Below are positions 1 to 58,382 of a stretch of 58,382 bases of DNA, piece by piece. The notes under the pieces were generated by a model. The model was not told the origin of the DNA. It worked only from the letters and a program-made list of their open reading frames with translations, and ran no database searches. Origin of the DNA: a virus (taxonomy: Duplodnaviria; Caudoviricetes); the IMG/VR virus record IMGVR_UViG_3300009158_000057, positions 1-58,382 of that record. One strand, given 5' to 3'. Both the position numbers and the translations under genes were made by a program. Position 1 is the stretch's first letter; each line of letters begins with the position of its first letter.

Positions 1-78
1 ATAACCATCGTGATGGCAGTAAATCTGAGCAACGGTACCGTTCTCATACTCAATTGCAATTGTGCTACGTGTAGACAT
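1..78 (-). CDS. Conserved phage hypothetical protein, 5' part only (runs off window start)
   Basis: Hand translation from ATG at 78: MSTRSTIAIEYENGTVAQIYCHHDGY, matching the TRSxI...YCHxDGY motif common in early genes of large phages. Confidence 0.75.
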   Translation of the reverse strand, partial: MSTRSTIAIEYENGTVAQIYCHHDGY

Positions 79-365
79 TATTCCACATCTCCATAAATCG
101 AATTCAGCATACTATACAAAACTTGTTGCGGCTCACTATCCGTAGCGCCAAAGTCGGCAAAGAATGACATAACGTTATGAATGTTCTTTTCCACTTCGAA
201 TATACTTAAACCACTGTTTATGTCACGTTCAATTGCATTGTTTAGAGCAACTGCCACGAATTCAGGATTAATCTCTCGACCGTCTTCGTCCGCAGCAGCA
301 TACAACTGCCAGTCATCGGCAGTCAAGGTAATACTAACACTCTTTTTAATTTTAACACCGCGCAT
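78..365 (-). CDS. Hypothetical protein (95 aa)
   Basis: ORF track; tightly packed with neighbours (stop overlaps next ATG). Confidence 0.7.
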   Translation of the reverse strand: MRGVKIKKSVSITLTADDWQLYAAADEDGREINPEFVAVALNNAIERDINSGLSIFEVEKNIHNVMSFFADFGATDSEPQQVLYSMLNSIYGDVE

Positions 366-366
366 G

Positions 367-516
367 TTATAACACCTTCAATTTGTTTTGAATTTCAAAA
401 ATACGATTTTCAATACGGGCGTTGTCTTCATCGGACAATTCGCCACGGATTTCGCAAAGCATAATAAGTTCTTCGTTCAAACTGTCAATAGCTTCTTTCA
501 AACTTCTGCACAACAT
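367..516 (-). CDS. Small hypothetical protein (49 aa)
   Basis: Hand translation MLCRSLKEAIDSLNEELIMLCEIRGELSDEDNARIENRIFEIQNKLKVL; fills the gap between two minus-strand genes with 1-nt spacers. Confidence 0.6.
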   Translation of the reverse strand: MLCRSLKEAIDSLNEELIMLCEIRGELSDEDNARIENRIFEIQNKLKVL

Positions 517-517
517 C

Positions 518-1000
518 TTAAGCTGCCAGAGCCGCATTAAGGCTCTGCTCCTTTACAGTTGCACCATTACGCATGGTGTACGTGGCGCTATAGTTAGCGC
601 GGTCGCCAGCGGGCAGCATGTCCCACTGTTCAGTCTTGCTGGCAATCTCTTGCCGCATGTAACCGTATTCATCATTGCTGATGGTACGGCGGGCAACGTA
701 CTTGTCACCCATGCGCGAGATACGGACAGGCGTCTGCCACTCTTCGCCTTCAACCGCATCATCATCGGCAATGCGCCAGTCAATGACGTATTCCTTGAAG
801 GAATCATTGAAGTCCTCAATGAGGACTAGCAGCGGGTCGATACCCGTGGCGACAAAGTCCATAACATCGGGAACAGACAGGTTGTCGACCACGTAGGTAG
901 AACCGCCTTTGAACTTCCAGTATTGCGGGCATTCACCCTTACCGTCCCACGCATGGGCGCCGTAGTTCTCTTCGTGCTGGGTATCAATGATGATCTTCAT
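518..1000 (-). CDS. Conserved phage hypothetical protein (160 aa)
   Basis: N-terminal TQxxENYGAHxWDGKGECPQYWKFKGG motif typical of T4-like early proteins; first gene after a sigma70 promoter. Confidence 0.8.
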   Translation of the reverse strand: MKIIIDTQHEENYGAHAWDGKGECPQYWKFKGGSTYVVDNLSVPDVMDFVATGIDPLLVLIEDFNDSFKEYVIDWRIADDDAVEGEEWQTPVRISRMGDKYVARRTISNDEYGYMRQEIASKTEQWDMLPAGDRANYSATYTMRNGATVKEQSLNAALAA

Positions 1001-1035
1001 AAACTTGTCTCTCTCAACTCAATTTCAATATAGCT

Positions 1036-1063
1036 ATAATAACAAATTGGTAGGTAAAGTCAA
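1036..1063 (-). promoter_or_regulatory. Sigma70-type early promoter
   Basis: TTGACT-16 nt-TATTAT with TGn extended -10. Confidence 0.7.
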
Positions 1064-1071
1064 GAACTATC

Positions 1072-1162
1072 TTTTGTTTAAAATCAAACACTTAGCCGAG
1101 TAATCCGTAAGTCATTGTTTTTGTTAAGAATTTAGTTTTTGTTTAAAATCAAGCACTTAGCC
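1072..1162. promoter_or_regulatory. Direct repeat carrying IHF-consensus boxes
   Basis: TTTTGTTTAAAATCAA(A/G)CACTTAGCC at 1072-1097 and 1137-1162, each containing WATCAANNNNTTR; degenerate inverted copy at about 1118-1130. Confidence 0.6.
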
Positions 1163-1171
1163 ATTTCAGTC

Positions 1172-1198
1172 AAAAAAAGGGGTGGATTTCTCCACCCC
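1172..1198 (-). terminator. Rho-independent terminator
   Basis: GGGGTGGA-GAAA-TCCACCCC followed by T7 on the minus strand, just after the 1207..2673 stop. Confidence 0.85.
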
Positions 1199-1206
1199 GA
1201 GGTAGT

Positions 1207-2673
1207 CTAGGCGGCAAGTTTCTTGACCTCTGTCAGCGTCAGGGTATCGCCACGGTGGTTGCAAGCCTTACAGAGAACTTTACCGTCCTCTATCTTACCA
1301 CCACGCGCATGTGGCGTATCATGACCAAACTCGGCTTCATCAACAGAGATGGCCTTCTCGCAGGTGAAGCATTTGTTATTCTGCTTTGCAAGGGCAACCT
1401 CACGCTCGGCGCGAGACATGCTGCGCTTGCTTTCGGGGAAAACAATACCCATTCTGTTAAACGCAGGAGCATCGGCATCAACCTTAAGAGTACCCTTGAA
1501 CTTTTTACCTAGCATGTGTTCGAGGAGAAGACGGGCAGCAAAGGCCTGCTTTTTTCCGTCAGAGAAGGACTTCTTATAGACCTTGAAGATATTCTTAACG
1601 ATATCTTCTTCGCCTTCTGTTCCCTTGATAATATCAGAACAATTCTTGATAGCATCAATAGCATTAACAAACTTAATATTAAATGCTGTCATATCGTAGA
1701 ACTTAAAGGTATTTCTAGCGCGATACAATTCAAACCAAATACACTCAAAAGCACTGAAATCATCTTCGGTAATCTTGCGTTTCTTTTCCTTGGACAGTTC
1801 AAAGAGAGTATCAAAGAAATTCTTGATAGTATCCATGTGCTTCTTCTGAATAGTAAACTCCTTGCTATCTTCGCGTTCCACGAGACTAGAAAGATCCTCG
1901 TGACCAGCATCAAAATCGCTGTCAGTGGCATCAGGATCACAAACGGCAACACTCTTGAGGAGAATTACCGACACATCTCTTGCCCAACGTGCCTTGGCGT
2001 TAGTACAACCAAGATACTTCGCCACATTCTTTGTGCTTTCTTCTTTATTAGACTGTTTAGAAAGTTCAAAGATACGATGCGGCTGATTCCAATCATACTC
2101 TTTGTATTCACGATAGAACATACGGATCTGTTTAAGAACTTCCGACTGATCATTAGCCATGATCATTTCATAGTCATTAACCTTAGTGCCTTTATTGATA
2201 GCACGGAAAATAAGGATCGCTTGCTGTGAAGAACAAATTTTTTCATCAATATTCACCACGAAATTATTAAAATAATCGCGTTCTTCTTTACTCAATTCAG
2301 TATAGGACTTTTTCTGACCATTAACTCTGACCTTGAAAAAGCCGTTGATAAAACACTGAATGGCGCGTGTCCTGTGTCCAGCATCAATCACAAGAAAATC
2401 ATTGTTAGAATAATATAACTTAATGTTTTCTTCATAAAGATGCGGGCCTTCGCTGGTAGAACGAATATCACGCAACGTAATCATACCGATACCAACACCA
2501 TTGAAAATGGATTCAACGATTCCCCTATCCTTGGGACAACCAATAGTGTCATTGGTAGATTCCCGTTGAGAGATAGGGTTGGTATTGATTTGACCACCGA
2601 TGATAGCATCATATATCTGCTTAACAGTTTTGCAGGAATATGTGGTCTTGATTAAACCCAATTCATTTGACAT
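1207..2673 (-). CDS. DUF262 (ParB/Srx-like) plus C-terminal HNH nuclease, GmrSD-like architecture
   Basis: N-terminal NPISQR...IVESIFNG.GIG.I...VIDAGHRTRAI...IFRAINKG; C-terminal CxxC...HDTPHARGG...LCKACN HNH zinc motif. Confidence 0.75.
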   Translation of the reverse strand: MSNELGLIKTTYSCKTVKQIYDAIIGGQINTNPISQRESTNDTIGCPKDRGIVESIFNGVGIGMITLRDIRSTSEGPHLYEENIKLYYSNNDFLVIDAGHRTRAIQCFINGFFKVRVNGQKKSYTELSKEERDYFNNFVVNIDEKICSSQQAILIFRAINKGTKVNDYEMIMANDQSEVLKQIRMFYREYKEYDWNQPHRIFELSKQSNKEESTKNVAKYLGCTNAKARWARDVSVILLKSVAVCDPDATDSDFDAGHEDLSSLVEREDSKEFTIQKKHMDTIKNFFDTLFELSKEKKRKITEDDFSAFECIWFELYRARNTFKFYDMTAFNIKFVNAIDAIKNCSDIIKGTEGEEDIVKNIFKVYKKSFSDGKKQAFAARLLLEHMLGKKFKGTLKVDADAPAFNRMGIVFPESKRSMSRAEREVALAKQNNKCFTCEKAISVDEAEFGHDTPHARGGKIEDGKVLCKACNHRGDTLTLTEVKKLAA

Positions 2674-2694
2674 TTTGGTTGTCCCTTTTATAGA

Positions 2695-3183
2695 TTAAGC
2701 GCGGCGCAGGAAAGACGGAATTTCCATCTCGCCTTCGCTCTGCTTCGTTTCTTCTACCCGAACCTTAGCGCGAGCGCGGGCCAAACCAGCCTTGAACTCT
2801 TCTACAGTCATCTTCTTGGGCTGCGTAGGAGCGGGTACCACAAGTGTTGCGCCAGTAGTCTGCATAACAGCAGCGGGCGGCAACAGCGTCTCCACAGCGA
2901 CTTCCTTAGTCGCGGGAGCAGTCTTCGCCTTTGCCTTGCGGGTAAAGACAGCCTTACCAGCGTCAGGAACCCGCTTGGTAATATTAGTCAGACCCTTGCG
3001 GATCACAGCCTTGTAATAGTTGTGGATAGCATTGCCAAGCTTGATTTCCAGAGTGTCAGCAATCATCTTGCCGATCTGACTTTCAGGCATTGTAGGATTA
3101 GCGTTAATCAGCGAAATTGCAATCTTAAGCTTTTCGCCACGGCTAAACGACTTGGCGGTAGTCACATTGGTATCAGTAGTCAT
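2695..3183 (-). CDS. Basic Ala/Lys-rich hypothetical protein, possibly DNA binding
   Basis: ORF track; start chosen from GGAG SD 9 nt upstream of ATG 3183; follows a sigma70 promoter. Confidence 0.7.
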   Translation of the reverse strand: MTTDTNVTTAKSFSRGEKLKIAISLINANPTMPESQIGKMIADTLEIKLGNAIHNYYKAVIRKGLTNITKRVPDAGKAVFTRKAKAKTAPATKEVAVETLLPPAAVMQTTGATLVVPAPTQPKKMTVEEFKAGLARARAKVRVEETKQSEGEMEIPSFLRRA

Positions 3184-3246
3184 AATCATAGTCTCCATTA
3201 TCAAAAGTAGGTAGGGACACCACGTCCCCTCTCACATTGCCTACAT

Positions 3247-3306
3247 ATAATGACATGGATTTTGGGTATTGTCAACAACTAAATTCATAACAAAATCAAT
3301 AGGTTA
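3247..3306 (-). promoter_or_regulatory. Sigma70 early promoter with upstream IHF-like box
   Basis: TTGACA(3275-3270)-17 nt-CATTAT; AATCAATAGGTTA at 3294-3306. Confidence 0.7.
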
Positions 3307-3321
3307 CAACCCATCAAAATT

Positions 3322-3798
3322 TTATGTAAGGATATCAAGCACTTGGCCAACAAGATTTTTTGAGTATTTTCTGTTGTATTTATGCACCAACCCGACTTCC
3401 CTACCGTAGGCCTCGATTTCCCACGGTAAATCATGGTAATCTATGTTCTTTACGTTCATTCGAGTACGATTCCACTTGAATTCGTGAATGTCTTTACCGT
3501 CTCTTAGCTCGCCCCTATGATACTGTTTAAGATGCACCATCTCATGCGCTAGGGTTTCAATCTGCTCTTCGATCTTATCGTCAACAATTTCTATAACAAA
3601 CAGAGTAGGCACTTTTTCATCAAAGTCTAAGACTTCACAATTGCCCTTTTCGTTCTTCCATTTTTCTGTTAGAACGATTTCAAGTTCAATGTCAGGTATT
3701 GAATAGTCAGGCAAAAGGCAATCTGCAAAAAATCTTGCTGCTCTTTCTAGCTCTGCTCTAGTCTCAACAGAAAAGTTACCTTTAAATTCTACAAGCAT
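3322..3798 (-). CDS. Zincin-like (HExxH) metallopeptidase-family protein
   Basis: TLAHEMVHLKQ and downstream PWEIEAY. Confidence 0.75.
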   Translation of the reverse strand: MLVEFKGNFSVETRAELERAARFFADCLLPDYSIPDIELEIVLTEKWKNEKGNCEVLDFDEKVPTLFVIEIVDDKIEEQIETLAHEMVHLKQYHRGELRDGKDIHEFKWNRTRMNVKNIDYHDLPWEIEAYGREVGLVHKYNRKYSKNLVGQVLDILT

Positions 3799-3970
3799 TT
3801 GGTGACCTAGCAAAGAAGCGCGGCGTGTAGCCATCAAACGCCGCGCCAGAGTTTAATGATTTACATAGACTTTTCATTGTTGTTTCATTAGAAGAAAACT
3901 CAATGATAGCTTTTGTTTGAATTTCAAAGATACAGAACAGGCTACTCATTGTTTTGATTTTATAGTTCAT
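3782..3970 (-). CDS. Small conserved phage protein (62 aa)
   Basis: ATGA overlap with gene 41 stop; C-terminal LNSGAAFDGYTPRFF motif. Confidence 0.65.
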   Translation of the reverse strand: MNYKIKTMSSLFCIFEIQTKAIIEFSSNETTMKSLCKSLNSGAAFDGYTPRFFARSPNACRI

Positions 3971-5412
3971 GAAATCTTAAGACCACTAAAGTCTTTCCTT
4001 CCCGCTTTCTTTGTTACAAAACGCATTGTCTCTTCTTCGTTGTAGCGTTCACCGAATTTAGAGTTGTCCATAACTGGTTTATCTTCGTTCTTTTTCTTAG
4101 ACCGCGGTCCATCAAGAATATCTTGCTGTGCAGACTGTTCAACATCATAGAACTTCATCTTAGCTTTGTTGACACCGATAACGAAACGTCGGTTGTTAGC
4201 AGGGTCATCATAACGGTTCTTCAACTGCTTAACTAGGATCTGATTAAGACCCTCTAGCTCTTCTGTAGAGATAAGAGCAAACATAAGGTCAGCAGTCGCA
4301 GGCAGCGCAAACGACTCAGAAGTGTTGTCTAGACCAACGTCAGAAGAGTTATACGCATCACGATTACTCTGTGTAGCAGAGATAATTGGTAGATCGAACT
4401 CTACAGCAAGACCACGTAGCTCTTCAGCAATTGCTTTCACATACATGTAGCTGTTAACTGTGCCACCCATCTTCATACGTGCAGACGCACAGATATTCAG
4501 ATAGTCAATATAGATGATATCTGGTATAAAGTTCTTCTTGATACGTAGCTCTTGAATGAGATGCCTGAAGTGTGCAGAGCCAGCAGCAGCAGTAGGATAC
4601 TCTTTCACGATTAGCTTGCCGCGTGTCTTCTCTCTGATCTTACTGATCTTCTTATCAAAATACTCTTTCGGTAGTTCTTTAAGATCATCAATCGTCATGT
4701 CCATCAAGTTAGCGTCAATACGTTCTGCAATACGCTCTTCAGACATTTCCATAGTGATGTAGAGTACGTTCTTACCCACAGTCAAATTGTGTGAAGCACA
4801 GTGCGTCATGAACATAGTCTTACCAACACCAGTAGATGCAAGAATGATGTTCAGAGTCTTGCGAGACAGACCACCCTTGGTGATCTTGTTGAAGAACTCT
4901 AGATCGAAATCAATCTTCTCTTCTTTCAGATGGTAAAACGCATAACGTCGATCAGAATCTTCAATAAAGTCATGCCCAATATTAGTATCAAAAGAAACTG
5001 CAAGAGCTTCAGTAAGAATTTGTGGAATACTACCCTTACTACGCTTAACATCTTTCTTGTCAATGATCTTGATTGAATCCATGATAGCATTGTATACAGC
5101 TTTCTCTTGACAAAACTTTTCTGTTTCGTCTGTTAACCAATCAATAGATGTATTCAAGTCTGCTTTGAGTGCGTTGATCTCGCCATCGCAAATCTTGAAT
5201 TCATCTTCAGTTAGATTTTCTAATCCCTGCAACGAGGACAAGACTGCCTCTTTAGAAGGCATCTTGTTGTACGACTTCACATAGTTTTCAATCAGAGTAA
5301 ACGTAATCTTGTGCGACCTAGATTGGAAATACTCTGACTTCAGAAAAGGAAGTACCTTTCTGCTATACTCTTCGTTGTAAAGAAGATGTGAAAAAATTAC
5401 GTCTTCAATCAT
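3967..5412 (-). CDS. 41: Replicative DNA helicase gp41 (DnaB-like)
   Basis: Walker A ASTGVGKT, YITMEMSE, IYIDYLNIC, SATQSNR, LKNRY. Confidence 0.97.
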   Translation of the reverse strand: MIEDVIFSHLLYNEEYSRKVLPFLKSEYFQSRSHKITFTLIENYVKSYNKMPSKEAVLSSLQGLENLTEDEFKICDGEINALKADLNTSIDWLTDETEKFCQEKAVYNAIMDSIKIIDKKDVKRSKGSIPQILTEALAVSFDTNIGHDFIEDSDRRYAFYHLKEEKIDFDLEFFNKITKGGLSRKTLNIILASTGVGKTMFMTHCASHNLTVGKNVLYITMEMSEERIAERIDANLMDMTIDDLKELPKEYFDKKISKIREKTRGKLIVKEYPTAAAGSAHFRHLIQELRIKKNFIPDIIYIDYLNICASARMKMGGTVNSYMYVKAIAEELRGLAVEFDLPIISATQSNRDAYNSSDVGLDNTSESFALPATADLMFALISTEELEGLNQILVKQLKNRYDDPANNRRFVIGVNKAKMKFYDVEQSAQQDILDGPRSKKKNEDKPVMDNSKFGERYNEEETMRFVTKKAGRKDFSGLKIS

Positions 5413-6470
5413 TAATCTTCACCGTAGATATCTTCTAGCTGTTGATCAGTCATGATATCACCGTGTGCCATCATGTACTTTGTCTCAATGTATGTTCTGA
5501 AAGACTTTGACTTGAGAACAGGTAGCCAGAAGTCCTTAGTGTTGGTATCTGCTTGGCGATAGTTCTTCTCTGCAACTTCGCCAGTTTCCATATCGACTTT
5601 CTGATACCAACCGTTCTTGGGCTTAATAACATGACCAGACTCAAGAGCAACTTCAAGTAGACCTGACCATGAACTGATGCCACCAGTGAATGAGACTTCA
5701 ATTGGAATCTTCGACTTCTCTCTAACAAAGCGGCTCTTCTCAACGTTGATGATGAAGTTATAGCCAGTTAGTTCAGTGCCGTCCTTCTCTTGCTGACGAC
5801 CGATGATGAAGATGTTATCAGCAGAGTAATACGAACCAGTACCACCACCAACGATAGCCTTGGGGAACATGCCAATTTCCATGTACGTGTGATTGACAAC
5901 AACAAGCGGAATGTCCTTGATGTTCAAGTGCGGCGTAACAATACGGAATAGCGACTTGATCTGCTTTGCTCTCGACATATCAGCAACAGACTTGCCGTCC
6001 ATTGCGTCATCGACTTCTTTCTTTGAAGCAAGATTGCCGATAGAGTCAATGACGATGATAACGTGATCACCACGATTGATTGTACTCAACTGATTAGTGA
6101 TATCTACCTTCAACTGTTCAACGTCAGTGATCGGCGTATGCAGCACACGTGCAGGATCAATACCGAATGTTTGGAAGTACGCCTGAGGCGCACCAAACTC
6201 TGAGTCATAGAACAACAACATTGCATCATCATACTTGTCAAGATATGCCTTGACCATCATGAGAGAAAACGCAGTCTTAAAGTGCTTAGACGGACCAGCA
6301 AACATCGTAAGACCTGGAGTTAGACCACCGTCTAGACGGCCAGACAATGCAACGTTCAACATAGGTACTGACGTAGCAATCATGTCCTTCTTTTCAAAGA
6401 ACTTTGATTCAGAAAGAATGTCTGACTCTTTAACGGTAGAACTCTTTCTTAGTTTTTCTAAAATGCTCAT
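5412..6470 (-). CDS. uvsX: RecA-like recombinase UvsX
   Basis: GPSKHFKT Walker A, FYDSEFG, IDSIGNLASKKE, GGGTG. Confidence 0.97.
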   Translation of the reverse strand: MSILEKLRKSSTVKESDILSESKFFEKKDMIATSVPMLNVALSGRLDGGLTPGLTMFAGPSKHFKTAFSLMMVKAYLDKYDDAMLLFYDSEFGAPQAYFQTFGIDPARVLHTPITDVEQLKVDITNQLSTINRGDHVIIVIDSIGNLASKKEVDDAMDGKSVADMSRAKQIKSLFRIVTPHLNIKDIPLVVVNHTYMEIGMFPKAIVGGGTGSYYSADNIFIIGRQQEKDGTELTGYNFIINVEKSRFVREKSKIPIEVSFTGGISSWSGLLEVALESGHVIKPKNGWYQKVDMETGEVAEKNYRQADTNTKDFWLPVLKSKSFRTYIETKYMMAHGDIMTDQQLEDIYGED

Positions 6471-6499
6471 AATATCTCCTGTTTATGCCACTGTTCATC

Positions 6500-6528
6500 A
6501 TTGTATACTAGATCAAACAAAATGTCAA
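6500..6528 (-). promoter_or_regulatory. Sigma70-type promoter for uvsX-41
   Basis: TTGACA-17 nt-TACAAT. Confidence 0.75.
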
Positions 6529-6812
6529 CTGCCATTTGCGATAGCGTGTAATTTCTTTCGGTACGCTTCAATTTTTGCTTTACGATCAGGCCAATAGATG
6601 TATTCTTTTGTGTCTGCATCTTTGACAAGGTTGTTTAGCAGCGGTTCAATTGATTTCAATAGGTCGTCTATGATCTGCTGATAACCTTGCGCGGCAATCA
6701 AAATTGCGGGTTGCAAGTCTTTTATAATAGGTGCTTTGATCTCGTCTTCGCTTGCGGATGTAAATCCGAAATCAAAATCAAAATCAATTTCTGTTGCTTG
6801 TTTAGTTGCCAT
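6525..6812 (-). CDS. Conserved T4-like hypothetical protein between 43 and uvsX
   Basis: DFDFGF...PLLNNL...KEYIYWPDR motif; overlaps gene 43 stop. Confidence 0.75.
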   Translation of the reverse strand: MATKQATEIDFDFDFGFTSASEDEIKAPIIKDLQPAILIAAQGYQQIIDDLLKSIEPLLNNLVKDADTKEYIYWPDRKAKIEAYRKKLHAIANGS

Positions 6813-9300
6813 TTAGAAAGTCCTCCAATGTTGACATGTGTTCTGTTTTCCATTTAATAACACTAGTGATGCTCCTAATAGGATCAAAGAAAGCTTTATC
6901 GAATTGTAGATTGTAATCAATGTATCTCTCTAGCTTCAACTCTGGTGGTAGAACACCAGGACAAGAGATTACATTTTCACGAAACGAATTCGGCAGCTTC
7001 ATATAACAGAACTTGATCTTCTCGCCTTCTTTAACTGTTGCGTACTTACGATCAAGATTGTTTTCACGCAGTAGAGCATTATACACTAGGGCTCCACGCA
7101 CATGCATCGGTGTGCCGTCAGTGTATATCTTTTTTTCATCACTGTATTTAAGAATGCCGTTGCAGCCACGAGGAAAGGCAACCTCTTCAAACTTCAGCTT
7201 AGAGAATTCATCTCTAAACGTATCAATAAACTCAATAAGCTTACCGTTGTTACCTTGCATGATGATCTTGAGTGCAAGCTTAATCTTCTCTCGACACGAA
7301 TACGGCGTCGAGGACTTAACAGCTTCGATGCCTTTCATGTATAGCTTAGGCTCATCATACTTAACGCCTTCGCTGTCGTACACGTTCATGATGTACTTCT
7401 TCTTCGCAATGAAGATAGCAGTGTCACAAATGTTCTCACGCTTCATCTTCATCTGATTGACATAAGAGTTTGTGTATTCTTTCAGGCGTTCAAACGACTT
7501 GTTAATCACAGGCTCTAGTTTATCAGAACAGACCTTGTTCACAAACTCTGTGACTTTCTGCACATCTGACGTATCAGTAAACACAGACTTGACTAGATCG
7601 TCCAGCGAGACGAACACAGAGTCGGTGTCGCAGTACACAACATACTGCTTATCTGTTGTCTTAAGAAGTTTGTTAAGATAAGCATCAATGTCTTGTGCAA
7701 CCCAACGAATAGCTAACTGACCATGAATAGTGATACCTTCTGCGTAATCATTCTGATAGAAACGAAACGCTGGATTACCAGTAGCACCGAACAAACTGTT
7801 AAGAACAATCTTCTTGACTAGCTGTAGATTGTGATAGCGAGAAACACCGTTAGAATCGTTAGCTTGCTTTGCTTCTTTCTTAAGTTTGTTATACTCGACA
7901 CGTTCAGCATACATCTTCAACACGATCTCAGGGAATAGACCTTGCTTCTCTTTGTTCCACAAAGCGCCGTTGGCAGACATTGCAACATTATTTTCTTGTA
8001 GAATAGATTGCTTGTCAAACTTACCTGCAAGTAGTTCATCAACATTCATCGTGTTAACTTTACCAGCATGTGTTTCTGGCGACATGTTGTTCTGCACGAT
8101 CAAAGAAGGATACAGACTGTTAACGTCAAACGTTGTGATCCACTTGTGCATACCTACTTTTGGATCACGTACATAAGCGCCAGTGAACTGCGAGTCTTTT
8201 GTGCTTTCTCTCTGCAACGGTACAACGATCTTACGATCTAGCAGATAGTTGTGAATGATGATATCCCACAGTCTAATGCTTGTGAACATATCATCATACT
8301 TGATCTTAGCGTCATAAGCAAGAGTAAGACCTAGAGCAAGAAGACCTAGCTTCTCTTCTAGACGATCAACTAGTTCAACGTCATGAATATTATATTCGAT
8401 ATACTTTTGAAAGTTGTTGCGACACATCTCAGTCAAGCTACCGTACTCAGAGTAGTCTAGCTTACGTTCACCTAGCTCAGTAAAAGCAACGTGATCTAGT
8501 CTATAGCTTTCTTGTTGTGTGTATGTAAACTTCTTGTAGATGCGTAGATAGTCTAGAACACAAACACCGAGCGGTCGATACGTCTGCTGCTCTTTGCCGT
8601 TACCGTGAATGTCGATCTTCTTTTCGTCTAACATTCCCCACGGCGACAAACGCTTTGCATGTTCTTTATCTAGCACACGTTCAATACGATTGATGATGTA
8701 CGGTACGTCAAAGAACTCAATGTTCCAGCCAGTAATAACATCTGGATCAACAGCCTGCCAGTAACCGATGAACTCTTGAAGCAGCCGCTTTTCATCGCTG
8801 CACTTCACATACTTCACATTAGATTGATGGACTTCAAACTCACCGCAGCCAAACGTTGTGATCTTGTCTTTGACTTTACACGTGATAGCAGTGATTGGTT
8901 GATTTGCAGTTTCAATATTTGGAAAGCCAGTATCATCGCCATCGGGCGCACATTCGATATCTAGATTGATGATACGAACTGTGTCTAGGTTGTACTGAAC
9001 TTTGCCTGGATACTCATCGTTGAGAAACGGATACAGAAATGAATTCAGACCGTAGATGCTCATGCCACCTACGTCTTTGTATCGCTCGACAAAATCTTTT
9101 GCTTCTCGAATGTTCTCAAAAGAGATTTTCTCAGCAGACTTGCCCTCTAGAGTTTTGTACTCAGAGTTTTTCTCTTTGCTAGAGACAAACAAGTATGGAG
9201 CGTAATTGACTTTGCGTTGAATTCTGCGGCCGTTGTTGTAACCACGCAGAAAGATAGTGTTGCCTCGTTGCGAGACCTCAGTGTAAAAACTCTCAAACAT
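6802..9300 (-). CDS. 43: Family B DNA polymerase gp43
   Basis: Exo motifs DIE and GWNIEFFD; Pol motifs DVNSLYPS, KIVLNSLFG, YCDTDS, KKKY; uninterrupted. Confidence 0.98.
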   Translation of the reverse strand: MFESFYTEVSQRGNTIFLRGYNNGRRIQRKVNYAPYLFVSSKEKNSEYKTLEGKSAEKISFENIREAKDFVERYKDVGGMSIYGLNSFLYPFLNDEYPGKVQYNLDTVRIINLDIECAPDGDDTGFPNIETANQPITAITCKVKDKITTFGCGEFEVHQSNVKYVKCSDEKRLLQEFIGYWQAVDPDVITGWNIEFFDVPYIINRIERVLDKEHAKRLSPWGMLDEKKIDIHGNGKEQQTYRPLGVCVLDYLRIYKKFTYTQQESYRLDHVAFTELGERKLDYSEYGSLTEMCRNNFQKYIEYNIHDVELVDRLEEKLGLLALGLTLAYDAKIKYDDMFTSIRLWDIIIHNYLLDRKIVVPLQRESTKDSQFTGAYVRDPKVGMHKWITTFDVNSLYPSLIVQNNMSPETHAGKVNTMNVDELLAGKFDKQSILQENNVAMSANGALWNKEKQGLFPEIVLKMYAERVEYNKLKKEAKQANDSNGVSRYHNLQLVKKIVLNSLFGATGNPAFRFYQNDYAEGITIHGQLAIRWVAQDIDAYLNKLLKTTDKQYVVYCDTDSVFVSLDDLVKSVFTDTSDVQKVTEFVNKVCSDKLEPVINKSFERLKEYTNSYVNQMKMKRENICDTAIFIAKKKYIMNVYDSEGVKYDEPKLYMKGIEAVKSSTPYSCREKIKLALKIIMQGNNGKLIEFIDTFRDEFSKLKFEEVAFPRGCNGILKYSDEKKIYTDGTPMHVRGALVYNALLRENNLDRKYATVKEGEKIKFCYMKLPNSFRENVISCPGVLPPELKLERYIDYNLQFDKAFFDPIRSITSVIKWKTEHMSTLEDFLNGN

Positions 9301-9348
9301 TCATTGTACCTTCAAGTTGGTAGCTGTAAACGTACAGCGCATATCATC

Positions 9349-9377
9349 ATTATATACGAAAGCGAGCAACTAGTAAA
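9349..9377 (-). promoter_or_regulatory. Sigma70-type promoter for gene 43
   Basis: TTTACT-17 nt-TATAAT. Confidence 0.65.
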
Positions 9378-10107
9378 GCGAAAGTTGTTGTACCCGCTGT
9401 TGTTCTAGATATTTGTTTAGGCGATCAAAGTACCCACGATTGCGAATGTCTTTGAAGATTAAGTTTTCATTAGAGAATTCTCCAGCTCGGTGAATACCCG
9501 CTGATCTCATGATGCGAAACTTTTCTTTTAGACTTTTAATTTCTTGAGTATGATCGCCAGGTTCGGTTAAAATCTTTTCAATTGTTTTAATGTATTCTTC
9601 GATCTTAAGTTTTAGAGCCGAGTCATTATGAAAATCAGGATGGTTCTCAATATTTGGTTTATAGATCCATTTGTTTTTCTTAAGAGAGAAAACGCCTTGA
9701 TGTGAGGCAACTTGTTCTCTATAGTCTTGAGCATATAGCTCTACAGGATAACCCATGACAGTTAGGCCGGGGTGCTTGTATGCCCATAGTGCTTTCTTGT
9801 CTAGAAAGTAATCTACAAGAAACTCTTTGTCAACTGGAATCGCACTAATGTCAACTAGAATGTGAACGTCTAGATCAGAGTATGGCGTATAGTTGTAGTT
9901 GGCATTACCTCCAGTGAGTGTAATGTCTCGTACTGCACTTTCTGGAATACGAGAGAACTCTGCCCACATTTTGCCAATTTGTAAAAGCCTGTCTAGAACT
10001 TTTGGCTTCATCGTAGCGTTTTCTTCCCAGATAGTGGGATTCAACTCATCATGATACTCTAATGTGAGTTGGATGTCTTCATTAAGATATCTGTTAAATT
10101 TACGCAT
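9370..10107 (-). CDS. Pol-beta-superfamily nucleotidyltransferase, probably a head-packaged internal protein
   Basis: LTGGNANYNY...SDLDVHIL...VELY (hG[GS]x9-13DhD plus third acid); N-terminus MRKFNRYLNE; late promoter upstream. Confidence 0.7.
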   Translation of the reverse strand: MRKFNRYLNEDIQLTLEYHDELNPTIWEENATMKPKVLDRLLQIGKMWAEFSRIPESAVRDITLTGGNANYNYTPYSDLDVHILVDISAIPVDKEFLVDYFLDKKALWAYKHPGLTVMGYPVELYAQDYREQVASHQGVFSLKKNKWIYKPNIENHPDFHNDSALKLKIEEYIKTIEKILTEPGDHTQEIKSLKEKFRIMRSAGIHRAGEFSNENLIFKDIRNRGYFDRLNKYLEQQRVQQLSLY

Positions 10108-10132
10108 AGTTTGCCTTTTCTGTCTCTACGAG

Positions 10133-10144
10133 TATTTATAAATA
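10133..10144. promoter_or_regulatory. Palindromic, bidirectional T4 late promoter
   Basis: TATTTATAAATA reads TATAAATA on both strands between divergent genes. Confidence 0.8.
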
Positions 10145-10179
10145 TGCGAGTAAGGCATTCCAACAAAGGAGAAGTGTAT

Positions 10180-10791
10180 ATGTCACTAATTGATCTACAA
10201 AAGAAGATTGGCGTAACAGCAGACGGCGCTTGGGGTCCAGGCACATTCAAGGCTGCCGTAGCGTTCTATAAGTTACCAAAGAATCGCGCTGCTCACTTCT
10301 TTGCCCAGACTGCCCACGAATCAGGCAACTTTAAGGCATTCTCTGAGAACCTAAACTATTCTGCTGATGGTCTAACAAAGATTTTTCACAAGTATTTCCC
10401 AGACCTAGATCACGCTACGCCCTACGCTCGTCAACCAGAGAAGATTGCTAACAAGGTATATGGTGGTCGTATGGGCAACGGCGATGAACATTCTGGCGAT
10501 GGTTACAAGTATCGTGGTCGTGGCGCACTACAACTAACTGGCAAAGATAACTATAAGGCATTCTCTGACTACTGTAAGCGTCCAGACATTATGACCAACC
10601 CAGACCTAATCTCAGGTGAACTTGCATTTGAGTCAGCAATGTGGTTCTTCGAAAAGAATCATATCTGGGAACTCTGCGACAAGGGTACAGACGATGCTAC
10701 AATTACTGCTGTTACAAAGAAAGTAAACGGCGGTACAATTGGTCTAGAAGACCGCATCAAGCATACACATCAGTACGCTGGTTGGCTCTAA
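10180..10791 (+). CDS. Endolysin, glycoside hydrolase family 19 with short N-terminal peptidoglycan-binding motif
   Basis: LQKKIGVTADGAWGPGT; AHFFAQTAHESG, ENLNYS, YRGRGALQLTGKDNY, VNGGTIGLEDR; AAGGAG SD before ATG 10180. Confidence 0.9.
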   Translation: MSLIDLQKKIGVTADGAWGPGTFKAAVAFYKLPKNRAAHFFAQTAHESGNFKAFSENLNYSADGLTKIFHKYFPDLDHATPYARQPEKIANKVYGGRMGNGDEHSGDGYKYRGRGALQLTGKDNYKAFSDYCKRPDIMTNPDLISGELAFESAMWFFEKNHIWELCDKGTDDATITAVTKKVNGGTIGLEDRIKHTHQYAGWL

Positions 10792-10797
10792 AGAATC

Positions 10798-10823
10798 GGG
10801 GGGAGTTTTAGCTCCCCCCTTTT
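10798..10823 (+). terminator. Rho-independent terminator between convergent lysin and hsp20
   Basis: GGGGGGAG-loop-CTCCCCCC-TTTT. Confidence 0.8.
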
Positions 10824-10827
10824 CATA

Positions 10828-11310
10828 TCACTTCTTCTTGCTATCAGCAGTCTTATCTGCTTCATCATTAATATCAATCTTCTTCGGCTTTTTATGCTCT
10901 GGGATAATGGCTTCGAGCCAAATCTTGAGCATACCGTTTAGAAGTTGTGCATTACGAACTTCAACAGAGTCAGCAAGTGTGAACTGACGAGTAAAAGCAC
11001 GATCAGAAATACCTTTATAGAGATAAGTCTGTTCTAAGCCATCCTTCGTTAGATCATCCATTGTTTCCATCTTTCCCTTGACAATCAGCTTGTCGTCTTC
11101 CATTTCAAGAGTAACGTCTTGCTTAGTGAAACCAGCAACAGCCATCTCAATGACATACTTGTTGTCATCGACTTTCTTGATATTATATGGAGGGTAATTT
11201 GATGCTACTTTAGTAGCATTATTAGCTAGTGTTTCTAGCTGCTTGAGAATTTGATCTCCGCCGATGAAAAGACGGTCGAATCCAGGGAACGTGTCATATA
11301 GTGTACGCAT
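10828..11310 (-). CDS. hsp20: Small heat-shock protein Hsp20 (IbpA-like)
   Basis: NYPPYNI, IEMAVAGF, YLYKGISDRAFTRQFTLAD, NGMLKI, IPEHKKPKKIDI. Confidence 0.95.
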   Translation of the reverse strand: MRTLYDTFPGFDRLFIGGDQILKQLETLANNATKVASNYPPYNIKKVDDNKYVIEMAVAGFTKQDVTLEMEDDKLIVKGKMETMDDLTKDGLEQTYLYKGISDRAFTRQFTLADSVEVRNAQLLNGMLKIWLEAIIPEHKKPKKIDINDEADKTADSKKK

Positions 11311-11376
11311 AAGTTTCTCCTTATTAAGCGAGGTTATTGTTAAGTGCCTCTACCCGTAAGGCATAGAGACGGCATC
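11311..11376 (-). promoter_or_regulatory. ROSE-like RNA thermometer in the hsp20 5' UTR
   Basis: CUCGCU-UAAUA-AGGAG pairs over the SD with a bulged G; preceded by a second hairpin (UGCC..CUCUA...UAGAGGCA). Confidence 0.65.
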
Positions 11377-11405
11377 AATATATATGTTGGCTAGTCAATT
11401 GTCAA
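11377..11405 (-). promoter_or_regulatory. Sigma70-type promoter for hsp20
   Basis: TTGACA-17 nt-TATATT. Confidence 0.7.
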
Positions 11406-11645
11406 GTACTTTCTTGAAGTTTTTTTCCAGAACGATCCATTACCGTAATTACCGATATAACTCTGACCTGTTTCTAGGTCAGTCAAAAGCCATTTGCCTG
11501 GACATTTTGTATAGACTTCTAAAGTCTTAGCTTTTTCTAAATCTAGAACAACTCTTCCGTTCTTGAGAGTCCTAGTCTTTATTTCTTTTTCACTCTTGTC
11601 CATGTGCTTCCCAGTATAATTTTTGTAATGAAACGTCTTTTCCAA
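11391..11645 (-). CDS. Conserved phage hypothetical protein (true start may be 11603)
   Basis: TKCPGKWLLTDLETGQSYIG motif. Confidence 0.65.
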   Translation of the reverse strand: MEKTFHYKNYTGKHMDKSEKEIKTRTLKNGRVVLDLEKAKTLEVYTKCPGKWLLTDLETGQSYIGNYGNGSFWKKTSRKYLTID

Positions 11646-11761
11646 GACACTTCTCTAGGAACTTTAACAGTCATCAATTTATCTCCAACGACATCCCATT
11701 CCCAAACTGTAGGGTCTGGGCGCATGTGTACATATCCTTGATGAGCCCATTGCTCTGCCAT
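11579..11761 (-). CDS. Hypothetical protein (60 aa)
   Basis: ORF track; ATG abuts upstream stop. Confidence 0.55.
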   Translation of the reverse strand: MAEQWAHQGYVHMRPDPTVWEWDVVGDKLMTVKVPREVSWKRRFITKIILGSTWTRVKKK

Positions 11762-12411
11762 CAGATTACCTTGTAAACGTCATCAGACCTATCTGAGCCG
11801 ATGCCAAAACTTCCTACGTGTTCGTAAGGAGCCAACGACTTCAAGAAGTTTAGAATTTCTTCGCTGCCGTTTTCTACGCTGATAACTGGCTTGAACTTAC
11901 GAATAGTTTCTGCTGCACCATGTAGGGCATTTAATTCGTAGTTTTCGATATCAAGCTGAATAAAATCACAGGCATCAAGAAACAAAGAATCAATCGTAGT
12001 AAGTACAATCCTATAATCACCATCGGTACGAATTCTTGCCTCGCCTAGATTGTTTAGACCTTGTGTCTTGATCATTGCCACGCCAGGCTCTGAGCCTAGA
12101 CCCATATTGAACTTCGAGATATTGTTCGACTGGCAGTTATTTACTAGACAGTGAAAGCTAATAGGATTAGGCTCAAACGTGTAGACATGCTTGAACGTCT
12201 CAGACAAGAGGCGAGGATACATTCCACACGCACCACCAGCTTGTACGCATACGTTATAGCTCTTAACGTGCTTGCCCCACAGAGACTTAAGATGCTGCCA
12301 CTCGTAAGCAATGATGTTCCAGAGACCGTTATCTTCAATGACCCATTTCCATGGGCCAATCTCATCCATCTTAGTGTCAACAATTCTACACTTCTTGTCA
12401 TAATCAAGCAT
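11761..12411 (-). CDS. FkbM-family SAM-dependent methyltransferase
   Basis: VQAGGACG, YTFEPNP, TIDSL...DFIQLDIENYELNALHGA..TI..KPVISVE. Confidence 0.85.
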   Translation of the reverse strand: MLDYDKKCRIVDTKMDEIGPWKWVIEDNGLWNIIAYEWQHLKSLWGKHVKSYNVCVQAGGACGMYPRLLSETFKHVYTFEPNPISFHCLVNNCQSNNISKFNMGLGSEPGVAMIKTQGLNNLGEARIRTDGDYRIVLTTIDSLFLDACDFIQLDIENYELNALHGAAETIRKFKPVISVENGSEEILNFLKSLAPYEHVGSFGIGSDRSDDVYKVI

Positions 12412-12428
12412 AATTTATTACCTATAAT

Positions 12429-12827
12429 TTAAGATTTCTTGCCTATCGAATATTTGCTTACTAGTGCCCACTCGCCTTTCTCTTTGTAAGAGATTACTTT
12501 AATCTGATTGAGTGGTGTCAAAGGCTCTTTAGCCTTTTCTTTATCAACTAGTTCGGTTAGGCCCCATTCGACTAGAAGATTTACAATTGTATTCCTGCGA
12601 CCCTCATCAATGTCAGAGAAGTCGGTAGGCTTGCCATCAAGAGCAAATAGCTCCTTGAAGTGTACAATGTAGTACTTACCTTGCTTGTGAAGAATATGAC
12701 ATGACTGATATAAAGTCTTGTCTTTACGTGAGGCAATGCCTATACGGGTCAATGTCTCCTTGATCTTGAGGAAGTCATCTGGCTCTTTGAGCTTGACCTC
12801 CACTAATGAATCCACTGTTAGTCTCAT
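12429..12827 (-). CDS. regA: Translational repressor RegA
   Basis: DDFLKIKETLTRIGIAS, LYQSCHILHKQGKYYIVHFKELFALDG. Confidence 0.97.
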   Translation of the reverse strand: MRLTVDSLVEVKLKEPDDFLKIKETLTRIGIASRKDKTLYQSCHILHKQGKYYIVHFKELFALDGKPTDFSDIDEGRRNTIVNLLVEWGLTELVDKEKAKEPLTPLNQIKVISYKEKGEWALVSKYSIGKKS

Positions 12828-13219
12828 TTTTTCAATCCACCTTTTTCTTGTTTTTGTTTTAATGAATTAATTTGAGCCTTAGATAACAAAGATAATGCTA
12901 TTTCTGCCTTCTTTTGTGAGTAGCCGTACGTTTCCTTAACAATATCAATGTCATCATTTTGAGCTTTTTTGGCCCATTTAGAGAATCTCTTCTTGGGTCT
13001 GATTATATTTATCAAATAATCATATTGAAGTTTCTTGTCAAGCAGGTGAAATTGGTTCATTTCGTTAGCATGTAGTATTGTATCGACAAAATATGACAAG
13101 CCCTTGTTCACCACCCAAGGAGCGTATTCTTTCTCCATAAGCTCCGGAGACTCGGACTCGTCAATTAAGTTCTTCTTAGAGTAAGTGATACTGTTAATAA
13201 AGTCGAATGGATTTGCCAT
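12824..13219 (-). CDS. 62: Clamp loader small subunit gp62
   Basis: PFDFINSI, VNKGLSYFVDTILHANEMN, KKRFSKWAK; position upstream of regA. Confidence 0.92.
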   Translation of the reverse strand: MANPFDFINSITYSKKNLIDESESPELMEKEYAPWVVNKGLSYFVDTILHANEMNQFHLLDKKLQYDYLINIIRPKKRFSKWAKKAQNDDIDIVKETYGYSQKKAEIALSLLSKAQINSLKQKQEKGGLKK

Positions 13220-13223
13220 TTCT

Positions 13224-13682
13224 TTAGTATCCAGAAACAGTATATTTTTTTAATTCAAAAATCTCTTCGTCAGATAGCTTCGCAATAGGCTTGAGTGCTT
13301 CTTGCTCTCTATCAATAAGAAGCATCTCTCGACCATCTCTCGTCTTGCGTTGACGCACTTTGAACTCTTGAGGTTTAGCTTCGAACACCCAGCCCGCCCA
13401 CTTGTCATCGTGATTTGGTGGTGGCACGGAGATGAAGTACAGCACATCTACATTGCGGCACTTCGTAAGTTGACTGCTCTTAAACGTAAATGCGTTTTCT
13501 AGAACGAAAGGCACTTGCGTCTTGACTTCTGCTTTTAGCTTACCGTCGATCATAAGGTCTTTAGTTCTATCATATTTGTCAATAGAACTCTCTACAATAT
13601 GACCCTTCTTGCTTAGGCGATTGATGATGATCTTTTCACCTAGCATACCTAGTTCTTGTATTTTGTCGTTAGTGTTCATCAC
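13224..13682 (-). CDS. PD-(D/E)xK nuclease-like protein inserted between 44 and 62
   Basis: GxxGE...KDL...EVKT motif spacing. Confidence 0.55.
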   Translation of the reverse strand: MMNTNDKIQELGMLGEKIIINRLSKKGHIVESSIDKYDRTKDLMIDGKLKAEVKTQVPFVLENAFTFKSSQLTKCRNVDVLYFISVPPPNHDDKWAGWVFEAKPQEFKVRQRKTRDGREMLLIDREQEALKPIAKLSDEEIFELKKYTVSGY

Positions 13683-14614
13683 TTGAACTCACATTCTAGC
13701 ATGATCTCAGAGAGACACGCCATGATGTTTACTTCTTGATCAGCAACAAACGCAGCCTTATGCTGATAGTTTGCCAACGTAATCACAAGAGCAGGAATGT
13801 ACTCCATCTTGATGAAGTCATAACAGTTATCATAAAAATAACGAAACAGCGTTGTCGTATCAGTATCAGAATTCTCTGCTACCCACTTACGCATGTTTGT
13901 ATAGTTCTTGTCTTTGATAAAGCCGACAAGACTCTTGTATGAATCTTCTGTTAGATTTGTAAAGATATCAGCATCAATCTTACCAGTAACAGAATATCGC
14001 TGAAGCTCATTTAGAACTCGGCGCCAATCTGGGAAGTATCGTGTGATTAGTTCTGCAACAACATTCTTATCATATTCAATATTTTCTGCCTTGAGAATGT
14101 TGAACACTCGCTTCATGAACTGAGAAGCAAGATTAGCCTTGTCTTTCTTTGCGATCTTGAACTCAATTACAGAGCATCGTGAATGAAGCGGCGCAATGAT
14201 CTTGTTCTTGAAGTTGCAAGTAAAAATAAACCCACAGTTGTGACTGAACTCTTCCATGAAGTTACGCAAGGAAGGCTGAGTACTCTGCGGGTTTAGATAA
14301 TCTGCTTCGTCTAGAATGACGTACTTGCGACCACCCTTAAAGGAAACGCTCGACGCAAACTGTGAGATTTCTCCACGCAGCGTGTCGATGTTGCCATTAA
14401 GAGAGCCGTTGATAACGATGTAGTCACAACCAATCTGTTCTAGCATAGCACGTGCTACAGTAGTCTTGCCTACACCGGGGCCACCAGTGAGCAACAAATT
14501 GGGAATATTATTCTGATCTACAAACTGTTGAAAAACAGTTTTTAGTTCATCAGGTAAAATACAATCTTCAATCTTCTTTGGTCGATACTTCTCGACAAAC
14601 AGGAACTCTTCCAT
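13679..14614 (-). CDS. 44: Clamp loader large subunit gp44
   Basis: VEKYRP, GGPGVGKTT, ILDEADYL, PLHSRC. Confidence 0.97.
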   Translation of the reverse strand: MEEFLFVEKYRPKKIEDCILPDELKTVFQQFVDQNNIPNLLLTGGPGVGKTTVARAMLEQIGCDYIVINGSLNGNIDTLRGEISQFASSVSFKGGRKYVILDEADYLNPQSTQPSLRNFMEEFSHNCGFIFTCNFKNKIIAPLHSRCSVIEFKIAKKDKANLASQFMKRVFNILKAENIEYDKNVVAELITRYFPDWRRVLNELQRYSVTGKIDADIFTNLTEDSYKSLVGFIKDKNYTNMRKWVAENSDTDTTTLFRYFYDNCYDFIKMEYIPALVITLANYQHKAAFVADQEVNIMACLSEIMLECEFK

Positions 14615-14750
14615 AATCTACTCCCACTTTATTCATAATATAATTGTCATCAATAATCAGCACACGTGTAGAAGGTTCTGCGCCAAAGTCACGCTCATAG
14701 ACAGTTTTGCCTTTATCTGGGCTTTCGTAGATTTTTGGCTTGTTGTCCAT
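14568..14750 (-). CDS. Small conserved phage protein
   Basis: IYESPDKGKTVYERDFG motif; AAGGA SD; 3' end overlaps the gene 44 start. Confidence 0.6.
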   Translation of the reverse strand: MDNKPKIYESPDKGKTVYERDFGAEPSTRVLIIDDNYIMNKVGVDYGRVPVCREVSTKED

Positions 14751-14763
14751 GAGCGCGTCTTCC

Positions 14764-15420
14764 TTATGCAAAGCTAGATGCAGTTTCCATTGCGATCCAA
14801 TAAGTCAGACCAGCAGCATCAAACTTAGCAATACGCTTGCTAGTTAGCTCAACAGTGTAATCATTCTGCATCATCTTGAGATTTTCGCTCTTGAAGATAA
14901 CATTGAACGTCTTATCAGTTGAACCGATTACGATGCTGAAACCGTCTACTGTTGGATTCTTCGTATTCGCAGCACTTAGAGTGATAGTATTGCCGTTACC
15001 AGAGACAATGATCTCAGGCAACTGTAGTACTGCACCGCCGCGCTGTACCTTACTTAGATCATCAGCCTTAAGCGTGAATGTTACTTCAGCAGCAGGCAAA
15101 GCAAACTCTGAAGTGGGAGCAGTCACGATGCTTGCTGGATCAGCATAGACATACTTCAGAGTGCTTTGATCAGACGAGATAGAAACAGAGTTGTCGCCAA
15201 ACGTTACTTCTGGCTTATCAAAGAGCGATAGCGCAGAAAGAAAACGCGATAGGTCATAGATTGCACATTCCTTATCGAATGTGTTATCTACCTCTGCTTT
15301 CGCCAGGACAGTCTTGTGTGCAGAAATACTACGCACAGTATTGCCTGGACGAAATAGAATACCAGGGTTAATTGAAGAAAAGTTCTTTAGTACGTTCAGT
15401 GTAGTTTCGCTTAGAATCAT
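14764..15420 (-). CDS. 45: Sliding clamp gp45
   Basis: LSETTLNVLKNFSSINP, IYDLSRFL, YWIAME. Confidence 0.95.
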   Translation of the reverse strand: MILSETTLNVLKNFSSINPGILFRPGNTVRSISAHKTVLAKAEVDNTFDKECAIYDLSRFLSALSLFDKPEVTFGDNSVSISSDQSTLKYVYADPASIVTAPTSEFALPAAEVTFTLKADDLSKVQRGGAVLQLPEIIVSGNGNTITLSAANTKNPTVDGFSIVIGSTDKTFNVIFKSENLKMMQNDYTVELTSKRIAKFDAAGLTYWIAMETASSFA

Positions 15421-15453
15421 TTTGCAGTCTCCTATAATATATAAAAATTAAAC

Positions 15454-16416
15454 TTACTTCTTGCTACCAAGTTTGGCTGGATCTGCTGTAGCAGCAACAC
15501 CGACTGATGCTAGATCAGCAAGAGTGCCACCGAACACGTATGTACCGACGTGCTGTAGACCCATCCATGGACACAACCAAATCTTTAGACCGATGTTACG
15601 TGCCCATTGACAGAACATGTAATCTTCAGATAGGTAACGCTTGGAATATTTGTTTCCATCTACATCATAGTCTACATCGTCGATAAAGTCAACAACTTCT
15701 TTTTGGGTAGCATTTGGGTTCTTTTCATAGAACTTTCGAATCTGCTTCTTGATGTAAGAGTGCTTGTTATCAATAAGAGCATCAAAGTACGTCATGATCT
15801 CACGCGAGCCGTCAAATGCTGCTGTACGTACATGATCTGGTCGATACATCAACTCAGGATATGCAGCAGCAAACTTCTCTAATGTTGACTTACGGAACAT
15901 CATAAAGCCTGTGCCTGATTCCATTACCTCTGCTGGTTCCATAAGAGACATTTGACCTGTACCATTTACCACGTTGAACACGTAGTCGCCGACAAACTTC
16001 TCTAGAACGTTAGGATCTTGATCGGCAGCACCCTTATCTACAGCAGTCTTGATCTTTTCCCATGAGATACACTTCTTGGGATATGGACCACAAATAACAT
16101 CATATTCACTTTCATCTGACTGTAGAGCAAGCATTGTGATAACGTCATTAGCATTGAAACCAATGTCACTGTCAATGAAGATCATATGCGTACAATCTGA
16201 ACGCATAAACTCATCACAGCAATAGTTTCTTGCGCGTGTGATTAATGACTCATTGAATAGGTAATAAAAACGAACTTCAATGCCATATCTTACTGCAAGG
16301 GCAGAAAGATCATTACATGACTTTGTAAACATACCCGCACACATACCACCATACATGGGTGTTGCTACGAATAGTTTTCGCTTTTGCAATTCTTCTACGG
16401 GAATTTTAATTTCCAT
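15454..16416 (-). CDS. GT-A fold glycosyltransferase-like protein
   Basis: FVATPMYGG, ESLITRARN, FIDSDIGF (DxD), GTGFMM, LSEDYMFC. Confidence 0.8.
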   Translation of the reverse strand: MEIKIPVEELQKRKLFVATPMYGGMCAGMFTKSCNDLSALAVRYGIEVRFYYLFNESLITRARNYCCDEFMRSDCTHMIFIDSDIGFNANDVITMLALQSDESEYDVICGPYPKKCISWEKIKTAVDKGAADQDPNVLEKFVGDYVFNVVNGTGQMSLMEPAEVMESGTGFMMFRKSTLEKFAAAYPELMYRPDHVRTAAFDGSREIMTYFDALIDNKHSYIKKQIRKFYEKNPNATQKEVVDFIDDVDYDVDGNKYSKRYLSEDYMFCQWARNIGLKIWLCPWMGLQHVGTYVFGGTLADLASVGVAATADPAKLGSKK

Positions 16417-16430
16417 TTTATATCCTCAAC

Positions 16431-17060
16431 TCAGTTATTTTTAACATTTAAAAAAACAGCATTACAATATCTTCCATTACCTAGTCCACAGTCTGACTTA
16501 ATTTCTGTAACTTCGTGTTTTGTATTACCAGATATCAGTATGATTCTATTGTTATTTATAGCAATCTTATGGCGTCTTTCTCCATTGAAAGAATGAAGTA
16601 TTACTTCTCCACCTTCAAATTCTTTAGGCTCTACATTAAAGTAATTGAGTATAGTGAATACTGTAGCATCACAATGTACTTTATAAAAGTCTGAATTTTC
16701 ATAATAAGAAAGAAGATGTGTTCTCATGTCACAAGCATAGAATATTTTATATAACGGATTCAAGCTTATTAGTTTAGCTTTTATTTCTGGTTTTTCAAAA
16801 TTCTCAAAACAATGCTTCATTAATGCAGAGTGCTGCCAGTTAACAAATACCTGTTCTAAGAAGATACCTTTTTTAGAGGCACCATAATCGCCTGTTGTAA
16901 TTGAAGTCGATGCACCTAAATTATCTAAGTCTGATTTAAGAATATTGGGTTTTGTCAGCCATTTTAACTCAGTCATTATCTGAGCCATTTGATCATAGGA
17001 ATAAAGACCATCAATTACAACGGCATCTACTCCATCTTGAATGTGTTCAAACTTTACCAT
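16431..17060 (-). CDS. 2OG-Fe(II) oxygenase (prolyl-4-hydroxylase-like)
   Basis: HxD (VHCDA), FEGGE, distal His (KHEVT), 2OG-binding Arg (GRYC). Confidence 0.85.
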   Translation of the reverse strand: MVKFEHIQDGVDAVVIDGLYSYDQMAQIMTELKWLTKPNILKSDLDNLGASTSITTGDYGASKKGIFLEQVFVNWQHSALMKHCFENFEKPEIKAKLISLNPLYKIFYACDMRTHLLSYYENSDFYKVHCDATVFTILNYFNVEPKEFEGGEVILHSFNGERRHKIAINNNRIILISGNTKHEVTEIKSDCGLGNGRYCNAVFLNVKNN

Positions 17061-17346
17061 TATTTTCTAGTTCATGTACATGCAATTGTATAATAGCATA
17101 ATGAATTACTTTTAGCAAGTCACTTCGCCAATCTTTTGGCGAACCTTTACGACCATAACGTTGTGCATACTTGAGAACATTACCGATGCAGAAGCCAGTA
17201 CCGTGGCCACCATCAATGATGAACTCTGTTGCTTGATACTTGTTCTGAGAATAATGCTGACCATACGTTGCGTCAATGTATGAAGCAATCTCTGCTAGAG
17301 ATTTATCTTCATTGTATTTGTATTGTGTTGTCACAGTTTTAACCAT
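17047..17346 (-). CDS. DUF3310-like (T7 gp1.7-related) protein
   Basis: HY...GFCIGNVLKYAQRYGRKG...DLLKVIHY. Confidence 0.7.
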   Translation of the reverse strand: MVKTVTTQYKYNEDKSLAEIASYIDATYGQHYSQNKYQATEFIIDGGHGTGFCIGNVLKYAQRYGRKGSPKDWRSDLLKVIHYAIIQLHVHELENNGKV

Positions 17347-17370
17347 AATATACTTTTCCTCTGTATAATG

Positions 17371-17378
17371 TATTTATA
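17371..17378 (-). promoter_or_regulatory. T4 late promoter consensus
   Basis: TATAAATA on the minus strand, overlapping the stop of 17374..18228, 24 nt upstream of the ATG at 17346. Confidence 0.55.
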
Positions 17379-18228
17379 GATATTCTAAGAATGGATTGTC
17401 GTTATCTACTCTTTTTTTAAATGCTTTACTCCATAGAATTTTTGATTTACCAAAATCTCTAAACCCACCAGAAGTTCTTTTGCCGTCTTCGTCATACAGA
17501 ATAGTAAAGATTCCTGGGAACATTGATTCTAAAATCTTATGATCACGTAATGTATTTTCATATGTTTGTTCGTCCCAGATAGCAGACTTCATATCTTTCT
17601 TATGTGCGCTGTTATTGAAAACAATAAATTCTTGACTGACACGATTTCCATATCCTCTATTCAAAAGGCTTAAAAGAAATAGTACGTCCTCTGCTACTTT
17701 AATTTTTGTAAGTTCTAATTCAGGCAAAACATCTTTAAAGTGTTTACCATTAATCCACAAAGCACTACTCAAAGAAGAATTTTCAGAGTACGGCTTATCT
17801 TGTGGTGGATTCTCACTAAGACCACAACCACAAACTGTTACTTCTTTATCGTCTAGCCAGTTGTCATATAGATCAAACATCTGAAGTACATCATCTTGTG
17901 TAGCTTTACGCTTGGACATTTCCATGTTAGATATACGAGTCCAGTATTTGGCATTTCTTCTACCAAATTCAACATCGTCATCTAAAACCGCATATTTAAT
18001 ATCTTGTCCAGCTTCGTAAATAATTTTACGTGTTTTCGAAATACAATAATAGTCATTAAGATTTACTTCTTCTGGTAAGACAAGATAATCACAATCGTAG
18101 TTGTACTTGTCTTTTTCCCAAGACTGTACAACCATTGTGACACGTTTCTTTAATTCATCTGGAAGATGGTTGAACGTAATTTGATTATCTACGCGATTAA
18201 CAGTAGGTATAAAAATACGTTCAATCAT
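17374..18228 (-). CDS. GREB1/TET-associated-like glycosyltransferase (TAGT), copy 2
   Basis: IFIPTVNR, TRKII, YAVLDDDV, AEDVLFLLSLLNRGY. Confidence 0.7.
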   Translation of the reverse strand: MIERIFIPTVNRVDNQITFNHLPDELKKRVTMVVQSWEKDKYNYDCDYLVLPEEVNLNDYYCISKTRKIIYEAGQDIKYAVLDDDVEFGRRNAKYWTRISNMEMSKRKATQDDVLQMFDLYDNWLDDKEVTVCGCGLSENPPQDKPYSENSSLSSALWINGKHFKDVLPELELTKIKVAEDVLFLLSLLNRGYGNRVSQEFIVFNNSAHKKDMKSAIWDEQTYENTLRDHKILESMFPGIFTILYDEDGKRTSGGFRDFGKSKILWSKAFKKRVDNDNPFLEYL

Positions 18229-19142
18229 TCAATATCTTCCTTTTTTAATTTAACTAGTTTCATACCATAGTTATCAACTTTAGCAAAACTGTTCAATTCA
18301 ACGTTCTGTTTTAAACGTAACTTGTTTTTCTTGAACGGACTATAGTCAACGTAATGATGCCATCTGCCGTAGCGCCAGACCATCGTGGCAACGTCTGGAT
18401 GCAAATCGACTAGCATCTGTGACTTGTTGACTGTCCCCTCTGGATTAAGCTGGCCGTCTCTCCACTTGCTTTTGTCTTGAGTGCCTTCAGCGTGATAGAA
18501 CTCAGCAGTGTTGCCACCTTTGACAGTCTGTGTAGCAGCTTTACCTTGCAAGAAAGCATTGAACTGAATTGTGCAATCACCATCTTTGAGTACACGTAGG
18601 CAGATATCGGTGTCTTCGTTGTAACGACCACGCCAGCGATACTTGCAGTCATTCGAGATTAACAAGCAAGAATAAATGCGAGTATTTTTTACGTAAGGTG
18701 GGTACTTTTGATTTGGTGCAATGAAGAACCGATACTGAAAGCCAGAGATAGGCACATTCTCATATCTATCAACAAAGTCTTCTGCTGCTTTGAAGATAGC
18801 ACCAGACTCGACACGAATACGAATGTTTTCATTTAGACGATAAAAATCTACAATGTTATCATCTAACACCCAATGCTTTTCAGCACCGATAGAGATAGCA
18901 TGATCCCAACACCAGTTTCTAGCACGACCAGGTCCATCACCATGATTGCTAAACGGCGCAACTAGTAACGTAACATAATCACGAATACCAAAATTATCTA
19001 GTGCAGCTTCGTAAGGTTCTTTGTCTTGCGGTTCAATTGCAATGTAATGATTAACTTTCATTCTAGACAATGATCTAGAAGTCAACATAGAGTCGGCACG
19101 ACCCTTGCTGATAATGTAGACTGGATTCTTTGGATTAGTCAT
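18225..19142 (-). CDS. GREB1/TET-associated-like glycosyltransferase (TAGT), copy 1
   Basis: PVYIISKGR, GPGRARNWCWDH, HWVLDDNI, RIYSCLLI, RYNEDTDICLRVLKDG, KGGNT. Confidence 0.8.
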   Translation of the reverse strand: MTNPKNPVYIISKGRADSMLTSRSLSRMKVNHYIAIEPQDKEPYEAALDNFGIRDYVTLLVAPFSNHGDGPGRARNWCWDHAISIGAEKHWVLDDNIVDFYRLNENIRIRVESGAIFKAAEDFVDRYENVPISGFQYRFFIAPNQKYPPYVKNTRIYSCLLISNDCKYRWRGRYNEDTDICLRVLKDGDCTIQFNAFLQGKAATQTVKGGNTAEFYHAEGTQDKSKWRDGQLNPEGTVNKSQMLVDLHPDVATMVWRYGRWHHYVDYSPFKKNKLRLKQNVELNSFAKVDNYGMKLVKLKKEDIE

Positions 19143-19479
19143 TCGTTTCAATCCACCTACGTAGTGCATTTGCTTCACGATCAAGCTTTGGATGCCAAAT
19201 GCTTTTTGTCTTGTCAGTCAAAGACTGATCAATAAGCTTTGAGAATTCCTTATAGTCTTCTTCATTACGAAAATGAACATAGATGGTCTTGTACGCTGGA
19301 TTTTCTTCTTGCTTGAATTCGGGCATTCCAACCCAATGTTTTTTCCATTCCTTGTCAGTAGATTGCTCTAGTTCTGGCAACAAATCAAGAAACGGCGACT
19401 CTTCTTCAGCAGTGGGTTCTTTTACACCAATAAGACTTTCGTACTGTGTTGTTTCGTCAACTTTAACTTCGTCTGTCAT
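19135..19479 (-). CDS. Conserved protein typically upstream of TAGT genes
   Basis: WVGMPEF, VHFRNEEDY..F, TKSIWHP; overlaps the TAGT start. Confidence 0.7.
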   Translation of the reverse strand: MTDEVKVDETTQYESLIGVKEPTAEEESPFLDLLPELEQSTDKEWKKHWVGMPEFKQEENPAYKTIYVHFRNEEDYKEFSKLIDQSLTDKTKSIWHPKLDREANALRRWIETND

Positions 19480-19494
19480 AACAATCTCCAAATA

Positions 19495-20004
19495 TTACTT
19501 TGTTCTCGCAAGGATCTTTTCGTATGCTTTACGTGCCTTCTTTGCCTTTTCCTTGTGATAAGGATGAGCGCGGTCTAAATGAACAATACCATTGAGATGA
19601 TCTAGTTCATGTAGAAAGCAACGTGCAGTCATACCGTCAAATTTTTCAGTCTTAGTCTCACCATTGGGCATAGTGAAACGAACTCTTAGCATCTTTGGTC
19701 GCTTGATCTTTACAACCAAGCCAGGATAGCTTAAGCAGCCTTCATCAAGATACACCATTTCACTTGTGCTGTCAACTACTTTCGGATTAAAACATGCATT
19801 GATCGGACTACCAGTGAGTACAAATACTCTGTATGGTAAGCCAACTTGATTAGCAGCAAGACCTAGACCTTTGTTTTCGATCATAGTCTCTGCTAGGTCT
19901 TTTGCTAACTGAATAGGATCAATAGGAGGATTTGTAAAATCAAAATCTTCCATCTTCTGTTTTAGAATAAGGTTAGACGCATCTACTAGTTTGAGAATTG
20001 CCAT
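19495..20004 (-). CDS. def: Peptide deformylase
   Basis: All three motifs: GLGLAANQ, EGCLS, HELDH. Confidence 0.95.
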   Translation of the reverse strand: MAILKLVDASNLILKQKMEDFDFTNPPIDPIQLAKDLAETMIENKGLGLAANQVGLPYRVFVLTGSPINACFNPKVVDSTSEMVYLDEGCLSYPGLVVKIKRPKMLRVRFTMPNGETKTEKFDGMTARCFLHELDHLNGIVHLDRAHPYHKEKAKKARKAYEKILARTK

Positions 20005-20630
20005 TAGAACTTCTTCCCACCTTCTGCTTCACGATTCTTTAGCTGATGATCTGCGCGTGTTCTGTTGTACTCATGCTTCTCTGCTAGAGCGCCGGCAACG
20101 TCATAGCCCTCACGACCAGCTAGATCAAGAATACGAATGATGCAGTCAGCAAGTTCAACTTCTGGCATAGGACGATGTGTTAGATGATCGTCCCACAAGT
20201 CTTTGCGGGCGCCCTCTAGTGCTTCTGATAGTTCAGAGTGACATAGAGCAATCATTGTACCAAAGTCGCGTGGCTTATTATGCCAACCCATTTGCTTTGA
20301 TTGATTATACAGCTTCTTTTGAATATTTGCAAGAGTCAAGACTTCTTCTAGTGTAATCAAATTATCTTGTGTTTCTTCTGGCTCTGGTGTCTTTTCTTCA
20401 GTTTGAATGTAATTGTAATCTACAATATTACCTACGCCGATAGACCATTTTGATGGATCATACTGCATTGAATAATTCAATCCTGCTACTGAACTAGAAT
20501 ACCCTAGTGAAGCTGCCGGTACTGTGATTACTCCACCTGGAATCACAACGTCATCAAGCTTAATCGTATAAGAGCTATTAAAATCTGTTAGATTATAATT
20601 GGTAACATTGATATCTGTATTGCTTGTCAT
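20004..20630 (-). CDS. MazG-like NTP pyrophosphohydrolase with long N-terminal extension
   Basis: LCHSELSEALEGARK...EVELADCIIRILDL...KHEYNRTR. Confidence 0.8.
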   Translation of the reverse strand: MTSNTDINVTNYNLTDFNSSYTIKLDDVVIPGGVITVPAASLGYSSSVAGLNYSMQYDPSKWSIGVGNIVDYNYIQTEEKTPEPEETQDNLITLEEVLTLANIQKKLYNQSKQMGWHNKPRDFGTMIALCHSELSEALEGARKDLWDDHLTHRPMPEVELADCIIRILDLAGREGYDVAGALAEKHEYNRTRADHQLKNREAEGGKKF

Positions 20631-20640
20631 AATATATCTC

Positions 20641-22359
20641 CTAGTTGTTTGCTATCTGGCTAAAGTTTTTTACTTTTTCAAATTTAATCACACTAGAGAA
20701 CTTATCAAATAGTTGATCTCCCTTGTGACTAATAATGAATACGTTGGTGTCTGCTGTCACTGAACTTAGAATCTTAAAGAACTCTTCTGTACCTGAAGTA
20801 TCAAGAGAGCTATCAAACACTTCGTCCATAATCAACAGATTTGTGCTGGCGCTGTTACGTAACTTAGATACTGCTCTCCATGTGAAGAGCAACGACAAGT
20901 CAATACGCATTTTCTCGCCTTCAGAGAATGAACCATATGTAAACTCGTCTCTAAACCTAGACTTAATCTTCTCATCAAAGTTTTCGTCTAATTCAAATTG
21001 AACAAAGAAGTCCATTGCAGCAAGGTACTTGTTGATCAACTTGTTCATCACAGGCACATACTGCTTGATGATCTTTGTTTTAATACCACCGTCTTTCAAT
21101 AGAAGCGCAGCAGTACTGAGTAATGTTCTTGCGTTGGTCAGTTTTTCTTTTTCTGTTTCAATCTCAACTAGCTCTGCTTTGGCAGCATTTAACTCGGTAG
21201 CATCTGTCTCAATCTTTTTTTGCTGAACATTAAGATTGGTTATTTCTTTCTGTAGTTCTGCGTTGTATCGTGTATACATTGCAATCTTGTTGTTGCAGTC
21301 ATTAATCTCTGCATACAGAAGGTCAATCTGATCCTGAGCAGTTTCAATTTCTTTAAGACGAACATCTACCCTGTCTTGTTCTTCTTTTAACTTCACAATC
21401 GCGTCAGTCAATTCTTTAGACTTATTGCGGCCCTCTTCGAGCTTATATGATTTTATTCCAGCTTCAATATCTTGAGTACAGGTAGGACACTCATCGTGCT
21501 TCTCAAAAAAGTCAATATGCTTGGAGCAGTCTGTGATCTTATACTGCAATTCAGACTGAAGAGAGTTGATCTTCTTTAGCTTAGATATAAGCTTTGTCTG
21601 ATCGGCAACAACTGGAGTATAATCACCAAGCTTTCTTGCTGAATCGTCACGTGAGATTGTTACCTCTTCGATCATGAAGTTGTGTTCATTGATCTTGTTC
21701 TGCTTGATCTCTATGATCTCGTCATTGTTTTGGCGCATAGACTCAATGTGCCTTTTATTCAATTGAATCTTTTGCTCACACAACGATATTCTTGTAGCAC
21801 ATGCGGCGATATCGTCCTTGTTCTTCTGAACTCTGTCTTTCAAAAGAATATTCATTGTAGAAAAGATTTGAATATCTAGCAAGTCTTCGATGAACTCACG
21901 CCTAGATGCTGCTGGTAGCTGCATGAACGGTACAAATGTAGAAGAACCTAGTGTAATGATCTGTGAGAAAGACTTGTGCGTTAGACGCAGAATGTTCTTC
22001 TCTAGAATTTCTTGATAGTCTTTAGATGCTGCTTCTTGATTAAGCAGCACACCATCGACAAGAATCTCAAACACAGCAGGCTTTAGACCTCTGCGAATAA
22101 AATACTCTTTTTTACCAATAGAGAATTCAATTTCAACAATAAGATTTTTGTTGTTGATAGAATTAACTAGCAGTGGCTTATTGATCTTACGGAATGGTTT
22201 ACCATACAGCGCAAAAGAAATAGCCTCAACAAAAGTAGACTTACCACTGCCATTCTCGCCAATGATTAGCGTAGAAGACGACTGATTAAGTTTGACTTCT
22301 GTAAAGACGTTTCCTGTTGAGAGTAAGTTCTTCCAACGTACTGTTTTAAAATATATCAC
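20641..22359 (-). CDS. 46: Recombination endonuclease subunit gp46 (Rad50/SbcC-like)
   Basis: GENGSGKST, CPTC hook, FSEGEK signature, MDEVFD, ISH. Confidence 0.97.
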   Translation of the reverse strand: MIYFKTVRWKNLLSTGNVFTEVKLNQSSSTLIIGENGSGKSTFVEAISFALYGKPFRKINKPLLVNSINNKNLIVEIEFSIGKKEYFIRRGLKPAVFEILVDGVLLNQEAASKDYQEILEKNILRLTHKSFSQIITLGSSTFVPFMQLPAASRREFIEDLLDIQIFSTMNILLKDRVQKNKDDIAACATRISLCEQKIQLNKRHIESMRQNNDEIIEIKQNKINEHNFMIEEVTISRDDSARKLGDYTPVVADQTKLISKLKKINSLQSELQYKITDCSKHIDFFEKHDECPTCTQDIEAGIKSYKLEEGRNKSKELTDAIVKLKEEQDRVDVRLKEIETAQDQIDLLYAEINDCNNKIAMYTRYNAELQKEITNLNVQQKKIETDATELNAAKAELVEIETEKEKLTNARTLLSTAALLLKDGGIKTKIIKQYVPVMNKLINKYLAAMDFFVQFELDENFDEKIKSRFRDEFTYGSFSEGEKMRIDLSLLFTWRAVSKLRNSASTNLLIMDEVFDSSLDTSGTEEFFKILSSVTADTNVFIISHKGDQLFDKFSSVIKFEKVKNFSQIANN

Positions 22360-23417
22360 TCTATCGACAATGCCTCTTCATATAGCGAGCGCATCAAATC
22401 ATCTAATGCCGCTTTGTCTGCATCTAATTCTAGATTGTCAACATACTTACGTAAGATTGTAAGCGTGTCTTCTGTTTCATTCACAATGTTATCATCGCTC
22501 TCTAAGTTCAAGTTGAGATGATCGTCCACGACTTGAATGTTAACTGTACCTGCTTTTTCAAGCTTATCAATAAACATATCAAACCAGTATGGATTGTTCT
22601 TTGCTTTTACGATAACTTTGACATACGTGTTCTTGTATACGGAGAAGTCTTGTTCGACAAGCGCATTTAAGGTTGTATCTGTGTCATCGTAGATAAGCTT
22701 AAAGAACATTCTATATGGATTCTCTACAAATGTCAACTCTCTTGTTTCGGTATCAAAAATATGAAAGCCTTTAGTGTCATTGTAATCTGACCAGGTCATC
22801 TCATACGGGCAACCTAGATAATGAATGTTACCACGTGAAGACTTGTGGTGATAGTGACCAGAGCAGACAACATCAAACTTCTGAAACACGCCTGAGTCCA
22901 TACCATCGTCATGAACTGCACCCTTGTACATCTCGAAGCCACCTAGTTCTAAGTGACCGAAAACAATCTGTGCATCAGTCTTGGCAATGAGTTCCATGGT
23001 CTGATCATAGTTGTCATCACAAATCCACGGCACAAGCAATATCTTTGTATCATCATACACAACTTCTTTAGGTTCTGCAACAGTCTTGACGTTGCTGTAT
23101 TCTTTAAGCAGTAGATCAAGCGCATTGATCGACAATGTGTTGCGATACGGAATAACGTGGTTGCCTACGATAGAAGTGATGTTCAGTTTCCTGTTTACCA
23201 TTTCTTCGTAATAGTACTTCTTTGCCCTACTCAACGAGTAGAAGCTAATGTATTTTCTACGATCAAAAGTATCACCAAGATCAATGATCTCAGAGATGTT
23301 GTTGTCGCTCAGGTAAGGAAAGAAAAACTCTGTATAAAACTTTTCAAAGAAATCATGAAACACAGGGCTGTCATTCCTAACACCAAAGTGTTGGTCTGTA
23401 ATCAGCGCAATCTTCAT
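22356..23417 (-). CDS. 47: Recombination endonuclease subunit gp47 (Mre11/SbcD-like)
   Basis: TDQHFG, LGDTFD, GNH, FGHLE, SGHYH. Confidence 0.97.
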   Translation of the reverse strand: MKIALITDQHFGVRNDSPVFHDFFEKFYTEFFFPYLSDNNISEIIDLGDTFDRRKYISFYSLSRAKKYYYEEMVNRKLNITSIVGNHVIPYRNTLSINALDLLLKEYSNVKTVAEPKEVVYDDTKILLVPWICDDNYDQTMELIAKTDAQIVFGHLELGGFEMYKGAVHDDGMDSGVFQKFDVVCSGHYHHKSSRGNIHYLGCPYEMTWSDYNDTKGFHIFDTETRELTFVENPYRMFFKLIYDDTDTTLNALVEQDFSVYKNTYVKVIVKAKNNPYWFDMFIDKLEKAGTVNIQVVDDHLNLNLESDDNIVNETEDTLTILRKYVDNLELDADKAALDDLMRSLYEEALSIE

Positions 23418-23418
23418 A

Positions 23419-23628
23419 TTAGCGTTTCTTTTGTTTGAAGGAAGGTGTTTTCATGTTGAGCATAGCTACCTGTGAGTCATAGGTTTTAATTGCAAGCTCA
23501 CAGCACTTACGAATATCGTCTACGCTACGCTTATAGTTCTCACGGGTGTTGCGTGAATTCTTTTCATTAAAAAGTTCAGTTAACATATGAGTAATGATCG
23601 GTGGCATATTGTTATCAATATTAAACAT
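23419..23628 (-). CDS. Hypothetical protein (69 aa)
   Basis: ORF track; tight packing between 55 and 47. Confidence 0.65.
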   Translation of the reverse strand: MFNIDNNMPPIITHMLTELFNEKNSRNTRENYKRSVDDIRKCCELAIKTYDSQVAMLNMKTPSFKQKKR

Positions 23629-24187
23629 TGGTAGTATCCTTGTTTAGCAATTCAAGACCTACAAGATTGACTTCCTTTGGCAATTTCTTTTCACTCATCT
23701 TTTTCTCGTAGTCTCTTACAAATTCATGCATGTTTTCGTGTGACTTGGCATCAGAGATAAACGAATCATCGCTGTCCGATGTTGAGAAGAATTCGTTGCT
23801 TACAATAGAATGTTCAAACGACTTGTACTTGATATAGGTTTGTTTCTTCTCTTTCTGAATACGAAGTATGTAAGCATTATAGATGATTCTCGTGAAATAT
23901 GCAAATGGATTTTTTGATTTTTCTGGATCAAAATTGTCCATGTATTGAATACAGTTCTCAATACCATCTGAAATCATTTCATCTTTATAAGAATAATTTA
24001 TGAAGTTACCTTTTGTAGCTAACCTTGTAGCAATCTGAAAGATACAAACACCCACGTATTCGGGTATTCTAGGCGGTTTAGTACCTAGAGCCAAAGCTTC
24101 TTTTTTGCTGTTTTTGAATTTAATCAGCGTTTCGTAGAGAGTTTTGTTGTCTACGTAGTGTTTTGGCTTGTGAGTTTTTGCTATCAT
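23621..24187 (-). CDS. 55: Late-transcription sigma factor gp55
   Basis: HYVDNK, NFINYSYKDEMISDGIENC, NFDPEKSKNPFAYFT. Confidence 0.96.
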   Translation of the reverse strand: MIAKTHKPKHYVDNKTLYETLIKFKNSKKEALALGTKPPRIPEYVGVCIFQIATRLATKGNFINYSYKDEMISDGIENCIQYMDNFDPEKSKNPFAYFTRIIYNAYILRIQKEKKQTYIKYKSFEHSIVSNEFFSTSDSDDSFISDAKSHENMHEFVRDYEKKMSEKKLPKEVNLVGLELLNKDTTNV

Positions 24188-24209
24188 AATTTATCCTAAC
24201 ATGAATGTG

Positions 24210-24237
24210 TTGACAAAGTTCAAATTGTGTGTATAAT
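24210..24237 (+). promoter_or_regulatory. Antisense sigma70 promoter upstream of gene 55
   Basis: TTGACA-16 nt-TATAAT on the plus strand, no plus-strand gene downstream. Confidence 0.6.
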
Positions 24238-24252
24238 CAGGTCTGTGCCTGT

Positions 24253-24738
24253 TCAATGAATAGTAACTTTAAAGTCCCTGAACGCTTTAGAAACTACCGA
24301 TGCTAGTGCTTTCTGTGTTATCTCATCTTTTAAAGATTGAGGCGCAGCCTCTGGAGGCTCTGCCTCCTCTTTAGTCTTCTTAATATCATCTTTCATCTTT
24401 TTATCTTTTGAGGTAAAATCTATATAGTTTCCGATGACTTCAGAATCTACCTCTGAAGCAGATACAATGTTTGTGTTTTCAAAAGCCACAACTAAATTTT
24501 CTTTCATTGAAAGTTGGTTGTAATTTACAAAGTACATGTACGCTGAAGCGTTGTCTTCATTGACGCCAAACTTAACAACGACTGGGTGACAGATACTTGT
24601 ACTCTTGCTATTAACAGAGACAAATTTACCCAAAACAATATCAGTAGTTACCAAATGAAGAGATATGTAAATATCTTCTTCAGGTTTCTTACTGAAGGTC
24701 GATGTTATAAATCTTGTAATCAAACCCTTCTTCAACAT
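24253..24738 (-). CDS. Hypothetical protein between uvsW and 55
   Basis: ORF track; ATG overlaps the uvsW 3' end by 50 nt; C-terminal xIH ending. Confidence 0.7.
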   Translation of the reverse strand: MLKKGLITRFITSTFSKKPEEDIYISLHLVTTDIVLGKFVSVNSKSTSICHPVVVKFGVNEDNASAYMYFVNYNQLSMKENLVVAFENTNIVSASEVDSEVIGNYIDFTSKDKKMKDDIKKTKEEAEPPEAAPQSLKDEITQKALASVVSKAFRDFKVTIH

Positions 24739-26137
24739 AAATTTTCATTCTTTCCTTAAAATGTTCTAGTGTAAAATTCTTTCTTGTTTTCCATGAAAGA
24801 TCATCTGCTATATCAAACAACGTTACACTTTCTTTAGTATCTGATGTTCTTAGACCACGACCAATAGACTGCAACGTTTTAATCTTAGACTTGCTAGGTG
24901 AAGCAAATATAATATTGTGTAAGTTCTTTATATTTACTCCAGTGGAAAACACACCAGATGAAGCAATGATGATTGCGTCTTTCTCTGTCTCTACTAGCTT
25001 ACGAATTCTCTCGCGCTCATCGCCGTCTACGCCGCCGTGAACAAAGAAAACTTTTCTGTCTGATGTAGTATCATTGATAGAAAGATATAACTCTTTACCA
25101 TGCTTATCTACATACTGGAATAATAGTAACACATTTCCCGACAAAGATAAAGCTAAATTTTTAATAAACTTGTTTCTTCCTGCATGTCTTACGATGAAAT
25201 CCATTTCTCCAGGATAGTCTAAGCCTTTGCATTGCTTTCTAACATCATCTGTGTATTTCATCAAAAGAATTTTAATCTTTAATTTTGCAAGATACTTCTG
25301 CTCAATCAAGTCTGTTGTAGATGCTACACGCTTAACTGGTCCGAAGAGTCCTTCTAGAACAAGCTTGTTTGTTTCTGTGCCGTCTAGAGTACCTGTAAAG
25401 CCAAAACGATACTTGCAGTTGCTCATCTTTTCCATAATAGATGTTAAGCTCTTAGCTTTAAACAAGTGTGCTTCGTCACCAATTACAACATCGAACTGTG
25501 AGAACCATTTTACCGGCATCTTATAGATTGACTGCCAGGTAGAGATAACAATATCTTCACTTGTTTCTTTCTCTACACCAGAATAGATTCTGTGTATTGG
25601 CTTTGTGTAACCATACGATTCAAAGTCAGAAGCCATCTGACTGACAAGAGAGATCGTAGGCACAATGATCAAAGTCTTCTGTCTGAAGTACTTTACAATT
25701 GTATAGATGATCAAAGACTTACCAGAAGCAGTAGGCGATAACAATAGACCTCTGCTTTTTCTGACTGCATGTGCTAAAGCTTCAATCTGATAGTCTCTAG
25801 GCTGTATGTTAGCAGGTAAATTTAATTGCTTTGTAAACTCTGTAGCTTCTGCTAACGAGAACGGCACATCATTAAACTCTGACAGATATTCAATCTCATA
25901 ATCTCTAGCGCTAACAAAAGCCATTACGTTGTTAAGAAGACCAGCATAGAGTTGCTTTGTCATAACGTTGAAGAGACGAATTTTACCGTCCCAAACTTTG
26001 TTCTTAAACAGCGGATGAAACTTAGCGTTCGGCACCATAAACGTAAAGTGATCCGATAGCTCATATGCTACCGAAGCTTCACAGTCTATTTTGATAAACG
26101 TTTCGTTTACCTTAGAGATTCTTAGAATATCGGTCAT
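24689..26137 (-). CDS. uvsW: SF2 DNA helicase UvsW
   Basis: SPTASGKS, DEAH, GFTGT, QSIGRGLR; ATGA overlap with uvsY stop sets the start. Confidence 0.96.
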   Translation of the reverse strand: MTDILRISKVNETFIKIDCEASVAYELSDHFTFMVPNAKFHPLFKNKVWDGKIRLFNVMTKQLYAGLLNNVMAFVSARDYEIEYLSEFNDVPFSLAEATEFTKQLNLPANIQPRDYQIEALAHAVRKSRGLLLSPTASGKSLIIYTIVKYFRQKTLIIVPTISLVSQMASDFESYGYTKPIHRIYSGVEKETSEDIVISTWQSIYKMPVKWFSQFDVVIGDEAHLFKAKSLTSIMEKMSNCKYRFGFTGTLDGTETNKLVLEGLFGPVKRVASTTDLIEQKYLAKLKIKILLMKYTDDVRKQCKGLDYPGEMDFIVRHAGRNKFIKNLALSLSGNVLLLFQYVDKHGKELYLSINDTTSDRKVFFVHGGVDGDERERIRKLVETEKDAIIIASSGVFSTGVNIKNLHNIIFASPSKSKIKTLQSIGRGLRTSDTKESVTLFDIADDLSWKTRKNFTLEHFKERMKIYVEEGFDYKIYNIDLQ

Positions 26138-26571
26138 GCTGTGCCGCTGGTAAACTTCTGCCACTCGATATAATTGCGGATCATCCAACCACGTTCAATG
26201 ACGTTCTTGACAATCGACTCTAATGCTGTTATCTTTTCTTTTTGATAAGCAATCTTCAAAGTCAGGTTGATGATATCCTGATCTGCATCTAAGTGCATAG
26301 GTATATCTGACTTGAGAATGTTACGAGGATTAGGCTTCCAGTTGTGTTCAATCAAACTATCTTGATCAAGAGTGCCCATGAAGTATTCATACTTGTCTAG
26401 ATATAATTGCTTGTAGTTAGACTCAAGTTTCTTTAAACTTAGTCTTTCAGCAGACAAAAGTTTAAAGTACTTGTTGTGTAGTTTAGGGATCTTGATTGCT
26501 TCTTCGCTAATAGCAGAAGTGTTGATCTCTGAGTCTTTTGACCAGAGATCGAATATCTCATCCAAAGTCAT
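26134..26571 (-). CDS. uvsY: Recombination mediator UvsY
   Basis: WSKDSEI, IPKLHNKY, RGWMIRNYIEWQKF. Confidence 0.92.
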   Translation of the reverse strand: MTLDEIFDLWSKDSEINTSAISEEAIKIPKLHNKYFKLLSAERLSLKKLESNYKQLYLDKYEYFMGTLDQDSLIEHNWKPNPRNILKSDIPMHLDADQDIINLTLKIAYQKEKITALESIVKNVIERGWMIRNYIEWQKFTSGTA

Positions 26572-26597
26572 AATAAAATCATCCTATAAGTTAAAAA

Positions 26598-27122
26598 TTA
26601 CAGTCTTTCGTATGTGATCTGATTGAATTTAAATACTGCTGTGGCTGTTACGTAATTTACGTCTGTTTGTGTCGAGTCAAATTTTGGACCAGATATTGAA
26701 ATAGGTAACAAATCTTGAAATGTGATTTTAATGTTGGGTTTCATTGCGCTACTCAAAATCAACAAGTTTGCGTCTACCAATGCGCCTAAGCCGCTAGTTC
26801 GACTTTGTGCAGCAATATCTTTATACTGATCAAAGTTATCTGGCTTACCTATTGCTGTGATCCAGTCAAAAATTTCAAAATAACCTTTCATGTCTTCGTC
26901 AATCTTAAAAGTGACAGACAAGTTAGTATATGACAAGTGATCGCCAGGAACGGTAATTCTGCTGAAAGGTGTCTGTATGCCTTTTGTTTCGTTCAATTTT
27001 GTTATTGGGAAATCAACACTTTGAACAAAGTACACAAAGTTAGGTATCTTGCTCAAGATAAACTTGTAGCCAAGAGGCGATAAAAAGTTCATGTTCTGTG
27101 GTTGGTCGTTGATACTTGCCAC
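26598..27122 (-). CDS. 3: Tail completion / tube terminator gp3 (GTG start)
   Basis: NFLSPLGYKF, PGDHLSYTNL.VTFKIDEDM..Y.EIFDWI; next to uvsY as in other T4-likes. Confidence 0.85.
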   Translation of the reverse strand: MASINDQPQNMNFLSPLGYKFILSKIPNFVYFVQSVDFPITKLNETKGIQTPFSRITVPGDHLSYTNLSVTFKIDEDMKGYFEIFDWITAIGKPDNFDQYKDIAAQSRTSGLGALVDANLLILSSAMKPNIKITFQDLLPISISGPKFDSTQTDVNYVTATAVFKFNQITYERL

Positions 27123-27156
27123 GTTTTTACCTTAAGTTAAGTTGCTGATTGTATTC

Positions 27157-27245
27157 ATTATACCGCATAATGTACTTATAGTCAAGAAAAAAGTTTGTTT
27201 TTTTGTGCCTTTTCGCTTGACACATTAAATATAATAGCGTATTAT
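27157..27245. promoter_or_regulatory. Divergent pair of sigma70 promoters
   Basis: Minus: TTGACT(27185-27180)-17 nt-TATAAT. Plus: TTGACA(27217-27222)-17 nt-TATTAT. Confidence 0.75.
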
Positions 27246-27283
27246 GGCTATTGTAAATCAGAAGCAACACAGGAGATTTCGAA

Positions 27284-27472
27284 ATGCGGTTCGTCAAACA
27301 GTATAGTTTTCCTACACTGAAAGATGGCGTATACAGTATCGAAAAGGTAGCAGATAAGCTGTCTTTTAGGTATCGCAGAGGATACAAGCTTGATGAAGAA
27401 GAGCTTGACTATATTGATTGGGCAGAACGTATGCTCCATCTACACTACAACGCGGAGCGTAAAAGCGCCTAA
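27284..27472 (+). CDS. Hypothetical protein (62 aa)
   Basis: AGGAGA SD; first gene after the plus-strand promoter. Confidence 0.7.
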   Translation: MRFVKQYSFPTLKDGVYSIEKVADKLSFRYRRGYKLDEEELDYIDWAERMLHLHYNAERKSA

Positions 27473-27648
27473 TGGACGAATACAAGTACAAAAAAGTATC
27501 ATACTGGCTTGATGAACAAGATAAGCTAGAAGATATGTATGTCGATTTTAAAAATTTGTTGCAGATTTCTGATTATCCTATGAAAGATTTTGCGACAATT
27601 CTAAAGTGGTTAGAAGCGGCCTTTCAAGCTGGCAGGGAACACGAATAA
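27472..27648 (+). CDS. Hypothetical protein (58 aa)
   Basis: Hand translation MDEYKYKKVSYWLDE...WLEAAFQAGREHE; TAATG overlap with the previous gene. Confidence 0.65.
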   Translation: MDEYKYKKVSYWLDEQDKLEDMYVDFKNLLQISDYPMKDFATILKWLEAAFQAGREHE

Positions 27649-27655
27649 CTAATTT

Positions 27656-27732
27656 GGTTCCTTAGCTCAGTTGGATAGAGCAACAGCCTTCTAAGCTGTG
27701 GGTCGCTGGTTCAAGTCCAGCAGGGACCGCCA
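27656..27732 (+). tRNA. tRNA-Arg(TCT)
   Basis: Cloverleaf: acceptor GGTTCCT/AGGGACC, anticodon loop CT-TCT-AA, TTCAAG T-loop, encoded CCA. Confidence 0.95.
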
Positions 27733-27741
27733 TATAAGTAC

Positions 27742-27913
<172 letters not shown>

Positions 27914-27940
27914 AAACGTGTTGTATCTATTTTTATTTTT

Positions 27941-28026
27941 GGACAGATGGGTGAGTGGTTAAAACCGACAGACTGTAAATCTGTTGCCTAATGGCTACGT
28001 TAGTTCGAATCTAACTCTGTCCACCA
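27941..28026 (+). tRNA. tRNA-Tyr(GTA)
   Basis: Acceptor GGACAGA/TCTGTCC, loop CT-GTA-AA, variable arm, ACCA end. Confidence 0.95.
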
Positions 28027-28069
28027 TTCAATGTAGATGAATTATTATAAATTATAAGAGGAGTATAAT

Positions 28070-28546
28070 TTGCCTAAAACAATGCCGTCGATGCTAAAAG
28101 AAAACAAAGAACTTTGGCACAAGTTTCATGCTATCTTAGATATCGTATTGACTAAAGGTATATACGAATCAAAGTGGCCAGGTAACTTTACGCGAGGACA
28201 TAGAGAGTTCTTGTTTGCGTACATTAGCAGAAAGAACAATTGCTATTTCTGTTCTACCACGCACTTTGCTCTTGCCAAGGCTCTTGGCGTAGAAAAGCTT
28301 GATAGAGATATTCTAACACGTACAGACGAATTGTATGACAACATTTTGATGCCCGTGTTAGATGAAATTGATCCTCTTACGCAACAAATTCTCTTTACTA
28401 TTAGTGCTGCTAAGTTCATCAACACTCAGGTAGTAGCACACGATGTTCATATTAGCCCTACCTCTTTGTTGAAGTCACCCGTGTTCTTAGAATTTGGCTA
28501 TGAAGCGGCTTTTAGCCAGCTAAAGAACGAAGATACCTATGCTTAA
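28070..28546 (+). CDS. AhpD/carboxymuconolactone-decarboxylase-family protein
   Basis: REFLFAYISRKNNCYFCSTTH fits ExxxxxxSxxNxCxxCxxxH; GAGGAG SD before TTG. Confidence 0.75.
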   Translation: MPKTMPSMLKENKELWHKFHAILDIVLTKGIYESKWPGNFTRGHREFLFAYISRKNNCYFCSTTHFALAKALGVEKLDRDILTRTDELYDNILMPVLDEIDPLTQQILFTISAAKFINTQVVAHDVHISPTSLLKSPVFLEFGYEAAFSQLKNEDTYA

Positions 28547-28589
28547 TTTGTAATGAAAACAATGAGGTAGAAGAAATGTAAAAAAGTAC

Positions 28590-28618
28590 TTGACATGTAT
28601 GACTGAATATAGTACTAT
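28590..28618 (+). promoter_or_regulatory. Sigma70-type promoter
   Basis: TTGACA-17 nt-TACTAT. Confidence 0.75.
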
Positions 28619-28678
28619 GTATATACGGTGATAATTGTTATGCCGTTTGATGTGAAACTGAAACTTAGGAGTTAATTT

Positions 28679-28969
28679 ATGAATACCAATACCAATACCG
28701 TTTCGAAGTCCGATCGTCTTCTTTCTGCTCTTGTCGAAGGTGCTGAACTTTCGCAGTCGCAGATTGCCAGCCGCTTCGGTTATTCGCCCAACTCAGTGAG
28801 CAAGGCGATCTTCCGTCTCCGCACTGAAGGCTTTCCGATCTTCACGAACAAGCGCACCACAAAGAAGGGTGCAACTGTTAGCAAGTATCGGATGGGTACT
28901 GCGCCCCGTAGCGTTATCGCTGCTGGCTATCGTACTCTTACTGCGATCGGTTACAATCCACTAGGCTAA
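28679..28969 (+). CDS. Winged-HTH DNA-binding protein
   Basis: LLSALVEGAELSQSQIASRFG...AIFRLRTEGFPIF...YRMGT. Confidence 0.75.
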   Translation: MNTNTNTVSKSDRLLSALVEGAELSQSQIASRFGYSPNSVSKAIFRLRTEGFPIFTNKRTTKKGATVSKYRMGTAPRSVIAAGYRTLTAIGYNPLG

Positions 28970-28984
28970 AACCTAGTTAAGAGG

Positions 28985-29014
28985 GGAGAGAGTTTCGGCT
29001 CTCTCCCTTTTTTT
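28985..29014 (+). terminator. Rho-independent terminator
   Basis: GGGAGAGAG-loop-CTCTCTCCC followed by a T-run. Confidence 0.85.
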
Positions 29015-29039
29015 GTATCTGAAATGGAGTATTAATGTA

Positions 29040-29786
29040 ATGAGAAAGAGAAGCTTGGGCGATCATTATCTGGATGATATCCATGCATACAGAATTAACA
29101 GAGATACGTTTTCAATCTACATCGGCGGCGATCCTACTCTTATGGGTAATGAGGGCGCAGAGCCAGGTGTGGACTTCAACATGGCAGACAGGTTCGAACT
29201 TAATCTAGACGTTCTATCGTCTATAGACAAGCATCGACCTATTGTAGTCAATATGTCATCGTGTGGTGGCTGCTGGGAAGAGGGCATGAAGATGTTCTCT
29301 GCGATCTTAGCTTGCCCCAATCCCATTACAGTTGTCGCCACCAAACACGCCAGATCAATGACCTCGTTGATCCCACTAGCTGCTGACAAGTTTATTATTC
29401 GTCCACCAGCTACGTACATGTTTCATCGTGGTACATACGTAATTGAAGCACTGGACGAAGAGGTAGAGACGGAGGACAACGAGCGCCGTAAGGCAGTAGA
29501 GATGATGCTGCGTATCTATGTGGCTCGCCTACGTGAGCAGGGCAAGTTTAAGACGCACTCCGAAGCACGGATTAAGAATATGCTTCTACAGAGTATGCGT
29601 GAGAAGATCAACGTCCACCTGACAGCGGACGAAGCTGTAGCGTGGGGCTTTGCTGATGCAATCTATCTTGGCTGGAATCTAGAAGAGAAAGAGGAGTATC
29701 GTGCAACTAAGGTAAACATTGATCGTAGACACGCGATGATGGAAGTTCTACGTAAGCCGATTACACTTAAGTTTGAGATTAGCTAA
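29040..29786 (+). CDS. ClpP-like protease subunit
   Basis: MSSCGG..EEG, ARSM (Ser), YMFH (His), LTADEAVAWGFAD. Confidence 0.8.
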   Translation: MRKRSLGDHYLDDIHAYRINRDTFSIYIGGDPTLMGNEGAEPGVDFNMADRFELNLDVLSSIDKHRPIVVNMSSCGGCWEEGMKMFSAILACPNPITVVATKHARSMTSLIPLAADKFIIRPPATYMFHRGTYVIEALDEEVETEDNERRKAVEMMLRIYVARLREQGKFKTHSEARIKNMLLQSMREKINVHLTADEAVAWGFADAIYLGWNLEEKEEYRATKVNIDRRHAMMEVLRKPITLKFEIS

Positions 29787-29787
29787 T

Positions 29788-29919
29788 ATGAATACAGGTG
29801 GGAAAGGCAGTAAGCCAAGACCTATGAATGTACCCAGAAAGAAATTCGAAGACAACTGGGACGCAATCTTCAAAAAGAAGACGAAGAAGACGAAGCATAA
29901 AAAAAGGGCTGCCTTATGA
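29788..29919 (+). CDS. Small conserved basic phage protein (43 aa)
   Basis: Hand translation MNTGGKGSKPRPMNVPRKKFEDNWDAIFKKK... Confidence 0.65.
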   Translation: MNTGGKGSKPRPMNVPRKKFEDNWDAIFKKKTKKTKHKKRAAL

Positions 29920-29930
29920 GCAGCCCTTTT
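29899..29930. terminator. Bidirectional terminator downstream of gene 23
   Basis: A7-GGGCTGC-loop-GCAGCCC-T4 between convergent genes. Confidence 0.85.
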
Positions 29931-29971
29931 AGTTTAATCAACAACCTGTTATAGTTGTTTTTAATCCTACA

Positions 29972-31321
29972 TTATAGGATGTTGTTGATTAGGAAGCGAC
30001 GGTAGAACACGTTGGTGTTCTGTACTAGTGAACCGTCGGAGGTTGTGGCACCAGCTGAGAAGGGATTTGCGACCATGCCGTAGCGGGTCTTAAAGCCAAT
30101 CTTGGGCTGGAAGCTGTCCTGACCAACTGCACGAACCATCTGTAGTGGAACATATGGGCAGTAGAAAAGACCAGCGTCAAAGGCAGATGCGCCCTTGTAG
30201 CCGACTACTGCGAAGTTACCACCAGCATATGGGTCGACATATACGCGAGTGCGGCCGTTTAGAACGCCTGCGAATGTGTTGCCCGTGTCATCAACCTGTA
30301 GGTTGTTGCTGTTTAGAGCAGGTGTGTAGTCTAGAACACCAGCCATCTGTAGAGCAGACGCAACGTCTGAAGAACAGATGATGATGTTGCCCTTGCCGCG
30401 ACGAGTTGCCTTGGCAATTGCGTTAGCTTCACGCTCAATCTGGAACATTAGACCCTTGAACTTCTCAACTGACCAACGGCCGTTTGAGTCAACGTCTAGA
30501 TCGAATGTACCGGCAGTTGTTGTACCAGCAGCACCCTGTGTTGCAGTTAGAACTACTGAACGAACTACTTCACGATTGATTTCAGCAAGAATTTCTGCTG
30601 AAAGAATTGTTGATAGCTCTGTCTCAGCATCTAGACCGTGAATGGCCTTTAGATCCTGAGCTAGTTCGATTGAGTACTCAGCCTTTAGGGCACGTGACTT
30701 TGCAGTTACAGAAACACGCTCAATTGAGAATGCCATCTGTGCGAAGTCAGAGTTACCTGAAGCGCCTAGAGCTTCTGCCTGGGCAGTATTCATGCCGCCA
30801 GCAAAGTTATAGGTTGATGAGTTACCAGAAGCGACTACGGTATTTGAGAAGCCGTAGATACCGCCAACGTCACCAGCAGCTTGACCCAATGTGGTGTTGC
30901 CGGCAGTAAGAGTTGACTGACCTGTGTTGGCTTCGTAGTACATTGCTTCATAACCAGCAGCACCCTGAGCGGCTAGCTGTGAGTTATATGAAGGACGTAG
31001 TGCGAAGATCAAACCAGTTGGGCCGGTCATTGGCTGAACGCCGCAGATATCATATGCAATGAGGTTAGGCATTGCACGGCGAACTAGTGAGATCAACACT
31101 GGATCGTAGTTGAGTGAACCACCGGTTAGTGAAGTAGGTGCAGCGCCCGAGGTCTCAATTAGAGACTGTGGGCTCATGGTGCTGCCTTCACGAATTGCGG
31201 CTTCGGTGTTTTCTAGCATCTGAGCAAGAGTTGAACGCTTGTGTGCATCAGTGATCTTTGGTAGATCGGCATGCTCAAGCACTGGTGCCCACTTCTTTTG
31301 GATTTCTTCATTGATTAACAT
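29972..31321 (-). CDS. 23: Major capsid protein gp23
   Basis: DPVLISLVRRAMPNLIAYDICGVQPM, KSRALKAEYSIELAQDLKAIHGLDAE, FQPKIGFKTRYG. Confidence 0.99.
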   Translation of the reverse strand: MLINEEIQKKWAPVLEHADLPKITDAHKRSTLAQMLENTEAAIREGSTMSPQSLIETSGAAPTSLTGGSLNYDPVLISLVRRAMPNLIAYDICGVQPMTGPTGLIFALRPSYNSQLAAQGAAGYEAMYYEANTGQSTLTAGNTTLGQAAGDVGGIYGFSNTVVASGNSSTYNFAGGMNTAQAEALGASGNSDFAQMAFSIERVSVTAKSRALKAEYSIELAQDLKAIHGLDAETELSTILSAEILAEINREVVRSVVLTATQGAAGTTTAGTFDLDVDSNGRWSVEKFKGLMFQIEREANAIAKATRRGKGNIIICSSDVASALQMAGVLDYTPALNSNNLQVDDTGNTFAGVLNGRTRVYVDPYAGGNFAVVGYKGASAFDAGLFYCPYVPLQMVRAVGQDSFQPKIGFKTRYGMVANPFSAGATTSDGSLVQNTNVFYRRFLINNIL

Positions 31322-31353
31322 TTAACTTCTCCCTTTTCGTTTTGGATTATACT

Positions 31354-31361
31354 TATTTATA
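31354..31361 (-). promoter_or_regulatory. T4 late promoter (gene 23)
   Basis: TATAAATA. Confidence 0.85.
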
Positions 31362-31366
31362 AAAAC

Positions 31367-32455
31367 TTACTTCTTAGTGGTTTGCGAAATTGCCTTTACG
31401 TAGTGAGCCATTGGGCCAGTTGCCTTGATCTCAACTCCCTCTTCATCATCAGAAACGCCATCTACTTCTTCAGTTAAAGAAACGGACTTCTTTTCGCTTG
31501 GGAAGTACGATTCCTTAATAACATTCAACTTCTTTGTGAACTCTGAGGCGTCTGAGTATTCAATACCCTCAACGAGAGAACGGAGCTTCTCTGCTTGAGT
31601 TAGTGGAAGTGAATCCACTGCCTCAGAGAAAATCTTGTCTACCTCTAGTGAGTCAACATAATCTTTTAGTTCAACATTTTCCTTGAGGGCAGAGTTAACC
31701 TTGTCTTCGAGATCAGCAACATGCTGTGTTAGCTCGGCAACTAGATCGACCTTGTCATCTGGAATGTCTACGTAATTTTCTTGGAATAGTGTCTTAAGAC
31801 CATGAATGAAGCCTTCAACAACTTCAGCCTTGAGTCCAGTTTCGATAGCAACTTCATTATCTGCAACCCACTGCTCTACGGCGTAGGAGAGATATTTGTC
31901 AACGTTTTCAGTTAGAGCAGTGATCTTCTCTTCTAGTGATTCAACTAGACGAGCATCAAACTCTTCCTGAATACGAGCTACTTCTGATACTAGATTTGCA
32001 TTTAGAGCAGCTTCAAAAATTGTTCTTGCCTTCTCACGGACTTCTTCTGATAGTTCTTGACCATCAAAGATTACGTCCATGTCTTCTGATGCAACATGCT
32101 TTGCACTTGTTGGTGAGATATGCATCTGTGCAATTGTTTCGCCATCAGATGCATCTGATGCAGTGCCACCAAGACGGCGTGTTGCCTTTGCCTTAGCAGA
32201 GTCATGACCAGCAGTCATGCCCTTGAAGATATCAGCAATGGCTTCTTTAGGAAGACCGCTCATGTGCTGAATGGCAGCATTGAGTGCTTCAACCTTTGTT
32301 GCGAACTGAGGAATTGCAGTCTCGCCAGCAGACTTATCTGCGCCGCGATTAGCGTGTGCATCACCCTTAGCAACGGGATCTGCTGTTTCGCTTTGACCGT
32401 CTGATGATTTGAATTCAACTAGTTCTGAATTCTCGTGAATATTCTTCTTAGCCAT
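31367..32455 (-). CDS. 22: Prohead core scaffold gp22
   Basis: KARTIFEAAL, VDKYLSYAVEQW, LKTLFQENYVDIP, IKESYF; between 21 and 23. Confidence 0.93.
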   Translation of the reverse strand: MAKKNIHENSELVEFKSSDGQSETADPVAKGDAHANRGADKSAGETAIPQFATKVEALNAAIQHMSGLPKEAIADIFKGMTAGHDSAKAKATRRLGGTASDASDGETIAQMHISPTSAKHVASEDMDVIFDGQELSEEVREKARTIFEAALNANLVSEVARIQEEFDARLVESLEEKITALTENVDKYLSYAVEQWVADNEVAIETGLKAEVVEGFIHGLKTLFQENYVDIPDDKVDLVAELTQHVADLEDKVNSALKENVELKDYVDSLEVDKIFSEAVDSLPLTQAEKLRSLVEGIEYSDASEFTKKLNVIKESYFPSEKKSVSLTEEVDGVSDDEEGVEIKATGPMAHYVKAISQTTKK

Positions 32456-32483
32456 TTTCTTACTCCCTTGAGGTAATATATAT

Positions 32484-32491
32484 TATTTATA
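32484..32491 (-). promoter_or_regulatory. T4 late promoter (gene 22)
   Basis: TATAAATA. Confidence 0.85.
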
Positions 32492-32496
32492 ATTTC

Positions 32497-33165
32497 TTAT
32501 TTTCGTGAAAGCGAATTAAGATACTTCTCGAAAAGATGTAGCTGATTTTCGTTGATTTGAGACATACTCATCTTCTTTAGATTCTTCTTTGTGTTTTCTA
32601 GCATTTCAGCGGCGCGCCATGAACCAGCAGCAGCATCATATACCCACTCTACATTTTCCATTACACCGCGCACAAATGCTTTGTGTGCAGAAGGATCAGC
32701 AACAATATCAGCAGCAGTAGCCAACATGAAGTCATCTTGAACTTCCATGATACCGTTCTTTTCTTTTAGCGTACCCATGCCGCGAGAAGAAACTCCTAAA
32801 TTTGCGCCTTCATCAAGAAGATTCATTACAATATTACCCATAGGGGTATCTGTAATCTTAGCCTTACCAACAAAGTCTGAACCTTCTTGACGTAGCGACT
32901 TGATCATATGTGATACACGATCTAGATTGATCGTTGGACCTGCAGGATGACCTAGTTCGCCATAAGCACGATTTGTTTCAATTAAATCTTTTGTATAACG
33001 TGCAACTTCTTTAGCAAGAATTTTTGACTCATAGATGCGACCATTCTTGTTGGGTCTATCACCCATTAAGAATACGCCTTCAATATGAAATTGCTTCTTG
33101 CCGTCTTCCCTAGCTTCTTTTACAAGGCTAAGTTTTTGATCTAGTACTTCGCAGATAAGTTTCAT
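32497..33165 (-). CDS. 21: Prohead protease gp21
   Basis: NKNGRIY, GELGHP, GVSSRGMG, DIVADPSA. Confidence 0.97.
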   Translation of the reverse strand: MKLICEVLDQKLSLVKEAREDGKKQFHIEGVFLMGDRPNKNGRIYESKILAKEVARYTKDLIETNRAYGELGHPAGPTINLDRVSHMIKSLRQEGSDFVGKAKITDTPMGNIVMNLLDEGANLGVSSRGMGTLKEKNGIMEVQDDFMLATAADIVADPSAHKAFVRGVMENVEWVYDAAAGSWRAAEMLENTKKNLKKMSMSQINENQLHLFEKYLNSLSRK

Positions 33166-33176
33166 CTTAGCTACCC

Positions 33177-33581
33177 TTAAGTTACGTTAACTGGAGCATA
33201 AGAGCCAGTATAGTGTGTGCCATCTGAGCCGTATGCGCCACCGCCAGCTTGTGCAGTCTGCTTGGCTAACTGAATAAGCAACGTACCATTAGTATCGTTA
33301 TTTGCACAAACAACTGTTGCAGTTGAGAACTGACTTAGTGATGTACCCTGACCATTGAAGTCAAAAAACCCAGGACCTGTGTTTCCCAAATACAATACTG
33401 TGTTTGAACCACGTGAGATTGTCCAACTACCAGTCCAAAATACTTTTGTAATAGCAAGATTTGAAACAGTTTCAATGCTAGTATTAACTGATGCTGACGT
33501 TAGTGTGATTGTATTAGCAGCATTTAAGCTAAACCACACATGACCGCCTGGTCGATTTTGATATGCAACTGGATCTGCCAT
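33177..33581 (-). CDS. Hypothetical virion protein
   Basis: ORF track; within the head operon. Confidence 0.7.
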   Translation of the reverse strand: MADPVAYQNRPGGHVWFSLNAANTITLTSASVNTSIETVSNLAITKVFWTGSWTISRGSNTVLYLGNTGPGFFDFNGQGTSLSQFSTATVVCANNDTNGTLLIQLAKQTAQAGGGAYGSDGTHYTGSYAPVNVT

Positions 33582-33582
33582 C

Positions 33583-35112
33583 TTACTTTACTCCATGCTT
33601 TGCGCGAATTTTAGCTAGGATAGCACCAGCAACTTTTTCGCCTGATTCTTTTGAGCCATACTTCTTTGAAGCCTTAGCAGCAATCTTAGCAAAGTTCTTG
33701 CCAGGCTTGCCAATATCTTTACCAGCAGCAGCAGCCTTTGCTGAATAAGAAGCTTCACCTAATTCGACTTCTTCTTTGTATGCTGTTGGCTTCTGTGTGT
33801 TTGTTTGATCTGAACCGGGCTTGCCAGCTTCGCCAGCTTTGTTGCCTTCTGGATCATCTTCACCTTCGCCATCTTCGTCTGAATTTTCATCAACAAAATC
33901 TTGAACTGACGAAACAAAATTCTTTGCTAGGTCAAGCTTCTCTAGAATCCAGCTGGGCATCTCTAGACCATCTGAGATGTTCTCATAGAGTTCAGCAGCA
34001 GCCATTGCAATTTCTTCTAAGTCTTCCTTAGCTTGACGAACGCCATCAGCCTCATTGCTGTCTTCGTTGCTGTCTTCATCGTTTTTGTTTTGATCATTTG
34101 AATCTTTACCGCCAGCGCCAGCAGATGCACTATCAGCACCGCCTGGATTATCGCCACTAGCAGGAGCTGGTGCCATTTGATCACCAAGTTCTGCAATGTA
34201 TGTGAAAGCAGTCATTTCATTTAGTGCGGGAATATCATTCCACTCTACATTTTCAGAATGAAAGTTACCGGCATCCATCTCTGCCTGATGCTTATCGGCC
34301 ATATGTGATGCAGCTTGCTTACGATCAGCAGTGGTGAACATCTTGTGCCAAGGTGTTTTTACATCGCCATGTTGTTTTGAATAGCTCTGTGCTGCACGAT
34401 CAGCGTGATAGCCCCAAAGTTTCTTTGCTTTCTCATGATCATAGCTGCCCTTCTTGAACTTTTTTTCTAAGTTCTTGGCAACAGGCACATGACTGTTTCT
34501 GTATAGATGATGATCATTATCAGCATGAAGTGATAATTCGTGTGCGGCATCTGACATTTCTGCTGCTTCAGTTAGCTCTGTCTCTTCAGCACCTGACCAT
34601 GCAGACCGAGAAGGCAATGCAGTCTTAATCTTACCAATAGGCTGACTCGTCTCAATGCCCTTCTTCTCTGTCTTTTCATGATGTGGCTTTGCTTTATCAA
34701 AAGCGGCTTCTACACCAATTTCGCCAGATTTAACAGCATGGAGTTTCTGTGCATTGTCACCAGATTCTGTGCCATTTAGATTTCCGTTTGGATTTCTATC
34801 TTTCTTTACAAACTTTTCAATAAGCTTGCCATGAGTTTCACTCTCGTATGCTGTGATAGCTTCATTGCCATGATAGTCAGCGCGGCGAGTAGTTAACTCT
34901 TTCTTTAAATTTGAACCATTAAAAATCTTTTCGCTTTCATCTTCATCATTGCTTGGTGTATTTGTTCTTAAAACAGGATGCTTATCAGAGAACTTCTTTA
35001 GTCCAGCCTTAGAGTCACGACCGACAACATAGTCCTGAGGATTAGTTTTGACTAATTTACGAGCCAATTCTTTTGGAGTTTTGGCAATTGCCATCTTGTC
35101 TGTATTAGCCAT
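33583..35112 (-). CDS. Modular prohead-core / internal head protein (gp68 position)
   Basis: Located between gp67-like and 21; acidic and basic modules separated by xxE motifs; C-terminal GKDIGKPGKNFAKIA module. Confidence 0.7.
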   Translation of the reverse strand: MANTDKMAIAKTPKELARKLVKTNPQDYVVGRDSKAGLKKFSDKHPVLRTNTPSNDEDESEKIFNGSNLKKELTTRRADYHGNEAITAYESETHGKLIEKFVKKDRNPNGNLNGTESGDNAQKLHAVKSGEIGVEAAFDKAKPHHEKTEKKGIETSQPIGKIKTALPSRSAWSGAEETELTEAAEMSDAAHELSLHADNDHHLYRNSHVPVAKNLEKKFKKGSYDHEKAKKLWGYHADRAAQSYSKQHGDVKTPWHKMFTTADRKQAASHMADKHQAEMDAGNFHSENVEWNDIPALNEMTAFTYIAELGDQMAPAPASGDNPGGADSASAGAGGKDSNDQNKNDEDSNEDSNEADGVRQAKEDLEEIAMAAAELYENISDGLEMPSWILEKLDLAKNFVSSVQDFVDENSDEDGEGEDDPEGNKAGEAGKPGSDQTNTQKPTAYKEEVELGEASYSAKAAAAGKDIGKPGKNFAKIAAKASKKYGSKESGEKVAGAILAKIRAKHGVK

Positions 35113-35275
35113 TTTGTTCCTCTGGATTGAAAAATCTCTGTGCTACTTCGATCTTTTTTGCAGCTAAAACGTCATGAATTCTTGCCATCAAGGCATCATT
35201 TACAGTTGACTGTAGACCGTCGATGTTATCATCTAAACAGAGGTCTATAATATCTGTTGCTACATTGTTTTCCAT
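35105..35275 (-). CDS. Prohead core protein, gp67-like
   Basis: Short helical protein directly after portal, KKIEVAQRFF; GGAG SD and late promoter upstream. Confidence 0.7.
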   Translation of the reverse strand: MENNVATDIIDLCLDDNIDGLQSTVNDALMARIHDVLAAKKIEVAQRFFNPEEQNG

Positions 35276-35299
35276 GTTAATCTCCATTTTCATTCTATT

Positions 35300-35307
35300 T
35301 ATTTATA
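35300..35307 (-). promoter_or_regulatory. T4 late promoter
   Basis: TATAAATA directly after the portal stop. Confidence 0.8.
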
Positions 35308-35308
35308 T

Positions 35309-36928
35309 TTAGCTTCCACCTAGATTTTGACTAGATAGTTGCGGCTCATTTGGAGCGAATCCTGAAGCTTGGCCTTGCTGTTGTCCTTGTTGCTGATCTT
35401 GACCCTGCTGATCTTGACCGGGCTGTTGGCCCATTGCTGCCATTTGTTGCTGCTGCATTTCCATGTTTTTTGCAGCTTCTTCTTGCATTTCTTGATCCAT
35501 GTCAATGATATCTTCATCGCTCAATTGAAGTACATTTCTCTTTACCCATTCTGCTGAGTAGTACTTACCAACATATGGATCAACCATTGAAAGAGTGTTC
35601 ATTCTTTCACGCAGAATTTCTTCTTGCTTTAATTCAGAAAATACATTGTCTGCTTTGTAATTAAAATGAATGTTGCTCTTGAAAGTTTCCCAGTCTGATG
35701 CTGCAATAACACCAGTAAGAATTAACTGCTTTTCTAGTGCTTTCATAAACAAAGCAGAAAACTTTGTTCTTAAGCGATAAATGAATTTCTGGAACTGAAG
35801 TTCATCACGTGTAATTTCTGATGAACGACCAAGACTAAAACCTGTGTCTGCTTGTAAACGTGAGACAGGCACGTTCAATGCGCGATATAGTTTCTTCTCA
35901 AAGTATTCAACGTCAGCTAGTTCGCCCAAGTTCTGACCAGATGGTAGTGTAGTAACATTAGTACCACCACCGCCTTCACGGCGTGGGAACCAATAGTCTT
36001 CTAACATCGTCATGAACTTACGATCATCTCTAACGTCACCAGTAGTGGCATCATAGATCAATCTATTCTTATGGCGTGTCATTACATCTTTGACATACTG
36101 TTCGGCTTTCATCTTTGGTAGATTGCCAACGTCAATAGAGAAGATACGTCTTTCAGGCGCACGTGAGATACGATAGATTACTGTTGCGTCTTCTAGAACA
36201 CGTAACTGATTAAGTGGCTTAATTGCTTTGTGTAGATAGCCTAGAACAATTTTATTGTCTCTGTCTACAACGCCAGATGGTACATGAATGATTGAGTCTT
36301 TAGCAATCTGTAGACCTTGATTGTCCATACCTGTAGCAGAAGCGCCCTTAAAGCCTCTTTCGCTATAGATGTAAAATTCATTATCAGTAACGTTAGTGTA
36401 TACCATGTCTTTCTTGACACGCTTAACTGCACGTACTTTGCGAATCTTTCTAGGGTCAATGTAACGTAGTTCTTTGATGCCAGACTTAGCATCATTCACA
36501 TCAATCATGATATGATAGTAGATACGACCATCAACATACCAACGTCTAAAAATATCGTAACCAGAGTTGTTGAAGTCTAACAACTGATCAATCTTATTCC
36601 ATTCTTCTTGAATTCTTAATTTGATATTGTCTGTAACATCAAGATCGTCAAGATCAATCTCAACGATCTTTTCTTTGCCTTCTTTACAGATAGTTTCATC
36701 TACAATATCGCTAATTGCAGCGTCACACTCTGGCTGAATAGACATTTCACGATACTTGGCAACGATCTCGGCTTCTGTTTTAGCAGAGCCTTCTAAGTCT
36801 AGATACGTACCAAAAGTACCGCCCGCTGAAACAACCAAAGCTCCGTCATCTGTCTCACGCGGAGCAAATGACGGAATACTTAGGTCTTCTTCGGTTTCTT
36901 TCCGAATTTCAAAGCCAAAAAGTTTCAT
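35309..36928 (-). CDS. 20: Portal protein gp20
   Basis: WYVDGR, IYRISRAPERRIF, MLEDYWFPRREG, LYRALNVPVSR. Confidence 0.98.
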   Translation of the reverse strand: MKLFGFEIRKETEEDLSIPSFAPRETDDGALVVSAGGTFGTYLDLEGSAKTEAEIVAKYREMSIQPECDAAISDIVDETICKEGKEKIVEIDLDDLDVTDNIKLRIQEEWNKIDQLLDFNNSGYDIFRRWYVDGRIYYHIMIDVNDAKSGIKELRYIDPRKIRKVRAVKRVKKDMVYTNVTDNEFYIYSERGFKGASATGMDNQGLQIAKDSIIHVPSGVVDRDNKIVLGYLHKAIKPLNQLRVLEDATVIYRISRAPERRIFSIDVGNLPKMKAEQYVKDVMTRHKNRLIYDATTGDVRDDRKFMTMLEDYWFPRREGGGGTNVTTLPSGQNLGELADVEYFEKKLYRALNVPVSRLQADTGFSLGRSSEITRDELQFQKFIYRLRTKFSALFMKALEKQLILTGVIAASDWETFKSNIHFNYKADNVFSELKQEEILRERMNTLSMVDPYVGKYYSAEWVKRNVLQLSDEDIIDMDQEMQEEAAKNMEMQQQQMAAMGQQPGQDQQGQDQQQGQQQGQASGFAPNEPQLSSQNLGGS

Positions 36929-36949
36929 AATAATGTCCTAACTTTTACT

Positions 36950-37501
36950 TTAAGATCCACCAGCGCGACCAGTGACGCCGCCTGTAACTTCCCAATAGTC
37001 ATATAAGAATGTAACTCTAAACTCTTCGATACGATCTGTTGCATCCCAGTCTAGGTCAATTGCTTGAATATCTGCGGGATAGATCCCGTAGAATGTGTAC
37101 TCACGAATAGGAACGCCTGTCTTTGAGAACTGAGTTACCGTTGCGTTTGACTTGTATAGCAGAGGTGAAGCAGAACCGAATGAACGTAAGTTGCCTTCTA
37201 GTGAGTTGATCTTGTTTGACCACTCTTCCATTGCATTACGGATTAGGAAGTCTTCATCGTTGATGACTGTTACGCCCCAATCTGCGAATGTACGATCACC
37301 AGCTAGATTGATCTTACGACCGAAGTAGCCGATTGTGATGTTGCCTAGCTTTGACTCTGGAAGCTGTGCAGTGCGTACCATGAATGGCACTTTGATGTTA
37401 CCAGTTCCATTTGCAGGATTGTTAAATTGCACCTGGAATAGCGACTGTCTTGCACCGCCACCTGTTAGTTGTGACTTAATTTCGTTGATATTGAAAGCCA
37501 T
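36950..37501 (-). CDS. 19: Tail tube protein gp19
   Basis: GGARQSLF, GRKINLAGDRTFADW.VTVINDEDF, IEEFRVTF.YDYW. Confidence 0.96.
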   Translation of the reverse strand: MAFNINEIKSQLTGGGARQSLFQVQFNNPANGTGNIKVPFMVRTAQLPESKLGNITIGYFGRKINLAGDRTFADWGVTVINDEDFLIRNAMEEWSNKINSLEGNLRSFGSASPLLYKSNATVTQFSKTGVPIREYTFYGIYPADIQAIDLDWDATDRIEEFRVTFLYDYWEVTGGVTGRAGGS

Positions 37502-37530
37502 GTTTGTTTCTCCTTGTCCTTTTATTTATC

Positions 37531-39555
37531 TTAGAATTTGCCTACGATTTCGGAGAATTCAACACCAGTTCTAACAGCAACAAAGTTTAGCTGGATGAAG
37601 TTGATTGAACGTGCAGGCTTAATGTAGATATCGCCTACAAAACGGTTGCCGTCAATTACTTCTCCTGTGTTGTTTGTCTCATCGCACACTACCTTGAAGT
37701 CATAGATGCCACGACGGCCCTGGATGTCCTTCAAGAATGGTGTAACGAGTGATACGAACTGTGACCGAGTGAAAGCATCGTTGAATTCAAATAGTGTGAA
37801 TTTAGAAGCAGTCGCAATGGCCTTTTCTAGGACAATGAAGAGTCTACGCACGTTGATACGATCAAAGGCAGAAGGTTTGGCGAGAAGAGTCTTGTCGCCG
37901 TATAGAATTGTGCCTTGACCAGGGAATGTAACAACTGGGTTGACGCCAGCAGGATAGAGAACGTCACGATCAGCTTGCTTCGGATTGTATGCAAGCTTAA
38001 TGATGTTCTTGATCTGACCGCGATTAAAGCCAGCAGGAGACCACCATGGATCTCTCTGAGTGTCTGTAACAACGCAAAGACCGGCAACGTCACCGTTTAG
38101 AGGCACCCAACGATAGATATCATTGTACTTGTCATACTGATACTTATAGCCAGAGTCTAAGACAGCATATGAAGTGCTTCTTAGATTATTGCGGAAAGTA
38201 GTAACTGCACTTAGTTCGCTGCCGACATTGTTAACAACGTCTGTGTTTTGAGGAGATACGAATACAACGCAGTCCTTTCTAACGTTAGCAACATTGTCGA
38301 TGAGATAGTTGGCTAGCTGTGTGCCGTTTGTACCAGCAGTCTTACCAGCCATGACTAGAGCAACATCAACATTTTCTGTTGAAGCGAATAGATCATAAGC
38401 ATTTGTAATATTGCCAATATATGTGCCGACTGTTGCCTCATCAAAGCCGTCATTACCGCCTTGGAACGATAGTGATAGCGGCGTTGCAGTTGCAGTTGTA
38501 GCAATGTTAATTGCAGTGTTGACGCTGTAGCCGCTACGGTGGTTTGTCCACCAGAGATACTGTGAACTCTGATTTAGAACGTTGACGTAGTAGTTTGTAG
38601 AGCCGTCTTGTGTCTTGGCATCTGTAGCACGTGATAAGCCCTGATAGACTTCTAGAATCGTGCCAGGAACGCCTGTGAACTTACCATCTTGGTCAGAAAC
38701 AACAGCGTGAACTTCATCTACTGCGGCAGTGTTGCCGAAGCTGGTGTTGTAGTCTGATGAGCCAGGAGCTTTATCGACTGACTGGAAGTATTCCCAGTTA
38801 CGAGTAATTGTACCAGACATTGATACGCTGGATGATAGCGTATAAGTGCTTGACAAGTTAACTGTAAAGGTATTGCCTGTTGGTGTTGATGCGGGCTTTG
38901 CAGCAACTTGAACATACTGATAGCCAACAATTGTGTTGCCAACATATAGATAGTCGCCAACAGTTAGTGCTTGATAAGCAGCGTTTGATCTTACGTAGCT
39001 GCCAGAGTCATCAAAGGTGATGACCATTGAGTTGCCAGAGAATGTTGTAGTGGCAACGTTAGCTAGTGAAGACTGATACTGTGTAGCGTTATCGCAAACA
39101 GATAGCTTTAGTGTGTTGCCTAGATCACCAGGATATTTTGCAACATATAGGATCTGAGTGTTTGAGGCAAAGTTATTGGCAGTCAACTTTTGATCATAAT
39201 CGTCTGCGTTCTTAACGTTAAGAATAGCATTGAATGTGTAGCTGGCGGTATTTGCAACAGCGCTCCATGTGCCAATTGTATTAGCAGAACTTGTTGTATT
39301 TGCTGCACGGCTAACATATAGCGCATTGCCATATGAAAGAAAGTTTGCTGCTGTGAAAAAAGTCTCAGCATTTAGATTTGTTGGCTTGCCGAAACGATTT
39401 ACGAGCGAAGCTTCTGAATCGACTAGGACCAGCTTACCTACTGGACCCCAACGAAATAAACCGCCAATACCGCCAGTGGTTGTAGAAACCGCTGGAACGA
39501 TAGTTGTTAGGTCAATTTCGCTTACATTTACGCCTGGGCTTACTTGGAATGACAT
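37531..39555 (-). CDS. 18: Tail sheath protein gp18
   Basis: SPGVNVSEIDLT, PWWSPAGFNRG, FDRINVRRLF, KPARSINFI. Confidence 0.98.
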   Translation of the reverse strand: MSFQVSPGVNVSEIDLTTIVPAVSTTTGGIGGLFRWGPVGKLVLVDSEASLVNRFGKPTNLNAETFFTAANFLSYGNALYVSRAANTTSSANTIGTWSAVANTASYTFNAILNVKNADDYDQKLTANNFASNTQILYVAKYPGDLGNTLKLSVCDNATQYQSSLANVATTTFSGNSMVITFDDSGSYVRSNAAYQALTVGDYLYVGNTIVGYQYVQVAAKPASTPTGNTFTVNLSSTYTLSSSVSMSGTITRNWEYFQSVDKAPGSSDYNTSFGNTAAVDEVHAVVSDQDGKFTGVPGTILEVYQGLSRATDAKTQDGSTNYYVNVLNQSSQYLWWTNHRSGYSVNTAINIATTATATPLSLSFQGGNDGFDEATVGTYIGNITNAYDLFASTENVDVALVMAGKTAGTNGTQLANYLIDNVANVRKDCVVFVSPQNTDVVNNVGSELSAVTTFRNNLRSTSYAVLDSGYKYQYDKYNDIYRWVPLNGDVAGLCVVTDTQRDPWWSPAGFNRGQIKNIIKLAYNPKQADRDVLYPAGVNPVVTFPGQGTILYGDKTLLAKPSAFDRINVRRLFIVLEKAIATASKFTLFEFNDAFTRSQFVSLVTPFLKDIQGRRGIYDFKVVCDETNNTGEVIDGNRFVGDIYIKPARSINFIQLNFVAVRTGVEFSEIVGKF

Positions 39556-39610
39556 TTTTTTTCTCCCTTTATCTTATTAGGCTCTAGTGGCTCAAATTGG
39601 AACTTCTGTA

Positions 39611-39618
39611 TATTTATA
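39611..39618 (-). promoter_or_regulatory. T4 late promoter (gene 18)
   Basis: TATAAATA. Confidence 0.85.
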
Positions 39619-39622
39619 AAAA

Positions 39623-41266
39623 TCAAATAATAAACTTTTCATACGGATCGGCCAACGGCACTCCAAGAAACCTGTTAAACTCATCGTCTTCTGAAGAAGT
39701 GTCTAGTCCTTCGTCTATAAAGCCAAAGGGTAACATTTCCTCTTCTAATTTGCGTTGATTGCTTTCTAAAAGTTCTAGGCGGGCATCGTTATTACTCAAC
39801 TCCTTAAAGTAGTCTTGGTTTACGAGCCAAGAGAACAAAACGCAACACATTACTAGGTCGTCGTGTTCTCCCTCTTCTGCCTGATACTTGCCGTTTATTT
39901 CAATAAATCTGTACATTTCATAAAGCAGGTCATAATCATTAATTATGATTTTATCGCTCTCTACTAAGCTTTTAAAGTTAGCGCAGCCGATACGTTTTAC
40001 TTGTGTAGTAGTGCGTACACCCAGCGATAGCTTACCGCCACCAGAATCACCGAGCTTTTGACCTGATTTGCCGCCAGACCTAGTTAGCAAGACGTTTTCA
40101 TATTCCAAGTCGTTCTGTAGAATATCTGCGACTTGCTGACCAATGTCATTTGTTTCGACAAGAATATACGCCGTGTTGTATGGTCGTGAAGCATTGTAAA
40201 TAACATTTGGATAAACTAAAGCGGCAATATTGTTATCTTTGTATCTAGCAACAACTTTATATGGTATTTTAGTAATATCGTAAACTATAAACGCAGAGTA
40301 GTCTATGCCCGCGCCTCTAGACGTATCTACTACAGTCAGATACACGTGTTTCTTTTTTGGCAATTCATAGATGATTAAATTACCATGACGCTCTAGCGGT
40401 AACGCATGTGTCAACATAGAAAGTTTTGATGCGTCAATTAGAGTATTTGAAGAGCCTAGGAACTCGCACTCATACTCTTGCTTGAACTGTCTCTCACTAG
40501 TATTGTCAATAGTCTGCTTCTTCCAGGCTTCCGTTCTGCCGGGAATCTGCGACCAGTGTACAGAGACTCTAGAGTATGAGTTTTTACCTGTCTCGCTTTC
40601 TGACCAAATCTTGTAGAACAAGTTCATGCCGTTTGGCGTAGATGTAATTAGAACCTTAGTGGATTGACCAGACGAAATTGTAGGATAAACTGATGCAAAG
40701 AATTCTTCCTGTACGTTACTGGGTACGAAAGCAAACTCGTCTAGGTAAACTAAGTTCTGTGAAGTACCGCGAATTGCAGAGGATGAGGTAGAACTTGCTA
40801 GAATTTTGCTACCATTCTCTAGCTCAATGTTGCCTTTGTTCCACTCAATAATCCCTTGCTGGAGCCACTTTGGCAGATGTTCGTATGCTAACTGTATGCG
40901 AGACAGGATCTCACGGGCCTGACGCTCCTTGTTCGCTAGGATAGCAATGGAGAAGTTATCTTTGAACAGCACATACCACAACAGAAGAGCAGCGATTGTA
41001 GTAGTCTTACCTACCTGACGAGGCATCTTTGCAATGACGAACCTATCGTCAATACATTTTTTAATCATTTCAACTTGAAAAGGCCAAGGTTCGAACGGAA
41101 CTAGACCCTTATCGACGTTGACGATCTTGACATATTTTTTTATGAAATACAAAGGTTCTTTGGAACACTTGACGTATTCCTTTACCATATCTTCGTTCCA
41201 GCCGATAGAGACGGCCGAACGTTTTAAGTTCTTATTACCAAGATACGTTGAGGACTTATCAGCCAT
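39623..41266 (-). CDS. 17: Terminase large subunit gp17
   Basis: PRQVGKTT, YLDEFAF, TSTPNG, VDTSRG..DYSA, HDDLVM. Confidence 0.98.
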   Translation of the reverse strand: MADKSSTYLGNKNLKRSAVSIGWNEDMVKEYVKCSKEPLYFIKKYVKIVNVDKGLVPFEPWPFQVEMIKKCIDDRFVIAKMPRQVGKTTTIAALLLWYVLFKDNFSIAILANKERQAREILSRIQLAYEHLPKWLQQGIIEWNKGNIELENGSKILASSTSSSAIRGTSQNLVYLDEFAFVPSNVQEEFFASVYPTISSGQSTKVLITSTPNGMNLFYKIWSESETGKNSYSRVSVHWSQIPGRTEAWKKQTIDNTSERQFKQEYECEFLGSSNTLIDASKLSMLTHALPLERHGNLIIYELPKKKHVYLTVVDTSRGAGIDYSAFIVYDITKIPYKVVARYKDNNIAALVYPNVIYNASRPYNTAYILVETNDIGQQVADILQNDLEYENVLLTRSGGKSGQKLGDSGGGKLSLGVRTTTQVKRIGCANFKSLVESDKIIINDYDLLYEMYRFIEINGKYQAEEGEHDDLVMCCVLFSWLVNQDYFKELSNNDARLELLESNQRKLEEEMLPFGFIDEGLDTSSEDDEFNRFLGVPLADPYEKFII

Positions 41267-41688
41267 TATTCGCCACGCAACAGTTTTTGCAACTCTACGG
41301 TGCTTCCTACGAATAGATTGTTATTGACTGTCTTAGAGTCGCCGCCGTCTTTATCTGCGTCTTGCTTTTTGATCTCTTTGACTTGCTTACTAAGATTGAG
41401 AAGCTTTTGATTTGCGTCAACAAGATTGCTGATTAGAGTGCCAACAACTTCGTATGCACGTGGATGCTGCGCTTGTCTTGCAAAATCAATCATATCGTCT
41501 AGAGCGCGTTGACCGTTCTGAATAATACCATACAGATTTCCGCGAGCAAATTCGTAATCGTTATCTGCTTTATCGTTTCCGGGTGTCTCTTGATCAATAG
41601 TTATAGATTTTGGTGCTGTGCTATCACTAACAGTCGGAAGCTGTGAAACTCCCAATAAGCTTGAGATGCTTTGATTATTCGCTATCAT
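41266..41688 (-). CDS. 16: Terminase small subunit gp16
   Basis: DYEFARGNL, HPRAYEV, NNNLFVGST.ELQKLL. Confidence 0.93.
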   Translation of the reverse strand: MIANNQSISSLLGVSQLPTVSDSTAPKSITIDQETPGNDKADNDYEFARGNLYGIIQNGQRALDDMIDFARQAQHPRAYEVVGTLISNLVDANQKLLNLSKQVKEIKKQDADKDGGDSKTVNNNLFVGSTVELQKLLRGE

Positions 41689-41699
41689 GTAAGTCGCCC

Positions 41700-42527
41700 T
41701 TAAATATCAGAATAAAAATCTACGATATAGCCGTAATTAGAGTTTGCCTGAATTTCTGCATTTGGAATAGAGATAGAAGAATTGCTTGTTGGATTGCCAT
41801 TAGCGTCTAAGCCTGGCTTAACTACAATGTATTCTGCCTTAGTTGTTGTACCAACACCTTCAGCCGCAGTATTTGTAGACGGCACATAGAAGTTAACGTC
41901 CGACTCTTTAATAACACCCTTAGTGGAGATTGGTCCATAAATGTAACCCTTCAACACAAACTGTAGAGTCCAGATAATTGCGTATCTATCATTAAAGCCA
42001 GCTTCATATGTGTCTTCATAATTGATAGTTTTCAACACAACAGGAATGTCCATGTGGATATTCATGTCTGGAATCAAATTAACAGTTGTAGTCCATTCGG
42101 GCTTAAAGTACGGTAAAATCTGTTCTACAATACGTAAAGCATCGTCAGCATTTCTTGTTAAGATAGACAAGTCAATATTAAAGTTGTACGGTACAGGATT
42201 ATACTGACTATTGAATATGTCCGCGTCTGTATTTGTCTTTTTGTTTCTGCCTATAGTATTAAGCTTTCTGCTTGAGTCATACTCTACGCTTTTAATTTCA
42301 AAAGACATTCTTGGCAAAATCTGATTGATCTGCCTGTTTAAATCTGGATTAGCTTTTAGACGCGCAAGATATCTGTCTTTAGGACCATAAGACAACGGCA
42401 CTTTGATCCAGTTTACAGTTTCACCTGTTGACTGATCGACACGTTCAAGCATGATGTCATTGAACAACGTCCCGAAAAGCGAGATGTATTTTCTTGTTGA
42501 TCCAAAATAGAACGTTTTACCAAACAT
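41700..42527 (-). CDS. 15: Tail sheath stabiliser gp15
   Basis: FGTLFND, VPLSYGPK, LPRMSFE, IVEQILPYF. Confidence 0.95.
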   Translation of the reverse strand: MFGKTFYFGSTRKYISLFGTLFNDIMLERVDQSTGETVNWIKVPLSYGPKDRYLARLKANPDLNRQINQILPRMSFEIKSVEYDSSRKLNTIGRNKKTNTDADIFNSQYNPVPYNFNIDLSILTRNADDALRIVEQILPYFKPEWTTTVNLIPDMNIHMDIPVVLKTINYEDTYEAGFNDRYAIIWTLQFVLKGYIYGPISTKGVIKESDVNFYVPSTNTAAEGVGTTTKAEYIVVKPGLDANGNPTSNSSISIPNAEIQANSNYGYIVDFYSDI

Positions 42528-43252
42528 TAGAATACGCCGCCTTCACTAAATGGATCTTGAACTGTAAAGTCTGTGAATAGATCAGAGTTGTTCTGGAATA
42601 TATCATTCTGAGCTTCAGCATCATCACCACTCATGTCGTAGTCTTCTAGAGTTAGCTCATAATTGTCTTCTGTTGTCATGTAGTAGCCGTCTTCCGTATA
42701 ATAGAAGAAAGCATTTTCAGCAACAGAGTATGTACCCATAACTTGATCAATCTCAGAAACACCCGTATTGAACGTCTCACTATTGTAATTAAACTTCTCT
42801 AGTTGCAACTCATAGTACTGTAGACTACCTACTGGATAAAATGAGTCTTCGTGTTCGACAAACTTGATTTCAAAAATACCCTTAGTGAACGGGAAGAATA
42901 CTAAATCGCCTTCATTAGGACGAGTCAAGTTCCAGACAGAGCCAATGTCTTCCATGAAACGTGAACGAGAAACAGATAGTACTAGTTTGTCAGCAATACT
43001 GAGACCAAACTTGGTAAGCAAGTCGCCTTCGCCTTGAAAACCAGAATACGAGTTGATATACATTTCCATAGGAATTGCAATATTGAATGAAGAATTTGTA
43101 GCTTCAGTCAAAAGAGTGTCAACAGTACCAGTGTTTCTTATGATGTAATATACATCAGTACCGTTGATCTTGATCATTTCCTGAACTAAATCACTTACAA
43201 GATTTTGTTCTGGATTATAATCTGTGTTCCTAAAGAAAAAGTTTGTTGCCAT
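42527..43252 (-). CDS. 14: Neck protein gp14
   Basis: EQNL, GEGDLLTKFG, RPNEGDLVFFP, FEIKFVEHE. Confidence 0.94.
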   Translation of the reverse strand: MATNFFFRNTDYNPEQNLVSDLVQEMIKINGTDVYYIIRNTGTVDTLLTEATNSSFNIAIPMEMYINSYSGFQGEGDLLTKFGLSIADKLVLSVSRSRFMEDIGSVWNLTRPNEGDLVFFPFTKGIFEIKFVEHEDSFYPVGSLQYYELQLEKFNYNSETFNTGVSEIDQVMGTYSVAENAFFYYTEDGYYMTTEDNYELTLEDYDMSGDDAEAQNDIFQNNSDLFTDFTVQDPFSEGGVF

Positions 43253-43261
43253 GAAAGGTCT

Positions 43262-44002
43262 TTAACCTATCATGTCTGTGACGGGCAACGAGTATGAATG
43301 GATCATCTCATGCTCTAGATTATCAATCTCAGTCTGAGAATCGTCACGAATCTTTGTGCCGTTGAACTTGAGACCACCAGGCAGAGGAACGCCATCATAC
43401 TTTGTGATGTTGTCGCCCCATTGTCTCTTGATTAACGCAGATGCATAACGAGAGAGCCAACGATCACCCCATACGTCAGGATAAACTTCTGGATCAACAA
43501 TCTGATATGCTTCTACAATAATATAGTCGCCTACGTTAACTCTGTCCCAACCCATGTCGATATAGAGTCTGTTCATGTGACGATTGTAACGAATAGGCTG
43601 ATTGCCTACGAGCAACTGTTCAAGAAATTGAATGTGCTGCATTGCCATATAGTACGGTACCATCGTTGTAGATGTTAGATCGTACAAATCGTTTAGAGCA
43701 ATCTGATAGCGAATATTGAACAAATTGTTAGAAGATAGAGATTGACCTACAGGAAAAATAGATACTGCGCCGATGATGTTTTCGGGCATCGTGATGTATC
43801 TGTTTGTAACGTCTGTTGATTGTACTTGATACTTGTAGTACATTTTCTCAGTACCGTCAAAATGATAGTCCCAGTAGTACTTGAGTGCTTCATCAATACG
43901 ATCTTCTACTTGATCATCATCAACGTTAATGTCAATGACAGGCTTACCGAGCCTACGTAGGCAGTACTGTTTGAATTGTTCTCTTGTATTAGGAGTTGCC
44001 AT
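43262..44002 (-). CDS. 13: Neck protein gp13
   Basis: YCLRRLGKPVIDINVDDDQVEDRIDEA, KRQWG, LPGG. Confidence 0.95.
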   Translation of the reverse strand: MATPNTREQFKQYCLRRLGKPVIDINVDDDQVEDRIDEALKYYWDYHFDGTEKMYYKYQVQSTDVTNRYITMPENIIGAVSIFPVGQSLSSNNLFNIRYQIALNDLYDLTSTTMVPYYMAMQHIQFLEQLLVGNQPIRYNRHMNRLYIDMGWDRVNVGDYIIVEAYQIVDPEVYPDVWGDRWLSRYASALIKRQWGDNITKYDGVPLPGGLKFNGTKIRDDSQTEIDNLEHEMIHSYSLPVTDMIG

Positions 44003-44023
44003 TGCAGTTACCTTGTATTTTTA

Positions 44024-44242
44024 TTACTTATTAGAATTTAATTTTGCTCTCATTTGTAAATATCTATTGTGTTGATCAATAGAAACACGTACTTTGGCAA
44101 GTGTTGCTTCTTCATCACAAGATCCATCGGGTAAAAAAACTGCATGAATCTCAAATGTTATTGTGTCACTAACGCAGTCAATAAAACTACCTTTAACATA
44201 AGATTCCTCAACTGTTGTAGGAAAAGTATAGTCTTCAGTCAT
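44024..44242 (-). CDS. Small protein downstream of putative adhesin (possible fibre chaperone)
   Basis: ORF track; AAGGA SD; function inferred from position only. Confidence 0.55.
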   Translation of the reverse strand: MTEDYTFPTTVEESYVKGSFIDCVSDTITFEIHAVFLPDGSCDEEATLAKVRVSIDQHNRYLQMRAKLNSNK

Positions 44243-44253
44243 TATATATTCCT

Positions 44254-44877
44254 TTAGGTTATAGCAAGATATGAAGTGGGAGAATACAATATAGTACCCT
44301 GAGTACCGCCGCCATCAATAACACTACGCCATTGGGCAGATGAACCATTACTAAAATAATCCATATTACTTCTGTTGTATGATACACTATTACCATATTC
44401 ATCTACAACAACCAGTGTAGTCCAACCAGAATTTGCATGATATCCATCGATGATGTAATTAAATCTCCCACCAATGTAGCCCAACCCTGACCAATAATTA
44501 TTTGTCGAATCCCAAGCCCAACTGATTTCTTGAATTTGACCATTAGTCAAACTACTGGTGCCATCACCATATATGCCACCAGCTGGATTTCCAAAATTAA
44601 AAACTTTACTATAAATATTTAACCCATATTGATAATAACTATCGTCATAAGCGTAAACGCCACTATACTCTGTTTGTTGAGGATATACAACTTGGAAATC
44701 AATTTTTTCAAACGCGAGCATTGATACAGCGCCGGTACTTCCCGGCCAACCAACAGTAGTTAAAGCACTAGGAATATTATTAGTGCCCGCACGAAGTAAA
44801 TTCATATCTGCTGTGCCAAAAATATTTTTAAGTGTACTTAAACCCAGCTGATTATATGGTTGTGGTAATGCTGCCAT
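44254..44877 (-). CDS. Putative fibre-tip receptor-binding protein
   Basis: Directly follows the S74-chaperone fibre; Gly/Tyr/Trp-rich C-terminal half. Confidence 0.55.
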   Translation of the reverse strand: MAALPQPYNQLGLSTLKNIFGTADMNLLRAGTNNIPSALTTVGWPGSTGAVSMLAFEKIDFQVVYPQQTEYSGVYAYDDSYYQYGLNIYSKVFNFGNPAGGIYGDGTSSLTNGQIQEISWAWDSTNNYWSGLGYIGGRFNYIIDGYHANSGWTTLVVVDEYGNSVSYNRSNMDYFSNGSSAQWRSVIDGGGTQGTILYSPTSYLAIT

Positions 44878-44883
44878 TGTCGT

Positions 44884-46830
44884 TTATCCGTTAGAGTTTT
44901 TTAGTTTATCTACTTCTGCCGCTAATACGTTGATAGCAGCAAAAGCAACAGCGACAAGTTTTAGATAATCAACGCCTAGTGTACCGTCTGGTTTAACTCT
45001 TGTAGCAACTGGGAACGCAGCAAGTACGTCTTGAGCAATAACGCCGAAGTCAGATTTCTGTCTGTAGTAAGCGTCTGCGCCGCCATGCTTTTCAAGATAC
45101 TCGTCTGTCCAATCAAACGTTTTACCGCCAATTGCAGCTACAATAGCTAAAGCATTTTGAATATCTTGAATATTTTCTTTTAATGAAATGTCAGAGCCGT
45201 TGTACGCAACAATGTTACCTGAAGCACCGATGTCACCGTTGACTTGAATACTGGCGTTGAATGTGCCGCCGCCGAAAGGATTACCTGAAGAACCAGTGTC
45301 GCCCTTAGATCCTGTGTAACCAATGCCGCCTGCCCCACCATTAGAGCCGTTGCTGCCATCAGAACCTCTAGAGCCAGTGTAACCGATAGGTCCTTGAATA
45401 CCCTGTGAGCCACCACCACCTTGAGAGCCAGTGTACCCGATAACACCTTGAGAACCTGTGTCGCCTTTAGAGCCTGTATAACCGATGCTGCCTTGTGAAC
45501 CAACAGAACCATTATAACCAGTCGAGCCAGTGTCGCCCTTTGAGCCATTATAACCAGTGGAGCCCTGTGAGCCTGTGTAACCAATTGAACCAGTATAGCC
45601 AATAGAGCCAGTTGCACCGACAGAGCCAGTGTAGCCAGTGGGTCCTTGATTGCCTACTGAGCCGCCGTAACCTACGCCAACAGAACCAGTATAGCCTAGT
45701 GAACCAGTATAGCCAAGAGAGCCTGTAGCGCCAACAGAGCCGTTGTAGCCAGTAGAGCCAGTTGCGCCGACAGAGCCACCGTAGCCGATAGAGCCAGTAT
45801 AACCGATGGGCCCTTGATTGCCTACTGAGCCGTTGTAGCCTACAGAACCACTATAACCAATGCTGCCAGTGTAGCCGATAGGACCTTGAGAACCAGTATA
45901 GCCAGTGCCACCCAAAGAGCCTGTATAACCCTGTGGACCAACAAGTGACGTTGCCCAGTAGAGAGATGTGCCGTTTGTAGAAAGAACTTGGCCTGATGTT
46001 CCAGGGCCGCTATTCGCAATAATAGCTACGCCAGCATTGAAGATGACGTTAGCAGCATGAGTTAGCTGGCCAGAAAGAGTGTAGTCTGAGCTAGTTGTCA
46101 CATAGTTTGTAGGTGTAACGCCATTTAGATATGAAGCGTTGTTTGCTGTACCTGAAAATGCAGTCGAGTTAATCGAAGTGTTGACAGAAGAGTTGCCAAT
46201 GACTAGACTGGAAGTACTGATATAGACATTAGAACCAACAGTAACATTGGCAGAAGCAGCTACAGTCGTGCCAGAGACGTTACCAGTATGAATACCAGTC
46301 GTATTAGCAGTTACAGTAGTAGCATAGACGTTAGTTGTGATAACGTTAGAGGACGCATTTATAGTTGTAGCAACAACGTTGCCGAACAGCGTAGGTGTAA
46401 ATACGTTAGCTGACGCATTGACTACAGAAGCAGAAACGTTACCAGTATGAATACCAGTTGTGTTTGCTGTTACTGTTGTTGCGTAGACGTTAACTGTGAT
46501 GACATTAGCTGCGGCATTGATAGTCGTAGCATACACATTAGTCGTAATGACGTTTGAAGACGCATTGACCGTGATGCTGACTGTGTTGCCGTAGAATACG
46601 GGAGATGTTACGTTAGCAGATGCGTTGACAAAGCCAGTGACAGTAGTGTTGCCTGCCGCGAAGGTAGTCGTTACAACTGCTGGACCTTGAACGTTAGCTG
46701 AACCAACAATCGTTAGCGCGGCATCTGGAGAGGCTGTATTAACACCGACTTTGCCATTGTTCGCAAACAATAGATTGGTGTTAACTGTTAGCCCATTTTT
46801 TACAACAAATGAAGAATTACTACTAGCCAT
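44884..46830 (-). CDS. Tail fibre with Thr/Asn/Val repeats, GYxGS collagen-like segment and C-terminal S74 intramolecular chaperone
   Basis: FVVKNGL N-terminus; Gly-X-Y run; SDISLKENI...FDW...GVIAQDV...VDY...coiled coil. Confidence 0.88.
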   Translation of the reverse strand: MASSNSSFVVKNGLTVNTNLLFANNGKVGVNTASPDAALTIVGSANVQGPAVVTTTFAAGNTTVTGFVNASANVTSPVFYGNTVSITVNASSNVITTNVYATTINAAANVITVNVYATTVTANTTGIHTGNVSASVVNASANVFTPTLFGNVVATTINASSNVITTNVYATTVTANTTGIHTGNVSGTTVAASANVTVGSNVYISTSSLVIGNSSVNTSINSTAFSGTANNASYLNGVTPTNYVTTSSDYTLSGQLTHAANVIFNAGVAIIANSGPGTSGQVLSTNGTSLYWATSLVGPQGYTGSLGGTGYTGSQGPIGYTGSIGYSGSVGYNGSVGNQGPIGYTGSIGYGGSVGATGSTGYNGSVGATGSLGYTGSLGYTGSVGVGYGGSVGNQGPTGYTGSVGATGSIGYTGSIGYTGSQGSTGYNGSKGDTGSTGYNGSVGSQGSIGYTGSKGDTGSQGVIGYTGSQGGGGSQGIQGPIGYTGSRGSDGSNGSNGGAGGIGYTGSKGDTGSSGNPFGGGTFNASIQVNGDIGASGNIVAYNGSDISLKENIQDIQNALAIVAAIGGKTFDWTDEYLEKHGGADAYYRQKSDFGVIAQDVLAAFPVATRVKPDGTLGVDYLKLVAVAFAAINVLAAEVDKLKNSNG

Positions 46831-46871
46831 AACCTGGTTCCCTCTCCCCTAGGTGGTGATGTTCGTAGTAT

Positions 46872-47891
46872 TTATGTTTGTTCTACCGCAACCTCTGGAA
46901 CTACTTCTTGAGTTGGTTCTACTGCTACTTCAGCAACTTCTGCTGGAATCTCTTCTACTGGCTCAGGCCCGCCGCCAAGAGTAATCGTATACGTCTTGGC
47001 TTTCTCTTCTAGACACTGATTAATGTAATCAACACCAGAGTACTCGCGGTACTCTTCTAGGACAGCATCATCTAAATTAGCAATAAACTGTTTTAGATAC
47101 TGATGCGACTTGTAGATTCTTTCGCCTAGAACATGCTCTGGAATAACAGGCTGAACACTCTGCTTTGTGATGTAGCCGTGAGTGCCTAGAAAGTGATAAC
47201 AGTGCATTGATCTAGGATGATACATGTGATAGCCAGCAGCAAAAGAAGATAGCGTTAGAATTTGTTCCTCACCCTCAAAGAAGATGTACGGATCAACGCC
47301 GACTTGTTTTATCCAAGAAGCAGGGAACATAGTATTACCTGCACAGATATGAATTGCAGGCATAACATCGTCTGTCGGTGAAATGTGATCTCCGTGAGCA
47401 GAGACGATATCGCAGTCTGCACGATAATCAAAGTATCGTACTCGACACGTTAGCTTCATGTCTTCTAATTGCTTGGTTGCTTTACCGTCAAGAAATTCCC
47501 AGTTCTTACAGCTTCCAGTGATGATGATTTTACCATCATTGTGCTTTTCATTTGCTTTTCTGTAATCATTGATGAGTTTTCTATCCCAACCCTTATCAAA
47601 CAACATATGTGAGTCGATCTGATACAGAAAGTCTTCATCTTTCATCTGAAGAGAATTAACATGTCGAGCAAAGCCAACGCCATAAGAATACTCAGGATTA
47701 ATCCTCATGTATCTAATATTTCTCTGAGCGATAAGATCGGGCGCTAACACTTCTAAGCTATCAGCAGCTACAGTCTGCTCAAAGACGCCGACAGTGATTT
47801 CGTGCCTACCAGACGCACTTTCTAGAATACTATCTATTGTTAGCTTTAAAAGAGGATCTCTGTACGAGACAATGCTTACAAATATTTTCAT
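46872..47891 (-). CDS. GT60 / Gnt1-like GlcNAc transferase
   Basis: IFVSIVSYRD, GVGFARH, QIDSHMLFDKGWD, CAGN.F, FFEGEE. Confidence 0.8.
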   Translation of the reverse strand: MKIFVSIVSYRDPLLKLTIDSILESASGRHEITVGVFEQTVAADSLEVLAPDLIAQRNIRYMRINPEYSYGVGFARHVNSLQMKDEDFLYQIDSHMLFDKGWDRKLINDYRKANEKHNDGKIIITGSCKNWEFLDGKATKQLEDMKLTCRVRYFDYRADCDIVSAHGDHISPTDDVMPAIHICAGNTMFPASWIKQVGVDPYIFFEGEEQILTLSSFAAGYHMYHPRSMHCYHFLGTHGYITKQSVQPVIPEHVLGERIYKSHQYLKQFIANLDDAVLEEYREYSGVDYINQCLEEKAKTYTITLGGGPEPVEEIPAEVAEVAVEPTQEVVPEVAVEQT

Positions 47892-47897
47892 AATTTC

Positions 47898-48704
47898 CTA
47901 CTTCTTGAATTTTTCATTGTCTGGTAAATCATCTAAATCGGATTCTGGATCTTCCACTACGTTTTGTTCAGAGTTGCCGTCGTGCAGTTTTAATCCCATA
48001 GGCTTTTTATTTAAAATATATTTTCTATAAAATTGTTTTGCACTTGAGAAAATAGTATTTGTGTAATCAAATTGTTCTGGTGTTGCTGGTCCATAACCAC
48101 CCGTAATGCCATCTTTAATATGAAGAAAGGGCATCACTTGATACAATGGTGTACCGGCTTTGATAGTAAAATTGCATTTTCTCTTAATTGAGAAAATAAA
48201 ATTCATAGAAGAATAATTGTTATAATCAACAATACCCGGATAAACAAAGATATCATCTAGAAAAGGAGCATGATATGTTGCTGGTAAAAACACCATGGAC
48301 ATTCCTGGCTTATGAGAAACAACATGCCATGGAGATTCAATATGCCACACTTGAAAAGGAATATTATCTTGAGGCGTAAATATTCCAGCTCCTATTTCAT
48401 TAGACATTTTCCTTGGAGGTGGAAAATGTGATTGTCTGCCAGTGCCCATTGTTACCATAACGCCAGACTCATTAGCCATAATGTTGATATCATCCCAAGC
48501 AGGAATAATGTATCCGTAGTTTTTTAAATCTACCATTCCTGGGCATTGAGCAAAATCAAGTTTACCAGTACTCTTTACTTGCTTATCACCAAAGTGTACT
48601 TTAACTTGTGCTGCTTTTTCAACAGGATGCATCAGATATGCTTTTCGAGAGCAATCTACAAATAATACATCTTTTTCTTTTTTCTTCAGGAAATTAAACA
48701 TCAT
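47898..48704 (-). CDS. Uncharacterised protein, DUF6065-like, paralogue B
   Basis: CPGMVD...GYIIPAWDD, PGIVDY, IKAGTPLYQVMPF. Confidence 0.65.
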   Translation of the reverse strand: MMFNFLKKKEKDVLFVDCSRKAYLMHPVEKAAQVKVHFGDKQVKSTGKLDFAQCPGMVDLKNYGYIIPAWDDINIMANESGVMVTMGTGRQSHFPPPRKMSNEIGAGIFTPQDNIPFQVWHIESPWHVVSHKPGMSMVFLPATYHAPFLDDIFVYPGIVDYNNYSSMNFIFSIKRKCNFTIKAGTPLYQVMPFLHIKDGITGGYGPATPEQFDYTNTIFSSAKQFYRKYILNKKPMGLKLHDGNSEQNVVEDPESDLDDLPDNEKFKK

Positions 48705-49426
48705 TTTCTAGGTTCCCTCAATTCATTAGTATAATAACTTAATCTAGAACCTTGAATAATTTGCATCTTCTCAATTTCTTTAGCTTCTTTGGCTTTCATC
48801 TTTCTAATTTTTGGAAATCTATCAAAAGAATTTCTCTTAATAGGAATAGCAGTCACTAGAGGAGTACCAGCACGTAGTACGTCATCAAAATTGCCTGTAT
48901 GCCAGATAGCTGGAAAGTTAACTTCCTTTGGATATCTATCTGTGTCTACAAGACCGCCGAGACAAGTGAAGTTTGGATTAAATGCGTTGATTGGCGGAAG
49001 AAACAAAGTAGACCAGCCAGGCGCAGTTTTAATTACCCAATAGTTGATAAACTTGATTGCGTCTGCATCACGGAAACCACCAATTTGATCTTTGTTATGA
49101 AACTCAGCAAGACCCATATTTGGTGGATTTGTGACTTTAATAATGCTTCTATCAATGTTTGTGTGTACACCAAGATCGCCCTGTAGGGGAATAATAAATC
49201 CCAAAGAATGTACGTCTAAAAGGGGCATACATTTCTTTGAAGTCCATGGTTTACCACCAAACGGATCTCTTGGCGCATCATCAATATATGGGGGAACTTT
49301 TTTCCACCAGTCTGGAATTTTTCTATTTGCCGGTACTGGTTCTGGGATAACACCTTCCCATCTAGGATGACAATAAAATTCTATTACTTCATTACGAAAT
49401 AACAGTTTCAAATCTTTGAGTTTCAT
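48701..49426 (-). CDS. Uncharacterised protein, DUF6065-like, paralogue A
   Basis: IPDWWK, KKCMPLLD...GFIIP, KTAPGWS, GLVDTD, LRAGTPLVTAIPIKR. Confidence 0.65.
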   Translation of the reverse strand: MKLKDLKLLFRNEVIEFYCHPRWEGVIPEPVPANRKIPDWWKKVPPYIDDAPRDPFGGKPWTSKKCMPLLDVHSLGFIIPLQGDLGVHTNIDRSIIKVTNPPNMGLAEFHNKDQIGGFRDADAIKFINYWVIKTAPGWSTLFLPPINAFNPNFTCLGGLVDTDRYPKEVNFPAIWHTGNFDDVLRAGTPLVTAIPIKRNSFDRFPKIRKMKAKEAKEIEKMQIIQGSRLSYYTNELREPRK

Positions 49427-49432
49427 AATATA

Positions 49433-50032
49433 TTACTCTCTTTCGCCCTCAATCCAGAATACAATTGTCTTTCTGGTTCCTTTGGTTACTGGTTTAACTC
49501 TATGTGGAAACATTGAAGAAAAGAATACAACGTCACCAGCATTTCCTTTGATGATCTCTGTACGATCTGGACTGCCAGTAGTCATGATTTCTAGCTCGCC
49601 GCCTTCATACTCGTCTGGATTATTTAGGAACATTACGCCGCTAATTTTTCTTTCGAAGTTATGCCAAGCAGGAAATACGTCAATATGCCAGTCGTAATGG
49701 CCGTTGTTTTTAGCTTTGTATATTGTATATTGAAAAGGAGAAAGCCCTGCAATATTAAGCATAAAATGATCATAATTGATTCTAGGAATAAAATTTGCAA
49801 TTTTTTCAAAAATCCAACCAGAATTTTCATCTGGCATAAAATTTGAAACATCACAACTTCTTACTTCTGGAGATTCTTGTGCTTGACCAATACCAATGCC
49901 TATAACTCCCTTTTCAAACTTCATGATCTTTTCAAGAAAAACAATTTTTTCTATCTCATCAGAACTAAACATCTCATTACATACACAAAATTTATTAAAA
50001 ATAGCGCCAATTTTATTCACTCTCAAAGTCAT
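49433..50032 (-). CDS. 2OG-Fe(II) oxygenase (prolyl-hydroxylase/PKHD type)
   Basis: HYDWHID, RKISG, EYEGGEL, FPHRVKPVTKGTR; AGGAGA SD before ATG 50032. Confidence 0.9.
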   Translation of the reverse strand: MTLRVNKIGAIFNKFCVCNEMFSSDEIEKIVFLEKIMKFEKGVIGIGIGQAQESPEVRSCDVSNFMPDENSGWIFEKIANFIPRINYDHFMLNIAGLSPFQYTIYKAKNNGHYDWHIDVFPAWHNFERKISGVMFLNNPDEYEGGELEIMTTGSPDRTEIIKGNAGDVVFFSSMFPHRVKPVTKGTRKTIVFWIEGERE

Positions 50033-50046
50033 GCTAATTCTCCTGT

Positions 50047-50739
50047 TCAATCAAATGTTATATTTTTACTCGCAAAAAATGCATAGTCTGTTGCATAATA
50101 GGCTTTAATTGCTGAAATCTCTTCTGGAGTTAAATCTGCGACATTTACATGTTTAACTGATACGTTATCTCTACGCAATTCTTTATAGCTAATACCTAAC
50201 GCATCTGTTACTTTTCTTACTTCATTATTTATATCACGAAAATCAAGCAATGTCAAATTAGGATGGTCTAACCAATGTGTTTGATTATGAAAAACTCCGA
50301 GTCTCGCAAAGACTTTTTCTTTTGGATCATCGCGTAATTGTGTCAATACAGTAATAAAATCTGTTATCGAAAGTCTATATTGATGATTGTTCCATGTTAT
50401 GCCTTGTGCGATTACATTCACAGCATCGGCTTCTGGAACTGAAACATTATGGAATTTCTCATACATAAACAACAAAATAGGACTGTTGTAATATCCTTTA
50501 AATCCGCCATCTGAATTCAGTTCAAAGAGGCACATGTGATTATACGCAGAAACAAATTTTTCTATAGGATTTCTATAAAAACAAAATAAAGCATAATCTG
50601 TTTCTTCTGTTAGAACAGAATGTCTAATGTCGTGATAACAAACATCTAGACCAGAGTCTTTGTATGTATTATAGATTGAAGTCCCGCCAGTTTTGGGATT
50701 AAAATACAGAATTGTTTTATTGCTATTAGATATTAACAT
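50047..50739 (-). CDS. Sulfotransferase (Sulfotransfer_2-like)
   Basis: PAPS-binding motifs PKTGGTS (5'-PSB) and RNPIEKFVSAY (3'-PB); C-terminal YYATDY..F. Confidence 0.8.
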   Translation of the reverse strand: MLISNSNKTILYFNPKTGGTSIYNTYKDSGLDVCYHDIRHSVLTEETDYALFCFYRNPIEKFVSAYNHMCLFELNSDGGFKGYYNSPILLFMYEKFHNVSVPEADAVNVIAQGITWNNHQYRLSITDFITVLTQLRDDPKEKVFARLGVFHNQTHWLDHPNLTLLDFRDINNEVRKVTDALGISYKELRRDNVSVKHVNVADLTPEEISAIKAYYATDYAFFASKNITFD

Positions 50740-51488
50740 TTTTCTGCTACCACAAAAATAACTGTGTTTGTAGTTAAATTTTTAATCTCTATTCTACCAG
50801 TATATTCTGGATTATTGATAATGTCAAAAATATATCTATCTTCATTTATTTTAAATTGTTTATTTCGTGGAAGATTAAATGGAATTATCATTTTTTCGCT
50901 AGTTGTATCTAGTACAATAGATGTATTGGCATCTAGGTTGCAATATTTAGCTGTGTATGTTTCATTTCTTTTTATTGCAATGAAAAATGTTTCCGCTGCT
51001 TCTTGCTTTGGAATAGCCACTTCCACGTTCATTGATGTTGTCATCCAATCTCGTTTAACATCAATCCATGTGTTATTTGCTGATGGTTCCGCTGTGATAT
51101 GCACAACAAATTTATTGTCAAGTTCTTCATAGTCATACAAATCTGGATTATCAATAGAATCAATGTAATTTGTTATTCTATTTTTTTCGTCTCTTGATGC
51201 ATCATCGACAGGATTGTAATCGTATGTGATATCTGTTTTGCCAGATAAAACAATAAACATCTTATTATTTACATTTTGAAATGTATTCAAATAAAAGCTG
51301 TCTAACATTCCATTGGCACATTTCATGTATCTTGTGTTGGTAGCAGCATCATCAACGGCGCACACTGTATTCTCATTAGAGTTTATTAGTTGTATTACAT
51401 GTGGATGATCGTGCCCAGCTCCAATACCCACTTTCTGGCGAAAAATAATTCCAGTTGGTTGTGTTGGCTGTGTAAATGGTCCTGGCAT
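50733..51488 (-). CDS. Hypothetical protein (251 aa)
   Basis: ORF track; co-oriented and tightly packed in the cassette. Confidence 0.7.
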   Translation of the reverse strand: MPGPFTQPTQPTGIIFRQKVGIGAGHDHPHVIQLINSNENTVCAVDDAATNTRYMKCANGMLDSFYLNTFQNVNNKMFIVLSGKTDITYDYNPVDDASRDEKNRITNYIDSIDNPDLYDYEELDNKFVVHITAEPSANNTWIDVKRDWMTTSMNVEVAIPKQEAAETFFIAIKRNETYTAKYCNLDANTSIVLDTTSEKMIIPFNLPRNKQFKINEDRYIFDIINNPEYTGRIEIKNLTTNTVIFVVAEKC

Positions 51489-51494
51489 AGTAAA

Positions 51495-53048
51495 TTACCT
51501 TGATCTTACGGTGACAGAACCACCGGTACCTACAGTTACAGGATAAGTTGCTCCGTCTGGATAGCTATACTGAGACACTGTAGTTGCTGGCGTGTATGCA
51601 CCAGGCTGTGCAGGAGAGTTACTTGCTGCTGCGCCCGCTGCATTGACACCCAATGCACCAGAACTGTTGCCCGCATTTGCTGCATTGTATGTTGCGATTG
51701 TATTTACGTTGAACGAGGCAATGTTATTGACGTTATATGTAGCAATGTTATTGACGTTATACGATGCTGCGTTCTGTGTGTTGTATGTTGCAATGTTTTT
51801 AGCGTTATATGTTGCAATATTTTGCGTATTGTATGTTGCAGGATTCTGAGAGTTATAGTTAGCATTGTTTACGTTGTATGATGCTGCGTTCTGTGCGTTG
51901 TATGCCGCAATGTTTTTAGCGTTATATGTTGCAATATTCTGAGGATTGTATGTTGCGGCATTTTGTGCGTTATATGTTGCTGGATTTTGTGCGTTATATG
52001 TTGCTGGATTTTGTGCGTTATACGATGCTGGATTTTGTGCGTTATATGCTGAAATGTTCTGAGAGTTATATGACGCAGGATTCTGCGGATTAAAACCAGA
52101 CACGGCATAGTTTGCGTTGCTGGCATTGTATGACGCAACGTTTTGTGCGTTAAAGCCATCAACGTTTTGCGGATTAAATCCATATACAGCGTAGTTTGGA
52201 TTGTTGCCATATCCAGTACAAGAATAGTTTCGTACATAAAATTGATAACCAAAACCAATTTCATAAAATGCAGGGCAGTCGGGCTGGGCATTCTGAGTGC
52301 CGTTTTGGAAAAAAGTCATATAGAAAAATTGAATTCTGTCGAATGATGTAACTTCCCAGTTGTAGTTATATGCATTATACGGATTGAACCCACTTACATC
52401 GTAGTTTGGATTATTTGAGTTGTAGTTTGCATTACTAGCATTATACGATGCGGCATTCTGCGGATTAAAACCAGACACGGCATAGTTTGGATTGCTGGCA
52501 TTGTATGACGCAGGATTTTGTGCGTTATATGCTGATACGTTCTGAGCATTGTATGACGCTACGTTCTGAGCATTGTATGACGCTACGTTCTGAGCATTGT
52601 ATGACGCTACGTTCTGAGCATTGTATGACGCTACGTTCTGAGCATTGTATGAAGCAATGTTGTTTACGTTGTAGTTAGCATTGTTTACGTTGTATGACGC
52701 TACGTTCTGAGCATTATATGCTGCGATACTTTGAGCATTGTATGTTGCAACAGTCTGAGCATTGTATGAAGCAATGTTGTTTACGTTGTAGTTAGCATTG
52801 TTTACGTTGTATGATGCTACGGTTTGAGCATTATATGACGCTACGTTCTGAGCATTGTATGTTGCGGCATTTTGTGCGTTATATGTTGCAATGTTGCCGA
52901 CAGTGTTTTGTCCACCAACGGCAGCTACGTCCATATCATATCTGCCGTAAGGCAGAGTTATGTTACTGGGAGCGTTAAAGATTTGAGTGCCAGTACCTGA
53001 AGCTCTCCAAGTCTTTTCTAACTCAAAGTTTTTTGTCTTATTGCTCAT
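51495..53048 (-). CDS. Tyr/Asn/Ala octapeptide-repeat protein, putative virion fibre or adhesin
   Basis: About 45 YNxxNxA(S/T)-type units in two arms around a unique aromatic core with two Cys. Confidence 0.8.
   Translation of the reverse strand: MSNKTKNFELEKTWRASGTGTQIFNAPSNITLPYGRYDMDVAAVGGQNTVGNIATYNAQNAATYNAQNVASYNAQTVASYNVNNANYNVNNIASYNAQTVATYNAQSIAAYNAQNVASYNVNNANYNVNNIASYNAQNVASYNAQNVASYNAQNVASYNAQNVASYNAQNVSAYNAQNPASYNASNPNYAVSGFNPQNAASYNASNANYNSNNPNYDVSGFNPYNAYNYNWEVTSFDRIQFFYMTFFQNGTQNAQPDCPAFYEIGFGYQFYVRNYSCTGYGNNPNYAVYGFNPQNVDGFNAQNVASYNASNANYAVSGFNPQNPASYNSQNISAYNAQNPASYNAQNPATYNAQNPATYNAQNAATYNPQNIATYNAKNIAAYNAQNAASYNVNNANYNSQNPATYNTQNIATYNAKNIATYNTQNAASYNVNNIATYNVNNIASFNVNTIATYNAANAGNSSGALGVNAAGAAASNSPAQPGAYTPATTVSQYSYPDGATYPVTVGTGGSVTVRSR
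52536..52652. repeat. Perfect 24-bp tandem repeat (4 copies plus 21 nt)
   Basis: TACGTTCTGAGCATTGTATGACGC; encodes YNAQNVAS on the minus strand. Confidence 0.9.
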
Positions 53049-53063
53049 TTATCTTTTCCAATA

Positions 53064-56000
53064 TTACGATGCGTTTTTCACTGCAAGAGATACGATCCAA
53101 GTTGTCCCGCCGTTATATGTAAGTACTGACCAAATGTCAACGCCGTTTGCTGTCGTTGTAGCCGGAGGAGATACTGCCCCTGCATACTTAGAGCCTGCAG
53201 GCCAAGTGATTGTTCTGCCACCAGTTGCGTCTTGTGTTGCAATGATAGTGAACGCAAAGGCACGACCAGATGGTGCGTTAGAGAACGTGAATGTTGTGTT
53301 GCCTGTCATTGACAAGTTGAACATGTTGCTTGTTGACAAGTCTAGTGTCACAGCACCAGTTGAGCTTGAGTTAGCACAGAACTCTGATGTTGCTTTGAAG
53401 ACTGGAGCAATCAAGTGATTGTTGCCCAGTGCAACGTTTGCACTAGCAGTGAACGCCGTTGTATTAATAACGAATGTTGAGCCTACTGTGTGTGAAGCAG
53501 CATTGACAACACCAGAGTGATAAACACCAGTTGTGTTTGCTGTAAAGTTAGTAGCGTTATACGATACAGCATTGACACCAGCAGAGCCAGTTGAGTATTG
53601 ACCAGTGGTATTTGCAATCCAAGAAGAACCAACTGTAAACGAAGCAGCATTAATTCTACCTGTGTGCCAGATGCCCGTGTCGTTAGCAGAAAGTACAGGA
53701 TTGACTGTTGTGTTTGCCTGCGTTAGAGTTGTGGCAGTGATAACAGTATTGACTGTGCTATTTGAGCTTACGAGATATGCTGTTGTGTTAGCTTGTAGCA
53801 AGCTACCGACGTTAGCAGAAGTCGTTGCATAGAATGTTGCTGTGTTGACTTGACCGCTTACGTTTGCATACTGTGCTGATACGTTAGCAGTTACAGTAGT
53901 AGCGCCGACAGTAATAGCAACAACGTTAGCAGTTACAGTAGTAGCGCCGACAGTAATAGCAACAACGTTAGCAGTTACAGTAGTAGCGCCGACAGTAGTG
54001 GCAACAACGTTACCAGTATGAATACCAGTTGTATTAGCAGTTACAGTAGTAGCATAAACGTTTGTTGTAATAACGTTAGAAGATGCATTAATTGTTGTAG
54101 CAAAAACGCCAGTTGTGTTAGCTACCAAACTAGTGCCAACGCTGTATGACGTAGCATTGATTGCGCCATTAACGTTTAGTGTATTAGCTGAGAAGTCAAA
54201 CGTTAATCCATTGTTGCCTACTAGTACGCCGTTAGCGTTGTAGATAACTTGAGTGTTAGAGCTTGCAGCACCAGCAGAACCAGTGTAACCAATTACACCT
54301 TGAGAGCCAGTGTAACCAATAGAGCCAGTATAGCCACTGGCGCCGAATGAACCACCGTAACCAGTGTCACCCTTAGAACCAGTGTAACCAGTAGAACCGT
54401 TGTAGCCAGTAGAGCCTGTATCACCCTTTGAGCCAGTGTAACCAATAACGCCTTGAGAGCCTGTGTAACCCACAGAGCCATCATAGCCCCTAGAGCCTGT
54501 GTAACCAATGTCGCCCTTAGAGCCTGTGTAACCAATGTCGCCCATATCACCAGTTCTTGTGAATGTAATAATTGTATCAAGACTATTGCTAAAAGATGTT
54601 GCGCCGTTTAGCCACGCAACAGGAACTTGAAAGTAATCTGACGGATGACTATGTGAGCCAGTGATTGAAAAATACGCAAAGTTTTGTGTGTTTGCCTTTT
54701 CTTCAAGTTTAAATGTGCCTTTAATTGATGAAGTAGAATCATCGATAGTGTTTAGATAATTGAAACAGTTTGCAGAAGCATAGTCTAAGAAATCAATATA
54801 AAGTGTTGTTGCTACCGACAAGTCGGTGTTACTAAATTTGAGATAACCAGCAGTTGGATCTGAATTTGTTGTATTTGTGCTATAGTAATACTCGAATGTA
54901 GCGCCACCAAATTCGCCTTGTGGACCCTTAGAACCAGTGTAACCAAACGAGCCATTGTAGCCTGTATCGCCCTTAGAACCAGTATAACCAATAGAGCCAG
55001 TATAACCAGTAGAGCCAAATGAACCGTCGTAACCAGTGTTACCCTTAGAACCAGTATAACCAATAGAGCCAGTATAACCAGTAGCGCCAAATGAACCGTC
55101 GTAACCAGTGGAGCCCTGTGAGCCTGTGTAACCAATTGAACCAGTATAGCCAATAGAGCCAGTATACCCTAATGATCCAGTGTAACCGAATGAACCATCA
55201 TAGCCTCTTGAGCCAGTATAGCCAATGTCGCCCTTAGAACCAGTGTAGCCGATGCTGCCATCGTAACCAGTGTTACCAAAAGAGCCATCATAGCCTCTCG
55301 AACCGCCATATCCTAGTGAACCAGTGTAACCAGTTGCGCCGAATGAGCCACCATAACCGAACGAGCCAGTATAGCCGATGCTGCCTGTATAGCCAAATGA
55401 ACCGTCGTAGCCTGTGTTGCCCTTAGATCCATTGTATCCAGTGTCGCCCTTAGAGCCAGTGTAACCAAACGAGCCATCATAGCCAGTTAATCCAGTATCA
55501 CCCTTAGAGCCTGTGTAACCAATGTCGCCTTTTGAGCCATTGTATCCAGTATCACCCTTAGAGCCTGTGTAACCAATGTCGCCTTTTGAGCCAGTATAAC
55601 CAATTACACCTTGAGAGCCTGTGTAACCAAAAGAGCCATTGTATCCAGTGTCGCCCTTAGAGCCAGTGTAACCGAATGAACCATCATAGCCCGTATCGCC
55701 CTTAGAGCCAGTGTAACCAATAACGCCTTGATTACCCTGAGAACCAGTGTAACCAATAGAACCTGTATACCCGATTACGCCCTGAGAGCCGTTATAGCCA
55801 GTTGCGCCTTGTGAACCAGTGTAACCAATATTACCTTGCGAACCCTGAGAGCCAGTGTAACCAATAACGCCTTGAGAGCCGCCGTAGCCTAGTGAACCAG
55901 TGTAACCGATAGAGCCTGTATCGCCCTTAGAGCCAGTGTAACCAAACGAGCCATTGTAGCCTGTATCGCCCTTAGATCCTTGATAGCCAGTGTCGCCAAT

Positions 56001-56474
56001 GTCACCGGTTCTTGCAAATGAGACAATAGATAGAGTGTTGTTAGCTAGAGTTGTTCTGCCCGAAAGCCACGCAATTGGAACTTGGAAATAAGGACCAGTA
56101 CCCTCATGGTGAGCGCCAACAATAGAGAATGTAGCAAAGCTTGAGTTATTGCCTGCAATGCTTAATGTAAAATGACCTTTAACTACAGAAGTAGAATCGT
56201 CAATTGTCGTTAAGAAGTTATATACGTTTGCGCTAGTAGCATCAGTAAAATTGATATAAAGAGTATTAGCAGAGCTAAATGATGTATTATTAAATGCTAG
56301 ATATCCAGCAGTGGGATCAGTATTGGAAGTAGGTGTGATATAGTTATAGCTATACGCTTCGCCGCCCAAACCGCCTTGTTCGCCTCTAGATCCAGTGTAG
56401 CCTGTATCGCCCTTAGAGCCAGTGTAGCCTACAAAGGATCCGGATAATAGATCACTTAAATTGGTCGTTGTCAT
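53064..56474 (-). CDS. Long collagen-like tail fibre (1136 aa)
   Basis: Extensive GYxGSx Gly-X-Y repeats, two copies of a roughly 120-aa globular domain (DPTAGYL...DDSTS..KG...RTGD), Thr/Asn/Val region, C-terminal QDATGGRTITWP domain. Confidence 0.88.
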   Translation of the reverse strand: MTTTNLSDLLSGSFVGYTGSKGDTGYTGSRGEQGGLGGEAYSYNYITPTSNTDPTAGYLAFNNTSFSSANTLYINFTDATSANVYNFLTTIDDSTSVVKGHFTLSIAGNNSSFATFSIVGAHHEGTGPYFQVPIAWLSGRTTLANNTLSIVSFARTGDIGDTGYQGSKGDTGYNGSFGYTGSKGDTGSIGYTGSLGYGGSQGVIGYTGSQGSQGNIGYTGSQGATGYNGSQGVIGYTGSIGYTGSQGNQGVIGYTGSKGDTGYDGSFGYTGSKGDTGYNGSFGYTGSQGVIGYTGSKGDIGYTGSKGDTGYNGSKGDIGYTGSKGDTGLTGYDGSFGYTGSKGDTGYNGSKGNTGYDGSFGYTGSIGYTGSFGYGGSFGATGYTGSLGYGGSRGYDGSFGNTGYDGSIGYTGSKGDIGYTGSRGYDGSFGYTGSLGYTGSIGYTGSIGYTGSQGSTGYDGSFGATGYTGSIGYTGSKGNTGYDGSFGSTGYTGSIGYTGSKGDTGYNGSFGYTGSKGPQGEFGGATFEYYYSTNTTNSDPTAGYLKFSNTDLSVATTLYIDFLDYASANCFNYLNTIDDSTSSIKGTFKLEEKANTQNFAYFSITGSHSHPSDYFQVPVAWLNGATSFSNSLDTIITFTRTGDMGDIGYTGSKGDIGYTGSRGYDGSVGYTGSQGVIGYTGSKGDTGSTGYNGSTGYTGSKGDTGYGGSFGASGYTGSIGYTGSQGVIGYTGSAGAASSNTQVIYNANGVLVGNNGLTFDFSANTLNVNGAINATSYSVGTSLVANTTGVFATTINASSNVITTNVYATTVTANTTGIHTGNVVATTVGATTVTANVVAITVGATTVTANVVAITVGATTVTANVSAQYANVSGQVNTATFYATTSANVGSLLQANTTAYLVSSNSTVNTVITATTLTQANTTVNPVLSANDTGIWHTGRINAASFTVGSSWIANTTGQYSTGSAGVNAVSYNATNFTANTTGVYHSGVVNAASHTVGSTFVINTTAFTASANVALGNNHLIAPVFKATSEFCANSSSTGAVTLDLSTSNMFNLSMTGNTTFTFSNAPSGRAFAFTIIATQDATGGRTITWPAGSKYAGAVSPPATTTANGVDIWSVLTYNGGTTWIVSLAVKNAS
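53881..54006. repeat. 42-bp tandem repeat (3 copies, third imperfect)
   Basis: ACGTTAGCAGTTACAGTAGTAGCGCCGACAGTAATAGCAACA; encodes VAITVGATTVTANV. Confidence 0.85.
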
Positions 56475-56521
56475 ACTACTCTATCCCTTGTTCGTTTTAG
56501 TCTGTTGATTAAACTCTTGCT

Positions 56522-56529
56522 TATTTATA
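56522..56529 (-). promoter_or_regulatory. T4 late promoter for the fibre and enzyme operon
   Basis: TATAAATA 47 nt upstream of the ATG at 56474. Confidence 0.8.
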
Positions 56530-56541
56530 TCTACACAAAAA

Positions 56542-58382
56542 TTAATAAGATCCTAATGATATTCTTTTCCATGTGTTTGTTGCGACACAAACATAAAGAT
56601 AAGAAGTATCATACGCAAGTTGCCCTGCTATTCCTGTTGCAGTTGACACTGGAGATGCAGATTGACCATAAGCGGCGCCAATAGAACCAGTATACCCTAT
56701 GCCAATTGAGCCAGTGTAGCCGATGCTGCCAGTATAGCCAGTAGAACCTAATGAGCCAGAGTAACCTCTTGTGCCTGTAGATGTTGCAACTTCCCATGTG
56801 GTGCCGCTATAGATGAACTCTACTTTAGCGTTTGTAATGTTGATTACAAGATCAGTTGCAGAACCGTCAATTGTGCTACCGTTTCTCGCAACTGTTAGTG
56901 CATTGACAGCAAAATAATTGCCAGCATCTACAATAGCAACATAATTTCCTGACGTAGGTGAAGCAGGTAAAGTTACAGTGAATGAACCACCGCTGGTGTC
57001 TGCCATCACACCGTCAAGATTAGACGCTGTATAGTTTGCAGTTTTGTTTACCCATGTAATACCGAAGCCTGCATTGCCCTTAGAGCCAGAGTAACCTCTT
57101 GTGCCTGTAGATGTTGCAACTTGCCAGACTGTACCATCCCAAACAAATTCTACTTTTGCATTGTGAATGTTAAGACTGATGCTGCTGAAGCCACCCTCAA
57201 TGTTATTGCCGTTGCCGCCAACAGTTAGAGGATTTACTGACCAGTCGCCATCGTCTAAAACAACTACGTAGTTGCCTACAGTGGGCGTTGCAGGAAGTAA
57301 TAACGTCCATGAACCGCCAGTTGTGTCAGCAATAATGCCGTCTAGATTAGATGTTGTATAGTTTGCACTCTTGTTCAGCCAATTCACGCCGTTGCCGGCA
57401 GCACCTTGAGAACCAGAATAACCTATAGAGCCTGTATAGCCAGCAGAGCCAGCAGAGCCGACTGAACCATTGTAACCAGTTGAACCCTGATCGCCTTTAG
57501 AGCCAGAGTAGCCTATGCTGCCTGTGTAGCCAACTGAACCGTTATATCCAGTAGAGCCATTGTAGCCGTTATTTCCATCAGTGCCTCTAGAGCCTGTGTA
57601 GCCAACAGAGCCAGTGTAGCCAAACGAGCCTTGATAACCTAGATTGCCTTGATCGCCCTTTGAGCCTGTGTACCCAATAGAGCCAGTAGCGCCAACTGAG
57701 CCGTCATAGCCAGTAGAGCCAATGTCACCCTTTGAGCCAGAGTAACCAACAGAACCATCATAGCCTCTAGAGCCGTTATAGCCAGTTGCGCCAGTAGAAC
57801 CGACAGAGCCGCCGTAGCCTAGTGAACCAGTGTAGCCAATAATGCCCTGTGAACCGACAGAGCCATTATAGCCAACAGAGCCAGCATAGCCTAGTGAACC
57901 AGTGTAGCCAATAACGCCTTGTGAACCGACAGAGCCGCCGTAGCCGATGCTGCCTGTATAGCCAATAGAGCCAGTCGCGCCAACTGAGCCGTCATAGCCA
58001 GTAGCGCCTGTATCGCCCTTTGAGCCGCTGTAGCCAATAGAGCCATTATAACCAGTTGAACCGTTATAGCCTACGCCAATAGAACCAGTATAACCAATAG
58101 AGCCAGTTGCGCCTACAGAACCATTATAACCAGTCGAGCCTGTATCGCCTTTAGAACCAGAGTAACCAATAGAGCCGATGCTGCCTTGTGAACCAGTGTA
58201 ACCAACTGAACCGTTATAGCCAACTGAACCGTTATAGCCAGTAGCGCCTGTTGCGCCAACTGAGCCGTTGTAACCAACTGAACCGTTATAGCCTACGCCA
58301 ATAGAACCAGTATAACCAACTGAACCGTTATAGCCTACGCCAATAGAACCAGTATAACCAACTGAACCGTTATAGCCAGTAG
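56542..58382 (-). CDS. Collagen-like tail fibre, 3' part (start lies beyond window end)
   Basis: The frame of ORF 56542..57387 stays open through GYxGS repeats to the window end; two T4 gp34/gp10-like modules (DT.GGS.T..LPA.PT.GNYV...D); C-terminal YLYVCVATNTWKR. Confidence 0.88.
   Translation of the reverse strand, partial: TGYNGSVGYTGSIGVGYNGSVGYTGSIGVGYNGSVGYNGSVGATGATGYNGSVGYNGSVGYTGSQGSIGSIGYSGSKGDTGSTGYNGSVGATGSIGYTGSIGVGYNGSTGYNGSIGYSGSKGDTGATGYDGSVGATGSIGYTGSIGYGGSVGSQGVIGYTGSLGYAGSVGYNGSVGSQGIIGYTGSLGYGGSVGSTGATGYNGSRGYDGSVGYSGSKGDIGSTGYDGSVGATGSIGYTGSKGDQGNLGYQGSFGYTGSVGYTGSRGTDGNNGYNGSTGYNGSVGYTGSIGYSGSKGDQGSTGYNGSVGSAGSAGYTGSIGYSGSQGAAGNGVNWLNKSANYTTSNLDGIIADTTGGSWTLLLPATPTVGNYVVVLDDGDWSVNPLTVGGNGNNIEGGFSSISLNIHNAKVEFVWDGTVWQVATSTGTRGYSGSKGNAGFGITWVNKTANYTASNLDGVMADTSGGSFTVTLPASPTSGNYVAIVDAGNYFAVNALTVARNGSTIDGSATDLVINITNAKVEFIYSGTTWEVATSTGTRGYSGSLGSTGYTGSIGYTGSIGIGYTGSIGAAYGQSASPVSTATGIAGQLAYDTSYLYVCVATNTWKRISLGSY
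58271..58377. repeat. Perfect 42-bp tandem repeat (about 2.5 copies)
   Basis: TAACCAACTGAACCGTTATAGCCTACGCCAATAGAACCAGTA. Confidence 0.85.

Follow-up and report, generated by a model that had tools for sequence, protein, structure and literature searches.

The window analysed here is the whole 58,382-nt stretch of IMG/VR virus record IMGVR_UViG_3300009158_000057 (Duplodnaviria; Caudoviricetes). Its minus strand carries an open frame of 517 aa (CDS 51495..53048, stop codon 51495-51497; protein P0001) among fibre genes and beside the neck genes gp13-15, a region described as a 'host recognition cluster' in related phages (according to PMC7029224). Host recognition proteins determine which bacteria a phage infects, and most of those found in the abundant, uncultured T4-like phages from lakes and oceans lack annotation. 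P0001 was divided into five parts by cuts placed ahead of every aromatic residue; these parts, the 58-nt direct repeat shared by the two arms and the neighbouring genes are as follows.

53064-56474: upstream collagen-like tail-fibre protein, 1136 aa (PF01391 G-X-Y runs, E 1.5e-63)
53067..53468, minus strand: conserved C-terminal domain of this fibre protein, about aa 1003-1136 (PHROG tail-fibre families, E 2e-11 to 1e-3)
52884..53048, minus strand: N-terminal half of the base domain, aa 1-55 (conserved F-x-L-E-K-T-W ... F-N-A-P ... Y-G-[KR] ... G-G; family HMM E 2e-31)
52380..52883, minus strand: arm 1, aa 56-223, 168 aa in 23 pieces, consensus YNAQNVAS
52455..52512, minus strand: arm-1 copy of the 58-nt direct repeat, aa 179-198, containing the outer YAVSG landmark
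52194..52379, minus strand: tip core, aa 224-285, 18/62 residues aromatic (Cys258 at 52275-52277, Cys277 at 52218-52220)
51690..52193, minus strand: arm 2, aa 286-453, 168 aa in 22 pieces
52080..52137, minus strand: arm-2 copy of the 58-nt direct repeat, aa 304-323, containing the outer YAVSG landmark
51498..51689, minus strand: C-terminal half of the base domain, aa 454-517 (conserved A-L-G-V ... Y-P-D-x-x-T-Y-P-V-T-V-x-x-G-G; family HMM E 4.9e-25)
50733-51488, minus strand: 251-aa protein with homologues in contigs L002/L003 only
50047-50739, minus strand: sulfotransferase (PF03567, E 3.3e-6)
49433..50050, minus strand: 2OG-Fe(II) oxygenase of the prolyl-4-hydroxylase/PKHD type (PF13640, E 1.3e-18)
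48701-49426 and 47898-48704, minus strand: two DUF6065/phrog_7084 paralogues, present in 15 and 14 loci, respectively
46872..47891, minus strand: glycosyltransferase, last gene of the cassette (phrog_24687, E 1.5e-17), present in 12 loci

Layout of P0001 and its family

Both arms are built mainly from octapeptides. Arm 1 comprises 15 octamers, 5 heptamers, 2 pentamers and a terminal FNP, and arm 2 comprises 18 octamers, 2 heptamers and 2 pentamers; residue identity at lag 8 is 0.53 and 0.58, respectively. At the nucleotide level, Tandem Repeats Finder detected 24-nt arrays (14.9 and 15.4 copies) and 117-nt higher-order repeats in both arms. An earlier reading of the DNA from its sequence alone had described two repeat arms of similar length around an aromatic core with two Cys, and this layout holds; its arm sizes of ~175 and ~181 aa, drawn with slightly different borders, give way to 168 and 168 aa. 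The 58-nt direct repeat with 2 mismatches that it had reported between the arms was recovered at both positions, encoding (V/P)ASYNASN(A/P)NYAVSGFNPQN in either arm.

The motif N[PA]NY[AD]V[SY]GFNP occurs twice per arm, with start positions aa 186 and 213 (arm 1) and aa 283 and 311 (arm 2). The centres of the inner pair sum to 506 and those of the outer pair to 507, and the arm ends sum to 509 both at the base and at the tip, which is consistent with a single out-and-back register. With the borders of the sequence-only reading, the pentamers do fall 2nd and 6th out from the core. The YNVNNAN unit that it had also placed in mirror positions is present in both arms and falls out of register by about one unit (centre sum 516), and arm 1 holds a second YNVNNAN (aa 80-86) that is partnerless in arm 2. 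Both YAVSG landmarks are absent from a 479-aa orthologue, and the statistical weight for the mirror layout comes from comparison across the family, not from landmarks within this single protein.

Homology searches returned no named family. P0001 matched none in Pfam (E up to 0.1), PHROGs or NCBIfam; Pfam gave nothing relevant for eight short family members (E up to 10); tblastn of P0001 and of the relative P0063 against 50,697 GenBank phage records, and megablast of window positions 49000-57000 against GenBank phages, found no match. A search for related loci with the P0001 sequence alone likewise found no relative, and the same search with family alignment A1 recovered 17 loci. Among 188 collected proteins, the N half occurs in 74, the C half in 77 and both in 59. 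The family is metagenomic; its members carrying both halves range from 159 to 672 aa, and the smallest (159-187 aa) are hardly more than the base. Repeat units elsewhere in the family measure 7, 10-14 or 19 residues depending on subfamily, and some relatives of P0001 carry SGGNFAG-type units with 15-19% Gly, compared with 2.7% Gly and 3.9% proline in the P0001 insert. Titles and abstract openings of the literature on phage fibres, fibre repeats and fibre hydroxylation contain no apparent description of such a family. Two short conserved half-domains around any repeat insert, together with a fixed gene neighbourhood, provide a handle by which members can be recognised.

The repeat arms are held equal in length across the family

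Arm lengths were compared by Cys-pair anchors, as the distances separating Cys1 from the N anchor and Cys2 from the C anchor, since segmentation by local repeat score proved noisy where repeats are weak. Of 66 members examined, 23 contain exactly one Cys pair. Their pre-tip (63-287 residues) and post-tip (47-256 residues) lengths are tightly correlated (r = 0.967, slope 0.89, n = 23, kinship ignored), with r unchanged at 0.967 after removal of 2 near-duplicates (n = 21). The midpoint of the Cys pair lies at 0.445-0.597 of the insert in 23/23 members, the outlier being P0038 at 0.445; its standard deviation of 0.031 (first 21 members) was matched in 0/100,000 draws from a uniform distribution between 0.1 and 0.9. 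Balanced arms occur in all subfamilies, although their repeat units are unrelated and vary from 7 to 19 residues. The members and pairs compared here are related by descent and are not phylogenetically independent. The co-variation of arms in homologues that the sequence-only reading had proposed as a check is present (r = 0.97 in the 23 one-Cys-pair members).

Close pairs display the same rule in individual events. P0021 and P0026 are identical at 368/368 aligned residues and differ by a single 16-aa indel per arm (16/16); the alignment of P0001 with its 479-aa orthologue has gaps totalling 20 residues in one arm and 21 in the other. Further paired indels were found in P0134/P0099 (27/27), L010p/L009p (10/10), P0045/P0039 (28/27), L012p/L014p (21/19) and L012p/P0165 (245/245), and close relatives also include a 19/19 pair. 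Between P0062 and P0063, one central 69-aa deletion takes 6+6 units to 3+3. In the seven members with two cores, arm 1 equals the sum of the two later segments within 3-6 residues. One-arm changes also occur: a 16-aa indel is confined to arm 1 in P0021/P0028, and a 13-aa indel is confined to arm 2 in L007/L008, which are identical at 345/345 aligned residues. More distant pairs can be unbalanced, for example P0041/P0009 (18/56) and L017p/L011p (63/17). The expectation that length changes are matched in both arms is thus borne out for most indels between close relatives, and strict matching at the level of single units is not, given the one-arm events of 16 and 13 aa.

These comparisons show that the insert makes one excursion, 50 to about 570 residues long, running from the base to a non-repetitive tip and back to the base, and that the repeat arms are held equal in length across the family (168 and 168 in P0001); the rule is not strict for single units. 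The family offers a rare natural experiment, in which an equal-arm structural rule can be read straight from sequence variation.

Base domain and variable tip

The base was modelled by AlphaFold2 from P0001 with 49 family rows and from the 269-aa relative P0049 with 26 rows. In P0001, pLDDT reaches 88-98 at aa ~20-55 and ~450-517, and both halves contribute strands to one beta-sandwich: 20-24, 28-31, 39-44 and 53-55 from the N half, and 463-465, 468-470, 485-491, 501-505 and 511-516 from the C half (pLDDT 89-98). The P0049 model is likewise confident for its N and C halves (pLDDT 88-98), with 8-9 strands per base contributed by the two halves in these models, and the halves together superpose onto single jelly-roll domains in fold comparison, all scores being weak. 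The models thus show ~50 N-terminal and ~60 C-terminal residues forming one small predicted beta-sandwich base. The joint fold, the jelly-roll superposition and the existence of base-only members of 159-187 aa all agree with the earlier suggestion that the termini are halves of one domain. As both chain ends enter this folded domain, the chain must run out and back, whatever its local structure.

The nearest structural parallel is the tail fibre gp24 of cyanophage Pam3 (PDB 7YPX), to which the glycine-rich domains of Salmonella phage S16 gp38 and of the ALK receptor are related. As described in PMC9608196, gp24 has a TNF-like beta-sandwich from which loops project along the fibre axis and then return, with conservation declining toward a variable receptor-binding distal tip; the excursions are six short loops carrying 12 glycine-rich motifs, packed in a lattice. 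Judging from the models, the base of P0001 would likewise be a beta-sandwich emitting an excursion to a variable tip. Foldseek ranked chain 7ypx_A first for the P0049 model (E 1.7), and VIA-align gave this chain Z 4.3 (rmsd 2.9, 79 aligned, 28%) and Z 5.0 (rmsd 3.2, 81 aligned, 26%); its identity is the highest in the fold-match tables, and all scores fall in the tool's common range (Z under 8). Within the same range, ALK chains reached Z 4.7 and TNF/C1q family chains about Z 4, and many of the weak BFVD matches are annotated as 'glycine-rich domain-containing protein'. Unlike gp24, P0001 and its relatives have one excursion and no N-terminal helical shaft, and P0001 shows YNAQNVAS repeats in a single insert in place of GGGGxGG motifs or a polyglycine-II lattice. 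Pfam and the PDB profile searches with family alignments A1 and A3 found no sequence link to Pam3 gp24, S16 gp38 or ALK glycine-rich domains. The earlier likening of the termini to halves of a Gly-rich phage adhesin domain therefore finds a weak fold likeness in the Pam3 fibre (Z 4.3-5.0) and no support in sequence. An ESM Atlas feature search gave no usable match, and a structure match there (TM 0.69) was set aside because the model has a mean pLDDT of only 0.46.

The tip core is the least conserved part of P0001. Identity to the orthologue is 40/55 in the N half, 45/64 in the C half, 108/168 and 100/168 in the arms, and 28/62 in the core. Contigs L002 and L003 differ at 43 positions in 10,590 nt, 41 of them within the 184 nt that encode the core. 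Both comparisons support the variable tip claimed earlier. The 41 tip differences cause only 9 amino-acid changes and are mostly synonymous, which points to allele exchange, not positive selection; a diversity-generating retroelement was ruled out as their source, since all four bases are substituted and most changes are synonymous. In the window's own population, the contig covering the core and adjoining arm ends is 3.2-5.9% variable, against 0.6-3.0% in the flanks, a moderate excess. The insert lacks Cys in 25/66 members, so that a Cys bridge is dispensable for the architecture. Short-read contigs end within the arms. A 440-nt 'skip' joint in read set X10 was set aside, with one side of only 30 letters, and a 213-nt contig from RNA library X19 was rejected as evidence of transcription, which it does not prove.

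Proposed function, alternatives and the enzyme cassette

Taken as a whole, we favour a fibre-associated adhesin whose fold-back stalk can be tuned in length, a reading to which we give somewhat better than even chances and within which P0001 would belong to an undescribed family of tail-fibre-associated proteins in T4-like phages. P0001 is probably a host-recognition probe. Its two arms would run antiparallel next to each other and form a thin stalk; the base would dock onto the fibre protein of the adjacent upstream gene, at its conserved C-terminal domain, and the aromatic two-Cys core would form a host-contacting knob at the distal end. Gain or loss of units in the repeats would readily alter stalk length, with only roughly arm-equalising changes persisting, and the repeats would supply the homology through which recombination exchanges the tip between phages. 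The repeats may thereby give adjustable reach together with a built-in route for tip swapping, and a matched-arm rule would offer a simple principle by which to design display scaffolds of tunable length.

Gene position also fits a different role, in which P0001 would act as an assembly chaperone or transient cap for the upstream tail fibre, as do T4 gp38, Mu/P2 Tfa and Pam3 gp25, and would either not bind receptors or be lost from the virion. The fibre gene ends 15 nt before the P0001 gene starts, and the homologous, conserved fibre C-termini stop 0-16 nt ahead of the family gene in 17/17 related loci; a position directly 3' of such a fibre gene is the usual one for a chaperone. T4 genes 37 and 38 are described as co-transcribed (PMC3004832), and Pam3 gp24/gp25 as a fibre/chaperone gene pair (PMC9608196). 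Moreover, neither an N-terminal baseplate-docking helix nor another attachment domain precedes the base. Against this role, no chaperone family (Tfa, gp38 or gp57A type) was matched in Pfam, PHROGs or NCBIfam, the best (weak) fold matches of the base are fibre and receptor-binding jelly rolls, not chaperones, and a chaperone has no evident use for a 4-fold length range, matched arms, a swapped tip or tandem paralogues; we regard it as unlikely.

T2/S16-type gp38 caps the fibre and carries host specificity, as PMC9608196 states in part. Like it and the tail-fibre assembly proteins, P0001 is encoded by a separate gene directly downstream of a fibre gene; no homology to T2/S16-type gp38 was detected, and the architecture differs.

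A lower probability still attaches to the insert being a disordered, low-complexity Asn/Tyr/Pro-rich tether or modification scaffold, its arms unpaired and its core centred for another cause. AlphaFold2 monomers of both P0001 and P0049 give the whole insert pLDDT 35-45 and no secondary structure, the ESM Atlas mean is 0.46, and one-arm indels of 13-16 residues are tolerated. The PDB profile search with alignment A1 found no fibre; its sole match is the Sup35 prion repeat region (E 0.31), reflecting a likeness in composition, and alignment A3 gave no match. A tether gives no reason for a tip held at 0.445-0.597 over 4-fold lengths and unrelated repeats, or for equal changes of both arms in near-identical proteins, and the return of both ends to one folded domain imposes an out-and-back path in any case.

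A one-way fibre or solenoid with termini at opposite ends, such as a gp5-like triple-stranded beta-helix, is very improbable: the 8-residue period of P0001 is that of the T4 gp5 octapeptides (PMC3004832), but the N and C parts are modelled confidently as one domain and co-occur in 59 proteins, a central tip and matched arms would be meaningless, the consensus differs, and unit lengths of 7, 10-14 or 19 residues occur in other subfamilies. According to PMC3004832, the C-terminal beta-helix of gp5 has an octapeptide period, turns rich in Asn, and small or hydrophobic residues where the chain faces inward. Its consensus has Gly at a, Asn/Asp at b and Val at g, compared with Y-N-A-Q-N-V-A-S in P0001, and its three intertwined parallel chains run one way, whereas the P0001 chain returns to its start. 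P0001 also contains no G-X-Y runs of 6 or more triplets.

A further parallel is the T4 gp37 needle, whose chains, according to Bartual et al. 2010, reportedly reach the tip and then fold back. In P0001, a comparable distal reversal would follow from the joined termini and the mid-chain tip. The gp37 needle is thin and ends in a small receptor-contacting head, and forms the end of a 1026-aa fibre protein, whereas P0001 is a protein of its own that a base domain closes. PMC6957217 and PMC3004832 describe the needle and its iron sites; the iron is coordinated by His-x-His, and P0001 contains no histidine by composition. Unlike P0001, gp37 is not made of tandem octapeptides, and the two share no sequence or fold match.

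Downstream of the family gene lies an enzyme cassette. The oxygenase follows in 15/15 loci extending that far, and its PDB profile matches are PKHD-type hydroxylases (E 1.2e-11) and prolyl 4-hydroxylases (2e-7 to 3e-4). By sequence, DUF6065 found no relative in the PDB, and the idea that it is a hidden relative of 2OG oxygenases was unsupported (hhalign probability 0.2). From conserved gene order and proline content, it is plausible that P0001 and its relatives are substrates of the neighbouring enzymes. More speculatively, the oxygenase, the two DUF6065 proteins and the glycosyltransferase may modify the Pro/Asn/Tyr-rich stalk; if hydroxylase and glycosyltransferase do act on it, enzymatic maturation of phage fibres becomes a question. 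We hold only tentatively the wider proposal of a new fibrous design, a self-registering two-arm stalk with concerted unit changes, knob swapping and dedicated enzymatic maturation, which if true would include the first post-translational modification pathway dedicated to a host-recognition fibre of a phage.

The collagen-like G-X-Y runs of the window contain hardly any proline (1/489, 0/327 and 6/219), and the median proline content of family inserts is 12.5%. P0001 itself may be a poorer prolyl-hydroxylase substrate than most relatives, because proline makes up 3.9% of its insert and a search of the insert found no x-Pro-Gly motif. The 251-aa protein and the sulfotransferase sit between the family gene and the cassette only in the window phage and its closest relatives: the sulfotransferase has a close homologue in L003 (39% identity), L002 ends short of the gene, and the copy in L007/L008 is 26% identical.

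Layout of P0001 and its family

The window, a 58-kb viral contig estimated to represent about one third of a genome, carries on its minus strand T4-type core genes for the major head protein, portal, sheath, large terminase, neck proteins gp13–15, DNA polymerase and UvsX. Its major head protein is 60–68% identical to homologues from T4-like phages of Stenotrophomonas, Caulobacter, Sinorhizobium, Pelagibacter and Methylophilales, and the public runs containing this stretch are labeled freshwater metagenome. The ORF at 51495–53048 (−) encodes a 517-aa protein (P0001) and begins 15 nt downstream of the stop codon of a gene for a 1136-aa collagen-like tail fibre. Cutting the protein before every aromatic residue defined five parts, in order:

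N part, 55 aa
Arm 1, aa 56–223, exactly 168 residues
Aromatic core, aa 224–285, containing Cys258 and Cys277
Arm 2, aa 286–453, exactly 168 residues
C part, 64 aa

The arms consist mainly of YNAQNVAS-type octapeptides, interspersed with a few heptamers and, in each arm, two pentamers; the period of 8 residues is clear in the protein, and the DNA displays 24-nt arrays and 117-nt higher-order repeats. An 11-residue landmark, N[PA]NY[AD]V[SY]GFNP, occurs twice per arm. Its centre positions sum to 506 for the inner pair and 507 for the outer pair, with arm-end sums of 509, so that a single out-and-back register fits all four landmarks. These data corroborate the sequence-only reading, which had described two repeat arms around a core and a 58-nt direct repeat shared between the arms with 2 mismatches, except that the YNVNNAN units it considered mirrored lie about one unit out of register, with an additional copy without partner in arm 1. 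Long open frames inside the arms in other frames or on the other strand (51869–52291 (−), 52487–52678 (+) and 51592–51849 (+)) are most likely by-products of repeat composition, not genes.

P0001 had no match in the curated libraries Pfam, PHROGs and NCBIfam, and neither the protein nor its gene region had any among GenBank phages. Metagenomic protein searches returned 47 matches at E ≤ 1e-3 among 8,000 candidates scored and, in a second search, 139 representatives at the same threshold; 17 further loci came from scanning viral contigs with a family alignment. Both end parts are conserved among relatives, with the patterns F-x-L-E-K-T-W ... F-N-A-P ... Y-G-K/R ... G-G in the N part and A-L-G-V ... 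Y-P-D-x-x-T-Y-P-V-T-V-x-x-G-G in the C part; a C-P-x-P ... Y-x-C-T-P motif is frequent in the core. HMMs of the two parts detected the N part in 74, the C part in 77 and both in 59 of 188 proteins. Two-part members span 159 to 672 aa, the shortest comprising little besides the N and C parts, and their repeats differ wholly between subfamilies, with units of 7, 8, 10–14 or 19 residues, many Pro- and Gly-rich. Tandem paralogues, each with its own central core, occur at three viral contig loci:

L011, 7995–11206, 500 + 554 aa
L017, 7980–11784, 580 + 672 aa
L018, 3427–7231, 584 + 668 aa

A Hint/intein-like C-terminal domain (precomputed PF01079, PF14890) ends the repeat-containing relatives P0002–P0005, P0008, P0010, P0011, P0013 and P0014; the N half is present in P0002, P0003, P0005 and P0008, and the C half in none of the nine. 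P0015–P0018, P0020, P0022, P0023, P0031, P0032 and P0081 have the C half without the N half, with repeats from the start, and may be truncated gene calls or split genes.

Matched arms and a variable tip

The family protein has a split base and a single out-and-back insert whose equal arms are maintained in evolution. The prediction that arm lengths co-vary in homologues was confirmed using the conserved Cys pair as tip marker: of 66 examined members that have both anchors, 23 contain exactly one such pair. Across these 23, the N anchor and Cys1 are 63 to 287 residues apart, and Cys2 and the C anchor 47 to 256; the two distances correlate at r = 0.967, a value that does not change when 2 near-duplicates are removed (n = 21). 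The midpoint of the pair lies at 0.445–0.597 of the insert in all 23, and its spread (SD 0.031, first 21 members) was reached by 0 of 100,000 uniform draws. A more or less constant offset of ~27 residues between the two distances would be explained by a core longer before Cys1 than after Cys2. Since repeats are unrelated between subfamilies, the arm expansions are independent events, every one balanced.

Paired indels were also found in near-identical proteins, although the pairs compared do not represent independent samples. P0021 and P0026 match at 368/368 aligned residues and differ by one 16-residue indel per arm; a single central 69-residue deletion separates P0062 from P0063, reducing 6+6 units to 3+3. 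Between P0001 and its 479-aa orthologue the difference is 20 residues for arm 1 and 21 for arm 2; among the absent pieces is each arm's outer landmark, these being the two copies of the 58-nt repeat. Other pairs gave 27/27, 10/10, 28/27, 21/19 and 245/245. In a two-core subfamily, arm 1 equals the two later segments summed to within 3–6 residues (7/7 members), and a hydrophobic patch in arm 1 is level with the second core in 5/7. The claim that length changes are matched in both arms therefore stands, but its strict form does not: P0021 and P0028 differ by an indel of 16 residues confined to arm 1, the otherwise identical L007 and L008 by one of 13 residues confined to arm 2, and several more distant pairs are unbalanced, indicating that the arms can differ by about one or two units.

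Sequence comparison identifies the tip as the part of the protein that varies most and is most readily exchanged, in line with the variable tip proposed earlier. P0001 and its orthologue agree at 28/62 core positions, compared with 40/55 and 45/64 in the base halves and 108/168 and 100/168 in the arms. L002 and L003 differ at 43 positions in 10,590 nt, and 41 of these fall within the 184 nt (8642–8825) coding for the orthologue's core. All four bases are affected, most of the differences are synonymous (9 amino-acid changes), and some switch between serine codon families, which is the signature of a diverged allele acquired through recombination; the segment looks like a cassette-like allele exchange between flanking repeat arms. 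A diversity-generating retroelement as the source was rejected on the basis of the all-four-base, mostly synonymous changes. Contigs of other runs carry 3.2–5.9% differences over the core and adjoining arm ends versus 0.6–3.0% in the flanks, a modest excess.

Linkage to fibre genes and an enzyme cassette

The family gene is in fixed linkage with an upstream fibre gene and a downstream enzyme cassette. At 17/17 loci the fibre gene stops 0–16 nt ahead of it and ends in a ~100–135-residue domain homologous to the C-terminus of the 1136-aa fibre; this domain matches the C-terminal ends of tail-fibre families in PHROGs (E 2e-11 to 1e-3). The P0001 block sits among fibre genes and adjoins neck genes, a region described as a host recognition cluster in pelagimyophages and cyanomyophages in an excerpt of PMC7029224. 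The proposed functional class, a fibre-associated host-recognition protein, is already known. The main rival, a fibre chaperone or cap, is consistent with this gene position and inconsistent with the length range, matched arms and variable tip of the family.

Three collagen-like fibre genes lie in the window:

53064–56474
56542–58380
44884–46830

Their G-X-Y runs are nearly proline-free (1/489, 0/327 and 6/219 residues), with Tyr-, Thr- and Ser-rich triplets of the GYTGSKGDTGY type. Such a proline-poor collagen composition adjoining a prolyl-hydroxylase-like gene is unusual.

The cassette comprises a 2OG-Fe(II) oxygenase, two DUF6065 paralogues and a glycosyltransferase, in that order (window 46872–50050); in the window and its nearest relatives, genes for a 251-aa protein and a sulfotransferase intervene between it and the family gene. 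It follows the family gene in L003, L004 and L006–L018, the oxygenase being present in 15/15 loci reaching that far, the DUF6065 genes in 15 and 14, and the glycosyltransferase in 12. The oxygenase matches profiles of PKHD-type hydroxylases (E 1.2e-11) and prolyl 4-hydroxylases, including one from a chlorella virus (E 2e-7). Profile comparison did not support a relationship of DUF6065 to the oxygenase, and PDB sequence search found no solved relative of it. Among 50,697 GenBank phage records, DUF6065 homologues occur in only 49, all haloarchaeal tailed viruses (33.8–36.2% identity among the 25 matches listed). In HRTV-5 (KC292022, 20187–34780), DUF6065 gene 36 adjoins the baseplate and tail-fibre module, which suggests a broader link between DUF6065 and tail fibres. 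The median proline content of the family inserts is 12.5%, and x-Pro-Gly motifs are numerous in them; the P0001 insert has 3.9% and zero such motifs. From gene order and composition, P0001 can fairly be inferred to be a putative substrate of the cassette enzymes, as the sequence-only reading suggested.

Base domain and proposed working

AlphaFold2 was run on P0001 (49 family rows) and the 269-aa relative P0049 (26 rows). In both, the N and C parts reached pLDDT 88–98 and contribute 8–9 beta strands between them, and the entire insert fell below 50. This low confidence is consistent with a disordered tether, a reading inconsistent with arm matching; a one-way solenoid conflicts with the joined termini of the predicted base.

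The base halves superpose jointly on single jelly-roll domains, with weak scores (best Z 4.7 and 5.6). Among these weak matches TNF/C1q-family chains appear repeatedly, and the ALK glycine-rich domain is also present. The cyanophage Pam3 fibre stands out by identity (26–28% over 79–81 aligned residues, Z 4.3–5.0) and is also the top Foldseek row (E 1.7, not significant), and weak BFVD matches are enriched in 'glycine-rich domain-containing' phage proteins. An excerpt of PMC9608196 describes Pam3 gp24 as a TNF-like sandwich whose six Gly-rich loops run out and back to a variable receptor-binding tip. Tips of this type are Gly-rich, whereas the P0001 insert is not; because of this, and because sequence searches (PDB profile, Pfam) were negative, membership in that class is not established. 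The earlier proposal of a split Gly-rich adhesin base thus holds as a reasonable resemblance in the predicted fold, with two halves on one domain, and not as membership.

We infer that the two arms would lie side by side as a stalk, ~50 nm long if 168 residues are extended or ~10 nm if each unit forms one 4.8 Å rung. The base would dock onto the conserved C-terminal domain of the fibre and the tip would bind the host surface, the repeats conferring tunable reach with a swappable tip. A chain running to a tip and back is already known from the T4 gp37 needle, and occurs also in the Gly-rich loops of Pam3 gp24 and S16 gp38. Pfam, PHROGs, NCBIfam, the PDB, GenBank phages and the titles and abstract openings in the literature listings yielded neither this family nor a closed base bearing one giant repeat hairpin, a matched-arm rule readable from sequence alone or a fixed oxygenase/DUF6065/glycosyltransferase cassette. 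There is a real chance that the family represents a new fibrous fold. The sole PDB sequence match of the family profile, the Asn/Gln/Tyr-rich repeats of the yeast prion amyloid Sup35 (E 0.31), is a compositional likeness and raises the question of whether the arms might use Asn ladders and Tyr stacking.
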